Made by a program: the position numbers and the translations under genes
The notes under the pieces: model-generated
What the model saw: only the letters and a program-made list of their open reading frames with translations
The model's database searches: none
What the model was told of the DNA's origin: nothing
Shown here: piece after piece, positions 1-64,000 of the stretch
Layout of the letters: every line of letters begins with the position of its first letter
Numbering within the stretch: position 1 is the first letter of the stretch
Virus record (IMG/VR): IMGVR_UViG_2654587994_000003
Coordinates: 1 to 64,000 of that record
DNA length: 64,000 nucleotides
Source: a virus
Lineage: Duplodnaviria > Caudoviricetes
Reading direction: 5' to 3' (one strand)

Positions 1-354
1 TCACCCCTGCGACGCGATGAAATCTCTTATGCGAGTGAGGCGATCCCTGAGAAGCTTGTTTTCCTGAAGGATATCGCTCATTTCCGTTTTCTGATCAGGA
101 TCAACTAGGCCGGCCAGAATGTCGATCGGCGCCACGTCCAATGCGCGGCAAATATCAAGAAGGGTGCTAACCGCAACACGGTTGGTGCCCTTTTCGTATT
201 TTTGAACCTGCTGAAACGTAACATGGATGTGATTGCCCAACTCGGTTTGGCTCATGCCGCGGGCCTTGCGGGTATCCCTTACAGCTGCGCCGATCTGCTG
301 GTCGATCGTGCGACCGCTGCGCTTCGGACGTTCCATCGTTTCGATGTTCAGCAT
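1..354 (-). CDS. XRE-family HTH transcriptional regulator
   Basis: RKARGMSQTELGNHIHVTFQQVQKYEKGTNRV motif; AAGGAGA SD before ATG at 354. Confidence 0.85.
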   Translation of the reverse strand: MLNIETMERPKRSGRTIDQQIGAAVRDTRKARGMSQTELGNHIHVTFQQVQKYEKGTNRVAVSTLLDICRALDVAPIDILAGLVDPDQKTEMSDILQENKLLRDRLTRIRDFIASQG

Positions 355-370
355 GTGATTTCTCCTTTGG

Positions 371-1555
371 TTAGATTGCAAGATCAGAGCTCCCGCCACC
401 CTCGTACCAGGTGACGAGATTGCCGATCGCGGTTGTCGCCATCTCCGGATGGAGGGCGAGATAGTGTTTCAGGATCATGTGCGCACCCTGCAGTGAGTGA
501 CCGGACACCGCGCAAATCTGCGGCAGGGTGTTGCCGGCCAAAGCCATCCACGTGACGCCGGTGGCGCGCAGATCCTTTTCCATGACGGTCTTTATTGTCG
601 GGATCTTCTTTGCCGCTTCCGCACGAATGTCGCTAAACAGGTTACGGTAGGTGTAATCGTTCCAAGGCGCCCACGTGTTTTCATTTAGATGTGCATATGG
701 ACTAATGACCCCTTTTGAATTTCGACGCTCGAGGGCGGCATCGAGCCTTGCCTGATAGGGCGTTGCCACTGGCGGATTGACGATTGCGCTCGTCTTGTTT
801 TGCCGGAGAACGAACCGGCCGTTGCGAAAGGCCGACTGCTTCAGGTGAAGCCGATCGTACTGGCGCTGGCTAGTCCACACGCCGCAGAACAGCATGTCCG
901 CGATATCAATGCGTCGAAACTTCTCCCCTTCAGCCGTCGCGACCAGGCAATCAAACTCCTCCTTGGTGAGGAACCGCGCCCGTGGATCAGGCTGCTGCAT
1001 GTCCAGATCTCGCGCCGGATTGATGCTTAGTCCCTTCAGGCGACCTGAACGCATGCCCCATTTGATGGCCATGCCAAGCACCACCAGTGCGCCGCGTGCC
1101 GTCGCCAGGCCGCGCGAGGTCCAGAGATCCTCGTACAGGCCGTAACAAATCGTCTGATCGAGGGCCAAAACTTCAGCGGCCCATAGATCCGGATCATGGT
1201 TCTCGATTACGCGGGTTTTCTGTTTGTAGTCCTTGATGGTAGCGGGCGCCTTGCAAAGGACACGAGGGCTTTTCAACCATTCATCCATCAGCTTCGAAAC
1301 TGGATAGACCGCCGGCGTTTTCTTCCGCGCCATCACTGGAACCGCAGGGAAGGCCGCTGGCACGTTTTCCGCCTTAGCCGCCGTCAAGGCCCGCACGAAC
1401 TCATTGGACCAATCCAGCGCTTCGCCTTGCGTGAACCAGCGGCCATTCGGATGTTTGAGATCCTGCGGCTTGTGCCCCTTCTCTCGAAGGCCGGGGCCGG
1501 GCTTGAAGCGTGGGCGGCCGTCGCGCCATTCGATGTGTTTGATTTTGACTTTCAT
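371..1555 (-). CDS. int: Tyrosine recombinase / phage integrase
   Basis: QRQYDR, KT, DLRATG, SGHS and KHY catalytic-type motifs; position at prophage end. Confidence 0.9.
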   Translation of the reverse strand: MKVKIKHIEWRDGRPRFKPGPGLREKGHKPQDLKHPNGRWFTQGEALDWSNEFVRALTAAKAENVPAAFPAVPVMARKKTPAVYPVSKLMDEWLKSPRVLCKAPATIKDYKQKTRVIENHDPDLWAAEVLALDQTICYGLYEDLWTSRGLATARGALVVLGMAIKWGMRSGRLKGLSINPARDLDMQQPDPRARFLTKEEFDCLVATAEGEKFRRIDIADMLFCGVWTSQRQYDRLHLKQSAFRNGRFVLRQNKTSAIVNPPVATPYQARLDAALERRNSKGVISPYAHLNENTWAPWNDYTYRNLFSDIRAEAAKKIPTIKTVMEKDLRATGVTWMALAGNTLPQICAVSGHSLQGAHMILKHYLALHPEMATTAIGNLVTWYEGGGSSDLAI

Positions 1556-1564
1556 ATCGCAACT

Positions 1565-1690
1565 CCAAAAAGACCCGGCGGCCACTCAGAACAAAGACCG
1601 CCGGGCAGGATCCGGCATTCGCAACGGAGGGGGACTGGCCGTGCAAATGGCCGGTAGAACGACGCCGGAGGTCTTGGCGTCGTGCATGGG
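1565..1690 (-). terminator. Three-hairpin structured region ending in an intrinsic terminator upstream of int
   Basis: Minus strand: ACGACGCC..GGCGTCGT, CCGGC..GCCGG, then CCCGGCGG..CCGCCGGG-TCTTTTT. Confidence 0.6.
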
Positions 1691-1691
1691 A

Positions 1692-1910
1692 TCATGCGCC
1701 CTTCAGGCGGGCGGATGCTTCAGCGATGAAAATTGAGCGAGTGACGGCCATGTCCTGGCGCAGGCGCATGAACCGATCGAGCGCTGCAGGATCCGCCGGC
1801 AGTGCATCGAGGAGGCGCAGGGTAGCGTCGTCCTGCTGGAAACCGGCTTCGCTGATCTCCTGAAGAAGGCCCACGGCCGTGATTGGGCTTTTGGACAGGA
1901 GAATGCTCAT
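1692..1910 (-). CDS. Phage early hypothetical protein
   Basis: ORF coupled by 4-bp overlaps in the leftward early operon. Confidence 0.7.
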   Translation of the reverse strand: MSILLSKSPITAVGLLQEISEAGFQQDDATLRLLDALPADPAALDRFMRLRQDMAVTRSIFIAEASARLKGA

Positions 1911-2179
1911 GCTGCCCCCCTTGCGAGGCGTTTCTCTGCAGCCGCCTGCCAGTTCGAGAGGGCGGAGAGCATGCTGCTGGTAGATGATGACCGGATGCCG
2001 GCGAGCTTGATAGAAGCGCCGCGCCAGTCGGATTTCCAGACCGCACCTTCGTTTGCCTGCAACTCATCGGCAATCGCGATAACAGCGCGATCGTACGCCG
2101 CCCGCTGCTCATAGCTGTAGGGCGGCAATGTCTTCTTCCGTTCGGTGATCAAGTCACAAAGACGTTTTAGGTCGTTCAT
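1907..2179 (-). CDS. Phage early hypothetical protein
   Basis: ATGA overlaps with both neighbours. Confidence 0.7.
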   Translation of the reverse strand: MNDLKRLCDLITERKKTLPPYSYEQRAAYDRAVIAIADELQANEGAVWKSDWRGASIKLAGIRSSSTSSMLSALSNWQAAAEKRLARGAA

Positions 2180-2442
2180 GCGTCACCTCTGAGCTTCTGC
2201 AGGGCAAGGCCGCCGCCAGTGGTGAGCGAAATGTTCGGCACGCGGCCGCGCACGAGCTCCTTTTCCTCCAGCCGCCGGATGGTGGCCAAGTTGAAGCGCT
2301 TGTTACCCACCTGCAGGCGGCCATCAACGATGCGTTGCTGCCGGAAAAAGTCGATCGAGGCGAGAGCATCTTTCTCTGCCCGCTCGAGGTTCTTGCGCGG
2401 ATCCAGCACAGCTGGGTTTTCGGTAAGAGGGGTCATGGTCAT
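2176..2442 (-). CDS. Phage hypothetical protein (possible winged helix)
   Basis: ATGA overlaps; ATIRRLEEKELV..LTTGG pattern. Confidence 0.65.
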   Translation of the reverse strand: MTMTPLTENPAVLDPRKNLERAEKDALASIDFFRQQRIVDGRLQVGNKRFNLATIRRLEEKELVRGRVPNISLTTGGGLALQKLRGDA

Positions 2443-2768
2443 GCCAGTTCCTCCCTGTCTTCGAAGTCGTGCTCGATCTCACGATTGAGATCATCTGCAG
2501 CTTCATTGGATGCCTCACGGCATGGGATCCTGCTGATGATTTCGTTGACCTCGTCGATAGACAGTTCGAGGCCGCACCAGAAGCGCGCCGCCGCCTTGTC
2601 ATCGCCATTGGGAGTAAAGGTGTTCGGGTCCGTACCGGTGAAGACCCCTGGCTCATCGGTGGGCTCGAATTCTTCCGACCGCCAAAACTCCTGACGGGAG
2701 GAGCCGCACTGCGGGCACTTCATAATCTTCCGGAGGCGTTGCTCCTTATACGAGAGAAGATCAGTCAT
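2439..2768 (-). CDS. Phage hypothetical protein with CxxC motif
   Basis: MTDLLSY..KCPQCG; GAGG SD; coupled to neighbours. Confidence 0.65.
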   Translation of the reverse strand: MTDLLSYKEQRLRKIMKCPQCGSSRQEFWRSEEFEPTDEPGVFTGTDPNTFTPNGDDKAAARFWCGLELSIDEVNEIISRIPCREASNEAADDLNREIEHDFEDREELA

Positions 2769-3006
2769 AGGTACGGCCCTCCTCGAGAGCTTCATCAAGC
2801 GTGCGGCCGAGAGCGGCAAATGCCTCGTCGCGCATAGCGTCACACTCGCTGACCACCGTCTGGTCGACGTCATTGTAGGTGGACGCAATCTCCTGCAGGA
2901 GGAGCTCTATCTCGCGAACGCGCTTCATGCAGAATGTGTGGGCCTTTTTTGGGGTAAATTTCCCCTGCAGACGGCGCGTCCCGATTTTTCGGTTTGAGCG
3001 CTTCAT
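2761..3006 (-). CDS. Phage hypothetical protein
   Basis: MKRSNRK start after GGGGAG SD, overlapping the xis stop. Confidence 0.65.
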   Translation of the reverse strand: MKRSNRKIGTRRLQGKFTPKKAHTFCMKRVREIELLLQEIASTYNDVDQTVVSECDAMRDEAFAALGRTLDEALEEGRTYD

Positions 3007-3308
3007 GCTCCCCTCCCCGCATAGCGCGCGGCCAGGTCGCGGTTCTGGTTCGCTACGAGACGCAGGTGAGCGCTGCCTCCGCTCGTCGGGGGCACCGGGT
3101 TCTCCGGCTCGAGATCGACCGGCGAAATGCCGCCCATATCCAGCCAGGCCTCCATGGCGCGGCGTGGCCACTGCCAGCCGACCGAGCATTTGCGCGGCAT
3201 GCCATGATCGTTGTGCAGGCGCAGCCAGTTGCGGCGCACCCAATCTTCAGAGCGCTGCAGCGCCTCTGCCATTTCCGGCAGCATCACCAGTCTTTCCGAT
3301 AAACTCAT
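3003..3308 (-). CDS. Excisionase / AlpA-like DNA-binding protein
   Basis: LPEMAEALQRSEDWV..GMPR..WQWPRRAMEAWL pattern; first gene of the leftward operon. Confidence 0.7.
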   Translation of the reverse strand: MSLSERLVMLPEMAEALQRSEDWVRRNWLRLHNDHGMPRKCSVGWQWPRRAMEAWLDMGGISPVDLEPENPVPPTSGGSAHLRLVANQNRDLAARYAGRGA

Positions 3309-3356
3309 GTGTTGCGTCTCCGATGCAAATCAACCGGACACAAACATGCCACGCCC

Positions 3357-3414
3357 TACCATAAATGCAACACGTGAATTTCATTTAATGTCCATTATCA
3401 TCCCATTCATGAAA
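3357..3414. promoter_or_regulatory. Candidate repressor operators (left), TACCATAAATGCAA and TCCCATTCATGAAA
   Basis: 13/14 match to TACCATAAATGAAA at 4295-4308 in the CI/Cro region. Confidence 0.55.
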
Positions 3415-3553
3415 CTTTCCAGGAGGAACTGGTGGCGGGCGGATGTCATTTAGTGGTGGATAAGTGCCAGAAAACGACAAAAAGCAGCCATCGCGAGTAA
3501 GCGACAGCTGCATTTACAAATTGTCGTAGATGAATTGGCAGACACCCAGCGGG

Positions 3554-4210
3554 CTAAGAGGCCTTGCGCATTTCGCGGAGCATCGCGGTAGCCGTCCCTT
3601 TTATTTCAACCGAGCGATCCAGCAGGATTGGCGCAGGCTCGACGCTACGATCGATCGACCGCGACATGAGGTACGGCGGTTCAAAGAGACGCAACACTCT
3701 ACCGGCGCCGCCAGGCCGCTGGCTCGAAAGATCCACACAAACGATGTCTCCAGCCGATGGGGCTACATCCTCGTCAATCACCACGATATCGCCAGGAAGA
3801 TATCCCTCGAGCTCCAAAGATCGATCAAGAATTCGATACGCGAGCAACCGATGCTCGTCGGCTGTTAGTGTGATCAAGTTCCTTGGAACATCAATGGCTT
3901 CGAGGCCGGAAGGCGAATTCAGTGGCCGAATATGGTGAGCATCGAGATAGCTTGGCCCGGGAGGCTGACGACCTACCTTAGACCCAATCTTCTCCAAGGT
4001 TTTCGTAGTGGTCGTAAACTCAGATGCGACATCAATCGCTCGGTAGATGGTCGTTGGAGACACCCCGACGAACTTTGCGAGCTCGATCGGAGACATGTTG
4101 CGCTCAGCCATAATCGACTGAAGCCAATCCCGAATTTGCTCTCTTGTGCCGGTGTTCCAGTTCACAGCCAACGCTCTTGATAACGAAATAACGTTGGTAG
4201 AATGCATCAT
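3554..4210 (-). CDS. CI-like repressor (HTH + S24-like C-terminal domain); start uncertain
   Basis: MSPIELAKFVGVSPTTIYR HTH; DRSLELEGYLPGDIVVID S24-like region; divergent from a cro-like gene. Confidence 0.8.
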   Translation of the reverse strand: MMHSTNVISLSRALAVNWNTGTREQIRDWLQSIMAERNMSPIELAKFVGVSPTTIYRAIDVASEFTTTTKTLEKIGSKVGRQPPGPSYLDAHHIRPLNSPSGLEAIDVPRNLITLTADEHRLLAYRILDRSLELEGYLPGDIVVIDEDVAPSAGDIVCVDLSSQRPGGAGRVLRLFEPPYLMSRSIDRSVEPAPILLDRSVEIKGTATAMLREMRKAS

Positions 4211-4273
4211 CGGAAAAACGCCCGCACAAACTATTAATGATCTTGACCCTGATACCCAAATCAGCTTAGCCCT

Positions 4274-4308
4274 CTCATTTATGGAACACAACCATACCAT
4301 AAATGAAA
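4274..4308. promoter_or_regulatory. Candidate repressor operators (right), inverted CCATAAATG pair
   Basis: TCATTTATGG at 4275 and CCATAAATGA at 4297 overlapping the cro start. Confidence 0.55.
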
Positions 4309-4553
4309 TTGTTCGGCGGGCGGATGCCATCGGGTTTCCGATCCGTGAGCTGTGCGGTGAAGCGGATGTTAGCCTCTCGACATTTTGGAGGTGGCAACAG
4401 CCGGAAGCGAACCCGCGCATGCGTGATATGCGGGCCGCGCTTGATCGCATCGAGCGCGTCCTGGCTGAACGTGAACGCAAGGTTCTGGCTTCTCTTGTAG
4501 CGCGTCACCCCGAAGCCGCTTTGCGCAACCTCGACGAGGGAGAGACGCAATGA
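4281..4553 (+). CDS. Cro-like HTH protein
   Basis: IRELCGEADVSLSTFWRWQ HTH; divergent from repressor. Confidence 0.75.
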   Translation: MEHNHTINEIVRRADAIGFPIRELCGEADVSLSTFWRWQQPEANPRMRDMRAALDRIERVLAERERKVLASLVARHPEAALRNLDEGETQ

Positions 4554-4795
4554 GCGCACCAACTCAGGAAGACGTGAAAACAATGCGGGCGATCGCCGGC
4601 GAGCTCGACGAGATCCTCAACGGCAAGCAGCGACCCAGGCCCAACGGCTTCGTGCTATTGATCTTTTCGAACGACGCCGAGCTCGGCGCCCGCACGAACT
4701 ATGTCAGCAACTGCCCACGGGCTGAAATGATGGTCGCCCTGAAGGAAGTGCTGGCCCGCTTCGAGGGCCAACCTGAAATCTCAGGAAGGGCATAG
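4550..4795 (+). CDS. Conserved phage hypothetical protein
   Basis: GFVLLIF..RTNYVSN..R..M..LKE motif; GGGAG SD. Confidence 0.75.
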   Translation: MSAPTQEDVKTMRAIAGELDEILNGKQRPRPNGFVLLIFSNDAELGARTNYVSNCPRAEMMVALKEVLARFEGQPEISGRA

Positions 4796-4823
4796 CAACA
4801 TGAGCGCAAGCATTATTGCTATT

Positions 4824-5537
4824 TCAGTCGAGTTGAGGGTTGTCGGAGTAGGGAAGCAAATCCCTAACTCTCGCTTCGAATTCGATCTTTGCCTTCTTCC
4901 CCTCAATCTTGATTGCAAGTGCAACGACACAAATCGAATTGGATTGTTCATCTCCAATTGCATTCGAGTAATCGATCAGATTTTCATCGAAATGGAGATC
5001 GTACCTGATGAATGGCGGGGGCGACCCACGATTGAGCCATCCGCCGAGAAGCGTTGCGTACTGAAGACGGTGTTTCTCATCAATCGTAAACTTTACGACG
5101 CGTTTTCTCTCAATCTCCGGATGCTTGAAAGTCACGTGGCTAGGTTGCGGAATATCATATCCCGCGCAAGAGACTTTCAGACCCACAATAGATATTCGCC
5201 GTCTATTCCAATTGGTTACGTCAAACCGCGCGACCCTTGTTTTTGTGGCCGTCCGGTAAAGCTCGATACTTGGGAGCGCATCACCCAGCATGAATGCTGT
5301 TTGCTTTTTCTGTTCTTCCAACTGCCCAAAAACAATGTACGCGCCGACCGCTGCGGCCGCAAAGCCTACCCATCCGGCCGTTGCGGAAAGCCACTCCTGC
5401 ACAGTGCAGTCATCCGCCTTGCAGACGTAGGCTTGAATGTCGTCGGGAAGTCCACTGACGTATTTCGTGAGCAGCACAACGCATGCCAGCACCAGAAAAG
5501 ACAGCACGGGAATGTAGAACCGACTGTTATCCTTCAC
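4824..5537 (-). CDS. Membrane-anchored antisense moron protein
   Basis: Two N-terminal hydrophobic segments, lower GC, opposite strand to the early operon. Confidence 0.7.
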   Translation of the reverse strand: MKDNSRFYIPVLSFLVLACVVLLTKYVSGLPDDIQAYVCKADDCTVQEWLSATAGWVGFAAAAVGAYIVFGQLEEQKKQTAFMLGDALPSIELYRTATKTRVARFDVTNWNRRRISIVGLKVSCAGYDIPQPSHVTFKHPEIERKRVVKFTIDEKHRLQYATLLGGWLNRGSPPPFIRYDLHFDENLIDYSNAIGDEQSNSICVVALAIKIEGKKAKIEFEARVRDLLPYSDNPQLD

Positions 5538-5697
5538 TCTCTCACCCCCGCGAATGAAAACTTGTTCTCTGCCGGCAATGCCCTCTTAAGGGAGGCCGTC
5601 TGATGCGATATTTGTTCCTGGCGATCATTCCGCCTGCAGAGATCCTGAACAGCGCCTACATCGTCGAGCTCGCTCGGCAGGCCGCCTCTGACAATGA

Positions 5698-6003
5698 TCA
5701 AGCGCGCCCCTGTGGCGGATCAGCGAGAATTTCCGCTGTCGCCAGCATTTCTCCGATCTGTTTGTCGATAGCCAGCACTAGGCGCTCAAAATGCGGGCTG
5801 TTGGGGCTGATCCACTTTCCATACGCCTGCGTCGCGTTCTCGCGGATGACCGGAATACCTGCCATCGAAAGGCTTAGAACGGCTTTGTTTGCCATCGTGG
5901 CGGCAGCAACTGTCTCTACGTACCAAGCAATCTCTTCTTCAGTCACCGCTAAATTCCCCAACTTGAAAACACTCTTTTGCCGTGAGTCTGAAAAGGGGCG
6001 CAA
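5698..6003 (-). CDS. Antisense moron hypothetical protein
   Basis: Protein-like composition, opposite strand; start uncertain. Confidence 0.5.
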   Translation of the reverse strand: MRPFSDSRQKSVFKLGNLAVTEEEIAWYVETVAAATMANKAVLSLSMAGIPVIRENATQAYGKWISPNSPHFERLVLAIDKQIGEMLATAEILADPPQGRA

Positions 6004-6006
6004 GCC

Positions 6007-6402
6007 ATGATACCTATTCTTGCAAGGCTTTCCCGCTGTGTTTTCGATCTCGTGCTGGGCGGCCCAGCGCGCAGGCCGCAGAGGCCCTTGCCTGAGATCC
6101 TGTTCTATCCGGTCATTTTCGCTAACGGCCGCGATGATGACAGCGAGGGGCTAAAGGCCTTCTTCGAGAACCGGCCGTATATTTTCAACGGCGATGTGTA
6201 TGGACCGACTGCTGGGCCGCGCCGGCTTGTGAACCTTCACCTGACGCTCTCCAAAAACGCGATCGTCTTCATCAAGGACGGAAGGGTTCGCTTCATCTAC
6301 GGCTGCCCTTCAGGTGACGCGCTTACTGTCAGCGTAAGCCACGGCTTTGACCGGCACATTCATAGTAGCCGCATCACGCTTGGGGCAAAGGTCGAGCTAT
6401 GA
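6007..6402 (+). CDS. Phage hypothetical protein
   Basis: ATGA coupling on both sides. Confidence 0.65.
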   Translation: MIPILARLSRCVFDLVLGGPARRPQRPLPEILFYPVIFANGRDDDSEGLKAFFENRPYIFNGDVYGPTAGPRRLVNLHLTLSKNAIVFIKDGRVRFIYGCPSGDALTVSVSHGFDRHIHSSRITLGAKVEL

Positions 6403-6578
6403 AGCGACACGAGCCTCGCCCCGTATTCCTTGACCAAGACCAGGCAGAGGCCTGCCTCGAGCTTTGGTCCTCAAAGAAATTCGATACCAACGACATCGCC
6501 CGGATGCTGCACGTACCGGAGCATGCCGTTAGCCGTCTGATCCAGGCGGCGCGAGATCTGGCGAGGGCGCCGGCATGA
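6399..6578 (+). CDS. Small HTH protein (59 aa, missing from ORF track): MKRHEPRPVFLDQDQAEACLELWSSKKFDTNDIARMLHVPEHAVSRLIQAARDLARAPA
   Basis: Translated by hand; fills the gap with ATGA overlaps at both ends; DTNDIARMLHVPEHAVSR HTH. Confidence 0.7.
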   Translation: MKRHEPRPVFLDQDQAEACLELWSSKKFDTNDIARMLHVPEHAVSRLIQAARDLARAPA

Positions 6579-6856
6579 GCCAGTACACCGCCTTTGCGAC
6601 CAACTGCGAGATCTCGCGGGATCCCGACGAAAACACCCGGCGGCATCAGGCAATGATCGACGAGGTCAACGAGCTCGTCGGCGTCGACGGCTGGCGTGGC
6701 GTGAAAGTGGTTCAGCTTTTCACCCTCGCCGGCCACACGGTTCTCCAGGTCGAGCCCGGCCGATCGCCGCTTACGCTCGATTACCTGCGGAAAATGAAAG
6801 CAGCAGCGAACACAAACGCGCCGGAGCAATCCGCCCCGGCCAGCAACGGAGACTGA
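6575..6856 (+). CDS. Phage hypothetical protein
   Basis: Coupled ORF. Confidence 0.65.
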   Translation: MSQYTAFATNCEISRDPDENTRRHQAMIDEVNELVGVDGWRGVKVVQLFTLAGHTVLQVEPGRSPLTLDYLRKMKAAANTNAPEQSAPASNGD

Positions 6857-6860
6857 TCTC

Positions 6861-7667
6861 ATGCAAGGCGTGAACATGCAGATCGGCGAAACGCCGAGGC
6901 TCGAATGGATCGAGCTTTCCAGCATCTATGTTGATGCGAGCTACCAGCGGCCTGTGAAGGCGAAACGCATCCTGCAGATACTGCGGGAGTTCACCTGGGC
7001 ACAGTTCGGCGCACTTATGCTCGTCGAACAAGACGACGGTCGCTTCAGCGTTTACGACGGCCAGCATCGCTATGAGGCGGCAAAGAAACACCCGCTGATC
7101 GAGAAGGTGCCGGCGTCGATCGTAAAACTCGACGAGGCTTATCTCGAGGCGCAAAGCTTTCTGGGCGTCAACATCAATCGATCGGCGATTTCCACGGTCG
7201 AAAAATACTGGGCGGGCATCGAGGCCGGCGACGAAAACATGATGCGGATCTGCGCCGTTCTCGACGAGGCGGGGTGCGACGTCGTTCCCGCCGGCACCAA
7301 ATCGAAGGCCCCTCACCTGACCGCCTCCGTCAGCGCGATCGAGCGCGCCATCAAGGCTTATGGCGACCAGGCCGTGACGCTGGCCTGCAAGGCGATCGTG
7401 GAAGCTTGGCCAAAGGATACCAGCGCATTGAGCGGCACGGTGATCCAGGCCACGGCCCGCTTGTTCCGGAACAACAACAAGATCATCAGCTACGACCGCA
7501 TGGTGCTGAAGCTGAAAAGCAAGAACCGCGCGATCCTTTCAGCCGACGCCGAGGCGATCCGCCGGATCTCGGGATCCGACGCCTCTCTGTCCGTCGCAAA
7601 AGCGCTTGTCGAAATCTACAACAAGGGCCTGCAGATCAACGAGATCAGCATCGGAGCAAAGAAATGA
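6861..7667 (+). CDS. ParB/Srx-like N-terminal domain protein
   Basis: VDASYQR and YDGQHRYEAA motifs. Confidence 0.8.
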   Translation: MQGVNMQIGETPRLEWIELSSIYVDASYQRPVKAKRILQILREFTWAQFGALMLVEQDDGRFSVYDGQHRYEAAKKHPLIEKVPASIVKLDEAYLEAQSFLGVNINRSAISTVEKYWAGIEAGDENMMRICAVLDEAGCDVVPAGTKSKAPHLTASVSAIERAIKAYGDQAVTLACKAIVEAWPKDTSALSGTVIQATARLFRNNNKIISYDRMVLKLKSKNRAILSADAEAIRRISGSDASLSVAKALVEIYNKGLQINEISIGAKK

Positions 7668-7876
7668 GCGAGGTCATGAGCGGGTTCGACACCGATCCCA
7701 TTCGTCGCGCTGTCCTAGCTAGTGAGCGCCCCTTCCACTCCGCTTGCTCCGTAATTGGCTGCATGGCGGGGACGATCGAGTTCCTACACGGCACACCTGT
7801 AGCGGCCGCGTTCCTTCGCCGTCTGTTGGAGGAAATGGAGCCGCCGGCGCCAGACCACACAATTACCGATCTCTGA
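7664..7876 (+). CDS. Phage hypothetical protein
   Basis: MSEVMSGF start overlapping upstream stop; GGAG SD. Confidence 0.6.
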   Translation: MSEVMSGFDTDPIRRAVLASERPFHSACSVIGCMAGTIEFLHGTPVAAAFLRRLLEEMEPPAPDHTITDL

Positions 7877-7947
7877 AGAACCTCCGCGCCGGATCTGTCC
7901 GTTGTCCCGGCGCGGCCGACTGCCACATAAAATGATGAGACCCGTGA

Positions 7948-8193
7948 ATGCAACGGACACCTTACCGGCCAGATCAGAAGGCCGCGCTGACCCGTATCGA
8001 GGAAAGGCGCGCCGCACTCGGCATTTCCTTCCAGGAGCTCGCGCTCGCTGCAGACATTTCGCTGGCCACCTATCGCCGCCTGCGACACAGCGGCCGTGCG
8101 TCCGACGCCCAGGTGAAGGCATTGCGGTTTGCGATCCGGACGATCGAGCGCCGGCGCCGAGACACGGCCGACATGTTCGGAGCGATGGCATGA
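7948..8193 (+). CDS. HTH DNA-binding protein
   Basis: GISFQELALAADISLATYRR. Confidence 0.75.
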   Translation: MQRTPYRPDQKAALTRIEERRAALGISFQELALAADISLATYRRLRHSGRASDAQVKALRFAIRTIERRRRDTADMFGAMA

Positions 8194-8456
8194 AGGAGCT
8201 TAAGGCCGCCCGCATCGCCCTGAAGGCAATCCGCCTGGTCCTGTTTCAGGCCACGATCCGCCCCGCCGATCGTCGATCGGTGGAGATCTATCTGCTGGTG
8301 ACAACCTGCGGCGTCAACCAGGCCATCGCGGCCGAGGTGTGCGGCTGCACCAAGCAGAACGTCAGCAAACTTTTGAAATCGGTCGAGGACCGGCGCGACC
8401 AGCGGGATTTTGACCGCGCGCTTTCCCTCCTCGAGGCCGTGGTGTTGGGAGAATGA
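8190..8456 (+). CDS. HTH protein (DnaA C-terminal-like), candidate transcriptional activator
   Basis: NQAIAAEVCGCTKQNVSKLLKSVEDRRD..FD..L pattern. Confidence 0.65.
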   Translation: MKELKAARIALKAIRLVLFQATIRPADRRSVEIYLLVTTCGVNQAIAAEVCGCTKQNVSKLLKSVEDRRDQRDFDRALSLLEAVVLGE

Positions 8457-8457
8457 C

Positions 8458-8727
8458 ATGCCGGCAATACACGATCTGAAATGCCTTGCCCCATTCTACG
8501 ACGCGATAGTGCGCGGCGAGAAAACCTTCGACGTCCGAAAAGACGATCGGGCGTTCCAGGCGGGCGACACCATCAATCTTCTGCGTGTCGACACGAACCC
8601 CGGCGATTACGCTCACTATCCCGTTCTCGTTTGCAGGGTCGTCTATGTTCTGCGTGGCGGGCAGTTCGGGATTGAGCCCGGCTACGTGGTCCTTGGCATC
8701 CGGTATGGAGCGATGGAACCACAATGA
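8458..8727 (+). CDS. DUF3850 / ASCH (PUA-like) protein
   Basis: HDLK..PFYDAIVRGEKTFDVRKDDRAFQAGD. Confidence 0.85.
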   Translation: MPAIHDLKCLAPFYDAIVRGEKTFDVRKDDRAFQAGDTINLLRVDTNPGDYAHYPVLVCRVVYVLRGGQFGIEPGYVVLGIRYGAMEPQ

Positions 8728-9800
8728 GCCGGTTTTCCGTCGCCAAGGGCTATGCCGTCGATAATATCGAGACGCTCATCATGGAGCTTCTCGGCGGCCA
8801 GCAGAAATTCCGCCGCAAGAGCCTATGGAACGTCCGTAACCAGTATCGCGCCGGCGCCAAGGAAGACCAGATGGTTGTCTGGCTTTCCGGGCCGCGGCGT
8901 GGTGCCTGGAAAGATTTTGCCGGAACGGACCAGGGCGATGCTATCGACCTCGTCGCCTTCGGGCTGAAAGGCGCTGTGACCGCGGAGACGCGCATGGACG
9001 CCGTCGAGTGGCTCGAGGACCGGTTCAACATCCGGCAGATGACGCCCGAGCGAAAAAAACAGTACGACGCCGAGCGCCAGATCCGGATATCCGCGGCGGA
9101 GGCCGAGGAGAAGAAGCGCCGGGAAAAATCCATCGCCCGGGCACGCAAGTTTTTCTTCAGCTGCAGCCCGATCGAGAACAGCCTGGCTGATCGTTATCTA
9201 GGCACGCGCGCCGTCCACCTTGGGCAGGTTGCTGGACTGGGGCGATCGCTCCGGTTTCATCCGGAGTGCGAATACTGGATGGACGAGGCGCGTCCGCGCC
9301 ATCCTGCGATGATTGCCGCCATGGTCGATGTGACCGGCCGGATCGGCGCTTGCCACTACACCTTCCTGCAGCGCGACGGATCGGGAAAAGCCGACGTCGA
9401 AAAAGCCAAACTGATGTTTCCCGAAACGACAGGATTGGTCGTTCGCTTGACCAATGGCGAGAGCGGGTTGTCGGCGGAGGAAGCGGCCGAGAATGGCGTG
9501 ATCGGCATATGCGCCCTTACGGAAGGCATCGAGGACGGCCTTTCCGTTGCTCTCACCAATCCCGAATTGCGCGTCTGGGCTGCCGGCAGCCTACCGGGCC
9601 TTCGTAGCGTGCCGGATCACGCCTCCGTCTGCGCGTGGGTGGTTTTCAAAGACAACGACTGGGGCAAGCCGCAGGCGCAGGAACAGTTCGACCTGGCGAT
9701 CGCCAGGCTGAAGAGCTTCAGGAAGCCGGTGGAGGTGATCTCCATGCCGGCCGAGTGGGGAAAAGACGTCAACGACGCAATCAGGAGCGGATGGAAATGA
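8724..9800 (+). CDS. TOPRIM DNA primase
   Basis: WKDFAG..GDAIDL N-domain; TEGIEDGLS, DND and KDVND TOPRIM motifs. Confidence 0.85.
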   Translation: MSRFSVAKGYAVDNIETLIMELLGGQQKFRRKSLWNVRNQYRAGAKEDQMVVWLSGPRRGAWKDFAGTDQGDAIDLVAFGLKGAVTAETRMDAVEWLEDRFNIRQMTPERKKQYDAERQIRISAAEAEEKKRREKSIARARKFFFSCSPIENSLADRYLGTRAVHLGQVAGLGRSLRFHPECEYWMDEARPRHPAMIAAMVDVTGRIGACHYTFLQRDGSGKADVEKAKLMFPETTGLVVRLTNGESGLSAEEAAENGVIGICALTEGIEDGLSVALTNPELRVWAAGSLPGLRSVPDHASVCAWVVFKDNDWGKPQAQEQFDLAIARLKSFRKPVEVISMPAEWGKDVNDAIRSGWK

Positions 9801-10198
9801 GTTACGAAGCATGGGGCGAACCGGACGACAGCCCTTTCGACGCCGCGGCCGAGGCCGGGTGGATCAATCCGGAAGACACCTCGAAAGCCATCATCGACGT
9901 GATGAACGAGCGCGATCGTCAGTGGAACGAGGAAGGTTTTACGGGCGAGCATGATGATGCAGTCAACGCCGGTGGTCAGCTTGTCCAGGCTGCTGAAGCG
10001 TACCTGGCTCACAACAACCTGCCTGAAAAAGAGCGTGCGCGGGTCGTCAGCTGGTCATTCTGGCCATGGGATCCGGCTTGGTGGAAGCCAAAGGATCGTC
10101 GCAAAGACCTGGTGCGCGCCGCTGCGCTCATCGTCGCCGAGATCGAGCGGATAGACCGCGTCGAAAAAAGAGCTCAACAGCAAGGAGAGAGAGCATGA
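9797..10198 (+). CDS. Conserved phage protein (ERxRQ..WPW..DLVRAAALIVAEIERID family)
   Basis: Widespread phage motif set. Confidence 0.75.
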   Translation: MSYEAWGEPDDSPFDAAAEAGWINPEDTSKAIIDVMNERDRQWNEEGFTGEHDDAVNAGGQLVQAAEAYLAHNNLPEKERARVVSWSFWPWDPAWWKPKDRRKDLVRAAALIVAEIERIDRVEKRAQQQGERA

Positions 10199-11244
10199 CG
10201 GATATCATTTCGATAGATCCGGTGGATTTCGCCGGCGCCATCGGCCACCTGGCAGCCAACGGCCTTTACGCCATCCTCGAGGGGCGCGATCTCGAGAACG
10301 AAAACTGGTTCGGGGGCGACGTCGCCCAGTCAGAGCATGACGTCTATATTTTGGCGGAGTACGTGTCGCGCACCGAAGCCAGCGGCGAGCGCTTGTGGCG
10401 GTTCGCCGCAATCGAGGCTCTCACCGAGGACGGCAACTATGGTGATATTCCCCTTCCCCGCCGTCTCGCCTTCAATCTTTTTGCATCCACCAGCCTGCAG
10501 GCCCTGCGGGAACTGAAGGCCGTGCGAGACGCGCTCGCGCAGATCCTTGCGGTAGCGGAATACAAGGAGCCGCCGGCGCTGAAGATCGAGGACAGCATTT
10601 TCGAGCCGCACGGCAGCTTAGGCGACCAGGAGGCCTATCAGGCGCAATGGCTGAAGGACCAGCAGGCAGCCGATCGGCGCGCGCTCGATGACGCCAAGGC
10701 CGCCGAGGAAGCAGAGGCTGCTGCAGAGACCATGTCGCTTGGCGCTCCGATCGAAACCGAAATTGAAGACCAGAACCGGCCAACGGCGCTCTCCGTTGGC
10801 CAACAGGAGGGTGCGACCGATGAAAAAGAAACTGCAAATGAGGGACAGGAAGCGGGCGGCGATGCTCAACCGGACCCGGACGCACAGGGCTCGATATCTG
10901 AACTTCTTGGCGACGGTGATAGCGCCGAAGGATCAGACGAACCTGTCGGAGAGGCTCCCCCGGCTTCAGAAGTGGCGGAACCGCTGGCAGACCAGGGTAG
11001 CGACGAAGGTGGCAAGAGCGCTAACGCGGTCGAGCAAGCCGCGATACCGGCTAGCCCCGAGGGGGGAGAAAGCGCCGGCGGGGAAAAGCTTGATGATGAT
11101 CGGATCCAGCCCGGCGATGATGGCGCTGCATCTGATGGCGACCACGGTGCGACGGCCGCCGCCAGTGGTGACGATGCTGTCGGCGCCGACGTGAAAAAGC
11201 CGGCTCGCGCCAGAAAATCCAAAAAGACCAAATCACCGAACTGA
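10195..11244 (+). CDS. Hypothetical protein with long acidic disordered C-terminus and basic tail
   Basis: GGAG SD; D/E/G/A-rich second half, ending KKPARARKSKKTK. Confidence 0.75.
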   Translation: MTDIISIDPVDFAGAIGHLAANGLYAILEGRDLENENWFGGDVAQSEHDVYILAEYVSRTEASGERLWRFAAIEALTEDGNYGDIPLPRRLAFNLFASTSLQALRELKAVRDALAQILAVAEYKEPPALKIEDSIFEPHGSLGDQEAYQAQWLKDQQAADRRALDDAKAAEEAEAAAETMSLGAPIETEIEDQNRPTALSVGQQEGATDEKETANEGQEAGGDAQPDPDAQGSISELLGDGDSAEGSDEPVGEAPPASEVAEPLADQGSDEGGKSANAVEQAAIPASPEGGESAGGEKLDDDRIQPGDDGAASDGDHGATAAASGDDAVGADVKKPARARKSKKTKSPN

Positions 11245-11316
11245 AATTGAGCGCTCAATTGTCAACCGGAAGGCGGGTTTTGACCCGTTTTCCGGTCACT
11301 GGGAAAATTTATTTTG

Positions 11317-13167
11317 ATGGCTGAGGAAAACAACGACGGCAAGCGCCCAGTCCGCGGTTTGATCGGTGGGGCGATCAGCAAGGTCAAGCACCAGCTGAAG
11401 ACGAAGGACGCGGCCTATCCGGAACGCGGAAAGCCGCTCGACAGTGTCATGCCGGGCAAATGGCTCGAGGACGGTTTGTTCGATGACACCGGACACTTGC
11501 CCTGGAACTGCCCTATCCGGCCGCTTGGCTACGATGGGGAGCATTACTATTTCGTCGACACTATGGGGCAGGTGTTCAATACCGGCGATAGCTCCATGGG
11601 CGTCGAGCGCCTGCAGAAGCTTTTCGCAGGACACGAGGCATGGCTGGACTGGGCTTTCCCGGCCTATGACGCCAAGGGGCGTGTGTCCGGATGGAAAAGC
11701 GAAATGGTACGGCGCGCGCTGTACGCCGCCTGCAGGGAGCGCGGCGCCTGGTCGTCGGCTGACATGGTGCGCGGCCGTGGTGCCTGGCGCGATCGTGACG
11801 GCAACCTGGTCCTGCATTGTGGCGATTGCCTGTGGATCAACGGCGAGATCTCCGACACTGGGGAGCATGGTGATCACCTCTATGTCCGAAGGCCGCGGGC
11901 AATGGTGCCCTGGGCGGAACCGATAACCGAGGAAAACAATCCATCTGTTAAAATCGTTGAGATCCTGCGCACCTGGAACATGGACCGCAAGGAGGTCGAT
12001 CCGATCATCGTGCTCGGAGCGATAGGCGTGGCCATGTTGGGCGGCGCGCTGGACTGGCGACCCTCGATGATGATTGTCGGTGACGCCGGCGTCGGCAAAT
12101 CCGAGCTCAACGGGAAGAACGGGGTTCTGAAAACCATCCTGGGCAGAATGATGGTATCGACCACCAACGCGACCGAGGCAGGCCTCTATCAGTTGGTAGG
12201 CCACGATAGCGTGCCGATCGCGATCGACGAGCTCGAAGGTGACGACGGGATCGACCAGGCGCAGAAGGTCATCAAGATGGCCCGCGATGCTGCGTCCGGA
12301 TCCGTGCGCATCCGCGGCGGCCAGAACCACAAGGGCGTAGAGTTTCAAGCGCAATCGACCTTTTTCTTTTCCGGTATCAACCCGCCACCGCTGCCCCCGG
12401 CCTCGATGACCAGGCTGGCCATCATCCAGTTGCTGCCGTTGGATCCCAACAGCACCAAAGCCCCGGTATTACCCGAGGCCGATACTGTCGGACCGAGGCT
12501 GTTGCGACGGCTCGCGGACAGCTGGAAAGATCTGCAATATCGTCTTGATGATTATGCAAATATCCTGCGAGAGCACGGGCATGACAGCCGCGGCCAAAAG
12601 ACATTCAGCACCTTTCTGGCCGTCGCCCATACCATGCTCGGCGACGAGGGACTGAAGGCCCTCAACCTGCCATATGAGGATCTCTCACCCTGGGGCAAGT
12701 GGCTAGCTGCAGATCTAGTGCCGGAGCTCGAGGGGCGAGCGCCTACCTGGGAACAGGTTCTGATCGCCATCCAAACGTCGGTTATCGAGAACTATTCAGG
12801 CGGCGCTCGTCGCACTGTCGCGCAGGAGCTCGAGAGGCTGAAGGATGGCGAAAGTCTCAGCGAGGTGCGAGATCGTCTGTCCCTTATCGATCTCGGCATC
12901 TTCGCGGATCCAGCAAAGCCAAAGCAATTCTACCTGGCGATACCGAACCAGAGCCGCGTCCTGGCCAAAGCGCTTGCCGGCACGCCATTCTCGAATGGCC
13001 TGCAGGGGTCCTGGAGCTTTGCTTTCAAGCGAGGCGATCCCAAAATCATCAAGCAGAAAATCGAACTGAAGCCCGGCCACCCTGATAATCGCGTCACTGT
13101 AGCCGGCCGCCAGGCGCGGTGCAGTTTCGTTTCCCTCTACGAATATACGAGGTGGCTGGCAAAATGA
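11317..13167 (+). CDS. Replicative P-loop helicase / origin-binding protein
   Basis: Walker A GDAGVGKS, Walker B IAIDE; follows primase and precedes iterons. Confidence 0.8.
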   Translation: MAEENNDGKRPVRGLIGGAISKVKHQLKTKDAAYPERGKPLDSVMPGKWLEDGLFDDTGHLPWNCPIRPLGYDGEHYYFVDTMGQVFNTGDSSMGVERLQKLFAGHEAWLDWAFPAYDAKGRVSGWKSEMVRRALYAACRERGAWSSADMVRGRGAWRDRDGNLVLHCGDCLWINGEISDTGEHGDHLYVRRPRAMVPWAEPITEENNPSVKIVEILRTWNMDRKEVDPIIVLGAIGVAMLGGALDWRPSMMIVGDAGVGKSELNGKNGVLKTILGRMMVSTTNATEAGLYQLVGHDSVPIAIDELEGDDGIDQAQKVIKMARDAASGSVRIRGGQNHKGVEFQAQSTFFFSGINPPPLPPASMTRLAIIQLLPLDPNSTKAPVLPEADTVGPRLLRRLADSWKDLQYRLDDYANILREHGHDSRGQKTFSTFLAVAHTMLGDEGLKALNLPYEDLSPWGKWLAADLVPELEGRAPTWEQVLIAIQTSVIENYSGGARRTVAQELERLKDGESLSEVRDRLSLIDLGIFADPAKPKQFYLAIPNQSRVLAKALAGTPFSNGLQGSWSFAFKRGDPKIIKQKIELKPGHPDNRVTVAGRQARCSFVSLYEYTRWLAK

Positions 13168-13263
13168 TCCCTGCAACCATGGGCGGCAGAGGACCGCCCT
13201 TTTGCGCCCATTTTCAGGAGGAAACCCGCACCCCCACCCTTTGGCATGCTGGAAACGGCGTGG

Positions 13264-13290
13264 TTGACGGATTTTGCCGTCGTGTAGCGT
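13264..13290 (+). promoter_or_regulatory. Putative late promoter TTGACG-N15-TAGCGT
   Basis: One of five equally spaced copies in prophage 1. Confidence 0.5.
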
Positions 13291-13321
13291 ATCACTAGGC
13301 GTGTGTCGTCGCCGCAATCGC

Positions 13322-13550
13322 TGTCTAACTGTCTAATGAGTGTCTAACGAATAAGGCACTGATTTAATTGAGAGAATAGCCCTCATTAGACACTTAGACA
13401 GCTAGACAGCAAACCTCTCATAATGTGCGCAAGTGTGCGTATGTATACGAGGCATCACGCTGTCTAGTTGTCTAACTGTCTAAATATATATCTAACCATA
13501 TGTTTTATATGGATAATTTTATTAGACAGTCGTTAGACACTCTGTAGACA
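13322..13550. repeat. Putative replication origin: 12 TGTCTA(A/G/C) iterons in four triplets, alternating orientation, with AT-rich spacers
   Basis: Forward at 13322/13330/13341 and 13461/13469/13477; reverse at 13386/13394/13402 and 13522/13533/13544; IHF-like site near 13352-13364. Confidence 0.8.
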
Positions 13551-13560
13551 GCAGGCGGCG

Positions 13561-14154
13561 ATGGGATCGAATAATATATCCGACGATAATGCTCCTGAGG
13601 GACAGGATTGGCGTGCCGAGGCGGCCGACGCGCTGGCCTCTCACGACCCGAAGAAGGCCGCAAAGCGCGGCCGGGGCAGGCCGAAGGGCGCACGGAACCG
13701 CAAGACAGAGGATTTCGCGGCCTGGTACAACGCGCAAGGCTACAAGGATCCGTTGCAGATGCAGGCCGAGTTCATGAGCGCGGATCCGGTGGGCATTCAG
13801 GCTTTTTTCTGCGAGCACGAGCGGACGCTGAAGGCGATCGGGAAGAAAACCGGCAAGGCCGTGCCCTCCCTGGGCGAGATCGTCAAAGAGCAGCTGGCCT
13901 GCGCCCGAGACATTGCGCCCTACCTCCATGGCAAGGCTCCCGTCCGCCTGGTGGTGGAAGACGAGCGGTTGCCGATCCTCGTCATCAACTCGGGCACGAA
14001 CCAGCTTGACCAGGCGCGCACGGTCGCGGCGCAAAAGGGCCTGTCTGTCGGGCGTCCACTGCTGGATGTTACACCTAATAAAATCAATGACTTAGCGGAC
14101 GGAGCGGGCGAAAGTCCCACGGCTGAAAGTCCCACGAATGGAAAGCGCAAATGA
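13561..14154 (+). CDS. Terminase small subunit-like protein
   Basis: GRGRPKGARNRKT and IAPYLHGK motifs; upstream of terL. Confidence 0.65.
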   Translation: MGSNNISDDNAPEGQDWRAEAADALASHDPKKAAKRGRGRPKGARNRKTEDFAAWYNAQGYKDPLQMQAEFMSADPVGIQAFFCEHERTLKAIGKKTGKAVPSLGEIVKEQLACARDIAPYLHGKAPVRLVVEDERLPILVINSGTNQLDQARTVAAQKGLSVGRPLLDVTPNKINDLADGAGESPTAESPTNGKRK

Positions 14155-14668
14155 TTTCAGGTGCTTACGAGAATAATTCACTGATGGGATATCAGTTGCC
14201 TTCATCCGATTTCGAGGGGGACCGGCACCCTTGGGCGGATCGACCTGGGCGCGGCCAGCGCGGCCGCATCCGGTACGCCCCCCCTGCATGGCTGGCGGCC
14301 GCCCCCGGCCGGGCGGGCTTCCCCCGAAGGGGGGGCACCCCCACCCCCAGGGCCCACGCGCACGCGCACCGTCGCCATTTTTGGCAAATGGCCTCAAGGC
14401 CGTTTCCGAGGGTGATTTTGCCCTCTTGGGCCGCGTCTAATCTCCTCCGCCTTGGGGTCGGGGGCCGGGTCAGCGGATGCACCGCGCCTCTTCCTGCCTT
14501 TGCGGGGGTCGGGGGAAAATCTTATCCTCTGTCGGGGAAGGGAATTGATAAGCGGACGGCCTCAAGCCGACGAACCTCCGGTTCGCAACTTTCGACCGAC
14601 TTGCTTGTGGGCCGGCGCGCATGCGCTATGCGCGCGCCGGCTGGTGCCGCCACCGTTGGAGCCAGCCA

Positions 14669-16342
14669 ATGAGCCAGCATATTTCCAACATCATCACCCG
14701 TGACGACATCCGGACATACTCCGACGAGGAGATGCGCAAGAAGATTGCGGAGCTCGATTTCGTCGGCGACTTCGACCCCTTCAATTACACGCCGCCTGGC
14801 CCCGTCGGCGAAACCTTCCTGAACTCGACCTATCTCACCACCTTCATCATGGGGCCGCTGGGCGGCGGCAAAACCACCCTCTGCGCGTTCCGGCGCATTC
14901 TTGCTGCCACCTTGGCACCCGTCGCCTGGCATCCGGAAGACAAGAAGCCGACACGCATGTGTCGCTGGATTGTGTTGCGAGACACCTTCCGCTCTGCCGA
15001 AAAAACGGTTCTGGAAAGCTGGAAACAGTGGTTTCCCAAAGGTTTCCCGGGCTCAAAATGGGCCGGTGGCAACGACCGGCCGGTCACGCACACCCTGCGC
15101 TTCATGGGAACAGACGGCGTTCGCATCGAAATCGTGACGGAATTTGCCGGTCTCGGCGAAAACTCGATCGAGACGCTGATGAAGGGCCGCGAATATTCAG
15201 GCGGCTGGCTTAACGAAGCGGACACCCACGCGGACGGCGCCCTCGATGACCTGGAGCAACGCGTGGGCCGATATCCTTCTGCCAACATTCTGCTGACCGT
15301 GGCCGAGCTCGAGAAGCTAAGCAGGGAACTGGGGCATCCGATCTATTCCGGCCAGCGTCAGCGCCAGGTAATCGGCGACCTCAACGCCCCCACCGTGGAC
15401 AACTGGGTCTATAAAAAGTTCGTCAAGGAAAAAACCGAAGACCGGCATCTCTGCATCCAGCCGTCCGGCCGATCGGAAAACGCGGAAAACCGCTTCAATC
15501 TTGACCTCGACTATTACGATCGCATCATCCGCAACCAGGACGAACACTTCGTCAAGCGCATGGTCGACAATGAGTTCGGATACTCCCGCCACGGCAAGCC
15601 GGTCTACGAGAAATTCAACCGCGCGATCCATGTAGCCCGGTCCCGTATCTATTTCGAGCCAAAGCTCACCCTGGGTATCGGCATCGATATCTCCATGAAC
15701 ACTCTCAATCCGGCCGCCGTGTTCGGCCAGGTGCGCGGCGCACGTATTGCAGCAATCGACGAGCTTTATCTCGGTCACGGTGTCGGCGCCGCGCGCATGG
15801 GTGAAGCCCTCGACCGGAAGATCCGGGAAGATTACGCCGGCGTCACGAAAATCCGGATATGGTGCGACCCGGCCGCCGAGTACGGCGCCGACAGGGAGGC
15901 CGGTCAGCTGACCGCCATGGAAACGATCGCCATGATCCTTGGCCTGCCGATCCTCATTCCGGGCAGTGGCTCAAACGAGCTCGGGATGCGCCTGGATGCT
16001 GTCAAGACAGAACTGCGCGGCTATCACGAACCGAATAGTGAATTGCAGGTATGCCCGGAAAAGTGCCCTCTCCTCCTCGAGGGCTTTGACGGAAAGTACC
16101 GATACAAGCGGCGCAAGGAAACGGCGTCGACCGAATTCGAAGAGCAGCCCGAAAAAACTCACCCCTGGGCGGACCTTCAGGACGCCCTGCAGTATCTGAT
16201 CATCGGCTTTCGCGGCCGTGCTGGCGTCATTCGTGGCGCCGCCGATCGGCGGCAAGGTGAGCGCTCGGCGCGTGCGCCCGGTTCTTCGAGCTCACCGTGG
16301 GGTCGGGGTGGGTTTGATCCTCACAAGGTAGGCACCCGATGA
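14669..16342 (+). CDS. terL: Terminase large subunit
   Basis: MGPLGGGKTT Walker A, WLNEAD Walker B, GIGID nuclease motif, HPWADLQDALQY. Confidence 0.92.
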   Translation: MSQHISNIITRDDIRTYSDEEMRKKIAELDFVGDFDPFNYTPPGPVGETFLNSTYLTTFIMGPLGGGKTTLCAFRRILAATLAPVAWHPEDKKPTRMCRWIVLRDTFRSAEKTVLESWKQWFPKGFPGSKWAGGNDRPVTHTLRFMGTDGVRIEIVTEFAGLGENSIETLMKGREYSGGWLNEADTHADGALDDLEQRVGRYPSANILLTVAELEKLSRELGHPIYSGQRQRQVIGDLNAPTVDNWVYKKFVKEKTEDRHLCIQPSGRSENAENRFNLDLDYYDRIIRNQDEHFVKRMVDNEFGYSRHGKPVYEKFNRAIHVARSRIYFEPKLTLGIGIDISMNTLNPAAVFGQVRGARIAAIDELYLGHGVGAARMGEALDRKIREDYAGVTKIRIWCDPAAEYGADREAGQLTAMETIAMILGLPILIPGSGSNELGMRLDAVKTELRGYHEPNSELQVCPEKCPLLLEGFDGKYRYKRRKETASTEFEEQPEKTHPWADLQDALQYLIIGFRGRAGVIRGAADRRQGERSARAPGSSSSPWGRGGFDPHKVGTR

Positions 16343-16812
16343 CATATCGCATCGATACCCCCGCCACACTCTTCGACATGGCCGAGCTTTCCGGTGCAAA
16401 CACCCTCGTCGGTTGGGCGGTCGCACGCGAAATGTGGTCAGGCGGAGAGACATTTGCCATGCGATACGGCGATGAGCTCGTCGGACTTTTCGGCCTCTAC
16501 CCCACGGAAACCGGCGCTGAAGCCTGGTTCAACATCAAGGAAAAAGCCGCCCCTCACATGCTTCGCCTCATCCGGGATATCCGGTTGACCTTAGCTTCCC
16601 GCTCTTACCCTGAGATCGTGGTGATCTGCACCACGGATGCTGGCCGTCGCATAGCGATCGCCAGCGGCTTTCATCTGTTCGAAAGTGACGGGGAAATCAC
16701 ACATGGGAAATTTGTTGGGCGGGGGCAGCAAGGAAGCTGCAAACCTGCAGAAACAGGAAGCGGCAGCACAGCAGCGGCGGACCCTTGCAGATCTCGCCAG
16801 GCAACAGGCTGA
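16339..16812 (+). CDS. Phage protein, possible GNAT-like fold
   Basis: ELVGLFGL..AEAWF..GRRIAIASGF; ATGA overlap with terL. Confidence 0.55.
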   Translation: MTYRIDTPATLFDMAELSGANTLVGWAVAREMWSGGETFAMRYGDELVGLFGLYPTETGAEAWFNIKEKAAPHMLRLIRDIRLTLASRSYPEIVVICTTDAGRRIAIASGFHLFESDGEITHGKFVGRGQQGSCKPAETGSGSTAAADPCRSRQATG

Positions 16813-16927
16813 AGTCGACCAGGCAACGTCCGGCAAAACCGGTCGAAAAACCGGCAGCCGCATGCTCGCCTTCATGAACGAAAGCTTTCTGTCCGGTAGC
16901 GGAAACGACAAGTTCGGGCAGGCCTGA
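16703..16927 (+). CDS. Small virion-associated protein preceding portal
   Basis: MGNLLGGG start, Q/A-rich, TGATG coupling to portal. Confidence 0.65.
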   Translation: MGNLLGGGSKEAANLQKQEAAAQQRRTLADLARQQAEVDQATSGKTGRKTGSRMLAFMNESFLSGSGNDKFGQA

Positions 16928-18465
16928 TGTTCGAGGTCGACAAGCTCAAGGCCCGCCGCAATGCGGCAAAAAAGGAACGCGATGCATTCCAGCCGTTGAT
17001 GGACGAGGCGTACCAGTACGCCATTCCCTTCCGAAAATCGACGCGGCACACGGGCCAGGGCGAAAAACGCGTCGACCAGGTCTTCGATCATACAGCGATC
17101 GACAGCGCCTTCCGTTTCGCCGGCAAGGTCCAGCAGGACTTCTGGCCGGCCGGACAGGAAAACTTCGAAATCGAGCCGGGTCCGCTTGTGATGGACACCG
17201 GCGAGCGGGAACAGTTTTCCCAGCAACTGGCGCCCGTGAGCAAGGTGGCCCAGGCTTTCTTCGAGGACGGCGACTGGGACATGGCGTTTCACGAAATGGC
17301 GCTCGACCTTTCTGCCGGGACCGGCGCCATTCTGATGAACCCCACCGATGATCCGGAGCTCCTCTGGGAGCCGATCTCGGTTCCCATCGAAGAACTCCTG
17401 ATCGAACAGGGGCCGAACAACAAGATTGCAGCCATTTTCTGGGACCGGAAAATGTCTGTGCGAGTCCTCGTTGATACCTGGCCGGAGGGGAAATTCAGCA
17501 AGGATCTGATGGAACTGTTCCGGGCAAAACCGGAAAGTGAAATCGAGGTCCACGTCGACACCGTCTATGATCGCAAAAAGCGCCGCTGGCATATGCTCGT
17601 GTGGTGCAACAAGCAGGACACGATCATTTATTCCAGCCAGTCGCGCACCTGCCCCTGGCTCATTCCCCGCTATTTCCGTGTGCCTGGCGAGACCTATGGC
17701 CGTGGCCCGGTCATGCTGGCCATGCCGTCCATCAAGACGGTGAATACGACCGCTCGCCTTCAGCTGCAGGCCGCCGCGATCGCCATGCTGGGGATTTATA
17801 CCGCCGTCGACGACGGCGTATTCAATCCGGATCTTGCGACGTTGACGCCGGGCGCGTTCTGGAAGGTAGCCAGAAACGGCGGCACGCTAGGCCCGTCCGT
17901 CAACCGCTTCCCTGATCCGCGTATCGATCTTGGCAACCTGGTGCTCAACGACATGCGCATGGGCATCAAGGCCACGATGATGGATCAATCGTTGCCGGCC
18001 GACGGCGCGGCCGTGCGCTCGGCAACCGAGATCCTCGAACGCGTGAAACGCCTGGCGTCAGATCACCTTGGGGCTTACGGCCGCCTCATCAAGGAAGTGA
18101 CGATCCCCGCGGTCAAGCGCGTGCTCGAACTCGCCTACAATCGCGGCCTGATCGCCAACGAAATCCCGATCGATCAGCTGATCACGAGGGTCCGCATCAA
18201 GTCGCCGCTGTCGATCGCACGCGAGGCGCAGCGGATCGAGAAGATCATCCAGTGGCTTCAGATGGTCCTCATGATCCTGCAGGACCGCGCCGGTCGCGTA
18301 GCGCACCTCGAGGAAGCCCTCTCCGATATAGGCCGCCAGTTGGGCGTGCCTCCCGAATACATCGTCACCAATGAGCAGCGCCAGGCGATGGACCAAGCAG
18401 AACAGCAACAGGCACAGGCCGCCATGGCGCTGCAGGCGGTCGCCTCAACGGCTGGAGCGACGTGA
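16927..18465 (+). CDS. Portal (head-tail connector)
   Basis: FDHTA, PGETYGRGP and RSATEILER motifs of T7 gp8/Bbp21-type portals. Confidence 0.92.
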   Translation: MFEVDKLKARRNAAKKERDAFQPLMDEAYQYAIPFRKSTRHTGQGEKRVDQVFDHTAIDSAFRFAGKVQQDFWPAGQENFEIEPGPLVMDTGEREQFSQQLAPVSKVAQAFFEDGDWDMAFHEMALDLSAGTGAILMNPTDDPELLWEPISVPIEELLIEQGPNNKIAAIFWDRKMSVRVLVDTWPEGKFSKDLMELFRAKPESEIEVHVDTVYDRKKRRWHMLVWCNKQDTIIYSSQSRTCPWLIPRYFRVPGETYGRGPVMLAMPSIKTVNTTARLQLQAAAIAMLGIYTAVDDGVFNPDLATLTPGAFWKVARNGGTLGPSVNRFPDPRIDLGNLVLNDMRMGIKATMMDQSLPADGAAVRSATEILERVKRLASDHLGAYGRLIKEVTIPAVKRVLELAYNRGLIANEIPIDQLITRVRIKSPLSIAREAQRIEKIIQWLQMVLMILQDRAGRVAHLEEALSDIGRQLGVPPEYIVTNEQRQAMDQAEQQQAQAAMALQAVASTAGAT

Positions 18466-18466
18466 C

Positions 18467-18832
18467 ATGCAGCCAAACTCACTACAGGACATCATTTCTT
18501 CAGCGGCGAAGGGAGGCTGGGACTGGTTCGAGAGCGCCGATCCCGAGGTGAAACGCGCACTGGAGGTAAAGCAGGCCAAGGATAGCGAAGACCAGAAAAC
18601 GATCGCTCGCGCCTGGGCCCGCTTCGCGCGCAGCCCCGACGGAAAGCGCGCCCTCGAACTGCTGTTCGACACGACATTGAGGCGAACCGTTTTCTTCACC
18701 TCTCTTGGCCTCGACCCGATGTCGATGGCCGTATTCGGCGCATTTCGCGAGGGACAGAACGCCCTCGCCCACGAGATTGCCCGGCAGATCGGTCTGGGCA
18801 ATGCAGAGGCAGTCAAGCCTCGTGACACCTGA
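18467..18832 (+). CDS. Bbp19-like protein
   Basis: F..SPDGKRALE..AFREGQN motif. Confidence 0.75.
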   Translation: MQPNSLQDIISSAAKGGWDWFESADPEVKRALEVKQAKDSEDQKTIARAWARFARSPDGKRALELLFDTTLRRTVFFTSLGLDPMSMAVFGAFREGQNALAHEIARQIGLGNAEAVKPRDT

Positions 18833-18846
18833 AAGGACGGCGTGAC

Positions 18847-19689
18847 ATGTATGAAATCTATGCACGGCGCTGGCAGCGCCTTTTTAATTCCGAAGGCGGC
18901 GGCGGTGGTGGCGGTGGCGGCAACGAAAGCGGCGCATGGTCCCCGCCGCAGGGCCTGCCATCCGAATTCGCCGGCGCGTCCGCCGATGAAACCCTGGGCA
19001 AGCTCCTGGGCGGATACACGGATCTCAACACCCGTTTCGGCGGCATGCGCGAAAAGCTCTCGAAAATGCCGTCGGCGCCGGAAAAACCGGACATGTACAG
19101 TTTCGAGCCGGGCGATAACCTCAAGCCATTCTTCGGCGATCTGGCGAAAGATCCTGCCTTTGCGTCGGCGCGCACGGCCGCGCACAAGCACGGCCTCAGC
19201 CAGGAGCAATTTGCAGGCTTCATTTCCGACGTCTATTCGCCGCTCGTCGAACAGGGCGTGCTGTCCGCACCTTTCGACCCTGCCGGCGAACTGAAGACAT
19301 TTTCGAGCGCCACCGGCCTCGACGTCAAGGGAACACAGGAAGCGCTGGTCGCGAACGAGACTTTCGCCAAGGGGCTTTCCGCCCAGCTGAAGGACGTGCC
19401 GGAAGCGCTCAAAAACGACGTCAACGGTATGCTGATGGCTCTAACCGATACGGCCGCGGGCAACGTATTGCTTCGTGCCCTTTCCGGCCGCCTGGGGGAG
19501 AACGGCATCCGGATCAGTGGTGACGGCGGCCAGCAGGGCGCTTTGACCGCCGACGATCTCAAAAAGCTCGACACGGATCCGCGCATCGACCCCCGTAATC
19601 GCGATCACAAGGATCCGAACCAGCGGTTCGATGAGAGCCTTCGTAAACAGTATGACGAGGCGTATGCGCGCCTCTATCCGACCCGGTAA
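18847..19689 (+). CDS. Capsid scaffolding / assembly protein
   Basis: APEKPDMYSF, AHKHGLSQEQF; lies between portal and capsid. Confidence 0.75.
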   Translation: MYEIYARRWQRLFNSEGGGGGGGGGNESGAWSPPQGLPSEFAGASADETLGKLLGGYTDLNTRFGGMREKLSKMPSAPEKPDMYSFEPGDNLKPFFGDLAKDPAFASARTAAHKHGLSQEQFAGFISDVYSPLVEQGVLSAPFDPAGELKTFSSATGLDVKGTQEALVANETFAKGLSAQLKDVPEALKNDVNGMLMALTDTAAGNVLLRALSGRLGENGIRISGDGGQQGALTADDLKKLDTDPRIDPRNRDHKDPNQRFDESLRKQYDEAYARLYPTR

Positions 19690-19839
19690 AAGTTGACCGG
19701 ACGCCCGCCCGCTTATCGTCAAGATCAGCACAGGGCGGACCCGCGACGCCTGCGGCCTCTCCGGCGCTGACCGGACCCGCAGGCCTTCGTGGCCTCTCCA
19801 TCCCCGGTGTTTTCCCAACATCATCGGAGAGATCGTCAT

Positions 19840-20709
19840 ATGACGCAGAACGCACCCAACTGGAATACCACCCAGTACGCCAACCGGGCGATGCACATCT
19901 ACCAGACGAAGGGCAACCGCCTGCGGCCCACAGTCACCCAGGCCATGCGCATCGAGAACAACGAAAAAGGCGTCTTCTGGCTTGCCGGCAAGTCCAAGGC
20001 CAAGAAGATCGAGCGCCGGGAACGCAATCAGCCTTCGAATGCTGAACGCAAGAAGGTCGAAGTTCCGCTCGCCACCTGGAAGGCCTTTGACGTCATCGAG
20101 GAATACGACGTCGATCGCATGAGCGTGGATGAGAAGGAAGTCGTCTACGAAAGCGGCGCCAACGCGCTGGGCCGTGCGACCGACATCGAAATCTACGCCC
20201 AGATGGCCACGGCAATTCCGGGCGCTACGCTCGACTTCTCCGCAGCCGCGTTCAATGCCGCCAACGCGTTGACCCTTTGCGCCGCGCTGCAGAATGACAA
20301 AGTGCCGTGGGACGGTAACGTCTATTGCGGCCTTCCGGCCCTGCAGTGGAACCAGCTGCTTGCCAACAAGGTCGTCAATTCCGCCGATCATGTCGGACCG
20401 GACATTCCCTTCGTGAAGGCAACCGACACCCGCTTCTGGAACGGCGTCAACTGGTTCCTGTTCGTCGAAGAAGATGCGGCAGATCTTTACCCGGTTCCCG
20501 GTGCCAACAAGCAGGATCTGTTCATCTGGCATAAGTCGGCGATGGGCTGGGCGAACAACACCGATCTCAGCGTCATCACCGACTGGGATAACTACGAGAA
20601 CTGGTGGACCGTCAACATGACCTGCAAGGGCGCCGCGTCGCCCATGCAGGAAGGTAAGGGCATCAAGCGCTTCACCACCTCCAGCAACTCCGCGATCACG
20701 ATCGTCTGA
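19840..20709 (+). CDS. Major capsid protein
   Basis: YQTKGNRLRPTV, ANALGRATD, WHKSAMG (BPP-1-like MCP pattern); GGAGA SD. Confidence 0.88.
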   Translation: MTQNAPNWNTTQYANRAMHIYQTKGNRLRPTVTQAMRIENNEKGVFWLAGKSKAKKIERRERNQPSNAERKKVEVPLATWKAFDVIEEYDVDRMSVDEKEVVYESGANALGRATDIEIYAQMATAIPGATLDFSAAAFNAANALTLCAALQNDKVPWDGNVYCGLPALQWNQLLANKVVNSADHVGPDIPFVKATDTRFWNGVNWFLFVEEDAADLYPVPGANKQDLFIWHKSAMGWANNTDLSVITDWDNYENWWTVNMTCKGAASPMQEGKGIKRFTTSSNSAITIV

Positions 20710-20770
20710 TGCTGACGGCGGCGTTAGCGCCGCCTTCATCCTTGTTTATTTCCAGGAAAGGAAAACCACC

Positions 20771-21049
20771 ATGGCTTTCGATAAGAAAGGTTTCCGGACG
20801 GTCGATTTCATGTTCAATCCGTCCGGCGCCGCCGGCGCCAATCTCGGCGTCCACAAGTATGTCACCAATGACGATCGTGCAGCCATTGAAACGGCTGGCT
20901 ATTTCAACCCCCTCGCCAAGCTCCTGAAGGTCGGCGACCATCTCGATACGACCCTCGCCTTGGGTACTGCGCCAGTAAGGCGAAACTACATCGTCACCGC
21001 CAACACGGGCACCGTCGTCACCATCGCAGCCCAGAACATCGCAGCCTGA
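20771..21049 (+). CDS. Capsid decoration / cement-like protein
   Basis: YVTNDDRAAIETAGYFN..LKVGD; strong SD after MCP. Confidence 0.65.
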   Translation: MAFDKKGFRTVDFMFNPSGAAGANLGVHKYVTNDDRAAIETAGYFNPLAKLLKVGDHLDTTLALGTAPVRRNYIVTANTGTVVTIAAQNIAA

Positions 21050-21117
21050 TGTTTTGATGCAGCCCTGCCCTCGTCGGTTCACGCCCCGGCGAGGGTTAGG
21101 CATTTGAGGATTTGCCC

Positions 21118-21747
21118 ATGGCTCTGCTGACCCCCCTCGATATCATTAACACCTCATGCGCCAGGATCGGGGAAGAGCCCGTTCAGAGCCTTACGGAGGA
21201 TCTGGGCGGTGGCCAGAGCGCATCGCTGATCTATGAAGAAACCGTGGATTTCAATCTGGGCCTTCAGCCGTCCGGTTTTGCATTTGCGCGCGAGGTTCGC
21301 CAGCTCTCCCGCTTGACGGACGCCACGCCGCTTACGGGTTTCAGGAACGTCTTCGAGATCCCGCAACCATACACCGGGCTGCCCGTTTTCTTCTCCGATG
21401 ACGTCACGGATCCCGATCGTCGGTTCGACCGATTTATTCTTACCAACGGCCAGGTGCACTCCGACGCCGACCCTCTCTTCGCCATGGTCAAGTTTCGTCC
21501 GGATCCGCACCGCTGGACCGGCACCTTCAAGACGGCCACGATCACGGCGCTTGCGGGAAAGCTCGCTTTCGCGATCGCCTCCAATCGCAATGCCATGTCG
21601 GATTTTTTGACAGAAGCCTATGGCACGCCATCCGAAGGGTTTCGCGGCGGTCAGATGCGCGCCGCCCTGTCAGAAGATGGCTTTGCCAATCCGCCGCGGC
21701 GGATCCAGACCCATCATAATCCACTCGAGATGGCCTGGAGGTCCTGA
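21118..21747 (+). CDS. Tail tubular protein A / adaptor
   Basis: LDIINTSCARIGEEPVQSL N-terminal pattern. Confidence 0.8.
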   Translation: MALLTPLDIINTSCARIGEEPVQSLTEDLGGGQSASLIYEETVDFNLGLQPSGFAFAREVRQLSRLTDATPLTGFRNVFEIPQPYTGLPVFFSDDVTDPDRRFDRFILTNGQVHSDADPLFAMVKFRPDPHRWTGTFKTATITALAGKLAFAIASNRNAMSDFLTEAYGTPSEGFRGGQMRAALSEDGFANPPRRIQTHHNPLEMAWRS

Positions 21748-23777
21748 TGGTTTCGAGCCCTGGACGGATGCAATCGGCATTCACCGCCGGCGAGCTCGCG
21801 GATATCCTCGAGGAGCGCACCACCCTCAAATATTTCTCGACCGGCCTAAAGCATGCCGAAAATATCGTCGTGGCGCCACAAGGTGGATTTCGACTTCGTG
21901 ACGGGCTGCGCTTGATCGGCGATTTGCCCACCAATGCTTCCCGGCTTCTCCCTTTTGATGCATCGATCGGGACCTACTTCGACCTGGTATTGGCCGGCGA
22001 CAATTGCCAAATATGGAACGCAACAGCCGTTTCGGCCACCATCACGATCGCGGGCCTTGGAACCTTCAACGATGAACTGACTTTTGCCCAGCGCCTTGAT
22101 ACTCTTTTGTTGTTCCATAACGAACTGCAGTCGAAACGGGTCCGGTACACTGAGGCCGGGTGGCTGGTCGATAATCTGCCATTCGAGGAGCTTCCGAACT
22201 ACGATTATGGCGAGGAGTATACTAACGGCGTGCCGGCGGCATGGCGTCTGGAATTCGTAGGTCTCGTGAGCGGCACCACGATCTTCGTGCTGACGATCTC
22301 TGGTATCGAGACCCAGTCGATTGCTTACAATAGCAACATGGTCGCCCTCGCTGCCGCGATCGATGACGCGATCGCAGATCTTCCAAATGTCTCGGCGGGG
22401 TTTACTGTAACGTGGTCGGAAGCGGACAAGATCCTCATCACCTTTTCTGGCAGCGGCAATGAGGGCGATGGCTGGGCAGTATCCGGTCGCATCGTCAACA
22501 AATCCGACGCGGCAGTGCTTTCCGTCAAGCAGACGGCTGGCGTCTCCCCAGGCGAGCCGGTGATATCGGCCGAGCGCGGCTGGCCCCAGTGCGGATGCTT
22601 TTACCAGCAGCGCCTTATCGTCGGGGGCTTCCGTTCTCTTCCCAATGCCTGGATGGCTTCACGACAAGCCGATTACTTCAATTTCGATAACCGCTTTACC
22701 GAGGCGAGCGGACCTTTCCTCGTGCCGATGGACATCGCCGGCGGCGAGCGCATCGAGCAGGTGGTTTCCTCCCTCAATCTTCAGATCCTCACCACCCAGG
22801 CGGAGTACTGGATTGCAGAGCGGGCGCTTTCCAAGACCGAAGCTCCGAACCATGTTCAGGCCTCCCGCAACGGTATCAAGCGCGGTGTCCCGGTCGCGGA
22901 AAACGAGGGCGCATCTCTCTGGTGTCACAGCAACGGCTCAACCCTGGGCGAATTGCGATACACCGACCAGGAGGGAAATTACATCGCGACCAACATTTCT
23001 CTTCTTGCGCCTCACCTCCTGCAGGACGTTTCTGATATGGCGGTTCGCCGGGCGACGGCCTCAATGGATGGAAATGTCGGCTGCGTCCTTCTGGAGGACG
23101 GGAACGCCCGCCTGGTCACTTTGCTTCGCGAACAGGAAGTCACCGCTTTCGCCAGAATGACGGCCGACGGCGATTTCAAGGCTGTATCCCGCAACGGCCG
23201 CAATGAACTGTCTCTCATCATGGATCATGGGGGGCAGCGTACCCTCGAGCGGATGGAAAACGGTTTGCTTCTCGATGAGGCGATCGACTTTTCCTTTGGA
23301 GTTCCGACGGCCGCGATCGGCGGTCTCGCCAGGTTTAACGGTCGCGAGGTATGGGCGATCGGTGATCGAAATGTGTTTGGACCCTTTACCGTCGCTTCAG
23401 GCGCGATCGCGCTTCCCGTTCCCGTTTCAGCCGCCACGATCGGAACATGGCGGCCGCCGGTGGTTTCGACGCTTCCACCACCGCGGGAGGTGGGCCCGAA
23501 CACTGTCCTGAAGCGTAAAGCAAGGATCCACACCGTCCATATTTCCGTACTGGACACAACCAGCCTGGCGATCGGCACCAATGGCGGCCCGCTTCATGAC
23601 GTTGATCTTTATCGCTGGGGTGTATCGGCCGATGTTCCCGAGCTCGACCAGGGCGTGACCCGAAGCATCAAGATCAGCGGCCTTCGTGGTTATTCCGATG
23701 CGCCTTTCCTCACCATCTCGCAAAAGCGGCCCGGTAGACTGAACATCCGGGCCATTACGGTAGAGGCTGCACTATAA
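21747..23777 (+). CDS. Tail tubular protein B / nozzle
   Basis: QSAFTAGEL, PQGGFRLRDG, WPQCGCFYQQRL motifs. Confidence 0.85.
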   Translation: MVSSPGRMQSAFTAGELADILEERTTLKYFSTGLKHAENIVVAPQGGFRLRDGLRLIGDLPTNASRLLPFDASIGTYFDLVLAGDNCQIWNATAVSATITIAGLGTFNDELTFAQRLDTLLLFHNELQSKRVRYTEAGWLVDNLPFEELPNYDYGEEYTNGVPAAWRLEFVGLVSGTTIFVLTISGIETQSIAYNSNMVALAAAIDDAIADLPNVSAGFTVTWSEADKILITFSGSGNEGDGWAVSGRIVNKSDAAVLSVKQTAGVSPGEPVISAERGWPQCGCFYQQRLIVGGFRSLPNAWMASRQADYFNFDNRFTEASGPFLVPMDIAGGERIEQVVSSLNLQILTTQAEYWIAERALSKTEAPNHVQASRNGIKRGVPVAENEGASLWCHSNGSTLGELRYTDQEGNYIATNISLLAPHLLQDVSDMAVRRATASMDGNVGCVLLEDGNARLVTLLREQEVTAFARMTADGDFKAVSRNGRNELSLIMDHGGQRTLERMENGLLLDEAIDFSFGVPTAAIGGLARFNGREVWAIGDRNVFGPFTVASGAIALPVPVSAATIGTWRPPVVSTLPPPREVGPNTVLKRKARIHTVHISVLDTTSLAIGTNGGPLHDVDLYRWGVSADVPELDQGVTRSIKISGLRGYSDAPFLTISQKRPGRLNIRAITVEAAL

Positions 23778-23790
23778 TGGAGATGCAGCC

Positions 23791-24357
23791 ATGCAACTTG
23801 CCGTCGCGGCGATCGGAAAAGTTTTTGCGGGACTAGGATTGTCAGGTGCGGCAACTGGCGCCGCCGCCACCACGACGGCCGGCGCAGCCACTGGCGCCGC
23901 GGCAGCCGGATCCGGAGCGCTCGGCGCCCTTCAGGGTTTCTCGACCGTCCTCAAGGTTCTTGGCACCATCGGCGCCGGCGCTGCAGCCGCCCGCGAGAGC
24001 AACGACCTTGCCGCCCAGACCATGCTGCAGGAAGGCCAGGAACAGCTGGCGGGCGAGCAGCGGAAAACCAAGATGTCCCGCGAACTGGCCCGCGTTCTCG
24101 GCAACAACGATGTTGCCTATGCTGCTGCCGGCATCGATCTCACGCAGGGCGTTGCTGCTGACAGTGCAGCCAATGCAAAGGCCCGGGCCGCAGATGAAAT
24201 ATCCATTGACCAACAGGATACCGACTTCAGGCGCGCCATGTATCGCCTGCGAGCTCAGAATCTCGTAGCCCGAGGGAAATCCCAAAAAGGCGGCGCCCTG
24301 CTGAGCGCATTCGGCGATGTCGCCAATTACGGTATCGGCTTGGCGGAGAGAGGCTAA
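23791..24357 (+). CDS. Internal virion (ejection) protein
   Basis: A/G-rich; VAYAAAGIDL motif; synteny. Confidence 0.7.
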   Translation: MQLAVAAIGKVFAGLGLSGAATGAAATTTAGAATGAAAAGSGALGALQGFSTVLKVLGTIGAGAAAARESNDLAAQTMLQEGQEQLAGEQRKTKMSRELARVLGNNDVAYAAAGIDLTQGVAADSAANAKARAADEISIDQQDTDFRRAMYRLRAQNLVARGKSQKGGALLSAFGDVANYGIGLAERG

Positions 24358-27233
24358 TGGCAAACAGACAGGTTCGCACTCCGGGCCAGCTGGCCCGCTT
24401 CGACATAAGTGCTGCGATCGGCGATGCGCCCGGTTTTGCGGTCAACACCGGCCAGGCCGCCGAGGCGCTCGCCAATGTTGCCGGCAATCTCTCTGATACG
24501 CTCGGAAAAATGGCCGATCGTGCCGCCCAGCGCGAAGGCGAACTTGCGGGATTGACAGCCGGCCAGGAGTCCGCCGGATCCTACTTGCAGCACGCGCAGG
24601 CGAACGGAATTGCGGCTGGTGTCGCTGGAGCCGGCCCGTGGTACGAACAGGCCAAGGCCCTGCTGCGTAAAGAAGAAGGTTTCCGGGAGGTCCCTTATTA
24701 TGACGTGAATGCCCACCGCGTCGGCTACGGATCCGACACAACGGTAACGGCCGACGGCAAGGTCGTGAAAGTCGTCAAGGGAATGAAAATCACCCGCGAC
24801 GACGCCGAACGTGATCTTGATTACCGCCTGACAAAACGCGAGGGCCTGCAGGTCCAGAAGCAGCTGGGTGACACCTGGAACAGGTTGCCGGAAAGCGCGA
24901 AAGCCGCGCTGGCGTCCGTCGGCTATAACTATGGCTCCCTGCCAAAAGAGGTTGTCGCTGCCGCAAAGACCGGAAACCTTGAGATGCTGTCTTCAGCAGT
25001 CGCGGGTTTGAGCTCAAACAAGTCGCGGCGCCAGCGGGAAGCCGCCATGATCCTGGGCGCTCGCAGCGCGCCCGTGCAGACGGCGACCGCAACAACGACA
25101 CAGCCTGTAGGCGCGCCGACTGCAAAAGCCGCCGCGGCGCCTGCAGGTGTTGATCCGACGAAAACAGCCAGCACGGAAACTCCTCTTTCGACAACGCCGC
25201 TAGCCCTTCGTCGTGACGGCACTATTCGGGGAGAGGCGTTCGACAATGCGGCCTTGTCTTCCTGGGGCTGGCGCATGCAAGAGGGCGTATCAACCGACCT
25301 CTATGCAGCAGCACAGCAATTCGAGGAAGATCCAATCGGATATGCTGCTGCAGCTGAAACGATCCGGAAAAAGTGGGCTGACGAGTTGCCGGCGGATCCC
25401 AAAACGAGGGAGATGTTCGACAAGAGCTTCGTCAACCAGAACCAGGCCTACACGCGGAACATCAATGCGCAGCATGAGAAAAAACTGAGGGAGGAGCAGC
25501 TTGCCTCATTTTCTGCAGGGTATAGCTCGAGGCTCATCGACTTCGAGCGCCAGGCGCAGGTGTTGGGTGCGAACCCGGACGGCGATGCAATCATTGCCGA
25601 GCAGACCCGGACCATTCAGAATTCGATAGATGGCGCCGCGACGCAAGGCATTCTCACGCCCGCCCAGGCGGCAAAGTACAAGCTCGATGTGGCCGAGACT
25701 GCAGCGCGCGGCAGGATACAGGGCGTCTACGATGCTCTTCCGACGCCGGAACAGAAAGAGGCTTTTGCCACCAGCATCCTGAATGACTGGAAAGAGCGGA
25801 AGGGCCCTCTTGCTGCCCTGCCCTATGATACCGTCAAGGGCATTTCCAACACGCTTTTCAACGATGCCCGGGAACAGATCAACCGGCGCACGGCGTCGAA
25901 TAAGGCCGAAAAAATCCGTGTCGATGCGCTGATCGAGGATGACGTCGCCAGCATCGCCGCAACCGGCAAGGGCCTCGATCCCGCCTCTTCCGGCCTTGAC
26001 CCGGCAAAGGTCGGGGAGATCATCGGTCCTGAAGGAATGCAGAAATGGCGGCTGGGGCAGGATCGTGCCAATCGCATCTATTCCGCGACAAACGGCATGG
26101 AGGTCCAGAGCACCGCCGATCTCAACCAGCGCCTTACCTTGATGAAGCCTACGGCGGGAAAGCCCGGTTACGCCGACGAGCTCGAGATCTACGAAGCCGC
26201 CCGCAAGCGCGCCCAGGACGTCCTGAAGGAGCGGCAGACCGATCCTCTTGGCCAGGCAGCACGCGGGGGCGCAATCGAAATTCAGCCGATCGACGCCACA
26301 TCGGCCGACGAGCTCTCCCGCACACTGACGTTGCGAAAGACCCAGCGTGACCAGGTCGCGGGTCTCTATCAGCAACAGGTGCCGGTTTTCCGGCCCGGGG
26401 AGAAAGAGGCCCTTTCGGCAGCTATTCTGCGCAAACCGGAGATGCTGCCGGCGTTCGCCATGTCGGTGCAGGAAGCATTCGGAAACGAAGCGCCGCGTGT
26501 GCTTTCCGAAATCAGTGAAGATGGCCCGGTTATCGCCCATGCAGCCGGCCTGTCTCTCGCGTCGGGAGATACTTCGATCGCCAACGACGTCGCCGACACC
26601 TTGGCCAACAAGCGGGAAAAGGTCTACACCGCCAAGATGCCAGCGCAGGGCGAAATGTCGAACTTCGCCAACGGCGAGATCGCCGGCGCCATGTATGCGG
26701 ATCCGCGCACACAATCGGCTCTCGTCCAGACCGCCTCCATCCTGTTTGAGCAGATGGCAAACCAGCACGGCTTTGATGCCACGGATCTGAAAACAGATGG
26801 ATCGGTCGCGCGTGCCGCATTCTCCCGCGCAATCGACCGCGCCGCCGGCGCGCGCACGATTGGCGACAAAACCTTCGGCGGCCTGGCGGAGGTCAACGGC
26901 GCCCGGATCATTGTGCCGTCTGACATGGAGAAAGATCAGCCCGCCCGCCTGCTTGCCGGCCTCACGTCTGCCCAGATGGAAAAGCTGCCGCCGATCGACA
27001 GCAGCAACGAATTCAAGATCCCGATCGAGAAGATTCGGCAGGCGAAACTGGTTTCGGTGGGCGACGGCCTCTATCGAGTGGCGCTGAACGATCCGTTGAG
27101 CGACGACCCCAAATATCTTCGCGCCGCCGGCGGCACGTTCTGGACCCTTAACATTCGCCAACTGGATGAGGTGTCCAAAACTACCCGCTCCCGGGATGAG
27201 GATCTCGATCTTACGCCGTGGATGCCACTATGA
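24357..27233 (+). CDS. Internal virion protein with lysozyme domain
   Basis: LLRKEEGFREVPYYD..VGYG..ALASVGYNYG..RRQREA GH24-like domain. Confidence 0.8.
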   Translation: MANRQVRTPGQLARFDISAAIGDAPGFAVNTGQAAEALANVAGNLSDTLGKMADRAAQREGELAGLTAGQESAGSYLQHAQANGIAAGVAGAGPWYEQAKALLRKEEGFREVPYYDVNAHRVGYGSDTTVTADGKVVKVVKGMKITRDDAERDLDYRLTKREGLQVQKQLGDTWNRLPESAKAALASVGYNYGSLPKEVVAAAKTGNLEMLSSAVAGLSSNKSRRQREAAMILGARSAPVQTATATTTQPVGAPTAKAAAAPAGVDPTKTASTETPLSTTPLALRRDGTIRGEAFDNAALSSWGWRMQEGVSTDLYAAAQQFEEDPIGYAAAAETIRKKWADELPADPKTREMFDKSFVNQNQAYTRNINAQHEKKLREEQLASFSAGYSSRLIDFERQAQVLGANPDGDAIIAEQTRTIQNSIDGAATQGILTPAQAAKYKLDVAETAARGRIQGVYDALPTPEQKEAFATSILNDWKERKGPLAALPYDTVKGISNTLFNDAREQINRRTASNKAEKIRVDALIEDDVASIAATGKGLDPASSGLDPAKVGEIIGPEGMQKWRLGQDRANRIYSATNGMEVQSTADLNQRLTLMKPTAGKPGYADELEIYEAARKRAQDVLKERQTDPLGQAARGGAIEIQPIDATSADELSRTLTLRKTQRDQVAGLYQQQVPVFRPGEKEALSAAILRKPEMLPAFAMSVQEAFGNEAPRVLSEISEDGPVIAHAAGLSLASGDTSIANDVADTLANKREKVYTAKMPAQGEMSNFANGEIAGAMYADPRTQSALVQTASILFEQMANQHGFDATDLKTDGSVARAAFSRAIDRAAGARTIGDKTFGGLAEVNGARIIVPSDMEKDQPARLLAGLTSAQMEKLPPIDSSNEFKIPIEKIRQAKLVSVGDGLYRVALNDPLSDDPKYLRAAGGTFWTLNIRQLDEVSKTTRSRDEDLDLTPWMPL

Positions 27234-29065
27234 GCTTCTGGTTCTCGCCAATTCGTGATGACGCCCCTGCGTCATGGGCGGACGGTCAATCGTCGCTCCG
27301 CGAGATATGGGACGCTGCGCGTGAGCAAATGCGCCTCGTCGACAACACGACGGCAAAGGCCGAGGCATACACCCGCGCTTATGATGAGCGGATCCGCGCG
27401 ATCCGGGATGCGACCGGCGAAACCTTCGAAAACCCGATGAATGTCAGCGTTGCCCGGGACGAACCGGAACAGCGTTTCGATCCGCAACGCGGCATCATCA
27501 GCGATACCGAGCGCACGGCCGCCAAGATGCAGGAGGCTGTTGATCGCTTTAACAGCTGGCTTTCTGACGTCGAGAAGCGTCATCCCGATCGTTCATCTGT
27601 CATCCGCGCCGGTGTACCGGTCGAGCGCGACGCCGAGGCTCTTGCGAAGAACGCTGACGAGCGCCTGGCTAAGGCCATGGCGGCCAATGACGGCGTCAGC
27701 CGCTGGATGGCAGCGATCGGCGGCGGTGTCGTCGGTTCTGCCTACGACCCCATTCAGGTCATGACGATGTTTGCCGGCGGTGGACCTGGTGGCGCGCGCA
27801 CGATTGGCGGTCGCATTCTTTCCACAGCGCTGAAGGAGGCTGCTGTCAACGGCTTTGTTGAAGCTGCCCTTCAGCCGCAGGCTCAATCCTGGCGTAAGGA
27901 AATCGGAATTGAGAACGGCCTCAACGAAGCCCTGAAGAATGTCGCCTTTGCTGCAACTGTCGGCGGCGTGCTCGGCGGTGGCGTCCAGGCGGGCGGTGAG
28001 GCCCTTGGTCGCATGTTGCGCCCGCGAGAGGTCGATCAGGTCGCTGAAACCATTGTCGCATCGCCGGCGACACGGCCGGAGATCCGCGAGGCATTTTCCG
28101 GAGATCCGATACGCGCCAGCGAAATCGCTGCACCGATACGCAGCGCCATGCCGGCCGAGGCACGCGGAGCAATCGACGCCATCAGCTCCATGCGTGCGAT
28201 CGACGACATGCGGCCCGCGGCCGCCACGATCGAGACCCATGATACCGCAGTCAGCCAGGCCATGCGGGCCGCACAGACAAACACGCCGTTTTCGTTTGAA
28301 CCGGATCCGGAACAGGTGCGCCGCATCGTCGACCAGCTTGTGCCGGAAAGCGTTACCAGCAAAGCCGCCGACACGGATACGCTCGCGCAATTCCTTATGC
28401 GGACAGGCGGCGTGCAGGATTTCCGCGGGGAACTGAGGGCGCTTGGCCTCGAGAACGTTAGCGAGCGTTTCGTGGGCCGTCTCGTCCGCGAAAACGGACT
28501 GCCGCTCGACGAGGCGCGCAGATCCGCCGCAGAGGCCGGTTATTTCGATCACCGGTATGGCACGCCTGATGAGGCTATGGAAAAAAGCACCATTCGCGAC
28601 CTCCTCGACGATCTGGACGCCGGCTCTCGCGAAACTTCCCGTTCCATCGATGACGGCGGCCGCGCCTACGCCGACGGCCTGGTGAATGAACTCGTTGCCC
28701 GCGCAGGCCCCGCCGTCGACGACAAATTGATCCTGAAGGCGGCCGAGCTGGCCAATGCGGAAAACATCGCGCCTGCGGAAGCGCTGGACCGCGTCTTGAT
28801 TGACGCCGATCGAGCAGCTGAAGAAGCGACACGTATCCCGGTGGCGCCGGAGCGGATCGACGTCAACGACATGCGCGGCGGTCTCGATGATCCAGGCCGG
28901 CCGATCGAGGACACGTTTTTCACCGACGAGGATCTCGCGGATCTTCCGGATGATTTCGATATTCCCTTTTTCGATGACGGCCGCGCCGTCACACCTGAAG
29001 GGATCAAGGAAGAGCTCGAGCGCCTCGACTGGCTCTCGACCGTCGTGGAGGCCTGCCGGGCATGA
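27230..29065 (+). CDS. Internal virion protein
   Basis: Gly-rich hydrophobic middle; coupled to neighbours. Confidence 0.7.
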   Translation: MSFWFSPIRDDAPASWADGQSSLREIWDAAREQMRLVDNTTAKAEAYTRAYDERIRAIRDATGETFENPMNVSVARDEPEQRFDPQRGIISDTERTAAKMQEAVDRFNSWLSDVEKRHPDRSSVIRAGVPVERDAEALAKNADERLAKAMAANDGVSRWMAAIGGGVVGSAYDPIQVMTMFAGGGPGGARTIGGRILSTALKEAAVNGFVEAALQPQAQSWRKEIGIENGLNEALKNVAFAATVGGVLGGGVQAGGEALGRMLRPREVDQVAETIVASPATRPEIREAFSGDPIRASEIAAPIRSAMPAEARGAIDAISSMRAIDDMRPAAATIETHDTAVSQAMRAAQTNTPFSFEPDPEQVRRIVDQLVPESVTSKAADTDTLAQFLMRTGGVQDFRGELRALGLENVSERFVGRLVRENGLPLDEARRSAAEAGYFDHRYGTPDEAMEKSTIRDLLDDLDAGSRETSRSIDDGGRAYADGLVNELVARAGPAVDDKLILKAAELANAENIAPAEALDRVLIDADRAAEEATRIPVAPERIDVNDMRGGLDDPGRPIEDTFFTDEDLADLPDDFDIPFFDDGRAVTPEGIKEELERLDWLSTVVEACRA

Positions 29066-31560
29066 GCTTCAAGGATTGCATGCATACAGCCGTCGAAGGC
29101 GGCGAAGTTTCGAAAGAGGACGCCGCACGCCTCACCCGCGAGTTCGACCGGATGCGCGAGAAATTCGCTGCTAACAGCGAAGTGACGGCTGACGCGGAGG
29201 CGAAAAAGGCATTGGCAGAATTGCTGAAGGCTGAAAGCGCCCATCAGAAACGCAAGGCGAAACTCTCGCTTTCGTCGATCAAACGGATTGCGGCCGACAT
29301 CAACAGCTATAAAAATCCGCGCGGTGAACACGATGTTGGTGCTGCAGCGCTGGACCTGCTCGAACACTTTGGCACCGCGCCCTTCGACAGTGTCGAAGGC
29401 CGGCGCAAGGCGATCATCGGCATGGCTCATGCCCGAATGGATGAAGTGCTGTCCCATTTCAAGCGTTCCGCGCTTCTGGGTGACGTTGGTCGGCACAACA
29501 AGGCCCAACTGGACGAGGTGGTGCGCGAGGCTTTTGGCGAAAATTCCGGAAACCCCGCATCCAAACAATTCGCCCAGGTATGGGAAGATACCCACGAATG
29601 GCTGCGCAGGCGATTTAACGCCGCCGGCGGTGCGATCGGCAAGCTCGAGCGCTGGGGATTGCCGCAGCATCATGATGCGCGGGCTTTGCGCAAAATGGGC
29701 CTCGACCAGTGGAAAGCGGATATTCGTCCCCTCCTCGATGTCAGCCGCATGAAAAATCCGTTGACCAGTCAGCCGATCGACGCGGCCGAGCTCGACGATA
29801 TTCTCGATGGCATCTGGACCAACATTGCGACGGAAGGCTGGTCGAAACGCGAACCGTTGCGCCAGGCGTTCGGTAAAGGCGCGCTTGCCAACCAGCGCGC
29901 CGAGCACCGCTTCCTGATTTTCCGTGACGCCGACAGCTGGCTTCGATACCAGCGCGATTACGGTGGCGGCGGTGATGCATTCGCCGCCATGATGGGCCAT
30001 ATCAACATGATGGCGAAAGACATCGCTGCGATGGAGGTACTAGGCCCCAATCCCAACGGCACCATCGAGTGGCTGAAACAGGCGGTTCAGAAACAGGCGA
30101 TGGAGAAGGTTGCCGGCCGGCCGAGCCGCTTTGCCGGAAAGCCGGAACGGGCGATCGACGGCGCGCAGGCTGCCAACAAGAAGATTGACGCAGTCTGGGG
30201 CTCCATCCGTGGAACGCTCGAAACGCCTGTCAATGGCCGCTGGGCTTCAGGCCTGGCTGCCACCCGCAGTCTCATCACCGCAAGTGTTCTCGGATCTGCC
30301 GCGCTGTCTTCCGTCTCCGATATCGGCACGAGCATGATAGCCAGGCAGTTCGTTGGCATTGGCGCCCGCGGTGCTTTTGCTGACCTGGTAAAGGCCGCCG
30401 GCACGCAAACACGAAGGGAGGCGGTTGCTTCCGGCCTCATCCTCGAGGAGGCGATGCACGTCTTCCATGCACAGGCCCGGTACGTCGGCACGATCGACGG
30501 CCGCGGCTGGTCCGGGTTCCTTGCCGATCGGGTACTGACCCTTTCGGGTCTTACGCCCTGGAGCCAGGCAGGCCGCCATGCCTTCGGTCTCGCCTTCATG
30601 CGAACCGCTGCAGAAAACGCCGGCAAGCCCTTCGCTTCGTTGCCGCCGGCGTTCCGTGACGTCATGAGCCGCTACGGGATCCGTGAGCTCGACTGGGACA
30701 AGATGCGCAAACTGCCAATGCATGACATGGGCAGCGGCACCAAGATCATGCGGCCGAACGAGATCGCCGAGCGACTGGATGAGCGGCTGGCAGAACGCTA
30801 TCTGACGATGATCCAGGCCGAAACCGAATATGCAATTCCGTCCGGATCCGCACGCTCGAAAGTCATGCTGGTCGATGAGAACCGCCCGGGCACCTTCATC
30901 GGCGAAGTGGTGCGCAGCTTCGCCCAGTTCAAAAGCTTCGGCGCCGTTTTCCTGCTTTTGCACGGCCGACGCGTTGCCGGACTGCTGGTAGGAGACGATC
31001 CTTGGAAAGGTGCCCGGTATGCCAGTGCTCTACTGATATCGACAACACTTTTCGGCGGCATGGCGCTCCAGCTTAAGTCAATGGCGAGCGGTCGAGATCC
31101 TCAGGATATGGCGAGTGGTGCATTCTGGGGTGCCGCGATGCTGCAAGGCGGCGGCCTTGGCATTTTCGGTGATTTCCTGTTTTCTAATATCAACAGGTAT
31201 GGCGGCGGCTTTGCAACGACATTCGGCGGCCCGCTCATGCAGCGCGCCAACGATGCCTGGAACCTCACCGCCGGCAACGTCGCCCAGCTGGCCAGCGGCG
31301 AGAAAACGCACTTCGGCCGCGAGCTCGTCAAGTTCATGAAGGGCAACACACCCGGATCCACCATCTGGTATACAAAGCTTGCCTGGGAAAGGATCGTCTG
31401 GGACCAGTTGCAATACCTGATCGATCCCGAGGCCAACAAAGCGTTCAAGCAACGCCAGCGCTTCTTCGACAAGGAATTCGGCCAGGGGTTCTGGTGGCGA
31501 CCCGGACAGGTTGCCCCTGACCGAGGGCCGAGCCTGCCGGCAGCGATCGGCGCAAGTTGA
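29062..31560 (+). CDS. Large internal virion (DNA ejection) protein
   Basis: WGLPQHHD, QFKSF, LQGGGLGIFGDFL motifs of BPP-1-like injection proteins. Confidence 0.8.
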   Translation: MSFKDCMHTAVEGGEVSKEDAARLTREFDRMREKFAANSEVTADAEAKKALAELLKAESAHQKRKAKLSLSSIKRIAADINSYKNPRGEHDVGAAALDLLEHFGTAPFDSVEGRRKAIIGMAHARMDEVLSHFKRSALLGDVGRHNKAQLDEVVREAFGENSGNPASKQFAQVWEDTHEWLRRRFNAAGGAIGKLERWGLPQHHDARALRKMGLDQWKADIRPLLDVSRMKNPLTSQPIDAAELDDILDGIWTNIATEGWSKREPLRQAFGKGALANQRAEHRFLIFRDADSWLRYQRDYGGGGDAFAAMMGHINMMAKDIAAMEVLGPNPNGTIEWLKQAVQKQAMEKVAGRPSRFAGKPERAIDGAQAANKKIDAVWGSIRGTLETPVNGRWASGLAATRSLITASVLGSAALSSVSDIGTSMIARQFVGIGARGAFADLVKAAGTQTRREAVASGLILEEAMHVFHAQARYVGTIDGRGWSGFLADRVLTLSGLTPWSQAGRHAFGLAFMRTAAENAGKPFASLPPAFRDVMSRYGIRELDWDKMRKLPMHDMGSGTKIMRPNEIAERLDERLAERYLTMIQAETEYAIPSGSARSKVMLVDENRPGTFIGEVVRSFAQFKSFGAVFLLLHGRRVAGLLVGDDPWKGARYASALLISTTLFGGMALQLKSMASGRDPQDMASGAFWGAAMLQGGGLGIFGDFLFSNINRYGGGFATTFGGPLMQRANDAWNLTAGNVAQLASGEKTHFGRELVKFMKGNTPGSTIWYTKLAWERIVWDQLQYLIDPEANKAFKQRQRFFDKEFGQGFWWRPGQVAPDRGPSLPAAIGAS

Positions 31561-31610
31561 CCCTACCTACCCCATGAAATCATGGCCCTGTCGAAATCAG
31601 GGCCATTTTC

Positions 31611-33554
31611 ATGAGCAGCGTCTTTCCTATCACTGACGACCCGCGGTACCGCAGATACACGGCCAGTGCCGGCCAGACTGTGTTTCCCATCCCCTTTCCC
31701 TTCCTCCAGAACGAGGATCTGGGGATTTATCTTCAGACGTCCTCGAGCGAGTACACCCTCTTCCCTCCCGAAACGTACGTCCTGTCCGGGGCGGAAAATC
31801 CTGCAGGTGGCACGTTGACGCTCAACGTGCCCAGGTCCGCCGGCGATGTTATCTTAATCCTCGGCGAAGCGGTTCTCGACCGCCTCTCTTCGATCGTCAG
31901 AGACGGTCGGTTTTCCAGCTCGTTGATCGACAGCGAACTCGATCGCATTCGCATCATCGAATTGGAGTTTCGGCGCGACAATAACCGCAGTCTGAAAGTG
32001 GATTACGGTGCGGGCGGCCTGACGATTGCAGCTGATCTATCGGATGGTGATACTTTGATGAAACAGGGGGACTGGCTCGTCAAAGGTCCTAATGCAGAGC
32101 ATATCGCATCTGCAGAAGGTTATGCGGAAGAGGCAAAAAGCGCCAGCGAGACAGCGCTTAATGTGCTTGACCAGATACTTATTCGTGCGCCGAACGCATT
32201 TCCGGCGACGCGCTTGGAGTTAAAGGCGCTGCCGACCTCTACTATAACCTCAGCGTATCTTAAGGAACCCGGCCGCGAAGGTCAGTTTATTTGGAAAACC
32301 GGAGACTTTAGTGCGCGAATTGCGGCAGATCCGCAAGGCGCTGTTTATCTCAAGGCAGATGCGGTAGCCGGGACAGCAGGCGCGTGGGTCCGGGCTGTCT
32401 TTACACCACTGGATCCCAGATGGTTCGGGGCCGTTGGAGACGGCGTCATAAACGACGCCGCCGCGATCCAGGCGATGCTAAATTTCGCCGGACAAAACAA
32501 CCTTGCCGTTGAGCTCCCCGCCGGCAAATTTGCATGTGGAACGACGGGCCTGACAGCGTCGGGTGTCCCCAGGATTTGTGGTCGCGGCCGCCAGGCGACA
32601 AAGTTCATTTGGGATGCCGGTTTCACGGGTTTTGGCCTCGACATAACGATAAGCCTCGACGGAGCCTATTCGCAGCAGGTCGAACTGGCGCAGTTCTCCC
32701 TCGAGACGAAGGCCGCCGCTACAGGCGGCGCAATTCGCGTGGTGGGAACGTCTTCAGGCGCGGGGTCCGTGAACATGGATCGCTCCACAAATAGACTGAC
32801 TGTGCGCGATATATTCATCACCGGGAAAACCACCCCTTTGGCAGACGGCTGGTCGACCGGACTTACTATTCGCAACGTTACCAACGCGCTAGTTGATGGG
32901 CTCTCGTTCAGAGGTAAAGTGAACTCTGCGGGCGAGCCGAACTATGACAGCAATGACGCAATCGCGTACCAGGGCGACGGGATTACACCGCACCACGTTG
33001 CCCTTACGCTGGTCAATTCGTTTATCATTTATGCTAAACGCGGCGTGAACTGCTATGATTTTGAGGGCGTTCTCGTCGACAACTGCCAGATCATAGGCGT
33101 AGATAAAGGTGTTCTTTTCGCCGCAGCGACTGATTATCCCCACGCATCCGTAATGAACTCGCATATCAATGCAGCGACGACCTGCATCGAAATCACGAAC
33201 ATCAAAGAGTTCGTCATTGTAGGCAACTGCCTTTATTGTGAGCTAGGGGCCTTTACTGCTAGCCATGTAAGCGTATTTGGCATCAGCTCATTCGGCACGA
33301 TCGGCAACAATATCTTCGAAAACCTGAAGACGGCTTTCCACGTCAACTCCATCACGCTTCGAGATACAGTGCATCACTGCCTCATCACTTCTAACGTTTG
33401 GAAACGAACTAATCCGGTGAACGGATCAACCACCGCCGGGATTTGCATATGGATGATGGCATCTACTACGTGGAACAAAGCCCCGGCAAGCGTTAACCTC
33501 TTCGATGCGTCAGGAACCTATCTTCTGAACCAGGGGACCAACAACTCTGGTTAA
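31611..33554 (+). CDS. Tailspike: T7 gp17-type anchor plus pectate-lyase-like beta-helix depolymerase
   Basis: YTASAGQTVFPIPFPF anchor; WFGAVGDGVINDAAAIQA; N/I-rich repeats. Confidence 0.88.
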   Translation: MSSVFPITDDPRYRRYTASAGQTVFPIPFPFLQNEDLGIYLQTSSSEYTLFPPETYVLSGAENPAGGTLTLNVPRSAGDVILILGEAVLDRLSSIVRDGRFSSSLIDSELDRIRIIELEFRRDNNRSLKVDYGAGGLTIAADLSDGDTLMKQGDWLVKGPNAEHIASAEGYAEEAKSASETALNVLDQILIRAPNAFPATRLELKALPTSTITSAYLKEPGREGQFIWKTGDFSARIAADPQGAVYLKADAVAGTAGAWVRAVFTPLDPRWFGAVGDGVINDAAAIQAMLNFAGQNNLAVELPAGKFACGTTGLTASGVPRICGRGRQATKFIWDAGFTGFGLDITISLDGAYSQQVELAQFSLETKAAATGGAIRVVGTSSGAGSVNMDRSTNRLTVRDIFITGKTTPLADGWSTGLTIRNVTNALVDGLSFRGKVNSAGEPNYDSNDAIAYQGDGITPHHVALTLVNSFIIYAKRGVNCYDFEGVLVDNCQIIGVDKGVLFAAATDYPHASVMNSHINAATTCIEITNIKEFVIVGNCLYCELGAFTASHVSVFGISSFGTIGNNIFENLKTAFHVNSITLRDTVHHCLITSNVWKRTNPVNGSTTAGICIWMMASTTWNKAPASVNLFDASGTYLLNQGTNNSG

Positions 33555-33575
33555 CCCCGCTTAGATTAAGCGGGG
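33555..33575. terminator. Hairpin between convergent tailspike and moron genes
   Basis: CCCCGCTTA-GAT-TAAGCGGGG. Confidence 0.55.
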
Positions 33576-34036
33576 AGCAGCGCGGCGTTGAGGCGGGAAT
33601 TCAGGGCGGCGTCGTCAATGTATGACATTGCCTGCCGAATGTTCGCTCTCATCATCATAATCGTGTTGGTCTTCCGCGACGGCTTTGGACCTTTTCTCAG
33701 TTGATTTAGAGCGTCTTCCGCGATCTGAGAAAGTGTGACATCGAACTCTGAAAGGAACTCAACCGTCAACGCAAAGTCCGCAATTGCCCGCTGGGCCGGG
33801 GGATGCGTTACGAGGTCGAACGATAGGGCGGCCTTTGCAGTCTTATGTTCGACTGCCGGAATCGTAACATTTGCCACATCTTTCAGCCGTCGCTTCCATT
33901 CAGCGCTGGGGAGCAGCGCAATGGTCTCCAGTTCCTCCAATGCAAGGACAGCCTCGCGCAACGCTGCCCCAACGGCAGGATAGCCGTTTTCACAAAAGTC
34001 ACGCGCTCGATCGAATAAGTGTTCGTGCCTGCTCAT
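33566..34036 (-). CDS. Hypothetical alpha-helical protein co-transcribed with GT2
   Basis: Starts 7 bp after the GT2 stop. Confidence 0.65.
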   Translation of the reverse strand: MSRHEHLFDRARDFCENGYPAVGAALREAVLALEELETIALLPSAEWKRRLKDVANVTIPAVEHKTAKAALSFDLVTHPPAQRAIADFALTVEFLSEFDVTLSQIAEDALNQLRKGPKPSRKTNTIMMMRANIRQAMSYIDDAALNSRLNAALLPA

Positions 34037-34043
34037 CGATACT

Positions 34044-35075
34044 TTACCTGGTCTCGCTGATTTTAGAGATGATGGTCCCAAAAAGCATATTGTAGATTTT
34101 GATTCTCATCGAGCGCCATCGCATCCTGCGATAGACTTTCCTGTTTAGCTTTGTCGATCGTTTGATGACATTAATGTATTCGTCCATGATCGCGATTAGT
34201 TCATCGCGATGAGCGCGCATCTTCTTGTCTTGCTTGCTGCTCGGACAGCGAACCGCCCTGCGTGCCTCTCCAATCACCAGTTTTGTAAAGCGCGGATGGA
34301 TCAGGTCGCGAACGAAAAAGCGGTTTTTATCCTTGTCATCAGGGAATAGCGCGCACAGCTTCTTTATATACCTCAGCCGGCTGCGGCTCATCCTGATGCT
34401 GTAAGAGGTGCTATCTGTATTAATACACCAAACCGTCACTGACTTATCGATAAACCTGTTCGTATAGCCACGACGAAACATTCTCAGGAATAGGTCATCA
34501 TCTTCGTAGCCGGTAAACTGCGGGTCGAAACCGCCGACATCTTCATAAGCTTCTCGGGCGATCAACGAAGCAGACGGAAGCACAAACATGTCGTTGCCGA
34601 TAAGATCGGTGATGTGTCGTTTCGGATGGGTGCTGTGGTGCGTCACCATTTCCGTTCGGCTGATGTTTCCGTCACCATCTGCCTCCATAAGATCAGCGTA
34701 GACCCAGCCAAAATGGAGATCATAAGGATCGATGCCCTTAACCAGCGTTTCTATATGGTGCTTTAGGAAAAAATCGTCCTGGTCGAGAAAACAGATGTAC
34801 TTCGACTTTGTGTTCTCTACGCCAAAGTTGCGAGCCGAACCCTGCCCGCCATTGTCTTTGCGAAGAACTGTGAAGCCAATCTCCTTCGAAACCTCGATCA
34901 GCTTTTGATGCTCTTCCTCTGTAGATCCGTCATCAACAACGACGAATTCATTGGCCTTCATCGTCTGTTCGATCACGCTTTTTGCTGATCTTCGGATGAA
35001 GTTCGACCCGTTGTAATAGGGGATAATGACCGCGACTGTTATCTCGCTGGCCTTTTTCTCACTCGGGAAACTCAT
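34044..35075 (-). CDS. Glycosyltransferase family 2 (moron)
   Basis: VIIPYYNG, VVDDGS, NGGQGSARNFG, FLDQDD, GYEDDD; low GC. Confidence 0.92.
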   Translation of the reverse strand: MSFPSEKKASEITVAVIIPYYNGSNFIRRSAKSVIEQTMKANEFVVVDDGSTEEEHQKLIEVSKEIGFTVLRKDNGGQGSARNFGVENTKSKYICFLDQDDFFLKHHIETLVKGIDPYDLHFGWVYADLMEADGDGNISRTEMVTHHSTHPKRHITDLIGNDMFVLPSASLIAREAYEDVGGFDPQFTGYEDDDLFLRMFRRGYTNRFIDKSVTVWCINTDSTSYSIRMSRSRLRYIKKLCALFPDDKDKNRFFVRDLIHPRFTKLVIGEARRAVRCPSSKQDKKMRAHRDELIAIMDEYINVIKRSTKLNRKVYRRMRWRSMRIKIYNMLFGTIISKISETR

Positions 35076-35397
35076 TCAAACTCCGATCAGAATTGACGTC
35101 TTCAGCTGATATACTCGCCTGTCCCCCTTGTAAATTATAGGAAGTCAGAGGTTATGCCTGTCAATACGGGCAACTTCTGATATTCGAGTTTTATCGGTTA
35201 ATGCAACTGCAAATGACATGGGCTTTGTGGAAATCCACGGTCCAAGCGATTCCCGGATAGGCCCTTCAACGCGCCGGACCCTTCTATGGTGGGAGCTTCG
35301 CCAGGCTCATATTCCTCAAAACGCACTACGCCCAGTGCGTTTGACCCTACCCTGCGGCGCGTAACATGGCTCCAGTTGAAAAACCGGAGCCGTTTTC

Positions 35398-36294
35398 ATG
35401 TCCGCCAAACTACCTGAGACTGTCCCACTCCCCGCACAAAACCTACTGGATTTCATCGGCGAAATCGAAGCCCCCAAGGGGTTCGATACGATCTTTGGAA
35501 ACCGCCAGGGAAAACTGCGCGTTCCTCTCACCCAGATGACCTACGGCGACATCATCGATGCGCAAGCCAACTGGGGGAACAAGACGTGGGTGAAAAAAAA
35601 CTGGGGCTATGACACGGCGTCCAGCGCGGCCGGCCGTTATCAGTTCATGCGCGCCACTCTGCAGGACATCGCGAAGGAGGTTCCATCCATCGATGGCAGG
35701 ACAATCTTCTCCAGCGGCTTACAGAACAAGCTCGGTTATTACCTGCTGCTGCGCCGGGGCTATGCCGACTTCATTTCGGGCAAGCTCAACCTCGTCCAGT
35801 TCGGCCTGAAACTCGCCCAGGAGTGGGCAAGTTTTCCCGTGCTTTCCGACACAAAAGGCAAGCACCGGCAGGTGGTCCGCGGCCAGAGCTATTACGCCGG
35901 CGACGGGCTTAACAAGGCTCTGGTCAGGCCGGAGCGCGTGGAGGCACGGCTGCGCCATGTGCTCGATCTCGCCAGGCTCGTGACAGTCGGCGATACGCCG
36001 GCGACGATTTCCCCCGCGCCTGCCCGGCCGGAACCTGACGCCGCCGTGAACACTGCACCCGTGCCGGCGGAAAAGGTGGATCCGGAAAAACTCGACAAGC
36101 CGCTCCTGAAATCGAAAACCGTCTGGCAATGGATCATCACAACAATTGTTGTGCCTCTGGTTGCACTTATCACTAACCCTTGGGTGCAGGCATTCCTGAT
36201 CGCCATAGTCGCCGGATTTGCGATCTACGCCATCAAGCGCCGCTCCGACATTGCAAAGGTGTATCGCGATTTGAAGGCCGAGTTCGATGCTTGA
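35398..36294 (+). CDS. Endolysin, lambda-lysozyme-like, with C-terminal transmembrane segments
   Basis: LLDFIGEIE, SAAGRYQF, LAQEWASFP; hydrophobic C-terminus. Confidence 0.85.
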   Translation: MSAKLPETVPLPAQNLLDFIGEIEAPKGFDTIFGNRQGKLRVPLTQMTYGDIIDAQANWGNKTWVKKNWGYDTASSAAGRYQFMRATLQDIAKEVPSIDGRTIFSSGLQNKLGYYLLLRRGYADFISGKLNLVQFGLKLAQEWASFPVLSDTKGKHRQVVRGQSYYAGDGLNKALVRPERVEARLRHVLDLARLVTVGDTPATISPAPARPEPDAAVNTAPVPAEKVDPEKLDKPLLKSKTVWQWIITTIVVPLVALITNPWVQAFLIAIVAGFAIYAIKRRSDIAKVYRDLKAEFDA

Positions 36295-36577
36295 CCAGGT
36301 CAAGACCGCACTGGCGGTGATCGGCGGGGCGGCAGCCGGTATCACCGCCACATATGCCGTCGCCGCGCTCGTGATGGTGCCGGCGGCGAAGCGGGAAGGC
36401 AAATCGGCGGCTATCGCCGAAATGGCCGTGGCGGCCGCCAAGGTCGAGATGCAAAGAAAGGGTGATGATGCGAGCCTGCAAACCAAAACAGATTATGAGC
36501 TTTGCGTTCTTGGCCTTCGCAGCAACGGCCTGCCAGTCGATGCCTGCGAGCAGCTGCGCGGGGTGGACGAAAAATAA
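36287..36577 (+). CDS. Rz-like inner-membrane spanin
   Basis: N-terminal TM, helical periplasmic part, overlapped by a lipoprotein ORF. Confidence 0.65.
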   Translation: MLDQVKTALAVIGGAAAGITATYAVAALVMVPAAKREGKSAAIAEMAVAAAKVEMQRKGDDASLQTKTDYELCVLGLRSNGLPVDACEQLRGVDEK

Positions 36578-36683
36578 CCTTTCCCCTTCCGGCCTGGTGG
36601 CGTTGATCGCTGCCGATCGGCCGGGCGCGGAAAGGGTAATAGGAAACGACCGTAACGGACAGCGGCAGGGATGTTGGAGCTGA
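36462..36683 (+). CDS. Rz1-like outer-membrane lipoprotein spanin
   Basis: Lipobox ATA-C; overlaps the Rz-like gene in another frame. Confidence 0.65.
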   Translation: MMMRACKPKQIMSFAFLAFAATACQSMPASSCAGWTKNNLSPSGLVALIAADRPGAERVIGNDRNGQRQGCWS

Positions 36684-36684
36684 A

Positions 36685-37014
36685 ATGAACTTTACGGATC
36701 TCCTTGATGCGATCGGGATCAAACTGGGCGTTTTGATTGCCGGTTTCGCCGGCGGCCTTCTTCGTGCGTTGTCCCGGCAAAGTTTCACCGTGCGGGAAGT
36801 CTTTGTCTCCCCGATCTGCGGCGCGCTGGCCGCCGCCTACCTCACCACACCGGTACTGCACTACTTCTACAAAATCGGATGGCCCCTTCCGGAAGATCCT
36901 GTTGCCACGATGCACGCCGCGGCGTTTTTGACGGGCGCCAGCGCAATGTGGATCTCCGATCTTCTGATCCAGGCGCTCAGTCGATGGATCAACAACAGGA
37001 GATCCGTCGGCTGA
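36685..37014 (+). CDS. Holin
   Basis: Three hydrophobic segments, basic C-terminus, in lysis cluster. Confidence 0.7.
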   Translation: MNFTDLLDAIGIKLGVLIAGFAGGLLRALSRQSFTVREVFVSPICGALAAAYLTTPVLHYFYKIGWPLPEDPVATMHAAAFLTGASAMWISDLLIQALSRWINNRRSVG

Positions 37015-37142
37015 GAGAGATATCCACCCTTCACGGTGGATATTTTTTCGCCTTGTTGAGGTTCGGCGACATTCCGCGTATATGAGAAAAAGTCCCACAA
37101 AGGCCCATCGCTACGGCCTTGAAAACGCTTCTGCCAATAGTA

Positions 37143-37188
37143 ACTTTTAATCAGTAGGTCCAGGGTTCGAATCCCTGCGCTCTCACCA
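37143..37188 (+). other. attR: 3' half of tRNA-Lys(TTT)
   Basis: ACTTTTAATCAGTAGGTCCAGGGTTCGAATCCCTGCGCTCTCACCA has anticodon loop, T-arm and CCA but no D-arm or 5' acceptor strand. Confidence 0.88.
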
Positions 37189-37556
37189 CCTCATAATATT
37201 TTTCGTATGTATTTCCATGGGCTTACCCAACCGGCAGGCAATCATCCCGCCGGGTGTTCAAAGCGTTTCCAACATCAACACAGAAAACAAAAGCGTCGCC
37301 ACCACGGACGCCTAGCGGTACGCGTAGATGTAACGTGCTATATTGTCATAAAAGCTGGAAAGATAAGCGGGCAGCCGCCTCAGTCGGGTAAATGTAGACG
37401 GGCAAATTGGACACAGGCTGCATTTCGCAAGGCACCATAAGCGGGAAACAATGAACCGCCGCGTCCTACAACAATGGGAACGTTGCGTCCACGGTCACGC
37501 TCCACTGTCCATCGTCAGGAGTGCCGTGGCTGTAAGCCGGCAAGGAATGGTCGCAA

Positions 37557-38819
37557 TCACTTCCGCGCGGCGGTACGGCGGCAGCGCCAGTTCCAGTCTC
37601 TCGGTTCACCGGTGTCCATATGAACCGATTCGGTATGGCAATAGGTGCCGACACCCCCGCGGTTGGGCAGGGAACGCAGATAGGTTGCAAGCTCCCACTT
37701 GGAGACACCCTTGATCTGTATGTCGGCCGCATCGCAGGTATAGTGTTTTGAACCCTGCCTTATTCCCTTTGGCGGACGGTAGCCGGAGGTGACAATGGCC
37801 GGGCTGTTATAATGTCGCTCCACATCCTTGATCATGCTGATGAGTTCCGGCTTGAAACAACCGACTTCAACGCGATCTGTCTGCAGGAAAAGCCCGTTCG
37901 GCGCGACGCGGGTCAGGCCGGAGAGCGAGGCAAGCTTCATCAGCCCGGTGGGTTCATCGTCCTCTTCATCGAGATGAGCGTCGTCGAATTCGTCGGACAT
38001 CATCGAGCGACCGGAGAGCGCAATGCCCATCGTCTTGTCCGCCGCTCCCGGAAGTGCGGCCACCTGCGTGCCACCTGCCGAACCGCTTTCGATCATTTTC
38101 GGCAGGCGCTTCTTGGCTGCACCGGCGAAAAATGCTGCAAGCGTGACGCCCTTGCCTTCGCCTTCCTGCTTCTCGTCGCCCATGGCGGCACTGGTCGCGG
38201 GCTGCACCGAACCAAGCTGTTCCGATGCGGTTTGTGGCACCGGCACGGCAGCGGGCTGGCGGTTCTCGCTGTGCTGCTCCGGTACCTGCGCGGCTGACGG
38301 CACAGCAACAGGCGCGGATACCGGCTGCGGTTGCGCCACCTGCACAGGGGCGGAGTAAACGCTGCTGAGCGCAGGTGTGATTTTCTGGGAAGGCACGCCC
38401 GCCGCGGCCGCGCCGGGCGCCGTGGCGGCCGGGGAAGGCACTGCGGATGCGGTAGAATAGATGCTTGATGTTCCAGCGGAAATTCCCGTTGGCTGCGTCG
38501 TCAGTCCGGCGATATCGGCGGCAGCGCCGTAACCCTGTGCCGGGCCGCCCGCTGCCTGATGCTGCGCCGGAGCCGTGGTCGCGCCAGCCGCTGACGCCAC
38601 GGCGGGATCCACATAATGCCCCTGCTGCGCACCGGCCGCGGGTGCAGCAGTTGCGGCCATCTGCTGCTTCTGCTGTCCGGCAACTTCCGGCTTTTTGGCA
38701 GTGGCGGCCATCTCCTCGTCAGTCACCGCCGAAACGCATCCGGAAAGCCCCAGCAACGAAACCGCGATGACGAGACGCCGACAAGAAACGCGTCCCTTTG
38801 CGCCCTCGACAGTTTTCAT
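37557..38819 (-). CDS. Lipoprotein with peptidase M15 (D-Ala-D-Ala metallopeptidase) domain
   Basis: LSG-C lipobox; TSGYR, SKHYTCDAAD, VHMD. Confidence 0.88.
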   Translation of the reverse strand: MKTVEGAKGRVSCRRLVIAVSLLGLSGCVSAVTDEEMAATAKKPEVAGQQKQQMAATAAPAAGAQQGHYVDPAVASAAGATTAPAQHQAAGGPAQGYGAAADIAGLTTQPTGISAGTSSIYSTASAVPSPAATAPGAAAAGVPSQKITPALSSVYSAPVQVAQPQPVSAPVAVPSAAQVPEQHSENRQPAAVPVPQTASEQLGSVQPATSAAMGDEKQEGEGKGVTLAAFFAGAAKKRLPKMIESGSAGGTQVAALPGAADKTMGIALSGRSMMSDEFDDAHLDEEDDEPTGLMKLASLSGLTRVAPNGLFLQTDRVEVGCFKPELISMIKDVERHYNSPAIVTSGYRPPKGIRQGSKHYTCDAADIQIKGVSKWELATYLRSLPNRGGVGTYCHTESVHMDTGEPRDWNWRCRRTAARK

Positions 38820-38976
38820 GGGTGGCCTCCGTATCTTTTATTTCCAACAGCAGCACGGGAACGGAATCGTGTGCTTCCCCCAAAACGGGACTGGCCGTTT
38901 CGATTCGCGGACTATGCCTCATCCCCTCAGGACAAGGCAAGAGCGCCCGAAAACGCTGCTGCTCACCGGAAAATCC

Positions 38977-39417
38977 CTACCAGGAACCGGTATTCTGCAT
39001 AGATATCCACGGTTCGGCTGGTGCGAGGCTTTCGCCTTTCTGCAAAATTTCGAAAGAAATACCATCCGGTGAACGTACGAAGGCCATATGCCCGTCTCGC
39101 GGTGGCCGGTTGATGATGATGCCGTTCTGCTGCAGATGCGCGCAGAAGTCGTAGATATTATCGACCTCATAAGCGAGGTGACCGAAATTGCGGCCGCCGG
39201 TATAATCTTCGCTATCCCAGTTATAGGTGAGTTCGAGGCACGGCGCCTTGTTTTCCTTCGCCGCAGCAACGTCGTCGCGAGCTGCAAGAAACACGAGAGT
39301 GAAGCGGCCTTTTTCGTTCTCGATTCGGCGTATTTCGGTAAGGCCGAGCAGGTCGACATAGAATTTAAGTGATTCGCCAAGGTCTTTGACGCGAACCATC
39401 GTGTGCAGATACCGCAT
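38977..39417 (-). CDS. gloA: Lactoylglutathione lyase (glyoxalase I)
   Basis: [29 protein letters not shown]. Confidence 0.92.
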
Positions 39418-39609
39418 TTTATTCCTCTCCATTACACGGGTCCGAAGCCGTTAAACGCATGATCGCAAGCCCCGGACAAGGACGGCGACATAAAAGCAGC
39501 TGCGTAAATCAAAAACTAGGGCTTGCGTGAAACCGTTACCAAGATGTTAATCTGGCGCACAGGAATCAGTTGACCGGTGTATGGCGCGTAATCGAGGGGT
39601 TGGCAGGAT

Positions 39610-40188
39610 ATGGCTGATAGGATGTCATCGAAAACGATAGTCGATGTCGAGGACCTTTCGGGCGATGCCGTGGACCTGACCGAGATCACCGGCGTCGTGA
39701 AGTGGTTCGATGTCGCCAAGGGTTTCGGCTTCATCGTGCCCGACAACGGCACACAGGATGTGCTGCTGCATGTTTCCTGCCTGCGTCGCGACGGTTACCA
39801 GACGATCCTTGAAGGCACGCGCATTGTCGCCCTTATCCAGCGGCGCGACCGTGGCTTTCAGGCATTTCGCATTCTCTCCATGGATCAGTCCACCGCCGTC
39901 CACCCCTCGCAGCTGCCGCCGGTGCGCACCCATGTGCAGGTGACGCCGTCCAGCGGACTGGAGCGCGCCATCGTCAAGTGGTTCAACCGCACCAAGGGTT
40001 TCGGTTTCCTGACGCGTGGCGAAGGAACGGAAGACATTTTCGTGCATATGGAGACACTGCGCCGTTTCGGCCTGACCGAACTTCGCCCCGGGCAGGTTGT
40101 GCTGGTGCGTTATGGCGATGGCGACAAAGGCCTGATGGCCGCGGAAATCCACCCGGACAACCCGGTTTCGATCGGGATGTCGCATTGA
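39610..40188 (+). CDS. Tandem cold-shock domain protein
   Basis: Two VKWF..KGFGF..D(V/I)(L/F)(L/V)H domains. Confidence 0.92.
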   Translation: MADRMSSKTIVDVEDLSGDAVDLTEITGVVKWFDVAKGFGFIVPDNGTQDVLLHVSCLRRDGYQTILEGTRIVALIQRRDRGFQAFRILSMDQSTAVHPSQLPPVRTHVQVTPSSGLERAIVKWFNRTKGFGFLTRGEGTEDIFVHMETLRRFGLTELRPGQVVLVRYGDGDKGLMAAEIHPDNPVSIGMSH

Positions 40189-40670
40189 TGCCCGCCCTGC
40201 CCGATATGGTGAAGAGCGCCGTTATGGCGCTTCTTTTTTTCACGCTGGCCAGCGCCGCCCAGGCCCAGCAACAGCAGACATTCACCTCCGAACCGCTGCA
40301 GATTGAAACGGCCGGGGGAAAAAGCAATGATTTCACTGTGGAACTGGCGCTGAACAATGCCCAGCGCGAACAGGGCCTGATGTTTCGCAAGAGCATGCCA
40401 CCAGAAAACGGCATGTTGTTCAATTTCGGTGAACCGCGTGATGTCGCCATGTGGATGCGGAACACGCTTATTCCGCTCGACATGCTTTTCATTGGCCGTG
40501 ACGGTCGCATCACCCACATTCACGAAAACGCGGTTCCACATTCGGAAGCCATCATCAGCTCCCGCGGGCCAGTGAAATTCGTGCTTGAACTGAATGGCGG
40601 CGCTGCGAAACGTTACGGCATCAAGCCTGGCGATATTGTGCGCAGCGCGCAAATTGGCAACCGGAAGTGA
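40188..40670 (+). CDS. DUF192 protein
   Basis: GLMFR, GMLF, MWMRNTLIPLDMLFI, VLELNGG. Confidence 0.9.
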   Translation: MPALPDMVKSAVMALLFFTLASAAQAQQQQTFTSEPLQIETAGGKSNDFTVELALNNAQREQGLMFRKSMPPENGMLFNFGEPRDVAMWMRNTLIPLDMLFIGRDGRITHIHENAVPHSEAIISSRGPVKFVLELNGGAAKRYGIKPGDIVRSAQIGNRK

Positions 40671-40730
40671 CGTTGCCGCGTTATTGCGTCTGAATGAGCC
40701 GGACGATGTTTCGCCCGGCTGGCGCAATGT

Positions 40731-40979
40731 TCAGTAGACCGGCTCTATATGGCTCAGAATCCTGCAGTTGGAAATGGAAGCGGCAAGGTTGATGGCGATG
40801 TCGATCGCCTCGACTGAATCAGCCGTGCCTTCCAGATAGATCACGTCATTTTCGACAGTGGCGGAAATGCGCGACTTTTCGAGACCTGATTCGAAGGCCA
40901 GTGCCGAGGTAATGGCCTGGCATACGCCCGCCATGCGGTCACCAAAGAAGCTTTCCTGAATACCTGACAGATTGAACAT
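40731..40979 (-). CDS. BON domain protein
   Basis: ISATVENDVIYLEGTADS; AGGAGA SD. Confidence 0.75.
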   Translation of the reverse strand: MFNLSGIQESFFGDRMAGVCQAITSALAFESGLEKSRISATVENDVIYLEGTADSVEAIDIAINLAASISNCRILSHIEPVY

Positions 40980-41112
40980 ATGTGTTCTCCTTCTTATGGA
41001 CATTACAACGCCTTTGGTGGCGGTTTTGTTCATCTCCGGTTCATCTATTTGTTCATCTTCCATTCATCTTGAAAAATTGGAACCCCCCAATCGATCACAT
41101 TTTAGGTGATCG

Positions 41113-41137
41113 GGAACCATTTCGTGAGGCGGGCATT
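41113..41137 (+). promoter_or_regulatory. Sigma-EcfG (general stress) type promoter GGAAC-N16-CATT
   Basis: Consensus match upstream of DUF982 gene. Confidence 0.55.
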
Positions 41138-41203
41138 TCGCGCATGGGAGTGAAAAGAGAGTGAAAACCGCCATGAAGGCGCGTGAAACAGGAGGAGAAT
41201 GAC

Positions 41204-41473
41204 ATGCTGATCAACAGAACGGAGCCGTGTCACCACGCCTCGTGGATGAAGCCGGTGGCGATCCACCTGCCCTTGTCCGCAGCAGTGGAAATCTACAGCC
41301 CGCTGGTAGCGCTGGACATGCTGATGTACCGCTGGCCGGAAGAACACGGCCCGGAATATGAAGAAGCACGCAGAAACTGCCTCGATGCCATCGCCGGACG
41401 ATGCGACATCGAAAAAGCGCGGGAGTCGTTTCTCATCGCAAGCAGCCACGCTCATATTCTCAACATGCACTGA
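41204..41473 (+). CDS. DUF982 protein
   Basis: WMKPV..ALDMLMYRWP..G..Y..A..CLDA..ARESF. Confidence 0.85.
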   Translation: MLINRTEPCHHASWMKPVAIHLPLSAAVEIYSPLVALDMLMYRWPEEHGPEYEEARRNCLDAIAGRCDIEKARESFLIASSHAHILNMH

Positions 41474-41684
41474 CGTTCATTATCCGCGTTGATGACTGGC
41501 CCTTCTCCGCGAAGGGCTTTTCTTTTGGCGTTCACTGTTTCAGGCACAGGGTCGCGCGCGGAAAACTCCCGCCTGCCGCCGGTGACATGTAACTGTCACG
41601 CAAACGTTATAATCGGCAGAGACAAATTCCGTGGAATCACCGGGCGGACAAACCGCCGGAAGCTCGGGAGTGGACCTGGCCAGC

Positions 41685-42827
41685 ATGGAAACCGTCTTTG
41701 CCCTTTGCGCAATTCTGCTCGTCGCTCTCAACCTTCTCGGTATCTGCCTTGCCGGGTGGCGGCTAAAGCGGCGCGACCCGGAAAATTCCCTTGCGCGGCA
41801 AAAACCGCCTGTCTCGATCGTTGTGCCACTGCGCGGTGTGGAAAGTTTCACCCCTCTTACGCTGTCACGCGCCTTCGAGCTCGATTGGCCGGATTACGAG
41901 CTGCTTTTCTGCGTTGCAGATGAATTCGACCCCGTCATTGCGCAAGTACGTAAAGCCCAGAGCGCCTTTCCTTCCGTTTCAGCGCAATTGCTCATCGGCG
42001 ACGACCGGATCAGTGCCAATCCAAAACTGAACAATTGCGTCAAGGGCTGGCTGGCCGCCCGGCATGAATGGGTCATCCTCGCCGATTCGAACGTATTGAT
42101 GCCTAAATCCTACGTGACGCGCATGATGTCGGCCTGGCGGAAAGACAGCGGCCTCGTGTGCTCCCCGCCGCTGGGCTCGCGGCCGACGGGTTTCTGGGCG
42201 CATGTGGAATGCGCCTTCCTCAACGGCGCGCAGGGCCGCTGGCAATATGCGGCAGAAGCCATCGGAATGGGTTTCGCGCAGGGCAAATCCATGTTGTGGA
42301 ACAAACCGTTCCTCGAGGACCATGGGGGTATCCGCGCCCTCGCCGCCGAAATCGCCGAAGACGCCGCCTCGACGAAGCTGGTGCGGAACGCTGGCCGCAG
42401 GGTGCATCTTGTCTCCGCCCCTTTCGAGCAACCGCTCGGCCAGCGTCACGCCGGCGAAATCTGGTCACGCCAGGCCCGCTGGGCGCGGCTAAGGCGCGTG
42501 ACCTTCCCGCAATATTTCGCGCCGGAAATCCTGACGGGTGCACTTCCCCCGCTTCTGTTCGCACTCACCGCGGCGGCCATGATGGACGTGAACCTCTTAG
42601 CGACCGCCCTCGCCGTCCTCGTCCTCATATACGGCCCCGAATTGGCCCTGACCGCCCTCAACGGGTGGCCAATATCGCTCCATACCCTGCCGGCCATGAT
42701 CGCACGGGACATCATCATGCCCGTCATCTGGACGAGAAGCTGGATTGGCAGCGCAGTGGCATGGCGCGGCAATGTCATGACAATCGGTACGGCGGAAAGC
42801 ACTTTGGCCGGCCCGCCAGCGGAATAA
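41685..42827 (+). CDS. Ceramide glucosyltransferase (GT21)
   Basis: NPKLNN, ILADSN, IAED, RQARWARLR. Confidence 0.9.
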   Translation: METVFALCAILLVALNLLGICLAGWRLKRRDPENSLARQKPPVSIVVPLRGVESFTPLTLSRAFELDWPDYELLFCVADEFDPVIAQVRKAQSAFPSVSAQLLIGDDRISANPKLNNCVKGWLAARHEWVILADSNVLMPKSYVTRMMSAWRKDSGLVCSPPLGSRPTGFWAHVECAFLNGAQGRWQYAAEAIGMGFAQGKSMLWNKPFLEDHGGIRALAAEIAEDAASTKLVRNAGRRVHLVSAPFEQPLGQRHAGEIWSRQARWARLRRVTFPQYFAPEILTGALPPLLFALTAAAMMDVNLLATALAVLVLIYGPELALTALNGWPISLHTLPAMIARDIIMPVIWTRSWIGSAVAWRGNVMTIGTAESTLAGPPAE

Positions 42828-42879
42828 TGACAATTTATGGGAAGAGGTTACGCCGGAAAGCTGATGCTTTGCCTTAAAA

Positions 42880-42956
<77 letters not shown>

Positions 42957-43220
42957 CCGAGGCGATGGCTGGGGAATACACGGTTCATACGCAGTCCGCA
43001 ACAGGGAAATTCATCTTTGTTCAGCCGCGACACAGTTGAGCAAAACCTAAGGTCGAGCGGGCAGCGCATGAACCGACAGCAAGGGGATAATCGTCTTGAC
43101 TCTCACTTGAACTCGGTCCATTTCAAATTCTACGTTCCTGACACGATTTGGTTATTCTATTCAGGTACGTGATGAATAATCCGGGGTTTCACCCCGCTGT
43201 CCAACCGGAGCAGTTTCGAC

Positions 43221-43526
43221 ATGTCTGCGAAGATTTACCGCCCTGCAAAAACCGCCATGCAATCCGGCAAGGCGAAGACCAATGTCTGGGTTCTGGAATT
43301 CGACGCCGAGGTTCCGCGCAAGATCGATCCGATCATGGGCTACACCTCCAGTTCCGACATGAAACAGCAGGTCAAGCTGACATTCGAGACACAGGAACAG
43401 GCCGAAGCCTATGCCCAGCGCAAGGGCATCGAATATCGCGTGATCCAGCCGAAAGAGGCGACTCGCAAGGTGGTTTCCTACACCGACAATTTCCGTTTCA
43501 ACCGCACCCAGCCCTGGACGCACTGA
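43221..43526 (+). CDS. ETC complex I subunit (NDUFS4-like)
   Basis: AKTAMQSG, DPIMGYTSSSD, SYTDNF. Confidence 0.92.
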   Translation: MSAKIYRPAKTAMQSGKAKTNVWVLEFDAEVPRKIDPIMGYTSSSDMKQQVKLTFETQEQAEAYAQRKGIEYRVIQPKEATRKVVSYTDNFRFNRTQPWTH

Positions 43527-43574
43527 AACACGACGACCAAAGTTTTTGCCGGAGCATCGATTGCCCGGCATGAC

Positions 43575-43651
43575 GGCCCCTTAGCTCAACTGGATAGAGC
43601 AACTGCCTTCTAAGCAGTAGGTCGCAGGTTCGAGTCCTGCAGGGGTCGCCA
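43575..43651 (+). tRNA. tRNA-Arg(TCT), probable integration site of prophage 2
   Basis: GGCCCCTTAGCTCAACTGGATAGAGC ACTGC-CTTCTAA-GCAGT..GTTCGAGTC..GCCA. Confidence 0.96.
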
Positions 43652-43655
43652 ATTA

Positions 43656-43737
43656 TTTCAAACACTTAGCGACATTTCCTTAATCACCAGTTTGCAATTT
43701 TCTGGCGCAGTTTGCAGAATTCGTTCTGCGGGCGTTC
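43656..43737. promoter_or_regulatory. att arm region: IHF-like TTTCAAACACTTA, CAGTTTGCA direct repeats (43688, 43708), GTTC-N7-GTTC box (43723-43737)
   Basis: Motifs read directly from sequence. Confidence 0.55.
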
Positions 43738-44104
43738 TGGTGGTGCAACTTTTGGATGATTGGTTGGAAAAATAAGCGGCAATTAATTGCCGATCGAATT
43801 ATCTGATAATCGCCAATACAATTAGATAAATAATTAATAAGTGCAAATTGGAGGGAAACCGACTTGACGGAATCGTCATTTTGGGGATAAGTGTGTATTA
43901 GTTAACAAATCCCTAAAATTTCTCTTGCCGAATCTGTCGTTGTCTGGAAAAGATGAAGGCCGAAACGCGTGGTGCGTTTCGGCCTTTGTGATTCTGCTTC
44001 GGTTATCCTGGTCGCCGAAGCAGAACAGGATTGAAGCGGTAGTCGTAGCAGAGCCGTGATAGTCCTCAAAGGCCCATAATTCAAGGCCAGAGGGCAAAAA
44101 AACT

Positions 44105-44242
44105 ATGTCTAAAGCGCAGTCTGGAAATAAAGCATCGTCTATTGCAGGCAAGGTTCTCGCAGGAACAAAACCTTCAAAGACCGAAATAATGACCTTGGCA
44201 GCGTCCGTGCTCCGGCAGGACGAAACTAAGGGCAAGCGTTAA
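44105..44242 (+). CDS. Small basic protein (45 aa, missing from ORF track): MSKAQSGNKASSIAGKVLAGTKPSKTEIMTLAASVLRQDETKGKR
   Basis: GAGGG SD; SxAGKVL..LAASVL.Q small phage protein pattern; followed by terminator. Confidence 0.7.
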   Translation: MSKAQSGNKASSIAGKVLAGTKPSKTEIMTLAASVLRQDETKGKR

Positions 44243-44249
44243 TGTGACT

Positions 44250-44278
44250 GGCGGGGAGCCACTAACTCCCCGCCTTTT
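44250..44278. terminator. Intrinsic terminator between convergent genes
   Basis: GGCGGGGAG-CCACTAA-CTCCCCGCC-TTTT. Confidence 0.75.
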
Positions 44279-44304
44279 AACTTTCTGGAGACGGGAATGT
44301 TCCG

Positions 44305-44961
44305 TCACGCCGCGTCCTCCAAGTGCCAGTGCAGGAAAGCATCAAGCTGGCGATGCAAATCCACGATGTCACCGATGTTGTGGATCTCGACGTCGGCACC
44401 ACCACACCCCGCCTCGCTCTCATGCGATCCTGCAATACCGCCACGACCGACAAGCTGCCAGACCACGCCACCGAGCTTGCGAACCTCGTCGGCTTCGTTC
44501 GGGAAGCGGCAGTCATCGACGACTACGCAGCCGCCAAACGCAAGCACGCCGTCTACGCGTGAGCGCCAGAGGTTTGTCCAGAAGTCCTCCCCCATGCACT
44601 TGCGGCCCCATTCAGTGCCAAGCGTTTGCATAGCGTAGCGAGGCGTGCGTCCGGACAGCATTGCAAGGTCGGTTTCTTTGTGCGCTCCTTCGATGTGGCC
44701 TTCACCAAGACCTATGGCCCGCAACATGTCTTTCAGCGGCCCTGCGAACTTCACCAGTTGGTATCCGTGCCTCTCAACCAGGTATTTGCTGGCCGTGCTC
44801 TTACCGCTGCCAGCAAGGCCGGTGAGCGCGATGACGGTTGGCAGACTGGTGCTAACCTTCCCAATCGCCGCGCCGAGCGCGCGCAGTTCTGCTGGCACAT
44901 TATCGTTCGCCGGTACGGCTGTGAGGCAGCCGGTGTCTTTGGATGTGATTGCGTCTACCAT
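44305..44961 (-). CDS. Deoxynucleoside monophosphate kinase
   Basis: GLAGSGKST, FAGPLK, TPRYAMQTLGTEWGR, DDCRFPNE, HESE. Confidence 0.9.
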   Translation of the reverse strand: MVDAITSKDTGCLTAVPANDNVPAELRALGAAIGKVSTSLPTVIALTGLAGSGKSTASKYLVERHGYQLVKFAGPLKDMLRAIGLGEGHIEGAHKETDLAMLSGRTPRYAMQTLGTEWGRKCMGEDFWTNLWRSRVDGVLAFGGCVVVDDCRFPNEADEVRKLGGVVWQLVGRGGIAGSHESEAGCGGADVEIHNIGDIVDLHRQLDAFLHWHLEDAA

Positions 44962-45218
44962 AAATCCTCCGAATAGAGCTGGGGGCCATTGGTGGCCGAT
45001 TTGATTTGGCCTGCCGCATGCGCGAGATAGAATGCCTCAACGCGGTTCACGAAACGACCTCTATCTGTGATGAATCCTTGCGCCTGAGGCGTCGCCACCG
45101 CGCCATCTATGCTCATTTGGGTGTCCATCGTTTGGATGATGGTGTGATGTCTGGCAGGCGGCGGGAGCGAAATCGTTGCGCCGAACTGGATTGCCGCGGC
45201 GGCTATACGCTCTAGCAT
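44955..45218 (-). CDS. Conserved phage hypothetical protein
   Basis: PPARHH..QGFIT..GRFVNR.EA..LYSEDLW. Confidence 0.8.
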   Translation of the reverse strand: MLERIAAAAIQFGATISLPPPARHHTIIQTMDTQMSIDGAVATPQAQGFITDRGRFVNRVEAFYLAHAAGQIKSATNGPQLYSEDLW

Positions 45219-45445
45219 TTGTCTGCCTCAGCGAGCGCTTCAAATATTACTTCTTCGTTCAAGTAATTCTCTCGCGCCAGACTTGCGAAATCCACTTCAG
45301 CAGGGCAGTGAACGATCGCCGCTGCAATGGCCTCCCTCGACCGCTGGAGGTATCGAAGTCGCTCTGCTCTTGGCATCCCCATCCACGACCTCTTATCAAA
45401 AGAGGAGTCCGATTTTGCCATCGCTGCAATGACCTTAGCTAACAT
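45212..45445 (-). CDS. Phage hypothetical protein
   Basis: Coupled ORF with AGGAG SD. Confidence 0.65.
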   Translation of the reverse strand: MLAKVIAAMAKSDSSFDKRSWMGMPRAERLRYLQRSREAIAAAIVHCPAEVDFASLARENYLNEEVIFEALAEADKC

Positions 45446-45723
45446 ACCGTCTCCTTAATCCTCTTCTTGCCTTCGACATTCGGCTTCACCACCGGCTTAA
45501 ACCGGCGCAGCGCGAACGGTGGATCCTCATCGCCGAACTGCGGACACACGCCACGGTTCACGCCCGCCAGCCTGATGCCGGCGTAATCTCCACCGAGATA
45601 CGTGCGGCACATGCCCACCCACGTCGCCGTGTAGATCTCCCCGGCACGAATGCCGGGGTATTGCTCAGGAAGGGTGGTGTCGTCGACGCAGACGACTTCG
45701 TCGCCGGGTTTGATCGCATTCAA
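45439..45723 (-). CDS. Phage hypothetical protein
   Basis: KPGDEVVCVDD..RRFKPV pattern. Confidence 0.7.
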   Translation of the reverse strand: MNAIKPGDEVVCVDDTTLPEQYPGIRAGEIYTATWVGMCRTYLGGDYAGIRLAGVNRGVCPQFGDEDPPFALRRFKPVVKPNVEGKKRIKETVC

Positions 45724-45920
45724 GAGACGGCCTCCTCCCGCGTCATTTCACCAAGGTAGCTCACTGCGATTGGGCACGCGTCGGCGCCTCCCAAAACAGC
45801 ATTCCGCGCTTCTCGAATCCGCCCCTCGTTCACGTATTTGTCGGGCCACCCCATCGTGACGCGCGCAAACGTTCCATTCGCTGCCGCGTAGCTGAACATG
45901 AAATAATGGAGCTTCTTCAA
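45720..45920 (-). CDS. Phage hypothetical protein
   Basis: AVSYLGEMTREE motif; coupled. Confidence 0.65.
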   Translation of the reverse strand: MKKLHYFMFSYAAANGTFARVTMGWPDKYVNEGRIREARNAVLGGADACPIAVSYLGEMTREEAVS

Positions 45921-46648
45921 GCCGCCCTCCCCGCCATCAACGCATCAAACGTCGCCAGGAACTCAAGCTCCGCCTCCTCCGGCGACCAGTACCGCAGCTT
46001 CACGCCCAGCTCTTTCCCGGCGTACCGCGCATGCCACGGCATCTCCCGCAGGTTGACCAGCTCGTCGGCGATGATGCTGTTGTCGGCGTCGTGAACCTCG
46101 CGCGGCAACTCCTTCGGCAAACCAAACCGCGCCGCGATAGCCAGCCAGTTGTCTTGCTCGATCGCACGGTAGTTCGTCAGGTACGGCTTGAGTGGGCGCG
46201 GAATGTCCACGCAGTATGCTTCAGGGGCATCGTGCAGAAGGCCAGCCAAAGCCACCTCCGGCGCGTGCTTGGCTGCAAGGTGACGGGCAATCAGAACTGA
46301 ATGTTCGGCGACGCTGTAGAACTTGATGCAGTGCCCTGCGTAGCGGCATTGCAGGCCGAGCGAATGCGCGATGTCTTCGATGTAGACTTCGTGCGGGCGC
46401 GGCGACATCGGCCAATATTTGCGACCGGTGAAGGTTTGCATGAAATCGCCGGCGCGGGGTGGTTCGGCTGGTGTGTTGCGGGTTAGGCCGATGTATTGTC
46501 CGTTGTCCTGGGACTGAGGACGGTTGTCGTTGGCGGCAACTGGGGTACACCTTGTGCGCTCTTCGCGCAGCGCCATTGCAGCCTTAAAGGTGGCGATCTT
46601 TTTATCTGCGATCTCTCTCGCGTCTATCACTGCAGCGTATGGCATCAA
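45917..46648 (-). CDS. HD-domain 5'-deoxynucleotidase (YfbR/YfdR-like)
   Basis: IEDIAHSL..RYAGH..YSVAEHS..LLHDAPEAY..D..PLK. Confidence 0.88.
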   Translation of the reverse strand: MMPYAAVIDAREIADKKIATFKAAMALREERTRCTPVAANDNRPQSQDNGQYIGLTRNTPAEPPRAGDFMQTFTGRKYWPMSPRPHEVYIEDIAHSLGLQCRYAGHCIKFYSVAEHSVLIARHLAAKHAPEVALAGLLHDAPEAYCVDIPRPLKPYLTNYRAIEQDNWLAIAARFGLPKELPREVHDADNSIIADELVNLREMPWHARYAGKELGVKLRYWSPEEAELEFLATFDALMAGRAA

Positions 46649-47073
46649 AACGCCTTCCCACCAGCCATAAGCCGGTTTTCGATTTTGTGGTCAGGGCGGT
46701 TGGCGTTGAATGCCATCTTCTCGACGGCGGCGCCGCCGAGGTCATAGCCAAGGAACGCAGCCAGATCGCCGATCCGAATCATTGCGTCAGCAAGCTCCAC
46801 CTCAGCCATAGGTCGGTGCGGCAGCTTGTCGTCCATCAGCACTTTACCGGGCTTGGACTTGCGATAGCCCTCCATCGCTTCGCTGATCTCGCTGTGAATC
46901 AGGCAAAGCATCTCAGGCACGTTGCGGTCCAGCGCCCTGCCTGTGGCGAGGTCAGTGTACCAGCCTGCTCTACGGCTTGCTGCGTGGCAGTCGGCTGCAA
47001 ACAGGTTGATCGCTGCGGCGTGGTGGAATTCCACCTCCGCAGCAATTTTTAAAGTCACGACGTTGTCACTCAT
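46645..47073 (-). CDS. MazG-like NTP pyrophosphohydrolase
   Basis: LIHSEISEAMEG..EVELAD..IRIGD..KMAFN. Confidence 0.82.
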   Translation of the reverse strand: MSDNVVTLKIAAEVEFHHAAAINLFAADCHAASRRAGWYTDLATGRALDRNVPEMLCLIHSEISEAMEGYRKSKPGKVLMDDKLPHRPMAEVELADAMIRIGDLAAFLGYDLGGAAVEKMAFNANRPDHKIENRLMAGGKAF

Positions 47074-47279
47074 TCTTGTCTCCTCAGTGGCGGTGGTTGA
47101 CCGCCAGTTGGTAGCTGGCGGCTGGTTGGGGATTGCTGGGGAAGTCGCTGTATAAATGCTAAAAAAACCCGAATTTGCCGGTTGTTTCGGTGGTTATCCC
47201 CCATTGGCAATTGACCTTCGGCCCGTAGGGAGTCCTTATTGCCATTGTGGTGCCAGCGAATCTTTCACTGGAGCACCAA

Positions 47280-47429
47280 ATGAAGACCTTCCTTAAGTTC
47301 AGGCACGGTAAAACCGAAGGTGAAGCGAACAACACTCTCGGAATGTTGCTGCTTACGATCATTGCCGTAACCTACAGGCTTGCGCCGTTCATCGCGCTGG
47401 GCGCTGGCGGATACTGGTATGTTCGCTAG
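47280..47429 (+). CDS. Small antisense membrane peptide (49 aa)
   Basis: GGAG SD; hydrophobic C-terminal half. Confidence 0.5.
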   Translation: MKTFLKFRHGKTEGEANNTLGMLLLTIIAVTYRLAPFIALGAGGYWYVR

Positions 47430-47433
47430 GGCG

Positions 47434-48687
47434 TCACGCCACCGCCCTCGCCGGCTCATTGTCATTGGCCGCCGCATATCGCCCCGCGACCATCTCCGGA
47501 CGCAACGTGGCGCGGGCAACTTCGCCGAAGCGGCGAGAATACGTGATAACTTTGGCAGACCGGCCCGACAGCCATCCGCCGCCAGCAGCGTATGCGTCAG
47601 GCGCGGCAAGCGTTTCGTGGCGCTCGACATACATCAGCGCCGACTTGCGGCCCTCATCGCTGTGCAGGTGCCCGACATGCGCGAAGGCGTACTTCGATGC
47701 GCCGAACATTTCGCGGAACATGCCTGCCAACGTCGCATCGACCTGGGCCACGCCACGCTTATGGCCGTGGTGATAGAACAGCGCTGTGTCGCCCCACTTG
47801 TAGGCGTAATAAAGCATAGGGCTGGTATCGACCGACACGCGCGGCTCGTTCTCGTAGATCGTCGCCAACAGCTCGCGAACCCATACGGACGAGGCCGGGT
47901 CATGGTTGCCCGAAGCCATGACGACGTGAACGTGCTTGTGCTTTTGCAACAGCATATCAACGACGCGACGCAGAGTGCGAATAACGACGCGGACCACCTT
48001 ATGCAGGCGGGAATCGGCGTCGAGAACGTGCTTATGCGCAGGCGTCACGCTCTCAAGAGCGTCATGGTGCAAGAGGTCGCCGAGCTGCGCGAGAACAGCT
48101 GTGTGCGCCTGCGGAGCGCCAGCCACAGCGGCGGCAAACCAATCCAGCAGCAACTGTTCGGCCAGCCTTAGATCGTAGTCGGCGCCCGTTTCCTCGCGAT
48201 GGGCCAGCATGCCAAAATGGCTGTCGGTCACAACGAACTGGTTGAGGAGGTCTTCTTCGATGTGCTGCGGCGCAGGCATTATCGTGATGCGAGGCAGATT
48301 TTCCTTGAGGCCGTCGACAACGGCGCGGAACGCGGCCAACTGCCCTTCGGCATCCACCGCCGTCTTCTGCCACTGCTGGATAACGCGCCCCTCAGCATCA
48401 ACGAGGGCAGACACACCTTTGACGACGTGGCCAGTCGGCACCGCGAACTTCTCGCCCCGTTCCGGCGTCTGCTGGATGAACGTGCCGCTCGGAGTGTTGC
48501 TGATACGGCTTATGCGAAAGCCAGGAAGGACAGGCTCCGTGCCAAGAAGGCCAGCTTCGGCGGCGCGTTTGATGCTCTCGGCAAGAGCGGACTTGCCGAT
48601 GCCAAGCACGGCGGCAGCCTTCACGAGCGTGCCGTGCTCTTTGTAGGCATCGGCTCTCCGGCGTAGTTCTTCTATGGGTAGAGGCAT
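47434..48687 (-). CDS. HTH + calcineurin-like metallophosphoesterase
   Basis: TDSHFG, LGDLLH, SGNHD, HHGH, GHLH; GAGGAG SD. Confidence 0.85.
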   Translation of the reverse strand: MPLPIEELRRRADAYKEHGTLVKAAAVLGIGKSALAESIKRAAEAGLLGTEPVLPGFRISRISNTPSGTFIQQTPERGEKFAVPTGHVVKGVSALVDAEGRVIQQWQKTAVDAEGQLAAFRAVVDGLKENLPRITIMPAPQHIEEDLLNQFVVTDSHFGMLAHREETGADYDLRLAEQLLLDWFAAAVAGAPQAHTAVLAQLGDLLHHDALESVTPAHKHVLDADSRLHKVVRVVIRTLRRVVDMLLQKHKHVHVVMASGNHDPASSVWVRELLATIYENEPRVSVDTSPMLYYAYKWGDTALFYHHGHKRGVAQVDATLAGMFREMFGASKYAFAHVGHLHSDEGRKSALMYVERHETLAAPDAYAAGGGWLSGRSAKVITYSRRFGEVARATLRPEMVAGRYAAANDNEPARAVA

Positions 48688-48739
48688 GCAGTCTCCTCGA
48701 TGTGGTGGTGAAGGCCGCTTGGTGGGCGGCCTGATTATT

Positions 48740-49405
48740 TTACTTACGCGCCAGCAACTCACAAACCGCAGTCGAAGGCACGACATAGCCATAGCCAACC
48801 AGCGAGCCTGAGAAGCCAATAGGCGCAGCCATGACGCCAACAGTGATGCCGATCAGGTCGCCGTTGTCTGCGTAGACGGGTCCGCCTGACTGGCCCATCA
48901 CAGTTGTGATGTCTGTCACATAGACCGATTTCCAAGGACCTGTTTCGCGGGACTCGCCAGCGATCTTTCCGTATGCGGCAACGAATTCGATTTTCAGAGG
49001 ATTGCCGTAAGCAACGATAGGATCGCCAACATTCACAGCGTGGCAGGCCAGTTTTGCGACGCCGAGGCCGTCCGACGACGTACGCAGCAGTGCAATGTCA
49101 TTGGCTTTGTTGACCCAGAGGACATCAGCCTTGCGAAGAGCTCCGCCCTTCGCTTTCAACTGAACTTCCTTCGCGTCGCCGACGACGTGCGCAGCAGTGA
49201 CTATGAAGCCATCGCCGATATGAACGCCGGAGCCGTGGCCGTTTTCAAGCTGGATTTTAACGGTGGCTGTTTCTGTTGCTGCGGGTGTTGGTGGAGGAAG
49301 GAGCGCATAGGCGGCCGCAGATGTCGCGGCGATGACGAGGAATAAAGCAACGAGGAATGCTGTTGGCGTACGCCGCGACGCGGCATGCAGGAATCGTCTG
49401 AGCAT
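48740..49405 (-). CDS. Membrane-anchored trypsin-like serine protease
   Basis: GSG, VTAAHVV, DIALL, GQSGGP; N-terminal TM. Confidence 0.88.
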   Translation of the reverse strand: MLRRFLHAASRRTPTAFLVALFLVIAATSAAAYALLPPPTPAATETATVKIQLENGHGSGVHIGDGFIVTAAHVVGDAKEVQLKAKGGALRKADVLWVNKANDIALLRTSSDGLGVAKLACHAVNVGDPIVAYGNPLKIEFVAAYGKIAGESRETGPWKSVYVTDITTVMGQSGGPVYADNGDLIGITVGVMAAPIGFSGSLVGYGYVVPSTAVCELLARK

Positions 49406-49485
49406 GATTATCCCCTCTTTCTGGCGACCGTGCGCCAATGTGGTGGTCTCGGTTGGTTGCCGAGCGGCTGGTGAGGCCGACAATC

Positions 49486-49514
49486 AAGCTATACTGTTTT
49501 TACAAATTTGTCAA
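49486..49514 (-). promoter_or_regulatory. Sigma70-like promoter TTGACA-N17-TAGCTT overlapping palindrome ACAAATTTGT
   Basis: Directly upstream of the leftward operon. Confidence 0.6.
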
Positions 49515-49540
49515 GATTTGCGGCCGCCTCAGAATCCCGA

Positions 49541-49574
49541 TTGACTCTTTAGAGCATGAGAACATAATAAGAAC
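49541..49574 (+). promoter_or_regulatory. Promoter TTGACT..CATAAT overlapped by alphaproteobacterial LexA box GAAC-N7-GAAC (49560-49574)
   Basis: Exact consensus; upstream of SRAP operon. Confidence 0.8.
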
Positions 49575-49577
49575 ATC

Positions 49578-49781
49578 ATGTCTCACAAGATGCGAACACA
49601 AGCAATGAAACAGTACAGATTTCGGGCTGGGCGCTGGATCGTAACAGTGCGCGCGCCGACCTTTGCCCACGCTAAAATAGCCGCCGCAGCAAAGCTGGAT
49701 CAACGGGCAGCGAAGCTTTTCGCTAGTCCGCCTGCATGCGGCTGGAAGCTTGAACGACTAGCAGACACCACCAGAGGATAG
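49578..49781 (+). CDS. Hypothetical protein (SOS operon)
   Basis: First ORF after the LexA box; start may be 49605. Confidence 0.6.
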   Translation: MSHKMRTQAMKQYRFRAGRWIVTVRAPTFAHAKIAAAAKLDQRAAKLFASPPACGWKLERLADTTRG

Positions 49782-49785
49782 TCCT

Positions 49786-49986
49786 GTGCGCCCAAATTCA
49801 AGAGAACCGCAAGCTGATCCGGTTGACCACATCATTGCATGGCATGACGGCGATAGCCGCGCCGCGATTGAGACGCTGATGGAAGACATCCAGCACTTGC
49901 GGCTGCAGCTTGCGCTGGCGACCGCAGCGATGGGAACCGGCTTCACGAGAGGATGGAAGCCGGACGCCGACAGAAATGCCAGGTGA
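49786..49986 (+). CDS. Conserved rhizobial small protein
   Basis: IIAWHDGDSRAAIETL..GFTRGW pattern; GAGG SD. Confidence 0.75.
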   Translation: MRPNSREPQADPVDHIIAWHDGDSRAAIETLMEDIQHLRLQLALATAAMGTGFTRGWKPDADRNAR

Positions 49987-50452
49987 AGGAGCTTATCTGC
50001 TTTCGGACTACGGCGGCGAGCCTGTCGGCGTTATATGTGAGGAATGCGAGCTCCTGAAATTCATTAGTTCGGCCGAGCTAATGGTCGAATTTGGCGACCT
50101 GTCGATGCCGACGATGCTGCGGCGCATTTCCCAAGAAGTGATCAAATGCGCTAGGCCGATGGAGGGCTTTTCAGGCCGCTGCATGCTTCATTACCACGCG
50201 CGCGCCGGCAGTCAGATCGATGCATTGAAACAAGCGACGCCGCCGGCCGTTAGAGTGAAGGAAATTCGAAACTGGGAGATTGTCGTTGCCAAGTGCAACT
50301 ACTGCGGCCACGTTTCAAATATCCCGCACTGGCAACTGAACCGCGCGGCGAAGACGGACACTACGGTGGACGAAATTGCCAAGCGACTGAAATGCAAACG
50401 ATGCAGCGTGAAGGGTGATGTGAAAATCACCATAGCCAAGATGCCGAGGTGA
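49976..50452 (+). CDS. Double zinc-ribbon protein
   Basis: CEEC..C..C and CNYC..CKRC. Confidence 0.7.
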
Positions 50453-50454
50453 GC

Positions 50455-51228
50455 ATGTGTAACTTGTATCGCATGGAGGACAAGGACTGGGTCTCGAAAT
50501 GGGCTCAGGACGCCGAAAGCTTTATCAACCTGATGCCGGCCTATCAAATGAACCCCGATCAGATGGGCCCCATCGTCCGCAACACTGCGGATGGCAAGAA
50601 GCAGCTTGTGCATGCGCGCTGGGGCCTGCCCTCACCGATTTTCGTGCAGAAGAAGGCTGCGGAAGCTCGAGCGGATAAGCTGAGGGCCAAAGGCAAGGCC
50701 GTCGATATGGATGAACTCATCCGGATGGAGCCGGACCGCGGTGTGACGAATGTGCGCAAGCTCAATCTGCCTCACTGGACGCGCTGGTTCGGCGTCGAGC
50801 ACAGGTGTCTCGTCCCGGTCACCAGCTTTGCCGAGCCGGATCCGGCAAGCAAACAGGAAGGTGGCAATGTGCCTAATGCCTGGTTTGCCCGAGACGAGGC
50901 AAAATCACTCATGTTCTTCGCGGGCATCCACGTGCCGCAATGGAAAAGCGTTCGCAAGGTGAAGGACGGAATGACCACGGACGATCTCTATGGCTTCCTG
51001 ACCACGGATCCCAATGATCTCGTTAGGCCCATCCACGAGAAGGCTATGCCCGTTCTTCTGTTGACGAAGGAAGAAACCGACGTCTGGATGCGGGCGCCTT
51101 GGGATGAGGCAAAGCACCTCGCCCGCCCACTGCCAAACGATGCCCTGATTGTGCTGTCGCGTGAACCTTATGGCTCAACGATTGTTTCGCGAAGCGGAGA
51201 ACCGGTGGAGCAAGGAAGCCATTTATAA
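50455..51228 (+). CDS. SOS response-associated peptidase (SRAP/YedK, abasic-site processing)
   Basis: MCNLY N-terminus, [23 protein letters not shown]. Confidence 0.92.
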
Positions 51229-51301
51229 CCGGCGGCCGCCGCCAGATGAATGCATGTCAATGAGGAGAGTAAGCCCACTATTCGGATAGAGGAGGAGGAA
51301 G

Positions 51302-51715
51302 ATGCATATTCGCCCCTACATTCTCGAAAATCACGGTGTCTACCCAAAGCGGTTTCTGGAAGATGGCGACTTCTTCGGAGTGCAAAAAGCCATTCACGAG
51401 GATCTGGACGCGCGGCTGATCGCTGAGGTGGATCGAGAATCCGACCTCACCGCCTATTCCGGATACGTCGCGATGGAACTGTGGGCCGATGACGACGACA
51501 TACCGACGGGCGCGAAGATCGAGATGTTGTTCAGTGAACGGAAAGGCATCGCCGCCGTCCTCTACGACCATCCGAAAATATCCGATGCTTTCATTGAGTG
51601 GGTGTTTTGCAACTCGCCCAACGACGCATTGACCAAATGGAAGAAGAAAGTTCGTTGGCCGCTGATGGAAACATCACGGGGGCCGGTCGACATAACCGGA
51701 GAGGCCCAACAATGA
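51302..51715 (+). CDS. Hypothetical protein
   Basis: GGAGGAGG SD. Confidence 0.7.
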   Translation: MHIRPYILENHGVYPKRFLEDGDFFGVQKAIHEDLDARLIAEVDRESDLTAYSGYVAMELWADDDDIPTGAKIEMLFSERKGIAAVLYDHPKISDAFIEWVFCNSPNDALTKWKKKVRWPLMETSRGPVDITGEAQQ

Positions 51716-51879
51716 GCGACCAGACCAGCAAGGCCGGCGACGGCATCCACGAGAATCACTGGTGCGAGCATCCGGGCTGTCGTAAATGGGGTGGTTTCGG
51801 CTTTAGCCGAAATAAAGTTGAGAAGTCATCCTGGCATTGCTGGGAGCATTATCCGTTCAAGGAGCAGCGCGGCGGTTAA
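51712..51879 (+). CDS. Small Cys/His zinc-finger protein
   Basis: CEHPGC..WGGFG..WHCWEH. Confidence 0.7.
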   Translation: MSDQTSKAGDGIHENHWCEHPGCRKWGGFGFSRNKVEKSSWHCWEHYPFKEQRGG

Positions 51880-51911
51880 CGAGCTGCTGCGCCAATCTCA
51901 ATCACTTTTAC

Positions 51912-51936
51912 GGAACGCCCGGCTTATTATCTCGTT
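51912..51936 (+). promoter_or_regulatory. Sigma-EcfG type promoter GGAAC-N16-CGTT
   Basis: Exact consensus 35 bp upstream of the DUF6894-like gene. Confidence 0.7.
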
Positions 51937-51970
51937 CGTCAAATTACAGACGAGAACAGGGATTTAGGTA

Positions 51971-52240
51971 ATGCCGCGGTACTACTTTCACGTTCGAGAC
52001 GCCGAAGGTCTGTCCGTGGATTTCGAGGGCGCTGATTTCGCTAGTGACGAGCGAGCCTGCGACGAGGCGAAGCAAGCTGCAAAAGAAATGCTTGCGGAGA
52101 GAATTCTGAGAGATGAGCTTCTGGACGGCACCATGTTTGAAGTGTTCAAATCAGCCGGCGTTTTGGTCGCGAAAATCCCGCTGATGTCTGTAATGCGTTT
52201 CAAACTTTCGATCAGTCAAAGATTTGACGGTCGCGAGTGA
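51971..52240 (+). CDS. DUF6894-like protein
   Basis: MPRYYFHVRD..DFEG.D..EA..AAKEMLAE. Confidence 0.8.
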   Translation: MPRYYFHVRDAEGLSVDFEGADFASDERACDEAKQAAKEMLAERILRDELLDGTMFEVFKSAGVLVAKIPLMSVMRFKLSISQRFDGRE

Positions 52241-52410
52241 ATCCTGCACCATCGCGAATGTGTAGGCAGGATTGGAGGGCATCGGCTCATGATGATCATG
52301 AGCGAAGAGGACATTCCCGCTTTTGTTGAAGCTTGAGGCGGCTCTGGGAACGGATGAGCTTGAGCGGATGAAACGGGACGAGGTGAAGAAGCAGTGAGGG
52401 GCCGCCGAAA

Positions 52411-52683
52411 ATGATGAGCCTGGCACGTCTCATTTGCGGACTTTTTGCGGTTGTGGCCATCGTTATTTTTATTGGCCTGCTGACGGTAGATCGGTGGTTT
52501 ACCATCGGGGAACGAGCGCAAGGTGATTACCCGACACGGACGCAGGCAGAACAAGCCGAGGCTGAAGCTAGGGCGAGCGCAGCGGCCGCGGAAGCTCGTA
52601 AGGCGGCTGGGAATGCTTTAAAGGCGTCAGAGGAGACAAACGGGCTTGAGCAAATGAAACGCGACGAGGTGAAAAATCAATGA
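52411..52683 (+). CDS. Small membrane protein
   Basis: N-terminal TM, Ala-rich helix. Confidence 0.6.
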   Translation: MMSLARLICGLFAVVAIVIFIGLLTVDRWFTIGERAQGDYPTRTQAEQAEAEARASAAAAEARKAAGNALKASEETNGLEQMKRDEVKNQ

Positions 52684-52729
52684 GCGGTGAAGGGGTAATT
52701 TTCGGTCCTGTCACTGGGGAAGCAAAATA

Positions 52730-53734
52730 ATGCGCTCGATTCTACTTTTCCTTTGTTTCTCGGCATTCTCCTGCCTTCACGCGAACGCCGACGATATTCA
52801 GGCCGGTGGTGAACAGTGGCAAGACCCGACATGCAAAGATGTGGCGCGCGCAATCATCATGACTGAGATCTATCCTTCTTATTCCTACGAGATGCCTCTT
52901 GTGCGAGAAGACGGGACATATCGCCCTTTCATCGAGAGGAAATTTTCACCGACCGAACGCCAGGAAAAGCGGCATTTTGAGAAGGAGTGGAGATCAACTC
53001 CTCGCCTTGGCGTCGAGTGGTCGTCTTGGGACAGATATGAGCCCACCTTGACAAACTGCAAGCTGGTTGGCTCGGAAGTGGACGCGAGAGGCGTGGTAAT
53101 TCACTACCGGATGAACTGGACCAGCCTCCCTTACCGAGCGGAAATGGATGCGTGGGTTTCGCAAGACCATCAGATGTTAACGCGTGTTACACGTCGCTAC
53201 CTCGGCGGTGGATTAGAGTTCCCCGAGGAACGAGTGGCGTTTCTGTTCAAGTATGACGGCCTCTTGATCACCTCGCCACTGAGGAGCCCAAGACCTTCCG
53301 ACAGCCTCACATCTTGCGATCGGGTGAAACGGATGGTTGCGAAATTCAATGAGACGCAAGCCGTCCAAATGACGATGCGATTCGTCAATAATGGCGAAGG
53401 AGAACCTTATTTTGGCCAGTATTTGCACGTTGGCGCAAAGGAGTACTCGCGAGATACAGGATGGCCGTGGGAAGTCCGGGATCGTGTATTCGTCCCTACA
53501 GAGATAATTAACAAATGCAAATTGCTCGGCTTTCAAGAAGTAAATGGCATTGCAACTTCATTGTATGAATACGAAAGGCCAGACCTTCGAGACGGCGAAC
53601 TGCGTATCCTGACCTGGATTTCTGACGAAACCCATCTGCCCGTAAAGGCCCATTTCACACGGCCAAAGCCCGTCGATGGTTTCGAGGTGTACATCACCTA
53701 TGCATTCGACCCGGACGTGAAAGCGCCAATCTGA
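52730..53734 (+). CDS. Secreted protein with internal two-domain duplication
   Basis: Signal peptide; CK..CKLVG.E..WVS vs CD..CKLLG.E..WIS. Confidence 0.75.
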   Translation: MRSILLFLCFSAFSCLHANADDIQAGGEQWQDPTCKDVARAIIMTEIYPSYSYEMPLVREDGTYRPFIERKFSPTERQEKRHFEKEWRSTPRLGVEWSSWDRYEPTLTNCKLVGSEVDARGVVIHYRMNWTSLPYRAEMDAWVSQDHQMLTRVTRRYLGGGLEFPEERVAFLFKYDGLLITSPLRSPRPSDSLTSCDRVKRMVAKFNETQAVQMTMRFVNNGEGEPYFGQYLHVGAKEYSRDTGWPWEVRDRVFVPTEIINKCKLLGFQEVNGIATSLYEYERPDLRDGELRILTWISDETHLPVKAHFTRPKPVDGFEVYITYAFDPDVKAPI

Positions 53735-53872
53735 CACGGCCGCGTGATTTTGACATCCCTGAAGGGCAACTTGCCGCCCCGGATACGCTTGGGTTGCTAG
53801 TGTTGCCTGCCCGCTACAGCATATTTCATCGAGTTGTTGTTTAGTGGAGGCTCAAATTTAGGAGTTCAGACC

Positions 53873-54535
53873 ATGAAAAAGACACTCGCGACCCTGGCTT
53901 TTGTTTTGGCAGCGTCCACCGCTATGGCTGCTGACGCGGTTTCTGAAGTACCAGCAGCGCCTGTTGCTGATGTAGCACCAGCATTCAGCTGGACTGGCTT
54001 CACCATCGGTGTTCAGGGTGGCTACAACTGGAACAACCAGGACATCGAAATCAGCGGCACCGCAGGTAGCTTCTCAGAAGATTTTGACGGCGGTATCCTC
54101 GGCGGCTTCGTTGGTTACAACTATGACTTCGGCAACAGCTGGGTAGTCGGTCTTGAAGCTGATTTCGATAAGAACTGGGCAGACAACACTGCGTTCGGCG
54201 GCGCACTCACCTATGGTTTCGACTGGCAGGGTTCGGTTCGCGGCCGCGTTGGATACGCCTTTGACCGCGCTCTCGTGTACGGTACTGCCGGCTGGGCTTA
54301 TGCTCGCGGCTATGCGGACGTAGCGGGCTTCGGTGAAGAGAAAGAAACCTTCAACGGCTACACCCTCGGTGTTGGCCTTGATTATGCCTTCACGGACAAC
54401 GTTTTCGCCCGTCTGGAATATCGCTACACCGACTTCGGCGACAAGACGTTCGATTTCGGCGGCACTGGTGGCGGCACCATCAACTCTGACATCGATCAGC
54501 ACGCTATCCGTGTCGGCCTCGGCGTAAAGTTCTGA
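53873..54535 (+). CDS. Omp25/RopB-family outer-membrane beta-barrel (moron)
   Basis: AMAADAV signal, FSWTG..G..GGY, RGRVGYAFDR, RLEYRYTDFG, terminal F. Confidence 0.92.
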   Translation: MKKTLATLAFVLAASTAMAADAVSEVPAAPVADVAPAFSWTGFTIGVQGGYNWNNQDIEISGTAGSFSEDFDGGILGGFVGYNYDFGNSWVVGLEADFDKNWADNTAFGGALTYGFDWQGSVRGRVGYAFDRALVYGTAGWAYARGYADVAGFGEEKETFNGYTLGVGLDYAFTDNVFARLEYRYTDFGDKTFDFGGTGGGTINSDIDQHAIRVGLGVKF

Positions 54536-54556
54536 TAGCCATTCGCTATGATCATG

Positions 54557-54585
54557 AAAAGCCCGGCCATAGTGTCGGGCTTTTT
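54557..54585. terminator. Bidirectional intrinsic terminator
   Basis: AAAAGCCCGGC-CATAGT-GTCGGGCTTTTT between convergent genes. Confidence 0.8.
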
Positions 54586-54589
54586 GTCT

Positions 54590-54934
54590 TTACCCAGACC
54601 TCGTCGTCCTTGGCTTCGACTGATTTTCAACAATCCTATCGACGCGCATGGTCATCTTGTCGACGGCGTCCTTCACGGCGCCGATAGCGCCCATGATCTG
54701 CTCCGTCTGCTCGCGAAGGCCGGATTTGGAAACATACGTTTCGGCGACGTGGAGCCTATGGGCGGCAAGCTCTTCCCTCGCCAGAGAAGCCATCGCCGAG
54801 GCCGCAGACGCCGCTGCAGACGCCTCCGTCTTTGCCGCACCGATCTTCGCGTCGACGTACTTCCACAGGCCGAAGAAGAAACCGAAGAGCATCACGAAGA
54901 AACCCGCAACCGCCATGATCTCGGCGCCGGTCAC
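54590..54934 (-). CDS. Holin-like membrane protein
   Basis: N-terminal TM plus coiled coil at end of lysis cassette. Confidence 0.6.
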   Translation of the reverse strand: MTGAEIMAVAGFFVMLFGFFFGLWKYVDAKIGAAKTEASAAASAASAMASLAREELAAHRLHVAETYVSKSGLREQTEQIMGAIGAVKDAVDKMTMRVDRIVENQSKPRTTRSG

Positions 54935-55122
54935 GGTTTCACCCCGCACAGTTTCATCAGCTTCTCATTCTCAGCCAAGATTTGCCGCTTTGTTTCTGGC
55001 GTCATCTGGTCATCGACAGAAGGACGCACCGGGCGCGCGATATCGCAGTAGCTACCGCTTGTCGCGCATCCACTTGCCAAGAGCGTCATCAACGCCAGCG
55101 TCATCCAAATTCCTAATTTCAT
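54931..55122 (-). CDS. Rz1-like lipoprotein spanin
   Basis: LASG-C lipobox; CDIARP..QILAENE..LCG. Confidence 0.75.
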   Translation of the reverse strand: MKLGIWMTLALMTLLASGCATSGSYCDIARPVRPSVDDQMTPETKRQILAENEKLMKLCGVKP

Positions 55123-55291
55123 TTTCGACATCCCCGGCCTTCTTGATGGCCTTGGCATTTGCTGCGGCCTGTTCGTCTTTTGCCGCGGAGCGCCCTGCCC
55201 TCTGGCCATACAAAAAGACGCCCGCGAGGATCGCGAGCGCCGTACCGATTGCGGCTAGATAGCCTTTGAGTTTTGCCCACAAGAGGATCAA
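55052..55291 (-). CDS. Rz-like inner-membrane spanin
   Basis: N-terminal TM; overlaps Rz1-like gene. Confidence 0.72.
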   Translation of the reverse strand: MILLWAKLKGYLAAIGTALAILAGVFLYGQRAGRSAAKDEQAAANAKAIKKAGDVENEIRNLDDAGVDDALGKWMRDKR

Positions 55292-56214
55292 ACCACCACC
55301 TCCTTCCCGCGCCAGCTATTCCAGCGGCGAGCGATGACATCGCGATTGCGATAGGCGACATAGGCAACAGCAGCGACAGCGACGCCGGCGACGATCCACC
55401 ACCATGGAAGGCCTGCCACGAAAGCGAGTAAGCCTGAGCTTGCAGCTGAGCCAACACCCTTCGTGACAGCTTCCCTTGCTGTCGATGCGTCGCGCCGAAG
55501 CTGTGCGAGCGTGGCGGGACCGATGATGCCATCGGCGATCAGGTGTGGGTGCGCCTTCTGATACGCGATCACAGCGGCCTTTGTCTTCTCGCCCATCCAG
55601 CCGTCGATGGCGCCGGGATTGAGGCCAGCCGCAGTCAGCAGCTCCTGCGCTTCCTTCACAACCGGATCAGGCTGGGCGGGCGGCTCGGCGGTAGCCTCCT
55701 TGGTTGCGCTACCTACGCCGGTGTAGATGCCCTTTTCGAAGAGCAGGGCCTCTTCCTTGCGGCGGCGCACGAGACCTGGAAGCTTCTTGCCTTTCGCCGT
55801 GTTGTAGTTGGAGGCAAGATGAGCAGCTGCCTTCTTAATCTGGCCTTTGCGCCAGTAGTCGGCCCATGTCCAATTCATGGCGCCGACGCCGAGATTGAAG
55901 GTGACAGAAGTGGCCGCGTCGAGCTCGTGCTGCTTGCGGTCCGCGGGAGAACCGGCAACGACAGCTGGCACGTACTCAGCGGCGAGCACAGCGTCGAGGA
56001 TGGCATCGCTTTGCGCAGCTGTGATCTTGGTCTTGCCTGGCACGAGCTTCGTGATGCCGATTTTGGCCAGCTCGCGGCGAACGGAATCGCTGCGCATCGT
56101 GAATCCGGTTCCGATCGTCGGAACACCGACAGGATCAAGGTAGGCGGTAAGCGGATTGCCCTCATGCAGGCGCACGAAAGCCCTCCCCTGTGTGGAGATT
56201 TTGGTGATTGGCAT
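55288..56214 (-). CDS. Endolysin: GH24 lysozyme + peptidoglycan-binding domain + C-terminal TM
   Basis: HEG..AYLDPVGVPTIGTG, FNLG, GLVRRRKEE, DGWMG.KT..YQ..DGIIGPAT. Confidence 0.92.
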   Translation of the reverse strand: MPITKISTQGRAFVRLHEGNPLTAYLDPVGVPTIGTGFTMRSDSVRRELAKIGITKLVPGKTKITAAQSDAILDAVLAAEYVPAVVAGSPADRKQHELDAATSVTFNLGVGAMNWTWADYWRKGQIKKAAAHLASNYNTAKGKKLPGLVRRRKEEALLFEKGIYTGVGSATKEATAEPPAQPDPVVKEAQELLTAAGLNPGAIDGWMGEKTKAAVIAYQKAHPHLIADGIIGPATLAQLRRDASTAREAVTKGVGSAASSGLLAFVAGLPWWWIVAGVAVAAVAYVAYRNRDVIARRWNSWRGKEVVV

Positions 56215-56240
56215 TGATTTTCCTTTTTAAGGGAGCGCTG

Positions 56241-56265
56241 GGAACATTAAGGCGGCCTTCGCGTT
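56241..56265 (+). promoter_or_regulatory. Sigma-EcfG type promoter GGAAC-N16-CGTT
   Basis: Exact consensus directly before a two-hairpin unit. Confidence 0.7.
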
Positions 56266-56270
56266 GAAGC

Positions 56271-56338
56271 CGTCGCCATGTCCCCAACTCCATGGCCTAA
56301 AGACCCGCGCACACATCCCCCCGCTGCGCGGGTCTTTT
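56271..56338 (+). ncRNA. Candidate stress-induced sRNA with two C-rich loops
   Basis: GCCATG-TCCCCAACTC-CATGGC, then AAAGACCCGCGCA-CACATCCCCCCGC-TGCGCGGGTCTTTT terminator. Confidence 0.6.
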
Positions 56339-56377
56339 GCTGCTATTGATACAGCCGATACTTGCAGATATGGGAGA

Positions 56378-56459
56378 AGCGCCGCACGTCCCCTGAAACA
56401 GGCTGCGGTATTGAGGCCTCGGCGCTTGCGAGGAGCGACGGGCCTCTTTTGTTTTGTGG
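56378..56459 (+). ncRNA. Candidate sRNA, copy 1
   Basis: 74/82 identical to 57066-57147; two hairpins plus T-tract; TTGATA-N17-TATGGG upstream. Confidence 0.6.
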
Positions 56460-56539
56460 GTTATGGGTGCCGGGTTACGCTGCCTGCTCCAGGGTCATTC
56501 ACCCTCCGTTCAGGCCCGGCACAGCACTATCGAGCTTGT

Positions 56540-56564
56540 GGAACCGAAGTCACAGGCGCACGTT
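56540..56564 (+). promoter_or_regulatory. Sigma-EcfG type promoter GGAAC-N16-CGTT
   Basis: Exact consensus 27 bp upstream of the lipoprotein ATG. Confidence 0.7.
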
Positions 56565-56590
56565 TGATTGCGTTATTGGGAGATAAGATC

Positions 56591-56851
56591 ATGAAGCTTC
56601 TGACCGCAGCAATTGCGCTCGTATCAGTCGGTATTCTTAGTGGATGCGTAGATGATAGCGGATATCGCTCAGGCGGGTATTACTCGTCGGGTGTCTATTA
56701 TCGCTCATACGATAGAGACAGGTATTACCGGGATTACGACCGCCGAAACTGGCGTCACCACAGAGAATGGCGCGATCGGCGGGAAGGAAGGGGTGATTAC
56801 CGCTACCGCCCGCCGCGTGATGGCCAGTTATATGGCCGTCTGATTAATTGA
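56591..56851 (+). CDS. Small Arg/Tyr/Asp-rich lipoprotein (moron)
   Basis: LSG-C lipobox; GGGAG SD. Confidence 0.75.
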   Translation: MKLLTAAIALVSVGILSGCVDDSGYRSGGYYSSGVYYRSYDRDRYYRDYDRRNWRHHREWRDRREGRGDYRYRPPRDGQLYGRLIN

Positions 56852-56874
56852 CAAAGTCTCGTTGTTTGGTTGGC

Positions 56875-56907
56875 CTAAACGGCCGGCCAAGCGATGGGAG
56901 CGATTTC
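56875..56907 (-). pseudogene. Orphan 3' end of a tail fibre assembly gene (EIAPIAWPAV*)
   Basis: Matches C-terminus EIAPIAWPIIL* of 57933..58406. Confidence 0.65.
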
Positions 56908-56950
56908 CGTTCGTATTGACCGTCTTAGTTTGGTCGGACTGCACTGATCC

Positions 56951-57013
56951 GACATAGCCGCCCTAGTGACCAAACATAAGGTCAAGAGCGACGGGAAGCG
57001 TTTCCCGAGCCAT
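56951..57013 (-). pseudogene. 5' remnant of a GH108-type lysozyme (MARETLPVALDLMFGH*GGYV)
   Basis: AGGAGA SD; HEGGY motif with the Glu codon replaced by TAG at 56963-56965. Confidence 0.7.
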
Positions 57014-57065
57014 GATAGTCTCCTGATTGTTGATTTGACGGCGAGACAGTTGGTCACCATACCAG

Positions 57066-57147
57066 AGCGCCGCGCGTCCCCTGAAACAGGCTGCGGCATA
57101 GAGGCCCAGGCGCTTACGAGGAGCGACTGGCCTCTTTTGTTTTGCGG
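57066..57147 (+). ncRNA. Candidate sRNA, copy 2
   Basis: Repeat of 56378-56459 with a compensatory stem change; TTGACG-N17-CATACC upstream. Confidence 0.6.
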
Positions 57148-57290
57148 ATCAGGCTAAGCCGTCGCTAACCCCCTGAATTTTAGTGGGTCATAATTCACGC
57201 CATAGCTGTTTATTTTGCGAAGCGCCGACAATTTTCCGTTGTCTTCAGCATTCCTAATATGTCAATAAGGAGGCGGAAAAGGGGCGTTTT

Positions 57291-57932
57291 ATGGATCGGC
57301 AAATTCTCTTTCACTGTCGCAGGTTAGCAAATATTGTTGGAGCGGGCCCAAAACGCATAGCGCTGGTCGGCAACGGCGAAAACGCTCGCGGATTTGGCTC
57401 CGAAATCGACTCTCACGATTTCGTGGTACGGATGAACCGCGCAATTCATTTCGGCGAAGCAGGCACAAAGACAGATGCTTTAGCAGTCATTAATTGGAGC
57501 GGGCCCGGTCGATGGATGACCAACGGAGAAACCCCCATCAACGCCGAAGCTTTAAGGGCGGCTAAATCGATCTGGCTACCAATGCCTCCTGAGGATATGG
57601 AATCCGTGAAAAATGACCAACCAGGCACCTTTGAGTGGCCGACGTACGTCGACTTCACGTCAGAGGTGATAGATAATCTGGTTGACGGACGTCCCTATAT
57701 TAAGTTCCCACCGAATATTTGGCGGTCTCTAACAAAAGAACTTCGCGGCTTAGGGGCGGCCAAGACGCAGGCCTCCAGCACTGGAGCACTCGTGCTGGCT
57801 TACTTGGTTAGGGTTTGGCCTAGATCAAAAGTCACGCTTTATGGCTTCACTCACGAGGGGTGGGATGGGCATCCTTGGGAGCAAGAGAAGGCGTGGATCC
57901 GGAATCTGGATCGAGTCCCGTATAAGCCATAG
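57291..57932 (+). CDS. GT29 (sialyltransferase-like) glycosyltransferase (moron)
   Basis: IALVGNG..G.EIDSHDFVVRMN (motif L), SSTG..LYGF (motif S), HPWEQE (motif VS). Confidence 0.75.
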   Translation: MDRQILFHCRRLANIVGAGPKRIALVGNGENARGFGSEIDSHDFVVRMNRAIHFGEAGTKTDALAVINWSGPGRWMTNGETPINAEALRAAKSIWLPMPPEDMESVKNDQPGTFEWPTYVDFTSEVIDNLVDGRPYIKFPPNIWRSLTKELRGLGAAKTQASSTGALVLAYLVRVWPRSKVTLYGFTHEGWDGHPWEQEKAWIRNLDRVPYKP

Positions 57933-58406
57933 CTACAGTATGATTGGCCAAGCGATGGGAGCAATCTCGTCAAGGAACTTCTCGACGGTCGGCTGCGCGC
58001 GCTGGCCCGCCTGCACTTTGGCCAACTCGCCGTAGGAGTACCGCCAAACATTATCGCGCCATGCGACGAAAGCCATAGCCTCTGCCGCCCACCTTGGAAT
58101 TGTTGACCCGATGTAGGAGGCGAGCGTCACGCCGTCGCGGAACTGCTTCTCACGCGCAGTCTCATCGACAAGGTTCTGGATGGCGTTTTCGTAGTCGGTG
58201 ATGGTGGGTGGCGCGGCGGTCGACTCGACCACGACAACCTCCCCATCCACGTAACGACGACTACCGGAATTTTCCAGAAATTCGAGGTGCTGCCCTTCTG
58301 TGATAACAACTGCGTCCGTTGGGATGACTGCTTCTGGATCGCTGCATGCCGCCGTAACCCAGAAGCCGAGCGGAAACCCCAACTCATCGAATTTTGCATA
58401 GATCAT
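57933..58406 (-). CDS. Tail fibre assembly / chaperone protein
   Basis: Follows tail fibre; IPTDAVVIT, WAAEA.AFVAWRD.VW. Confidence 0.78.
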   Translation of the reverse strand: MIYAKFDELGFPLGFWVTAACSDPEAVIPTDAVVITEGQHLEFLENSGSRRYVDGEVVVVESTAAPPTITDYENAIQNLVDETAREKQFRDGVTLASYIGSTIPRWAAEAMAFVAWRDNVWRYSYGELAKVQAGQRAQPTVEKFLDEIAPIAWPIIL

Positions 58407-59923
58407 GGCGCCAGTCCTATTGCTATCCAGTCGACTCTGGCCGCTCCAGACCCGAACGCGGCACCAGTAGACCCAATCTTGCAGGAAACTATTACCCCGG
58501 TTGCCTGAGGCCAGGGGCTTGTTCTGTATTGAGATAAAACAAGATTACCTCCAGCCGTTGCACTTTCCCCATTCCAGCAAACAAAGTTGTAAGACGATGA
58601 TGAGGAAAACGCGGTTGGAAACGTAACGATTCCATTTCCTGCGCCATCGGTTGTTATTACGGTCGTTCCCCACTGCATCAACCGGCCGTTCGGCAGCTTT
58701 GTCCAGCCTGTGCCTGATGTCGCCCCCATGGTTGCAAACATCGTCGCGCCATCAGCGTCATCGAGCAGCGAGCGCGCCAATGCCGTGAGATCGGTCAACG
58801 ATGCTGCACCAGCTCCTGTGAAATACGGAAGCTTGTTGGCGGCGGGCGTCAAAGCATGAAGAGCAGCAATCGCACCGGTGATAGCCTTGATGAGCTTCCC
58901 AGTGGTCGTGTCGAACGCCACAGGGAAATTGTCGACCGCACTTGACGGCCCGACAACATCACCCGTGCCCGACCCATCCGTGCCTTTGCGCGCCAGCAGA
59001 CGCCAGTAGGCATTACTCTCGGTCGGCAAGGTCGGAGGCGCATTGCCCGTGGTCGGCTGGAGCGCAATCCACGTGGAGCCGTTATTGAGAACGATATCAT
59101 TCGCAGCATAAGCCGTCGCAGCACTGTACGCGCCGCGATCCACCACGCCCTGAGTGCCGGAGCGAGCGAACAGCAGCCATTGTGTGTTCTCGGTTGTCGG
59201 AATCGTCGGCGGCGCGTTGCCCGTCGTGGCAACCTTGGCGATCCACGTCGATCCGCCATACTGCACGATATCGCGGATAGCGTAGGCCGTGCCTGCGCTA
59301 TAGTTGCCGCGCTGATTAACGCCAGCAGGACCGACAGGACCAGTGATATAGGACGGCGCACTCCAGTCACCCGACGTGGCCGAGTTCTTGAAATAGAGCG
59401 CAGACCGGCCGTCTCCAATGTCGATAACGAGAACGGAGAAGCCAGCGGCAGCGCCGTTGTATGCCGCCCTGCCCGCAAGGTTCGCCACCCAAGCATCATA
59501 CTGAACGCCCTGAACCAGAGCCGCCTTGTTGATCGTGCCAAACACACCCGGTCCAATGCCAATCGGAATATCATCGGTGCCAACCGAGATTTCAGACAGG
59601 CTGTCGAGGTTGCCATTCGACAACGAAGCCAGCAGCCGGCGCATGGCCTCGACTGCGGCAATCGTTGGCGAGGTCAGTTCGACCTTGTAAGGCGCGTCCG
59701 TCTGCGCAGGACCGGGCCAATCATCAGCAAGCAACAGTTCCGTATCGCTGATGATCTGCTCGATAACGATCGGGCGGCCGACATGAATGCCAAACTTGTC
59801 TCCAACCTTGATCGGCGTCAGACCAGCAACTTCCGTCAGCCAGCCCGTATCCGTGCCGGTGACAGTGCGAGAGCCGACAGCAACGGTAGCCGTACCGTCG
59901 CCGTACCATGTGGTGTTAGCCAT
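58403..59923 (-). CDS. Tail fibre
   Basis: GTATV..VTGTDTGW N-domain, two Y..GT.Y..DIV repeats, AANKLPYFTG, GWTKLPNGRLMQWG tip. Confidence 0.88.
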   Translation of the reverse strand: MANTTWYGDGTATVAVGSRTVTGTDTGWLTEVAGLTPIKVGDKFGIHVGRPIVIEQIISDTELLLADDWPGPAQTDAPYKVELTSPTIAAVEAMRRLLASLSNGNLDSLSEISVGTDDIPIGIGPGVFGTINKAALVQGVQYDAWVANLAGRAAYNGAAAGFSVLVIDIGDGRSALYFKNSATSGDWSAPSYITGPVGPAGVNQRGNYSAGTAYAIRDIVQYGGSTWIAKVATTGNAPPTIPTTENTQWLLFARSGTQGVVDRGAYSAATAYAANDIVLNNGSTWIALQPTTGNAPPTLPTESNAYWRLLARKGTDGSGTGDVVGPSSAVDNFPVAFDTTTGKLIKAITGAIAALHALTPAANKLPYFTGAGAASLTDLTALARSLLDDADGATMFATMGATSGTGWTKLPNGRLMQWGTTVITTDGAGNGIVTFPTAFSSSSSYNFVCWNGESATAGGNLVLSQYRTSPWPQATGVIVSCKIGSTGAAFGSGAARVDWIAIGLAP

Positions 59924-60141
59924 TATTCGGACGCTCCGTTACCGGTGTCGACGGCGTCGCGCGCCAGGCGCAGATCGGCTTCAAGGCCGTTGATCTTGTC
60001 GAGGAGGGTTTTGTTTTCCTGCTTCTGCATTACGAGATGCTGAGCGAGCAGCAAGGTCCGCTGCTTCAGGAATTCTTCGCGCACTTCTGCTTCCTGCAGG
60101 GCGACGAGGGCGTCGACCTGCATCTGATTGCCGGTTGTCAT
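59923..60141 (-). CDS. Small coiled-coil tail protein
   Basis: Coupled between tail tip and tail fibre genes. Confidence 0.7.
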   Translation of the reverse strand: MTTGNQMQVDALVALQEAEVREEFLKQRTLLLAQHLVMQKQENKTLLDKINGLEADLRLARDAVDTGNGASE

Positions 60142-60143
60142 GA

Positions 60144-63011
60144 TTACCTCTTGAGGACCATTGCAATGATCTTGTTCGACTTGAACTTTAGGGACGATCC
60201 ACCCTGAAGCTGAAGCCTGTAGGTGGTCTGCGTTCGGCCAGAAGGAGGGTTATGTACAGCCATCCAACTGACAGGGCTCGACCCACCGCTTCCCTGCAGC
60301 GCCTCAAGGCCAGCGTTGCCTGTTTGGTCGCGAATGACGAACGACCACACTCTCGGCGTTCCACCGACATCGTCCAGCACATAGCTCTGACCAGTGACAA
60401 GTATCCTTGGGGAGCCTGCGCCATGGTTTATGGTTACATCGAGGTTGTAAAAGCTGGATCCATCGGACGTGATGTCACCCATCGTTGCGGTCTCGACGAC
60501 TGTGATCGCCCCTGGATCGATATTCGATGTGCCAACGGTCAGTGTGCCGATATAGGCCTCGGAGATGTTGACGTTTCCAAGCTCGCTCGAAAATGCCGAG
60601 AGCTTGTTCGCCCTGATATCGTTGGCGTAAAGCACACCGCCTTGTACGGTGAAGGGCTGCTTGATCACACTGCCGTCGTCGCTCGCTACAACAAACTGGC
60701 CAGCCTGAACAATGACGCGTGTTGGCAGAGCCGGATTGGCAGGAACATCAAGCAGCAACGATGCCGCGCGATATGCCCCATCATTGACTGCGGCCGTAAC
60801 GCCGTACCGAGCTGCATATCCTGATGGAGCCGCGATGGCAGCCCATGCCACATTGACGAAGGCTGAGCTGCCACCTAGCGCCGCCGTCAGTGTTTCGACC
60901 TTGCCTGCAACGGCCATGGTCTCATTCACGGCAAGTTGGATCTCTTCCTTGTATTCAGCGCGGGCCTCGCCGAGTTCGACAGACAGTTCTCTGGCAAGTT
61001 TGCGCGTGTCTTTGTACGCGACCGTTGCCAATTCCATCTGGGCGGCGATGAGGCCGTCGATGGCATCCTGTGCAGTTCGGGTGCTGTTGCGCAGCCAGCC
61101 CAGCGCCTCTTCAATGCCGGTCAGATCGATGTCAACAAACACATCCTTGTCAGAAAGCAGGATGTTCGGCGTGATGACGGGAATAAACCCAGACCACAAC
61201 ACCGGCCTGTCGCCGCCAGGAATGTATCGCCCACGGACGACGTAGCTTTCGGCCGGAAGGAGGCTTTGCGAGATAAGCATCGAGCCGACCTGCGGCTGGT
61301 CTGTGCGGCCTTCGGAGACCTTCTCCAGCGTGGCCTGTAGTCTCACCTCGTATTCGATGCCGATCACGTCATCGAGGCGCCCATCGCTGTTATCCCAGGT
61401 CAGCCGAATAGCGGGTCGGCGATCTTCACCAGAACTGTCTTTGACCGTGGCCGGCTCTGCGAACCAATCGACAATAGGCTGTGGCGTCGGGCGAATGACG
61501 CCAAGCTGACCGTCAACGGGCGGCTTGAACTCGGTATCGCTGCTCCAGTCGTAATCGGACGGGTCAACCTCAGTGATGTCTATCATCACATCGAGATTGG
61601 CGCGATCGGCAACGCCGTCGATCCGCATCAGCTTGGCGATGTAGCCGTTGCGCTCTGACGTCCACGAAAACACCGTTCCCGGTGTTGCGTAGGCCCAGAA
61701 CTTCGGCGGCAGGACAATAGTATGTCTGCGGAAGCGTCGAGCCTCCTCAAGCGCCGATTTCATCAAGCGCTGAACCTGCTCCGGATAGGGAACGAAGTTC
61801 AGGTCGACGTCGGCCATCAGGCGGCGGTTGCCGTCGATCGCTTCAAGGTCCGTCCGATAGAGCGGCGGTGCGGTTTTGGCGACCCAGCCATCTGACGGCG
61901 AAGGATAGTTTGCCGAAACCCCGTTGATGGTGTCCGCCAGCCCGAGGAATGGCGTGAACTCCTGCTCTTCCGTCGACAGGATATCATCGTCGGTGAAGGC
62001 AATAACGGGAGCGTCAGGTGCACCGGAGTGCAGATAGTAGACGCCACCGACTTCCGAAATCCTGCCTTGGCAAGCCGTCAGCAATGCTTCAACTGCGGAG
62101 GTCAGTGGCGCATCAACCTGAATTTCACCGCCGCTGCGGTAGGTGTTTACCCAGCCGGTCGACTCCAGTGTGCCGGCGCGATGCTTCTCGATCTGCGCAA
62201 TCCACGCTGCGGCAGGCAGGCGTGAAGAGGACAGGTTCTGGAGACCATAGAACCACTGACCGTTATAGGTGATGCCGCGCAGCAGATTGTATATCTGCAC
62301 CGCCGGCAAGAAGTCACCGTCGCCGCCCCAGGTCGAGGGATCGACCCAGCGATGACCGCCAACTCCGCCAACCGTGCTGTCTCGCGACGGGTCGTAAAGC
62401 CGCATGCCCTCAAGCACGAACTTGAAGGACGGCACGCCGGAGAACATGTTCTTCGAAACGCGAGCCGTGACGATCGCATAAGCAACGCCGCGCCCGATGC
62501 GATCCGGGTTCCACCACCTGTTGCCGTTCGAAACCGACGTGAACAGGAAGCTGTCAGCGGTCGTCTGCGTGCCGTCATAGAACTTGATCCAGAGGCTGTC
62601 CGGATACTCGTTGACCGCATAGCCGCGATCAGTCAGACCGCCGAGCGTCACGAGCTCGCCATTGACCCAAACCTCGGCAAGACCGCGAACGGGCAAATCC
62701 GACAGCGCGATAACCTGCGTCAGGTATGCGTTGGGAGTGTCGCCGTCCTGCCCCCAGGTGTTGACGAACACGAGGGAGCCAGCGGTAGCAGTGCGACCCA
62801 TGACGAAGGAGCGCGGAACATCGCCGCCGCCCTGCAGTGTGCCGTTAATCGAGAACGTCGGATCTTTGGGCTCGCCAGCGAGAGATTGCGCGAGAAGGCT
62901 GAGGCCAACGCCGACGGCGGTCTTCAGCAGGAACGCGCCTACTGCGCCAAGGCCGCCAATAAAACTCGATATCCCACCGATGATCGCAGTGGCGAGTGAA
63001 AAGATTGCCAT
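60144..63011 (-). CDS. Tail tip / host-specificity protein (lambda J-like)
   Basis: PRSFVMGRTATAG, LYDPSRD, QPFTVQGG. Confidence 0.85.
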   Translation of the reverse strand: MAIFSLATAIIGGISSFIGGLGAVGAFLLKTAVGVGLSLLAQSLAGEPKDPTFSINGTLQGGGDVPRSFVMGRTATAGSLVFVNTWGQDGDTPNAYLTQVIALSDLPVRGLAEVWVNGELVTLGGLTDRGYAVNEYPDSLWIKFYDGTQTTADSFLFTSVSNGNRWWNPDRIGRGVAYAIVTARVSKNMFSGVPSFKFVLEGMRLYDPSRDSTVGGVGGHRWVDPSTWGGDGDFLPAVQIYNLLRGITYNGQWFYGLQNLSSSRLPAAAWIAQIEKHRAGTLESTGWVNTYRSGGEIQVDAPLTSAVEALLTACQGRISEVGGVYYLHSGAPDAPVIAFTDDDILSTEEQEFTPFLGLADTINGVSANYPSPSDGWVAKTAPPLYRTDLEAIDGNRRLMADVDLNFVPYPEQVQRLMKSALEEARRFRRHTIVLPPKFWAYATPGTVFSWTSERNGYIAKLMRIDGVADRANLDVMIDITEVDPSDYDWSSDTEFKPPVDGQLGVIRPTPQPIVDWFAEPATVKDSSGEDRRPAIRLTWDNSDGRLDDVIGIEYEVRLQATLEKVSEGRTDQPQVGSMLISQSLLPAESYVVRGRYIPGGDRPVLWSGFIPVITPNILLSDKDVFVDIDLTGIEEALGWLRNSTRTAQDAIDGLIAAQMELATVAYKDTRKLARELSVELGEARAEYKEEIQLAVNETMAVAGKVETLTAALGGSSAFVNVAWAAIAAPSGYAARYGVTAAVNDGAYRAASLLLDVPANPALPTRVIVQAGQFVVASDDGSVIKQPFTVQGGVLYANDIRANKLSAFSSELGNVNISEAYIGTLTVGTSNIDPGAITVVETATMGDITSDGSSFYNLDVTINHGAGSPRILVTGQSYVLDDVGGTPRVWSFVIRDQTGNAGLEALQGSGGSSPVSWMAVHNPPSGRTQTTYRLQLQGGSSLKFKSNKIIAMVLKR

Positions 63012-63069
63012 CGATTTTCCTTGGGATGCGCGATGCGCGCGGGGCGCGGATGGCGCCGAAGGAATGCCG

Positions 63070-63498
63070 CTAGAGCGGCTTCATGAAATGTGTTTCGACA
63101 GCGCTGTAGCCGCGCCGCTCGTAAAGGCTGGAGACGTCGTTGGTCGCGAGCGAAGCCATGCCAGCGGAGACGCAGCCAACCGATCGCGCCCACGCTTCAT
63201 AAGCGTCGAGCATCCTGATCGCTCCCCGACCGCGTGCCGCTGGCGACACGAACCAGACCGTTTCCTTGGCAATGCGACCAGCGCCGAATGGGTGCTCGAA
63301 AGCACAGGCCATTAGGACGCCCTGCGCGGGCTTGCCAGCAACAAGAACGCAGGACGCTGGCGACGCCAGATGCTGCTGGAATAGCCGATCGGCGTAGGCT
63401 GCCTGGAATGGAAAGGTAAACCCGGCGGCTTCATGGCTCTCACGCAGGAGCGCCACAACACGGTCGCGGTCCTCAGCAATAGCGAAGCGGACGTCCAT
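63070..63498 (-). CDS. GNAT acetyltransferase in tail region
   Basis: WFVSPAARGRG..LYERRGY. Confidence 0.82.
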   Translation of the reverse strand: MDVRFAIAEDRDRVVALLRESHEAAGFTFPFQAAYADRLFQQHLASPASCVLVAGKPAQGVLMACAFEHPFGAGRIAKETVWFVSPAARGRGAIRMLDAYEAWARSVGCVSAGMASLATNDVSSLYERRGYSAVETHFMKPL

Positions 63499-64000
63499 CA
63501 CAGAGGGATCCAAGTTTTCATCCGTCTGATCATGCGAATGTTTGCTGACGTCACACCAAATCGGCGGGCCACATGCGGATTCGGTTCAGAAGACTCTCGG
63601 ATATCGTAAACATCATCCCAGGTCAGCTTTCGGAGGTGCGATCGTTCGCCCCTGTTATGAGTTCCATGGCACTCTCGGTCGCGCTGATTTTCGGCTGGAG
63701 TAGCCCAGCGCAAATTCTCGGGCGTATTGTTTGTAAAGTCCCCGTCATTGTGCGCGACCATACTCTTCTCAGGCGTCGGCTGCGGCCCATTAAACGCTGC
63801 GCAAACGAGCCTGTGGACATATCCCTTGAATGATCTACCCTCTGCTTGCATGCGGACCGTCGCGTACCCATCGCGATAATCAAACTTCATGATGGCACCG
63901 CGTCGGCGCACTGTCGTTGTCCGACCGTCGCCGTAATCTCGCGTTACCGTTCGATCTACGGAGCGAACACGCCCAAGGTTCGAAACCTCATAGAATCCTT
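63498..64000 (-). CDS. NUMOD4-HNH homing endonuclease (5' end outside window)
   Basis: Frame stays open to the edge: GFYEVSNLGRVRS; VHRLV..AF, HNDG..NN..ENLRWAT..EN. Confidence 0.9.
   Translation of the reverse strand, partial: GFYEVSNLGRVRSVDRTVTRDYGDGRTTTVRRRGAIMKFDYRDGYATVRMQAEGRSFKGYVHRLVCAAFNGPQPTPEKSMVAHNDGDFTNNTPENLRWATPAENQRDRECHGTHNRGERSHLRKLTWDDVYDIRESSEPNPHVARRFGVTSANIRMIRRMKTWIPL

Follow-up and report, generated by a model that had tools for sequence, protein, structure and literature searches.

At least 14 early proteins of a temperate Agrobacterium prophage, about a third of its early proteins, bear the peptide ANDN, which appears to copy the invariant first four residues of the host tmRNA tag. 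The motif seems to be written into disordered termini and linkers of replication, recombination, nucleotide-metabolism, excisionase and sigma-factor proteins. From the sequences compared here we consider it probable that ANDN is one half of a two-part, hard-coded copy of the ssrA tag, in which ANDN would dock on the adaptor SspB and a terminal AA or VA would engage ClpX. An earlier note on this DNA had proposed tmRNA-tag mimicry limited to three nucleotide-metabolism enzymes; the mimicry is strongly backed by sequence, but that scope was too small, as these enzymes hold only three of the 18 copies and the motif extends to whole phage lineages.

ANDN is confined to the prophage and enriched in its early genes

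The window, a 64-kb stretch of a 108,556-base contig, contains part of a 64.6-kb temperate prophage that sits at tRNA-Arg and runs from 43652 to contig base 108281 (Table 1). Across six frames of the contig ANDN occurs 18 times, always between 44899 and 106964 and always inside this prophage; 17 copies lie within ORFs of at least 40 aa, and 10 read AANDN. Fifteen fall outside the window in the contig part of the prophage, with 11-12 in the minus-strand early operon and three in genes on the plus strand. There are none across 1-43.6 kb of the window, none in a second prophage in the window and none in the called genes of the structural/cargo module (48.9-79.9 kb).

For the early-module set (47 genes, 10,444 aa) composition predicts 0.066 copies, yet the set holds 16 (Poisson P = 6.5e-33), and ANDN is its most over-represented 4-mer by a margin of more than 20 orders of magnitude. 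Eleven of the 47 early proteins end in AA, against 0.58 expected. In the 5.3-Mb genome of Agrobacterium pusense the DNA pattern GCNAAYGAYAAY matches 43 times and its reversed control 10 times; a 54-kb sister prophage contains 20 of these 43 matches, and one is ssrA itself. An excess over background in the phage, as implied by the tag mimicry of the earlier note, is borne out.

It is hardly credible that the pattern arises by chance, from composition or as the by-product of a signal in the DNA. One copy of the 18 lies in no credible gene, about what chance allows, but P for the early set is about 1e-32, the other 17 are read in frame within ORFs and follow the strand of the gene, third codon positions vary freely, and the reversed-pattern control gave no match in three of four carrier phage records and one in the fourth. 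A DNA-level binding or methylation site is ruled out by codon variation and by frame and strand behavior. Three focal families encode ANDN with 17, 13 and 14 distinct 12-mers, which argues for selection at the peptide level. The three peptides in the window, all on the minus strand, agree with the earlier note in their codons and C-termini, and its view that the peptide is conserved while synonymous codons drift holds. The comparison favors ANDN as a short linear motif under peptide-level selection in a lineage of temperate alphaproteobacterial siphophages.

Table 1. Features of the prophage region. Positions beyond 64000 lie outside the window and continue on the same coordinate scale along the contig.
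Feature	Position	Strand	Evidence and remarks
tRNA-Arg(TCT)	43575..43651	+	ARAGORN, Rfam
Left attachment repeat	43607-43651		3' 45 bases of tRNA-Arg; exact direct repeat
Prophage portion within window	43652..64000		continues to contig 108281
dNMP kinase	44305..44961	-	PHROG 139 at 1.7e-48, residues 40-210; Pfam DNMK
ANDN motif 1, in dNMP kinase	44899..44910	-	GCG AAC GAT AAT
HD-domain dNMP phosphatase (HD phosphohydrolase)	45917..46648	-	PHROG 318 at 2.5e-66; PHROG 8467 over residues 70-239
ANDN motif 2, in HD protein	46523..46534	-	GCC AAC GAC AAC
MazG-like pyrophosphatase	46645..47073	-	PHROG 5658 at 1.1e-68; no ANDN in this phage
SbcD-like DNA-repair exonuclease/phosphoesterase	47434..48690	-	PHROG 704 at 2.7e-126; alignment A2
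Exonuclease C-terminal tail, residues 402-418	47437..47487	-	AGRYAAANDNEPARAVA; predicted disordered
ANDN motif 3, in exonuclease tail	47458-47469	-	GCC AAT GAC AAT
ANDN copy in no credible gene	65696-65707	+
Unknown protein, ANDN	79945-80889	-
Primase/polymerase, ANDN	84393-86615	-	PHROGs, Pfam names
DNA methyltransferase, ANDN	88121-89200	-	PHROGs, Pfam names; ends SAANDNHAVAKVAA
Gam-like protein, ANDN	91443-91970	-	PHROGs, Pfam names
Helicase, two ANDN	92625-94379	-	PHROGs, Pfam names
Sigma factor, ANDN	94927-95511	-	PHROGs, Pfam names
Unknown protein, ANDN	97567-98400	-
SSB-like protein, ANDN (plus SNDN)	98461-99039	-	PHROGs, Pfam names
116-aa protein, two ANDN	101968-102318	-
ORF ending VAANDNGRRR	105365-105742	+
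Excisionase-like (Xis) gene	106761-107030	+	ANDN at residues 4 and 65
Integrase	106972-108063		PHROG 1 at 9.3e-39; no ANDN, no AA end, ends ...KKPA
Right attachment repeat	108237-108281		45 bp exact; just past integrase gene

A conserved tail on the exonuclease and split elements in neighboring enzymes

The exonuclease ORF spans 47434-48840 and encodes 418 aa counted from the Met at 48690, ending RYAAANDNEPARAVA. Residues 402-418 have an AF2 pLDDT below 50 and no secondary structure. In alignment A2, A407, N409 and D410 are each kept in 61 of 61 sequences and N411 in 62 of 62, and the four columns after them hold 8-14 different residues. ANDN is present in 64 of 69 orthologues and an AA (40) or VA (26) end in 66, the tail after the catalytic domain consisting of AANDN, 5-10 hypervariable residues and then AA or VA. 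Homologues of E. coli and Pseudomonas phages stop at ...PEMLE or ...PEMVS, with the tail absent, and those of Sulfitobacter and Dinoroseobacter phages also stop at the domain end. Judged by the alignment and the predicted structure, the tail is an add-on to the catalytic domain. In this phage the stretch ANDNEPARAVA is 11 aa long with a VA end; host tags are 12-13 aa and end in AA.

We rejected a tmRNA gene or integration-site fragment as the origin of the ORF end at 47434, because the tail is conserved as protein in those 64 orthologues and ARAGORN and Rfam found only tRNA-Pro and tRNA-Arg, and no tmRNA gene, in the window. As the ANDN peptides lie in ordinary ORFs that are conserved in orthologues, and the window has no tmRNA gene, they are a mimic and not the tag itself.

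In the dNMP kinase and the HD protein ANDN is N-terminal, and only the AA end is C-terminal. The kinase has ANDN at residue 18, in an N-terminal extension before the P-loop (context TAVPANDNVPAE), ends EDAA, and retains the motif in 34 of 34 orthologues. The HD protein has it at residue 39 of an N-terminal extension (...TPVAANDNRPQ...) and ends GRAA; 30 of 38 orthologues carry ANDN, mostly in the context TTFGPLDKYVA-ANDN. Orthologues of the MazG-like protein have ANDN in an N-terminal extension in 12 of 16 cases.

The phage motif resembles the host tmRNA tag

The host tag, read from a near-identical A. pusense genome in which sspB adjoins ssrA, is ANDNNAKEYALAA. Tags were obtained from 29 of 30 tmRNA loci of the host order, and all 29 start with ANDN, end in AA and have 12-13 aa with a variable middle. 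Sixty of 61 genomes of this order have SspB, and the host protein matches the Caulobacter SspB structures 2QAS and 2QAZ at 4e-36 and 2e-34. Alphaproteobacterial SspB reportedly recognizes ANDN specifically. E. coli SspB is described as binding the first seven residues of AANDENYALAA, with ClpX contacting the last four (PMC9963277), and in the Caulobacter work described in PMC9393093 a hard-coded AANDNFAEEFAVAA tag caused proteolysis so rapid that sspB deletion was needed to slow degradation.

Like the alphaproteobacterial tag, the phage motif has an (A)ANDN start; in many cases it is also unstructured and C-terminal, with an AA end and 11-14 residues from ANDN to the end, and it occurs in a host with ssrA and sspB. 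As in the real tag, ANDN often stands 7-10 residues ahead of a C-terminal AA or VA. The methyltransferase end ANDNHAVAKVAA, 12 aa long, matches host tags in C-terminal position, length and AA ending. Unlike the tag, the motif is ORF-encoded rather than added by trans-translation, and the ANDN part can also stand by itself, at an N-terminus or in a linker that is tens to hundreds of residues away from the C-terminus.

To compare architecture across relatives we tallied spacing and ends for 347 non-redundant ANDN instances outside the exonuclease family. The number of residues that follow ANDN is most often 8-10 (host tags have 8-9), and an AA finish is seen in 61 of the 103 instances at most 14 residues from the end. 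AA ends occur in 157 of the 347 ANDN-bearing ORFs (45%), compared with 447 of 6,995 mechanical ORFs of at least 60 aa from the same loci. We rejected overlapping stop and start codons as the source of the terminal AA: Ala and stop codons vary, and the overlap fixes one base only.

The residues beside the motif differ from those of the host tag. After ANDN, host tags have Tyr (26 of 29) or Asn (3 of 29) and then almost always Ala, whereas phage copies read x-Pro (Pro at +2 in 136 of 285 instances) and prefer A or P at -1. The tyrosine could matter for SspB.

A site at which a phage or host endopeptidase processes these proteins is a very improbable role for ANDN. The phage does encode a trypsin-like protease (48743-49483) and a head-maturation protease, but the called structural genes lack the motif, and a hydrophobic stretch lies near the N-terminus of the trypsin-like protease, whose 16-3 counterpart is annotated as typically periplasmic. 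ANDN moreover often lies just 7-10 residues from the C-terminus, or 2-7 from the N-terminus, where cleavage would achieve little.

Degradation signal, decoy or docking site for another partner

Many bearers lack the ClpX-type end. Seven of the 14 bearers in the prophage end in neither AA nor VA, among them the helicase (DDDVPF) and the SSB-like protein (WGSK), and orthologues of these two keep ANDN (16 of 20 and 16 of 19) with AA ends nearly absent (0 of 20 and 1 of 19). The helicase, the SSB-like protein, the 116-aa protein and Xis also have tandem copies. Such features would suit a decoy, in which abundant bearers with one or two copies are not destroyed and instead saturate SspB or ClpXP, stabilizing other phage proteins or blocking host clearance of tmRNA-tagged products. 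We regard this as quite unlikely: one abundant protein would suffice, yet the motif is kept separately in at least 14; AA ends are frequent among bearers; and the spacing of 8-10 residues to the C-terminus would serve no purpose in a pure decoy.

It is also unlikely that ANDN-x-P docks on a partner other than SspB, such as a phage-encoded hub (the beta-clamp homologue or some other early protein, for example) or another host protein, with its likeness to the tag coincidental or partial. The strong Pro at +2 and the A or P at -1 are not features of the host tag, most bearers belong to the replisome or to recombination, where hub-binding motifs are often shared between proteins, and the phage clamp homologue never bears ANDN itself (0 of 16 orthologues). 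A random over-represented 4-mer, however, would seldom coincide with the invariant opening of the host tag and would also need to lie at a tag-like distance from a tag-like AA end. Xis, the sigma factor, the dNMP kinase and MazG are atypical clamp clients, and scans of 68 (PHROGs) and 25 (Pfam) phage proteins found no SspB-like or other recognizable adaptor.

Under the two-part copy of the tag that we favor, SspB would dock on ANDN and tether the protein to ClpX, which would engage the C-terminal AA or VA, and ClpXP would degrade the protein. The resulting short life of early proteins would make their levels track transcription closely and would let the cell clear them once repression sets in or late genes take over. 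We infer SspB binding, ClpXP degradation and this physiological purpose from the sequence patterns above. The timed degradation and the titration of SspB or ClpXP put forward in the earlier note would both fit these sequence data.

The motif marks a lineage of phages

By shared early, nucleotide-metabolism and HK97-type structural modules, the prophage belongs with the 16-3-like temperate siphophages, and the model rhizobial phage 16-3 is its closest named relative. Its PHROG module order matches the 16-3 annotation and the two exonucleases are 78% identical (tblastn); 16-3 is shorter by about 4 kb and infects another host genus. Phages 16-3, NV1.1.1 and RHph_TM3_3_14B have 18-20 ANDN copies apiece, and other viral contigs with few genes in common with this phage also bear several. 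Not every phage of these hosts shares the motif, as Rhizobium phage RHph_TM3_3_9 has a single copy and the second prophage in the window none.

The annotated proteins of 16-3 contain 17 ANDN, and AA ends occur in 18 of its 80 non-structural proteins versus one of 22 structural ones. Taken by itself, 16-3 shows a weak link of ANDN with AA or VA ends (7 of 16 versus 18 of 86). Its portal protein has a tag-like end, TANDNQEDEAEAA, which the prophage portal lacks. A scan for VAANDNxP gave at least 118 stretches and its reversed control 74, figures that are not comparable, and the ANDN content of loci was compared instead. A search of all IMG/VR for the gammaproteobacterial motif AANDENY gave eight stretches, several from giant-virus bins, and at that stringency this motif shows no sign of comparable copying.

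Relation to known systems

In the integration-dependent immunity of mycobacteriophages (Broussard et al. 2013, as described in PMC9635641), integrase and repressor carry ssrA-like C-terminal tags. The present phage would share with that system a temperate lifestyle, a hard-coded ssrA-like signal and levels set by host ClpXP-type proteolysis. As PMC9635641 presents it, two regulatory proteins there carry the C-terminal, protease-recognition part only, attP lies inside the repressor gene and integration removes the repressor tag. In contrast, our phage has the adaptor-binding part copied and about a third of its early proteins marked, and attP lies in a tRNA gene, the attachment repeat being the 3' end of tRNA-Arg. 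Its integrase is untagged, and its repressor-like proteins end ...VVTA and ...YEAR and lack ANDN.

The logic of an adaptor-tethering peptide combined with a terminal ClpX degron is also that of E. coli SspB substrates (as outlined in PMC9963277). The two-part arrangement would be carried here by a whole set of proteins. The N-terminal fragment of RseA, delivered by SspB in E. coli, and the phage ClpXP substrates lambda O and MuA differ in being single substrates with their own signals. We know of no phage that uses the tag-binding peptide of an adaptor across its proteome, and our literature search, supplementary files aside, turned up no description of phages that mimic ANDN or an SspB motif.

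Implications

Isolated phage proteins with ssrA-like ends were previously known. In this case a whole temporal class is apparently labeled with the adaptor-binding half of the host tag, across many phages that include the genetically tractable 16-3 / Sinorhizobium meliloti system. Conceivably, though we rate it as unlikely, the stability of early proteins is tied to free SspB capacity: phage proteins would compete with tmRNA-tagged products of stalled ribosomes, and the phage would sense translation stress and multiplicity of infection, biasing lysis or lysogeny or the commitment to induction. Four residues copied from a quality-control tag of the host would then be the basis of a proteome-wide sensor.

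If SspB does bind these peptides, they would be a natural case of a virus adopting a host degron code proteome-wide, and would supply a ready set of natural substrates for alphaproteobacterial SspB, of which few are known. Degron engineering would gain naturally occurring variants in the spacing and linker of the tag, and in contigs of uncultivated viruses ANDN would be a simple sequence marker of early genes and of the host class. How temperate phages get rid of DNA-damaging early enzymes when lysogeny begins also becomes directly testable.

An ANDN motif concentrated in prophage early genes

A 45-bp exact repeat at 43607-43651 (the 3' end of a tRNA-Arg gene) and 108237-108281 delimits a 64.6-kb prophage. 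Its structural module is of the HK97 siphophage type; a long early operon runs on the minus strand, and there are genes for an endolysin, repressor-like proteins, an excisionase and an integrase. The earlier note had described peptides resembling the tmRNA (ssrA) degradation tag in three of the prophage's nucleotide-metabolism enzymes, and direct translation of the minus strand located these peptides, the C-termini and the codons of the three ANDN copies just as claimed. The motif is present in all three enzymes but is not limited to them: six-frame translation of the full 108,556-base viral record, whose first 64 kb form the window, yielded 18 ANDN copies, all within 44899-106964, and 17 of these fall in 14 open reading frames (ORFs) of at least 40 residues. 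The 18th, at 65696 on the plus strand, lies outside any credible gene. NDN occurs 25 times in the six frames and is preceded by Ala in 18 cases.

With genes called by a heuristic of this analysis (a greedy set of 144 ORFs of at least 50 residues with GC3 > GC2, one opposite-strand ORF being swapped by hand), the early modules at 44.3-48.9 kb and 79.9-108.1 kb (47 genes, 10,444 residues) contain 16 ANDN where 0.066 would be expected (P = 6.5e-33); among unrelated tetrapeptides in these modules, the strongest reaches P ~7e-7. Neither the 43 called genes of the structural/cargo block nor the 51 called genes of 1-43.6 kb contain ANDN. The probability found for the early modules, the in-frame placement of the copies and their codon variation exclude both chance and a DNA-level signal. 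Early proteins also end in Ala-Ala (AA) in 11 of 47 cases against 0.58 expected, and such ends number one of 43 in the structural/cargo block and one of 51 in 1-43.6 kb. Overlapping start and stop signals do not account for the AA ends, since neither the codons for the final Ala residues nor the stop codons are constant among them.

ANDN is borne by the dNMP kinase, HD phosphatase, exonuclease, primase/polymerase, DNA methyltransferase, a Gam-like protein, the helicase (two copies), a sigma factor, an SSB-like protein, the excisionase (two copies) and four proteins with no assigned function. The motif is absent from the integrase, the repressors, the beta-clamp homologue, two defence-like inserts and all called structural genes of the prophage. 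As described in PMC9635641, mycobacteriophages with integration-dependent immunity have hard-coded ssrA-like ends on integrase and repressor. The focal prophage is not of this kind: neither its integrase nor its repressors are tagged, and its attP is located within a tRNA gene. With no ANDN anywhere, a second, unrelated prophage or remnant of about 36 kb offers a helpful internal control within the same host.

Several neighboring features are recorded here in their own right. The two low-GC3 inserts in the early operon resemble defence-type morons: between them they match AbiJ_NTD4 and DUF7014 and, weakly, a Schlafen AlbA_2 domain (E = 3e-4, which does not reach the curated cut-off). Both lack ANDN and an AA end. 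The cargo block separates the nucleotide-metabolism genes from the lysis genes. The helicase ends in LMDDDVPF (D(D/E)(V/I)PF in orthologues), which we take to resemble the acidic C-terminal tip of bacterial SSB; the phage SSB-like protein has no acidic tip of that kind and ends in RRPWGSK. Tails of the methyltransferase family, in this phage and in relatives at comparison loci L005, L007, L012 and L017, place Q-x-x-DLF or QLSLFG peptides directly before or after ANDN (e.g. KEQPVADLFSAANDN and the terminal ANDNRPQLSLFGEAA). These resemble the beta-clamp-binding consensus, and the phage encodes a clamp homologue of its own.

Features of the record (coordinates above 64,000 are contig positions outside the window)
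Feature	Position	Strand	Details
dNMP kinase	44305-44961	minus	PHROGs 1.7e-48; TAVPANDNVPAE at residue 18; C-terminus EDAA
HD phosphohydrolase (PHROGs: dNMP phosphatase)	45917-46648	minus	2.5e-66; TPVAANDNRPQ at residue 39; C-terminus GRAA
Phosphoesterase/exonuclease (PHROGs: DNA-repair exonuclease)	47434-48840	minus	2.7e-126; C-terminus RYAAANDNEPARAVA
Cargo block	48743-54535
Trypsin-like protease	48743-49483		cargo block; hydrophobic N-terminus
SRAP peptidase	50449-51225		cargo block
Outer-membrane beta-barrel protein	53834-54535		cargo block
HNH endonuclease	63498-64000		within tail-gene module; continues to contig 64034
Further HNH gene	78833-79153		adjoins small terminase
Two inserted genes	81768-84396	minus	GC3 0.52, 0.46
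DNA methyltransferase	88121-89200
Helicase	92625-94379	minus
Clamp homologue	96454-97509
SSB-like protein	98461-99039
Second prophage or remnant	1-36300
Integrase	371-1585		second prophage
ParB-like	6861-7667		second prophage
Primases	8724-13167		second prophage
Terminase	14621-16342		second prophage
Head-tail adaptor	16927-18465		second prophage
Tail and internal virion proteins	21112-33554		second prophage

Conservation of the motif among orthologues

The IMG/VR samples used here are redundant, and either the motif or a single gene family served to select them. The exonuclease is encoded in 69 loci; its orthologues carry ANDN in 64 (SNDN in two, DNDN and TNDN in one each) and end in AA in 40 and in Val-Ala (VA) in 26. 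In a 62-sequence alignment A407, N409 and D410 are each conserved in 61/61 and N411 in 62/62, while the four columns that follow hold 8-14 different residues each and tail length varies. AlphaFold2 gives tail residues 402-418 a pLDDT below 50 and no secondary structure, with a confident core. Homologues from E. coli phage smaasur, Pseudomonas phage MR4, Sulfitobacter phage pCB2047-C and Dinoroseobacter phage DFL12phi1 have no such tail and stop at or near the last domain element, and the non-rhizobial INPHARED matches listed all stop at query residue 394-406 of 418, with one exception, a partial match stopping at 231.

ANDN also sits in N-terminal extensions of varied length in dNMP kinase (34/34) and HD (30/38) orthologues, some N-terminal positions being approximate as ORFs begin at the first start codon. 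The earlier reading that conservation acts on the peptide was borne out, with 17, 13 and 14 different 12-mers encoding ANDN in the exonuclease, kinase and HD families. MazG orthologues carry it in 12 of 16, the MazG of the focal phage lacking it. Around the helicase, in a set of 20 genome loci, each of 17 alphaproteobacterial loci holds 1-11 ANDN and three non-alphaproteobacterial loci hold none. The motif occurs in helicase (16/20), SSB-like (16/19) and sigma factor (8/12) orthologues and in none of 16 clamp orthologues; of 19 Sak4-like proteins, 13 have an AA end.

A separate peptide, T-T-F-G-P-L-(D/E)-K-Y-(V/I)-(A/P), often precedes ANDN in HD and dNMP kinase orthologues (IMG/VR loci L026-L094). 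Its N-terminal position in two unrelated enzyme families suggests that it may be a second, mobile linear motif or module.

The host tag and its adaptor

A prophage gene of Agrobacterium pusense LMG 25623 shares 99% identity with the phage helicase, and our host assignment is based on this near-identity with one named genome. The tmRNA tag of this strain is ANDNNAKEYALAA, and sspB, encoding the adaptor, adjoins ssrA, as it does by coordinates in most genomes of the order with both genes located (loci L095-L124 and L246-L274). The A. pusense SspB matches the A. tumefaciens structure 2NYS at 1.6e-105 and the Caulobacter SspB structures 2QAS and 2QAZ at 4e-36 and 2e-34; in 2QAZ the tag occupies a groove. 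Across the host order, SspB was present in 60 of 61 sampled genomes and an alpha-type tmRNA in 39 of 41. ARAGORN read the tag in 29 of 30 loci submitted, and all 29 tags begin with ANDN, end in AA and span 12-13 residues, with variable middles (e.g. YAEARL, YAPVAQ, NAKEYAL). By sequence, then, the phage motif is identical to the four invariant residues with which the host tag opens. The SspB of alphaproteobacteria probably recognises ANDN specifically. A degenerate DNA pattern for ANDN matched 43 times in the A. pusense genome against 10 for the reversed control; of the 43, a 54-kb sister prophage accounts for 20 and ssrA for one.

Breadth among phages

Among named phages, Rhizobium phage 16-3 stands nearest, with an exonuclease, p044, that is 78% identical. 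Its HD protein is p048, and p051, at the position of the dNMP kinase, bears ANDN. The annotated proteins of 16-3 contain 17 ANDN, 15 in 80 non-structural and two in 22 structural proteins, with AA ends in 18/80 and 1/22, respectively.

Matches to the degenerate ANDN DNA pattern and its reversed control
Genome	ANDN	Reversed
Phage 16-3	18	0
Sinorhizobium phage NV1.1.1	20	1
Rhizobium phage RHph_TM3_3_14B	18	0
140-kb IMG/VR record	18	0
Rhizobium phage RHph_TM3_3_9	1	0
E. coli phage smaasur	0	0
Pseudomonas phage MR4	0	0
Sulfitobacter phage pCB2047-C	0	0
Dinoroseobacter phage DFL12phi1	0	0

VAANDNxP occurs in at least 118 IMG/VR stretches; among the matches listed, 79 loci hold 231 ANDN in 753 kb, compared with one ANDN in 674 kb of 74 reversed-peptide loci. 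Two or more copies occur in 51 of the 79, including loci with 0-2 genes homologous to the focal phage, so the habit reaches beyond 16-3-like phages, though not to every phage of these hosts.

The portal proteins of 16-3 (L125, 2202-3392) and several IMG/VR relatives have a tag-like acidic C-terminal tail (TANDNQEDEAEAA, ANDNQENEAEAA); that of the focal prophage ends only in PAARAA. Judged by these tails, a tag-marked structural protein does not fit a simple early-genes-only rule.

It appears to be new that phages copy the tag's adaptor-binding half, that a third of the early proteins carry it and that the copying extends over phage lineages: we found no description of it in the main texts searched, mostly from open-access journals.

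Tag architecture and a proposed role in proteolysis

In a set of 285 non-redundant ANDN instances, which exonuclease tails inflate, 157 have Ala and 86 have Pro at position -1, and 136 have Pro at position +2. This x-Pro preference after ANDN is missing from host tags and hints at a less likely alternative, docking on a partner other than SspB. A cleavage site fits poorly with the motif positions and gene classes. Leaving out the exonuclease family gives 347 instances, in which ANDN is most often followed by 8-10 residues (16, 21 and 15 cases), compared with 8-9 in host tags. ANDN lies within 14 residues of the end in 103 instances, of which 61 end in AA and six in VA; 96 of the remaining 244 end in AA. 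Taken together, AA ends occur in 157 of the 347 bearers versus 447 of 6,995 mechanical ORFs from the same loci, a background that includes spurious ORFs and the bearers themselves. ANDN starts within the first ten residues in 31 instances. Some bearers have no AA or VA end and some have tandem ANDN copies, which hints at another less likely alternative, that bearers act as a decoy.

For E. coli the mechanism is established: according to PMC9963277, the folded domain of SspB binds the first seven residues of AANDENYALAA and tethers the substrate to ClpX, which contacts the last four. PMC9393093 describes a AANDNFAEEFAVAA fusion in Caulobacter with proteolysis so fast that slowing it needed sspB deletion. 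By analogy, we infer that the phage peptides act as in these SspB-ClpX systems. SspB would dock on ANDN, and the terminal AA or VA would serve as the ClpX degron. In the exonuclease, the methyltransferase and many relatives the two would make up a single contiguous tag; in the kinase, HD protein, primase and others they would form a split pair, with ANDN N-terminal or in a linker and AA C-terminal. Confinement of the motif to early genes suggests that its purpose may be to keep early proteins short-lived. Nucleases, helicases, methylase, Xis and sigma factor would in that case disappear once repression or the late switch sets in, and leaky expression from the prophage would do no harm.

What the first reader, a model, noticed from the sequence alone, without database searches (positions are those of the whole stretch)
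56241..57147. Cluster of candidate prophage sRNAs with C-rich (anti-Shine-Dalgarno) loops, antisense to the late transcript just upstream of the endolysin
Seen: three promoter-hairpin-terminator units without a credible ORF within 900 bp. Unit A (56271-56338) follows an exact GGAAC-N16-CGTT promoter and shows TCCCC and TCCCCCC in its loops. Units B and C (56378-56459, 57066-57147) are 74/82 identical, contain CGTCCCC, have a C-G to A-T compensatory change in the terminator stem, and have different TTGAnn-N17 promoters at nearly the same offset. Known: alphaproteobacterial sRNAs such as Caulobacter GsrN and the cuckoo/alpha-r14 RNAs use C-rich loops, and GsrN depends on the general-stress sigma factor. 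Inference: this is a phage-encoded sRNA module that regulates host mRNAs or holds back lysis-gene expression.
Basis: partly seen in the sequence, partly recalled or inferred. Interest (0 to 1): 0.8.

Follow-up and report, generated by a model that had tools for sequence, protein, structure and literature searches.

The report
Small-RNA gene cluster in Agrobacterium prophage
Between the tail-fibre and lysis genes of an Agrobacterium prophage sit three likely small-RNA genes, one with a stress-sigma-factor promoter and two that copy a host small RNA, so the phage may tap into host RNA regulation; expression is not yet shown.

Summary
The sequence features are real. The claim of "no credible ORF" is wrong: an 86-aa lipoprotein gene (56591-56851) lies between units B and C and has its own GGAAC-N16-CGTT promoter.

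Unit A (about 56271-56341) is a conserved module next to the lysis-gene start in Agrobacterium phages and prophages. GGAAC at N16 spacing stands upstream in 16 of 16 homologues found by terminator sequence alone. Its flanks diverge.

Units B and C belong to an Agrobacterium-restricted RNA family found in 22 of 48 genus genomes. The family includes a chromosomal copy between cysN and tRNA-Pro(CGG). Two stem pairs covary, and the apical CGUCCCCUGAAACA is invariant in canonical copies.

That motif has an exact 14-nt complement at the 5' end of another conserved, non-coding, sRNA-like host gene, which I call RNA-X.

No Rfam family reaches threshold. No RNA data show the transcripts.

Best reading: accessory small-RNA genes transcribed opposite to the late genes and acting in trans through C-rich loops. 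Control of lysis by antisense pairing remains a rival. This is a new variant of prophage-encoded small RNAs.

The parts
55288..56214 (-). Endolysin gene (308 aa), followed downstream by spanin-like genes. Its start codon lies 27 nt from the -35 box of unit A, on the other strand.
   Evidence: Pfam Phage_lysozyme 3.7e-22 plus PG_binding_1; PHROG endolysin 1.1e-64.
56241..56265 (+). EcfG-type (ECF sigma) promoter of unit A: GGAAC-N16-CGTT.
   Evidence: Exact match. GGAAC at N16 spacing stands upstream in 16 of 16 homologues found by terminator sequence alone; the -10 box is CGTT in 13, CATT in 2 and TGTT in 1, and the spacer varies.
56271..56341 (+). Unit A, a predicted RNA of about 65-70 nt. 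Hairpin 1 is 56275-56296 (loop UCCCCAACUC). The terminator hairpin is 56299-37 (loop CACAUCCCCCCGC), followed by a U-run.
   Evidence: Fold -29.8 kcal/mol, z = -5.5. 20 distinct homologues are aligned in A1/A3. Loop indels of 1-2 nt exclude a conserved reading frame. Rfam hits are sub-threshold only: 6C at 32.4 bits and ar14 at 20.3 bits.
56346..56374 (+). Sigma-70-like promoter of unit B: TTGATA, 16-17 nt, ATATGG.
   Evidence: Read from the sequence. The same element is conserved in homologues where a B-type unit follows unit A. The generic scan did not flag it.
56378..56457 (+). Unit B, a predicted RNA of about 80 nt. Hairpin 1 is 56381-56409 and presents CGUCCCCUGAAACA. The terminator hairpin is 56413-56446, followed by a U-run.
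   Evidence: Best match to covariance model R2, 105.4 bits. Fold. Covarying stem pairs.
56540..56564 (+). Second EcfG-type promoter (GGAAC-N16-CGTT), in front of the lipoprotein gene.
   Evidence: The same motif stands before the homologous genes in L142, L012 and L042. RNA-library contigs of runs X11 and X13 begin at about 56575-56585.
56591..56851 (+). Small lipoprotein gene (86 aa, lipobox LSGC, Tyr/Arg/Asp-rich tail), an accessory (moron) gene.
   Evidence: No Pfam or PHROG match. Covered by contigs of 337 and 349 nt in two RNA runs.
56875..56907 (-). Remnant of the 3' end of a tail-fibre assembly gene (...EIAPIAWP), a recombination scar.
   Evidence: Direct repeat D3 with 57946-57968, 91% identical. 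ORF ends compared.
56963..57013 (-). Tiny ORF MARETLPVALDLMFGH with a GGAGAC ribosome-binding site, divergent from unit C. Possibly the stub of a replaced lysis-cassette gene.
   Evidence: Sequence. The blastn hits to window 56953-57035 fall in Sinorhizobium plasmid records (80 of the 88 records with any match). One locus was read and encodes MARETLPVALELMFGG, with mostly synonymous differences.
57035..57063 (+). Sigma-70-like promoter of unit C: TTGACG-N17-CATACC.
   Evidence: The same TTGAYTGACGGCGAG...CATAGG context occurs in RR1-A, L012, L015, L128 and L177, each time directly beside a minus-strand gene start.
57066..57145 (+). Unit C, a paralogue of unit B.
   Evidence: model R2 at 99.6 bits.
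57291..57932 (+). Glycosyltransferase family 29-like gene (213 aa), an accessory gene convergent with the tail-fibre assembly gene.
   Evidence: Pfam Glyco_transf_29 1.2e-9.
57933..59923 (-). Tail-fibre assembly gene (57933-58406) and tail-fibre gene (58403-59923), which give the direction of late transcription.
   Evidence: PHROG tail fibre families and a weak tail fiber assembly match; Pfam Gp53-like_C and CBM_5_12.

Best explanation
The 1.7 kb between the tail-fibre assembly gene and the endolysin gene is an accessory (moron) island. It is read on the strand opposite to the phage late genes and is built from self-contained promoter-to-terminator modules. Three modules are small-RNA genes.

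Unit A is a phage-specific RNA of about 65-70 nt. It would be transcribed from an EcfG-type (general stress response) promoter. It presents C-runs, (G/A)UCCCC, in the loops of both hairpins.

Units B and C are RNAs of about 80 nt transcribed from sigma-70-like promoters. They are phage-borne copies of an Agrobacterium chromosomal small-RNA family. Their first hairpin presents the motif CGUCCCCUGAAACA.

Inferred mechanism:
- The RNAs are made in the lysogen, unit A mainly under stress.
- They act in trans by pairing their C-rich loops with G-rich partners.
- For B and C the most specific predicted partner is the 5' hairpin (loop GGGGACGA) of a conserved host sRNA-like transcript, RNA-X. Pairing would start as a loop-loop kiss and extend to a duplex of 14-15 bp.
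- By adding extra copies of the host RNA, the phage would shift that host circuit.

Shown here: the sequence anatomy, the conservation pattern, covariation in B/C hairpin 1, the distribution among genomes, and the complementarity.

Inferred only: transcription, dependence on the sigma factor, pairing in vivo, and any phenotype.
For: Unit A
- A scan with the terminator arms alone found 19 viral loci, and 16 carry unit A. All 16 have GGAAC at N16 spacing upstream; the -10 box is CGTT in 13, CATT in 2 and TGTT in 1. The spacer varies.
- Three further copies in two genomes have the same motif: L141 and L142 in G001, and L147 in G193.
- In 13 pairwise comparisons unit A is 75-90% identical to its homologues. 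The 27 nt before it are 32-79% identical and the 40 nt after it 42-67% in 11 of 13.
- Unit A stays 76-82% identical where the lysin gene is unrelated, at 54-57% (L019 and L029).
- Every loop variant keeps a C-run, and 1-2-nt indels rule out a coding frame.
- The T-run follows the hairpins on the + strand only.

Modularity
- Phage Rivra has A and B followed by different + strand cargo.
- RR1-A has a C-type unit and two more sRNA-like units but no + strand cargo.
- In L039, L042 and L142 unit A is followed directly by the lipoprotein module.

Units B and C
- Similarity between the two copies begins where their different promoters end.
- Model R2 matches 22 of 48 Agrobacterium genomes, 21 of them at E<=1e-12. 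It matches 2 of 151 sampled genomes of the family, both also in the genus set.
- A chromosomal copy with its own promoter lies next to tRNA-Pro(CGG) in 5 of 5 loci checked and after cysN in 1 of 1 checked.
- In 48 confident members, stem pair 7-39 is CG 30, UA 13, UG 5 and pair 11-32 is AU 22, GC 17. Overall 97.4% of cells are paired, against 37-51% when the partners are slid.

Partner
- The complement TGTTTCAGGGGACG occurs exactly once outside the RNA genes in each of 2 of 2 genomes searched. My own estimate of the chance expectation is about 0.04 per genome.
- In both genomes it sits at the predicted 5' end of a promoter-to-terminator unit. That unit is found in 27 of 48 genus genomes.
- The motif is invariant in 28 of 28 copies. 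A 1-nt indel excludes the one candidate ORF.
- Cofolding gains -12.6 kcal/mol for B and -13.4 for C over the separate folds.
- A control 15-mer from a variant loop has no exact match in 4 genomes.

EcfG-type motifs
- All 3 GGAAC-N16-CGTT matches in the window stand before + strand units.
Against: - No transcript has been shown. The laid runs give either long DNA-like contigs or only the lipoprotein gene.
- No Rfam family reaches its gathering score.
- Covariation is thin. Unit A has one varying pair (GC 12, GU 6, AU 2), and its terminator stem was fixed by the search pattern.
- In the strict B/C set only 5 of 22 pairs change on both sides, and 12 of 500 shuffles reach that number. The changes may reflect few evolutionary events, and the alignment was fitted to the model.
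- B and C alone do not fold better than shuffles (z = -0.8).
- The homologues are closely related phages, so part of the conservation is shared ancestry.
- GGAAC/CGTT-like boxes are used by several ECF sigma groups, so the assignment to EcfG is an inference.
- Some family members carry a different first-hairpin loop (L032, L038, L040, L108, L128, L004) and cannot pair with RNA-X.
- Two copies (L008, L012) lack the U-run.
- Co-occurrence of the R2 family with RNA-X (21 of 21 genomes with a strong R2 match) may simply follow phylogeny.
- No extended complement to the unit A loop exists in 3 host genomes.
Confidence: 0.6

Rival explanations
1. The units are cis-acting antisense RNAs. Each is complementary to any late transcript that runs from the tail-fibre genes into the endolysin gene. 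Pairing would trigger cleavage or block read-through, which would keep the lysis genes silent in the lysogen or time lysis.
For: - The units lie on the strand opposite to the late genes.
- An A-type or C-type unit always starts within a few tens of nt of the first lysis-gene start codon, even when that gene is of a different type. The starts seen are MPITKIS..., MATVRD..., MARRINAAG... and MTAVTAA....
- In RR1-A three such units fill the 418-nt gap between the tail-fibre assembly gene and the lysozyme gene, with no other cargo.
Against: - The B/C family also has a chromosomal member between cysN and tRNA-Pro, with nothing opposite it. The RNA therefore works without a cis target.
- The conserved part is a loop motif with a trans complement.
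- The tail-fibre/lysis junction is a recombination joint, with the scar at 56875-56907, where accessory genes would collect anyway.
- No late transcript across the region has been shown.
Confidence: 0.2
2. The units are not regulators. They are intrinsic terminators or insulators that bound the accessory cassettes and stop + strand transcription. Their upstream 'promoters' and loop motifs are inherited passengers.
For: - Each unit ends in a strong + strand terminator.
- B and C fold no better than shuffles.
- Copies with a decayed U-run exist in L008 and L012.
- No expression data exist.
Against: - A bare terminator does not need an invariant GGAAC-N16-CGTT 30 nt upstream across 16 of 16 independently found copies.
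- It does not need a conserved first hairpin with covarying pairs, or an invariant 14-nt loop motif with an exact partner elsewhere.
- Unit A has nothing upstream on its strand to terminate, because the endolysin gene there runs the other way.
Confidence: 0.12
3. The units are 5' leaders or attenuators that control the downstream + strand protein genes (the lipoprotein gene after B, the glycosyltransferase gene after C).
For: B ends 134 nt before the lipoprotein gene and C ends 146 nt before the glycosyltransferase gene, measured from the unit ends in the parts list. In Rivra the A+B pair precedes + strand cargo.
Against: - The lipoprotein gene has its own EcfG-type promoter between unit B and the start codon. 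RNA contigs begin there and not at B.
- The cargo differs or is absent in relatives that keep the units.
- The chromosomal family member is followed by a convergent tRNA gene, not an ORF.
Confidence: 0.06

Closest known systems
GsrN of Caulobacter, and the putative GsrN-like sRNAs of Rhizobiaceae (Tien et al. 2018, eLife, PMC5869019; passages and section 14 read)
   Same: Unit A has a small-RNA layout behind a sigma-EcfG/SigT-type promoter (-35 GGAAC, -10 CGTT). It has an exposed cytosine-rich loop of the kind that pairs with G-rich targets.
   Different: - No detectable homology. The unit A model R1 matches only prophage copies, in 2 of 48 Agrobacterium genomes.
- Unit A is carried by a phage and is not beside the phyR-nepR-ecfG locus.
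- It is shorter, with two hairpins that both carry C-runs.
Alphaproteobacterial ar14 / cuckoo RNAs (Rfam RF02344; NfeR1 in S. meliloti, name recalled)
   Same: Rhizobial small RNAs with C-rich hairpin loops that can act as anti-Shine-Dalgarno seeds. Their genomes hold several copies.
   Different: Unit A scores 20.3 bits against a gathering score of 58.8. It has no CCUCCUCCC motif and two hairpins rather than three. B and C give no ar14 match at E<=10.
6C RNA of Actinobacteria (Rfam RF01066)
   Same: Two hairpins, each with a C-run in the loop. This is the best Rfam match to unit A (32.4 bits, E 0.2, full length).
   Different: The score is below the gathering score of 47. The family belongs to another phylum and is chromosomal. 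The resemblance is one of architecture, most likely convergent.
Bacteriophage-encoded anti-sRNAs AgvB and AsxR of enterohaemorrhagic E. coli (Tree et al. 2014, PMC4104026; search listing and start of abstract seen, details recalled)
   Same: Small RNAs encoded in accessory regions of prophages that pair with host small RNAs and re-wire host regulation.
   Different: As recalled, those RNAs mimic an mRNA target in order to sponge a host sRNA. Here the phage carries copies of a host sRNA itself, and the predicted partner is a second host sRNA-like transcript. Nothing here has been tested experimentally.
Phage morons (accessory transcription units; PMC3594210, search listing and start of abstract seen)
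   Same: Self-contained promoter-terminator units inserted between late genes and oriented against them. Their presence varies among related phages.
   Different: Three of the five modules here encode RNAs rather than proteins. Two of the five modules, unit A and the lipoprotein gene, carry an ECF stress-sigma promoter.

Membership tests
Rfam ar14 (RF02344) | Covariance-model score at or above the gathering score (58.8 bits) | tested here: not met
   20.3 bits, E 1.4, over 56204-56339.
Rfam ar14 (RF02344) | CCUCCUCCC motif in the hairpin loops (feature recalled; also visible in the model consensus) | tested here: not met
   The loops read UCCCCAACUC and CACAUCCCCCCGC.
Rfam 6C (RF01066) | Covariance-model score at or above the gathering score (47 bits) | tested here: not met
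   32.4 bits, E 0.2.
Rfam 6C (RF01066) | Two hairpins with C-rich loops | tested here: met
   Fold; alignment to the model.
GsrN-type general-stress sRNA | Sigma-EcfG-type promoter (GGAAC, 16-17 nt, CGTT) directly upstream | tested here: met
   Exact in the window. GGAAC at N16 spacing stands upstream in 16 of 16 copies found without using the promoter. This is sequence evidence only.
GsrN-type general-stress sRNA | Exposed C-rich loop near the 5' end | tested here: met
   Hairpin 1 loop UCCCCAA. It is kept in 16 of the 20 aligned sequences and altered in L011, L019, L031 and L034.
GsrN-type general-stress sRNA | Homology to GsrN, or position beside the phyR-nepR-ecfG locus | tested here: not met
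   R1 gives strong matches only to prophage copies, in 2 of 48 genus genomes. The matches in genome G001 lie on contigs C8 and C10, and none is at its NepR locus on C6 (L209).
GsrN-type general-stress sRNA | Expression dependent on the general stress response | not testable with these tools
   No suitable reads were available.
Phage moron / accessory transcription unit | Own promoter and terminator, orientation against the flanking late genes, variable presence among related phages | tested here: met
   The promoters are predicted from sequence only.
Phage-encoded RNA that pairs with a host sRNA (anti-sRNA kind) | Extended complementarity to a host small RNA | tested here: met
   Exact 14-nt complement at the 5' end of RNA-X in 2 of 2 genomes searched; the motif is invariant in 28 of 28 copies. 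That RNA-X is an sRNA is itself a prediction. Pairing in vivo is not testable here.
Type I toxin-antitoxin (antisense RNA beside a small toxic peptide gene) | Adjacent small hydrophobic toxin ORF that is conserved as coding sequence | tested here: not met
   The 16-aa ORF beside unit C is not a membrane-helix peptide. The only candidate ORF in RNA-X is broken by a 1-nt indel in relatives, and its differences are all non-synonymous.

The most novel reading that the evidence does not exclude
Agrobacterium temperate phages carry a kit of small RNAs wired to host signals. An EcfG-driven RNA (unit A) reports host stress. One or two extra copies of a host small RNA (units B and C) take over a host RNA-RNA switch. 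Their CGUCCCCUGAAACA loop kisses the GGGGACGA loop of the conserved host transcript RNA-X and opens its 5' hairpin. The prophage would then reset a host regulatory pair to favour lysogen fitness, prophage stability or exclusion of other phages. A virus copying a host small RNA in order to out-titrate that RNA's natural partner has, as far as my searches go, not been described in Alphaproteobacteria.
Probability: 0.25. Interest if true: 0.8.

Novelty: new variant of a known kind. Interest (0 to 1): 0.62.

Why it matters
Prophage-encoded small RNAs are documented mainly in enterobacteria. Nothing comparable turned up for Agrobacterium or rhizobial phages in the searches I ran.

If the reading is right, the locus offers:
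- a phage gene under the host general stress sigma factor, which would link host stress directly to prophage output;
- a clean case of a phage borrowing a host small RNA, with a concrete and testable partner;

All of this can be tested with Northern blots and loop mutants in available strains. If the RNAs are not expressed, the locus is just an unusually tidy set of terminators.

Tried and rejected
- RNA evidence. One run search and one lay. Runs X5 and X7 hold the whole 3.2 kb inside contigs of 28.8 kb and 3.5 kb at flat depth, so they look like DNA and say nothing about transcripts. X11 and X13 cover only 56584-56910. No statement on expression of A, B or C is possible.
- Rfam. No match at gathering scores in 54000-60000, nor in the chromosomal or RNA-X loci.
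- Partner for unit A. The complement of hairpin 1 has no match in 3 genomes beyond the units themselves; counts equal the control.
- Partner for the variant first-hairpin loop of L032. None found in 4 genomes.
- Target inside the phage window. Only the units' own antisense strands match.
- Pairing with endolysin codons 9-11 (CAGGGGA, 7 nt). I considered this by eye and dropped it as too short and too far from the start codon.
- Type I toxin-antitoxin reading. Rejected; see the membership test.
- RNA.duplexfold on full-length RNAs gave values no better than shuffles and is not used. Only the cofold gain is used.
- Units D and E of RR1-A. Absent from the window.
- Literature. No paper held the motifs. 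Wilms et al. 2012 (PMC3384568, term search only) does not mention cysN, tRNA-Pro or phage. Supplementary sRNA tables are closed, so the host RNAs may already be listed there under other names.
Full report
**Setting**

The window belongs to a 108.5-kb virus record. Around the finding, the minus strand carries:
- a tail-fibre gene (58403-59923);
- a tail-fibre assembly gene (57933-58406);
- further down, an endolysin gene (55288-56214) and spanin-like genes.

The 1.7 kb between them is read on the plus strand. In order, it holds unit A, unit B, an 86-aa lipoprotein gene (56591-56851), a scar of a tail-fibre assembly gene end (56875-56907), a tiny minus-strand ORF (57013-56963), unit C and a glycosyltransferase family 29-like gene (57291-57932).

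**Check of the observation**

- GGAAC-N16-CGTT is exact at 56241-56265. The pattern occurs 3 times in the window against 0.59 expected.
- Unit A folds into two hairpins at -29.8 kcal/mol, z = -5.5. The loops hold UCCCC and UCCCCCC.
- B and C are an 82-nt repeat, 90% identical, and the only copies in the contig.
- Each unit ends in a hairpin followed by a T-run on the plus strand. On the minus strand no U-run follows the hairpins.

Two statements fail.
- The region is not free of credible ORFs. The lipoprotein ORF has a lipobox, 102-aa homologues in three other prophages, and its own GGAAC-N16-CGTT at 56540-56564. It is covered by contigs of 337 and 349 nt in two RNA-library runs. These contigs start at about 56575-56585, where that promoter would start transcription. 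Contigs cannot prove transcript ends, so this is a weak hint.
- The C-G to A-T 'compensatory' change between B and C dissolves in the family. All four combinations of the two sites occur (alignment A2).

**Unit A**

Agrobacterium phage Rivra has units A and B in the same place. They lie beside a 927-nt lysozyme gene and are followed by a methyltransferase gene and a glycosyltransferase gene on the unit strand.

To test the promoter without bias I scanned viral contigs with the terminator arms only.
- Of 19 loci, 3 are unrelated terminators and 16 carry unit A.
- All 16 have GGAAC exactly 16 nt before a -10 box, which is CGTT in 13, CATT in 2 and TGTT in 1. The spacer differs among them.
- Three further copies in two Agrobacterium genomes show the same motif: L141 and L142 in G001, and L147 in G193.

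In the 20-sequence alignment, the stems and both boxes are fixed. The spacer, the 5' tail and the loop flanks vary. Loop lengths differ by 1-5 nt, and every loop variant keeps a C-run. A reading frame is therefore excluded.

Unit A stands out from its surroundings in 13 pairwise comparisons.
- Unit A itself is 75-90% identical to its homologues.
- The 27 nt before it are 32-79% identical.
- The 40 nt after it are 42-67% identical in 11 of 13 comparisons.
- Where the neighbouring lysin is an unrelated gene (L019, L029; 54-57% identity), unit A is still 76-82% identical.

Structural covariation is almost absent. One pair shows GC 12, GU 6, AU 2, and the terminator stem was fixed by the search.

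A covariance model of the RNA part (R1) gives strong matches in 2 of 48 Agrobacterium genomes and in 1 of 151 sampled genomes of the family. All strong matches lie beside a lysin start. Unit A is thus a sporadic, phage-borne element.

Rfam gives only sub-threshold matches: 6C at 32.4 bits against 47, and ar14 at 20.3 bits against 58.8.

**Units B and C**

A motif scan found 10 of 10 viral loci to be family members. In genome contigs, 3 of 12 loci were members and the other 9 were chance matches in unrelated sequence.

Two upstream contexts recur:
- directly after unit A;
- directly beside, and divergent from, the start of a minus-strand gene with its ribosome-binding site (RR1-A, L012, L015, L128, L177 and unit C of the window).

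Each context has its own sigma-70-like boxes, and similarity between contexts begins where a transcript would start.

Model R2 matched 22 of 48 Agrobacterium genomes, 21 of them at E<=1e-12. In the family sample it matched 2 of 151 genomes, both also members of the genus set.

Most genus matches are a single chromosomal copy with a conserved promoter region. It lies next to tRNA-Pro(CGG) in 5 of 5 loci checked and downstream of cysN in 1 of 1 checked. A second sRNA-like terminator unit precedes it.

Comparison of chromosomal and phage copies supports hairpin 1. The chromosomal stem reads GUCGCG/CGCGAC and the phage stem reads GCCGCA/UGCGGC.

On 48 confident members (E<=1e-9):

| Measure | Value |
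|---|---|
| Pair 7-39 | CG 30, UA 13, UG 5 |
| Pair 11-32 | AU 22, GC 17, GU 1, other 5 |
| Cells paired | 97.4% |
| Cells paired with slid partners | 37-51% |
| Cells with changes on both sides | 37 (11.9 in shuffles; 0 of 500 reach it) |
| Pairs with changes on both sides | 5 of 22 (12 of 500 shuffles reach it) |

The looser 61-row set looks stronger, with 17 of 21 pairs changed on both sides. It includes weak hits, so I do not rely on it. The alignment is fitted to the model and the changes may be few events. I call this moderate support.

Between the stems, the apical CGUCCCCUGAAACA is invariant in all canonical members, chromosomal and phage alike. Six members carry other loops on the same terminator scaffold: L032, L038, L040, L108, L128 and L004.

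**A specific partner**

I searched two Agrobacterium genomes for the complement of the loop motif.
- Each genome gave exactly one exact 14-nt match apart from the RNA genes themselves. I estimate about 0.04 expected by chance per genome.
- Both matches sit in the same place: at the predicted 5' end of an A+T-rich unit of about 145 nt. The unit has a CTTGAC-N17-CTTAGA promoter and a strong terminator. Its fold gives z = -3.5.
- This unit, which I call RNA-X, is present in 27 of 48 genus genomes. It is not in Rfam.
- GTTTCAGGGGACGACTGAAA is invariant in 28 of 28 copies. The second hairpin varies on both arms. A 1-nt indel breaks the only candidate ORF.

In RNA-X the motif forms a 5' hairpin, UUUCAG/CUGAAA, with the loop GGGGACGA. 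The exposed GUCCCC of B and C can kiss that loop and then extend over the 5' arm. Cofolding gains -12.6 kcal/mol (B), -13.4 (C) and -15.7 (chromosomal copy) over the separate folds. Unit A gains only -3.8 and not through its loops.

All 21 genomes with a strong R2 match also have RNA-X, but this may only reflect a clade. A control 15-mer from a variant loop has no exact match in 4 genomes. The unit A loop has no extended complement either.

**Interpretation**

The modules shuffle independently among related phages:
- A+B with other cargo in Rivra;
- a C-type unit plus two further sRNA-like units and no cargo in RR1-A;
- A followed directly by the lipoprotein module in L039, L042 and L142.

This is the behaviour of self-contained accessory units.

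I think the most likely account (0.6) is that A, B and C are small-RNA genes expressed from the prophage and acting in trans through C-rich loops. Unit A would be under the host general-stress sigma factor. B and C would be extra copies of a host RNA whose natural partner is RNA-X.

The units hug the first lysis gene whatever its type. Against it, the chromosomal family member has no cis target.

Pure terminators (0.12) and leaders of the downstream genes (0.06) fit the data less well.

**What is known**

- The EcfG/SigT promoter boxes and C-rich-loop sRNAs under that sigma factor are established for Caulobacter GsrN and predicted for Rhizobiaceae (PMC5869019, passages and section 14 read; PMC8103513, passages read).
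- Phage-encoded RNAs that pair with host sRNAs are known in E. coli (PMC4104026, listing and start of abstract seen).
- My searches found nothing on small RNAs of Agrobacterium phages or on these motifs.
- Supplementary sRNA catalogues could not be read, so the two host RNAs may already be listed there under other names.

**Verdict**

The feature is real and conserved, and it is more interesting than a pair of terminators. Every functional statement still rests on sequence alone.

Noticed in passing
window 56540-56851 (+): An 86-aa lipoprotein gene with its own GGAAC-N16-CGTT promoter. 102-aa homologues with the same promoter occur in three other prophages. Two RNA-library runs hold a contig of about 340 nt covering just this gene.
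   Followed up: partly
window 56963-57013 (-); locus L005 about 2000-2060; locus L004 about 2840-2885: A 16-codon ORF, MARETLPVALDLMFGH, with a strong ribosome-binding site. Blastn hits to this stretch fall in Sinorhizobium plasmid records, which make up 80 of the 88 records with any match. The one Sinorhizobium locus read differs mostly at synonymous sites. In an Agrobacterium plasmid the same start runs into a different tail. It may be a conserved mini-protein or a recurrent gene stub.
   Followed up: partly
window 56875-56907 and 57946-57968: A 23-nt repeat, 91% identical. The first copy is a leftover of the 3' end of a tail-fibre assembly gene, which marks a past recombination that inserted or duplicated accessory modules.
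   Followed up: no
window 57291-57932 (+): A sialyltransferase-family (GT29-like) glycosyltransferase gene lies inside the prophage, convergent with the tail-fibre assembly gene and abutting it base to base. In phage Rivra the same slot holds a methyltransferase gene and another glycosyltransferase gene. Surface modification is a possible function.
   Followed up: no
window 51912-52240 (+): The third GGAAC-N16-CGTT of the window stands 35 nt before an 89-aa ORF (MPRYYFHVRDAEG...). All three matches in the window therefore precede + strand units.
   Followed up: partly
locus L002 (phage RR1-A) 3140-3425; also L004, L007, L014, L032, L033: Two further sRNA-like promoter-to-terminator units lie between the C-type unit and the tail-fibre assembly gene. 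One contains ...CCAACGACACGAAUGCCAAGAACAGGCAUC.... The other has the layout GCCGUCGG...CCGCAGCGGC plus a terminator and matches model R2 weakly. Both are absent from the window.
   Followed up: partly
loci L152-L162, L168, L171 (Agrobacterium chromosomes), about 1320-1590: Tandem sRNA-like units between cysN and a convergent tRNA-Pro(CGG) gene. The second is the chromosomal member of the B/C family. Neither is in Rfam.
   Followed up: partly
locus L179 about 945-1138 and locus L180 (Agrobacterium chromosomes); loci L181-L208: RNA-X: a conserved, A+T-rich, non-coding promoter-to-terminator unit of about 145 nt, found in 27 of 48 genus genomes. Its 5' hairpin is exactly complementary to the B/C loop. 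Two divergent paralogues (L207, L208) keep the same 5' hairpin.
   Followed up: partly
loci L008 (2448-2532) and L012 (1153-1237): B-type units whose terminator hairpin is not followed by a U-run. The sequence changes right after the stem, as if recombination had cut there.
   Followed up: no
window 53834-54535 (+) and 54525-54583: An outer-membrane beta-barrel protein gene lies on the + strand just beyond the lysis cassette. It ends in a terminator that gives a weak isrJ-like Rfam match (E 1.5). It is either the prophage edge or another accessory gene.
   Followed up: no
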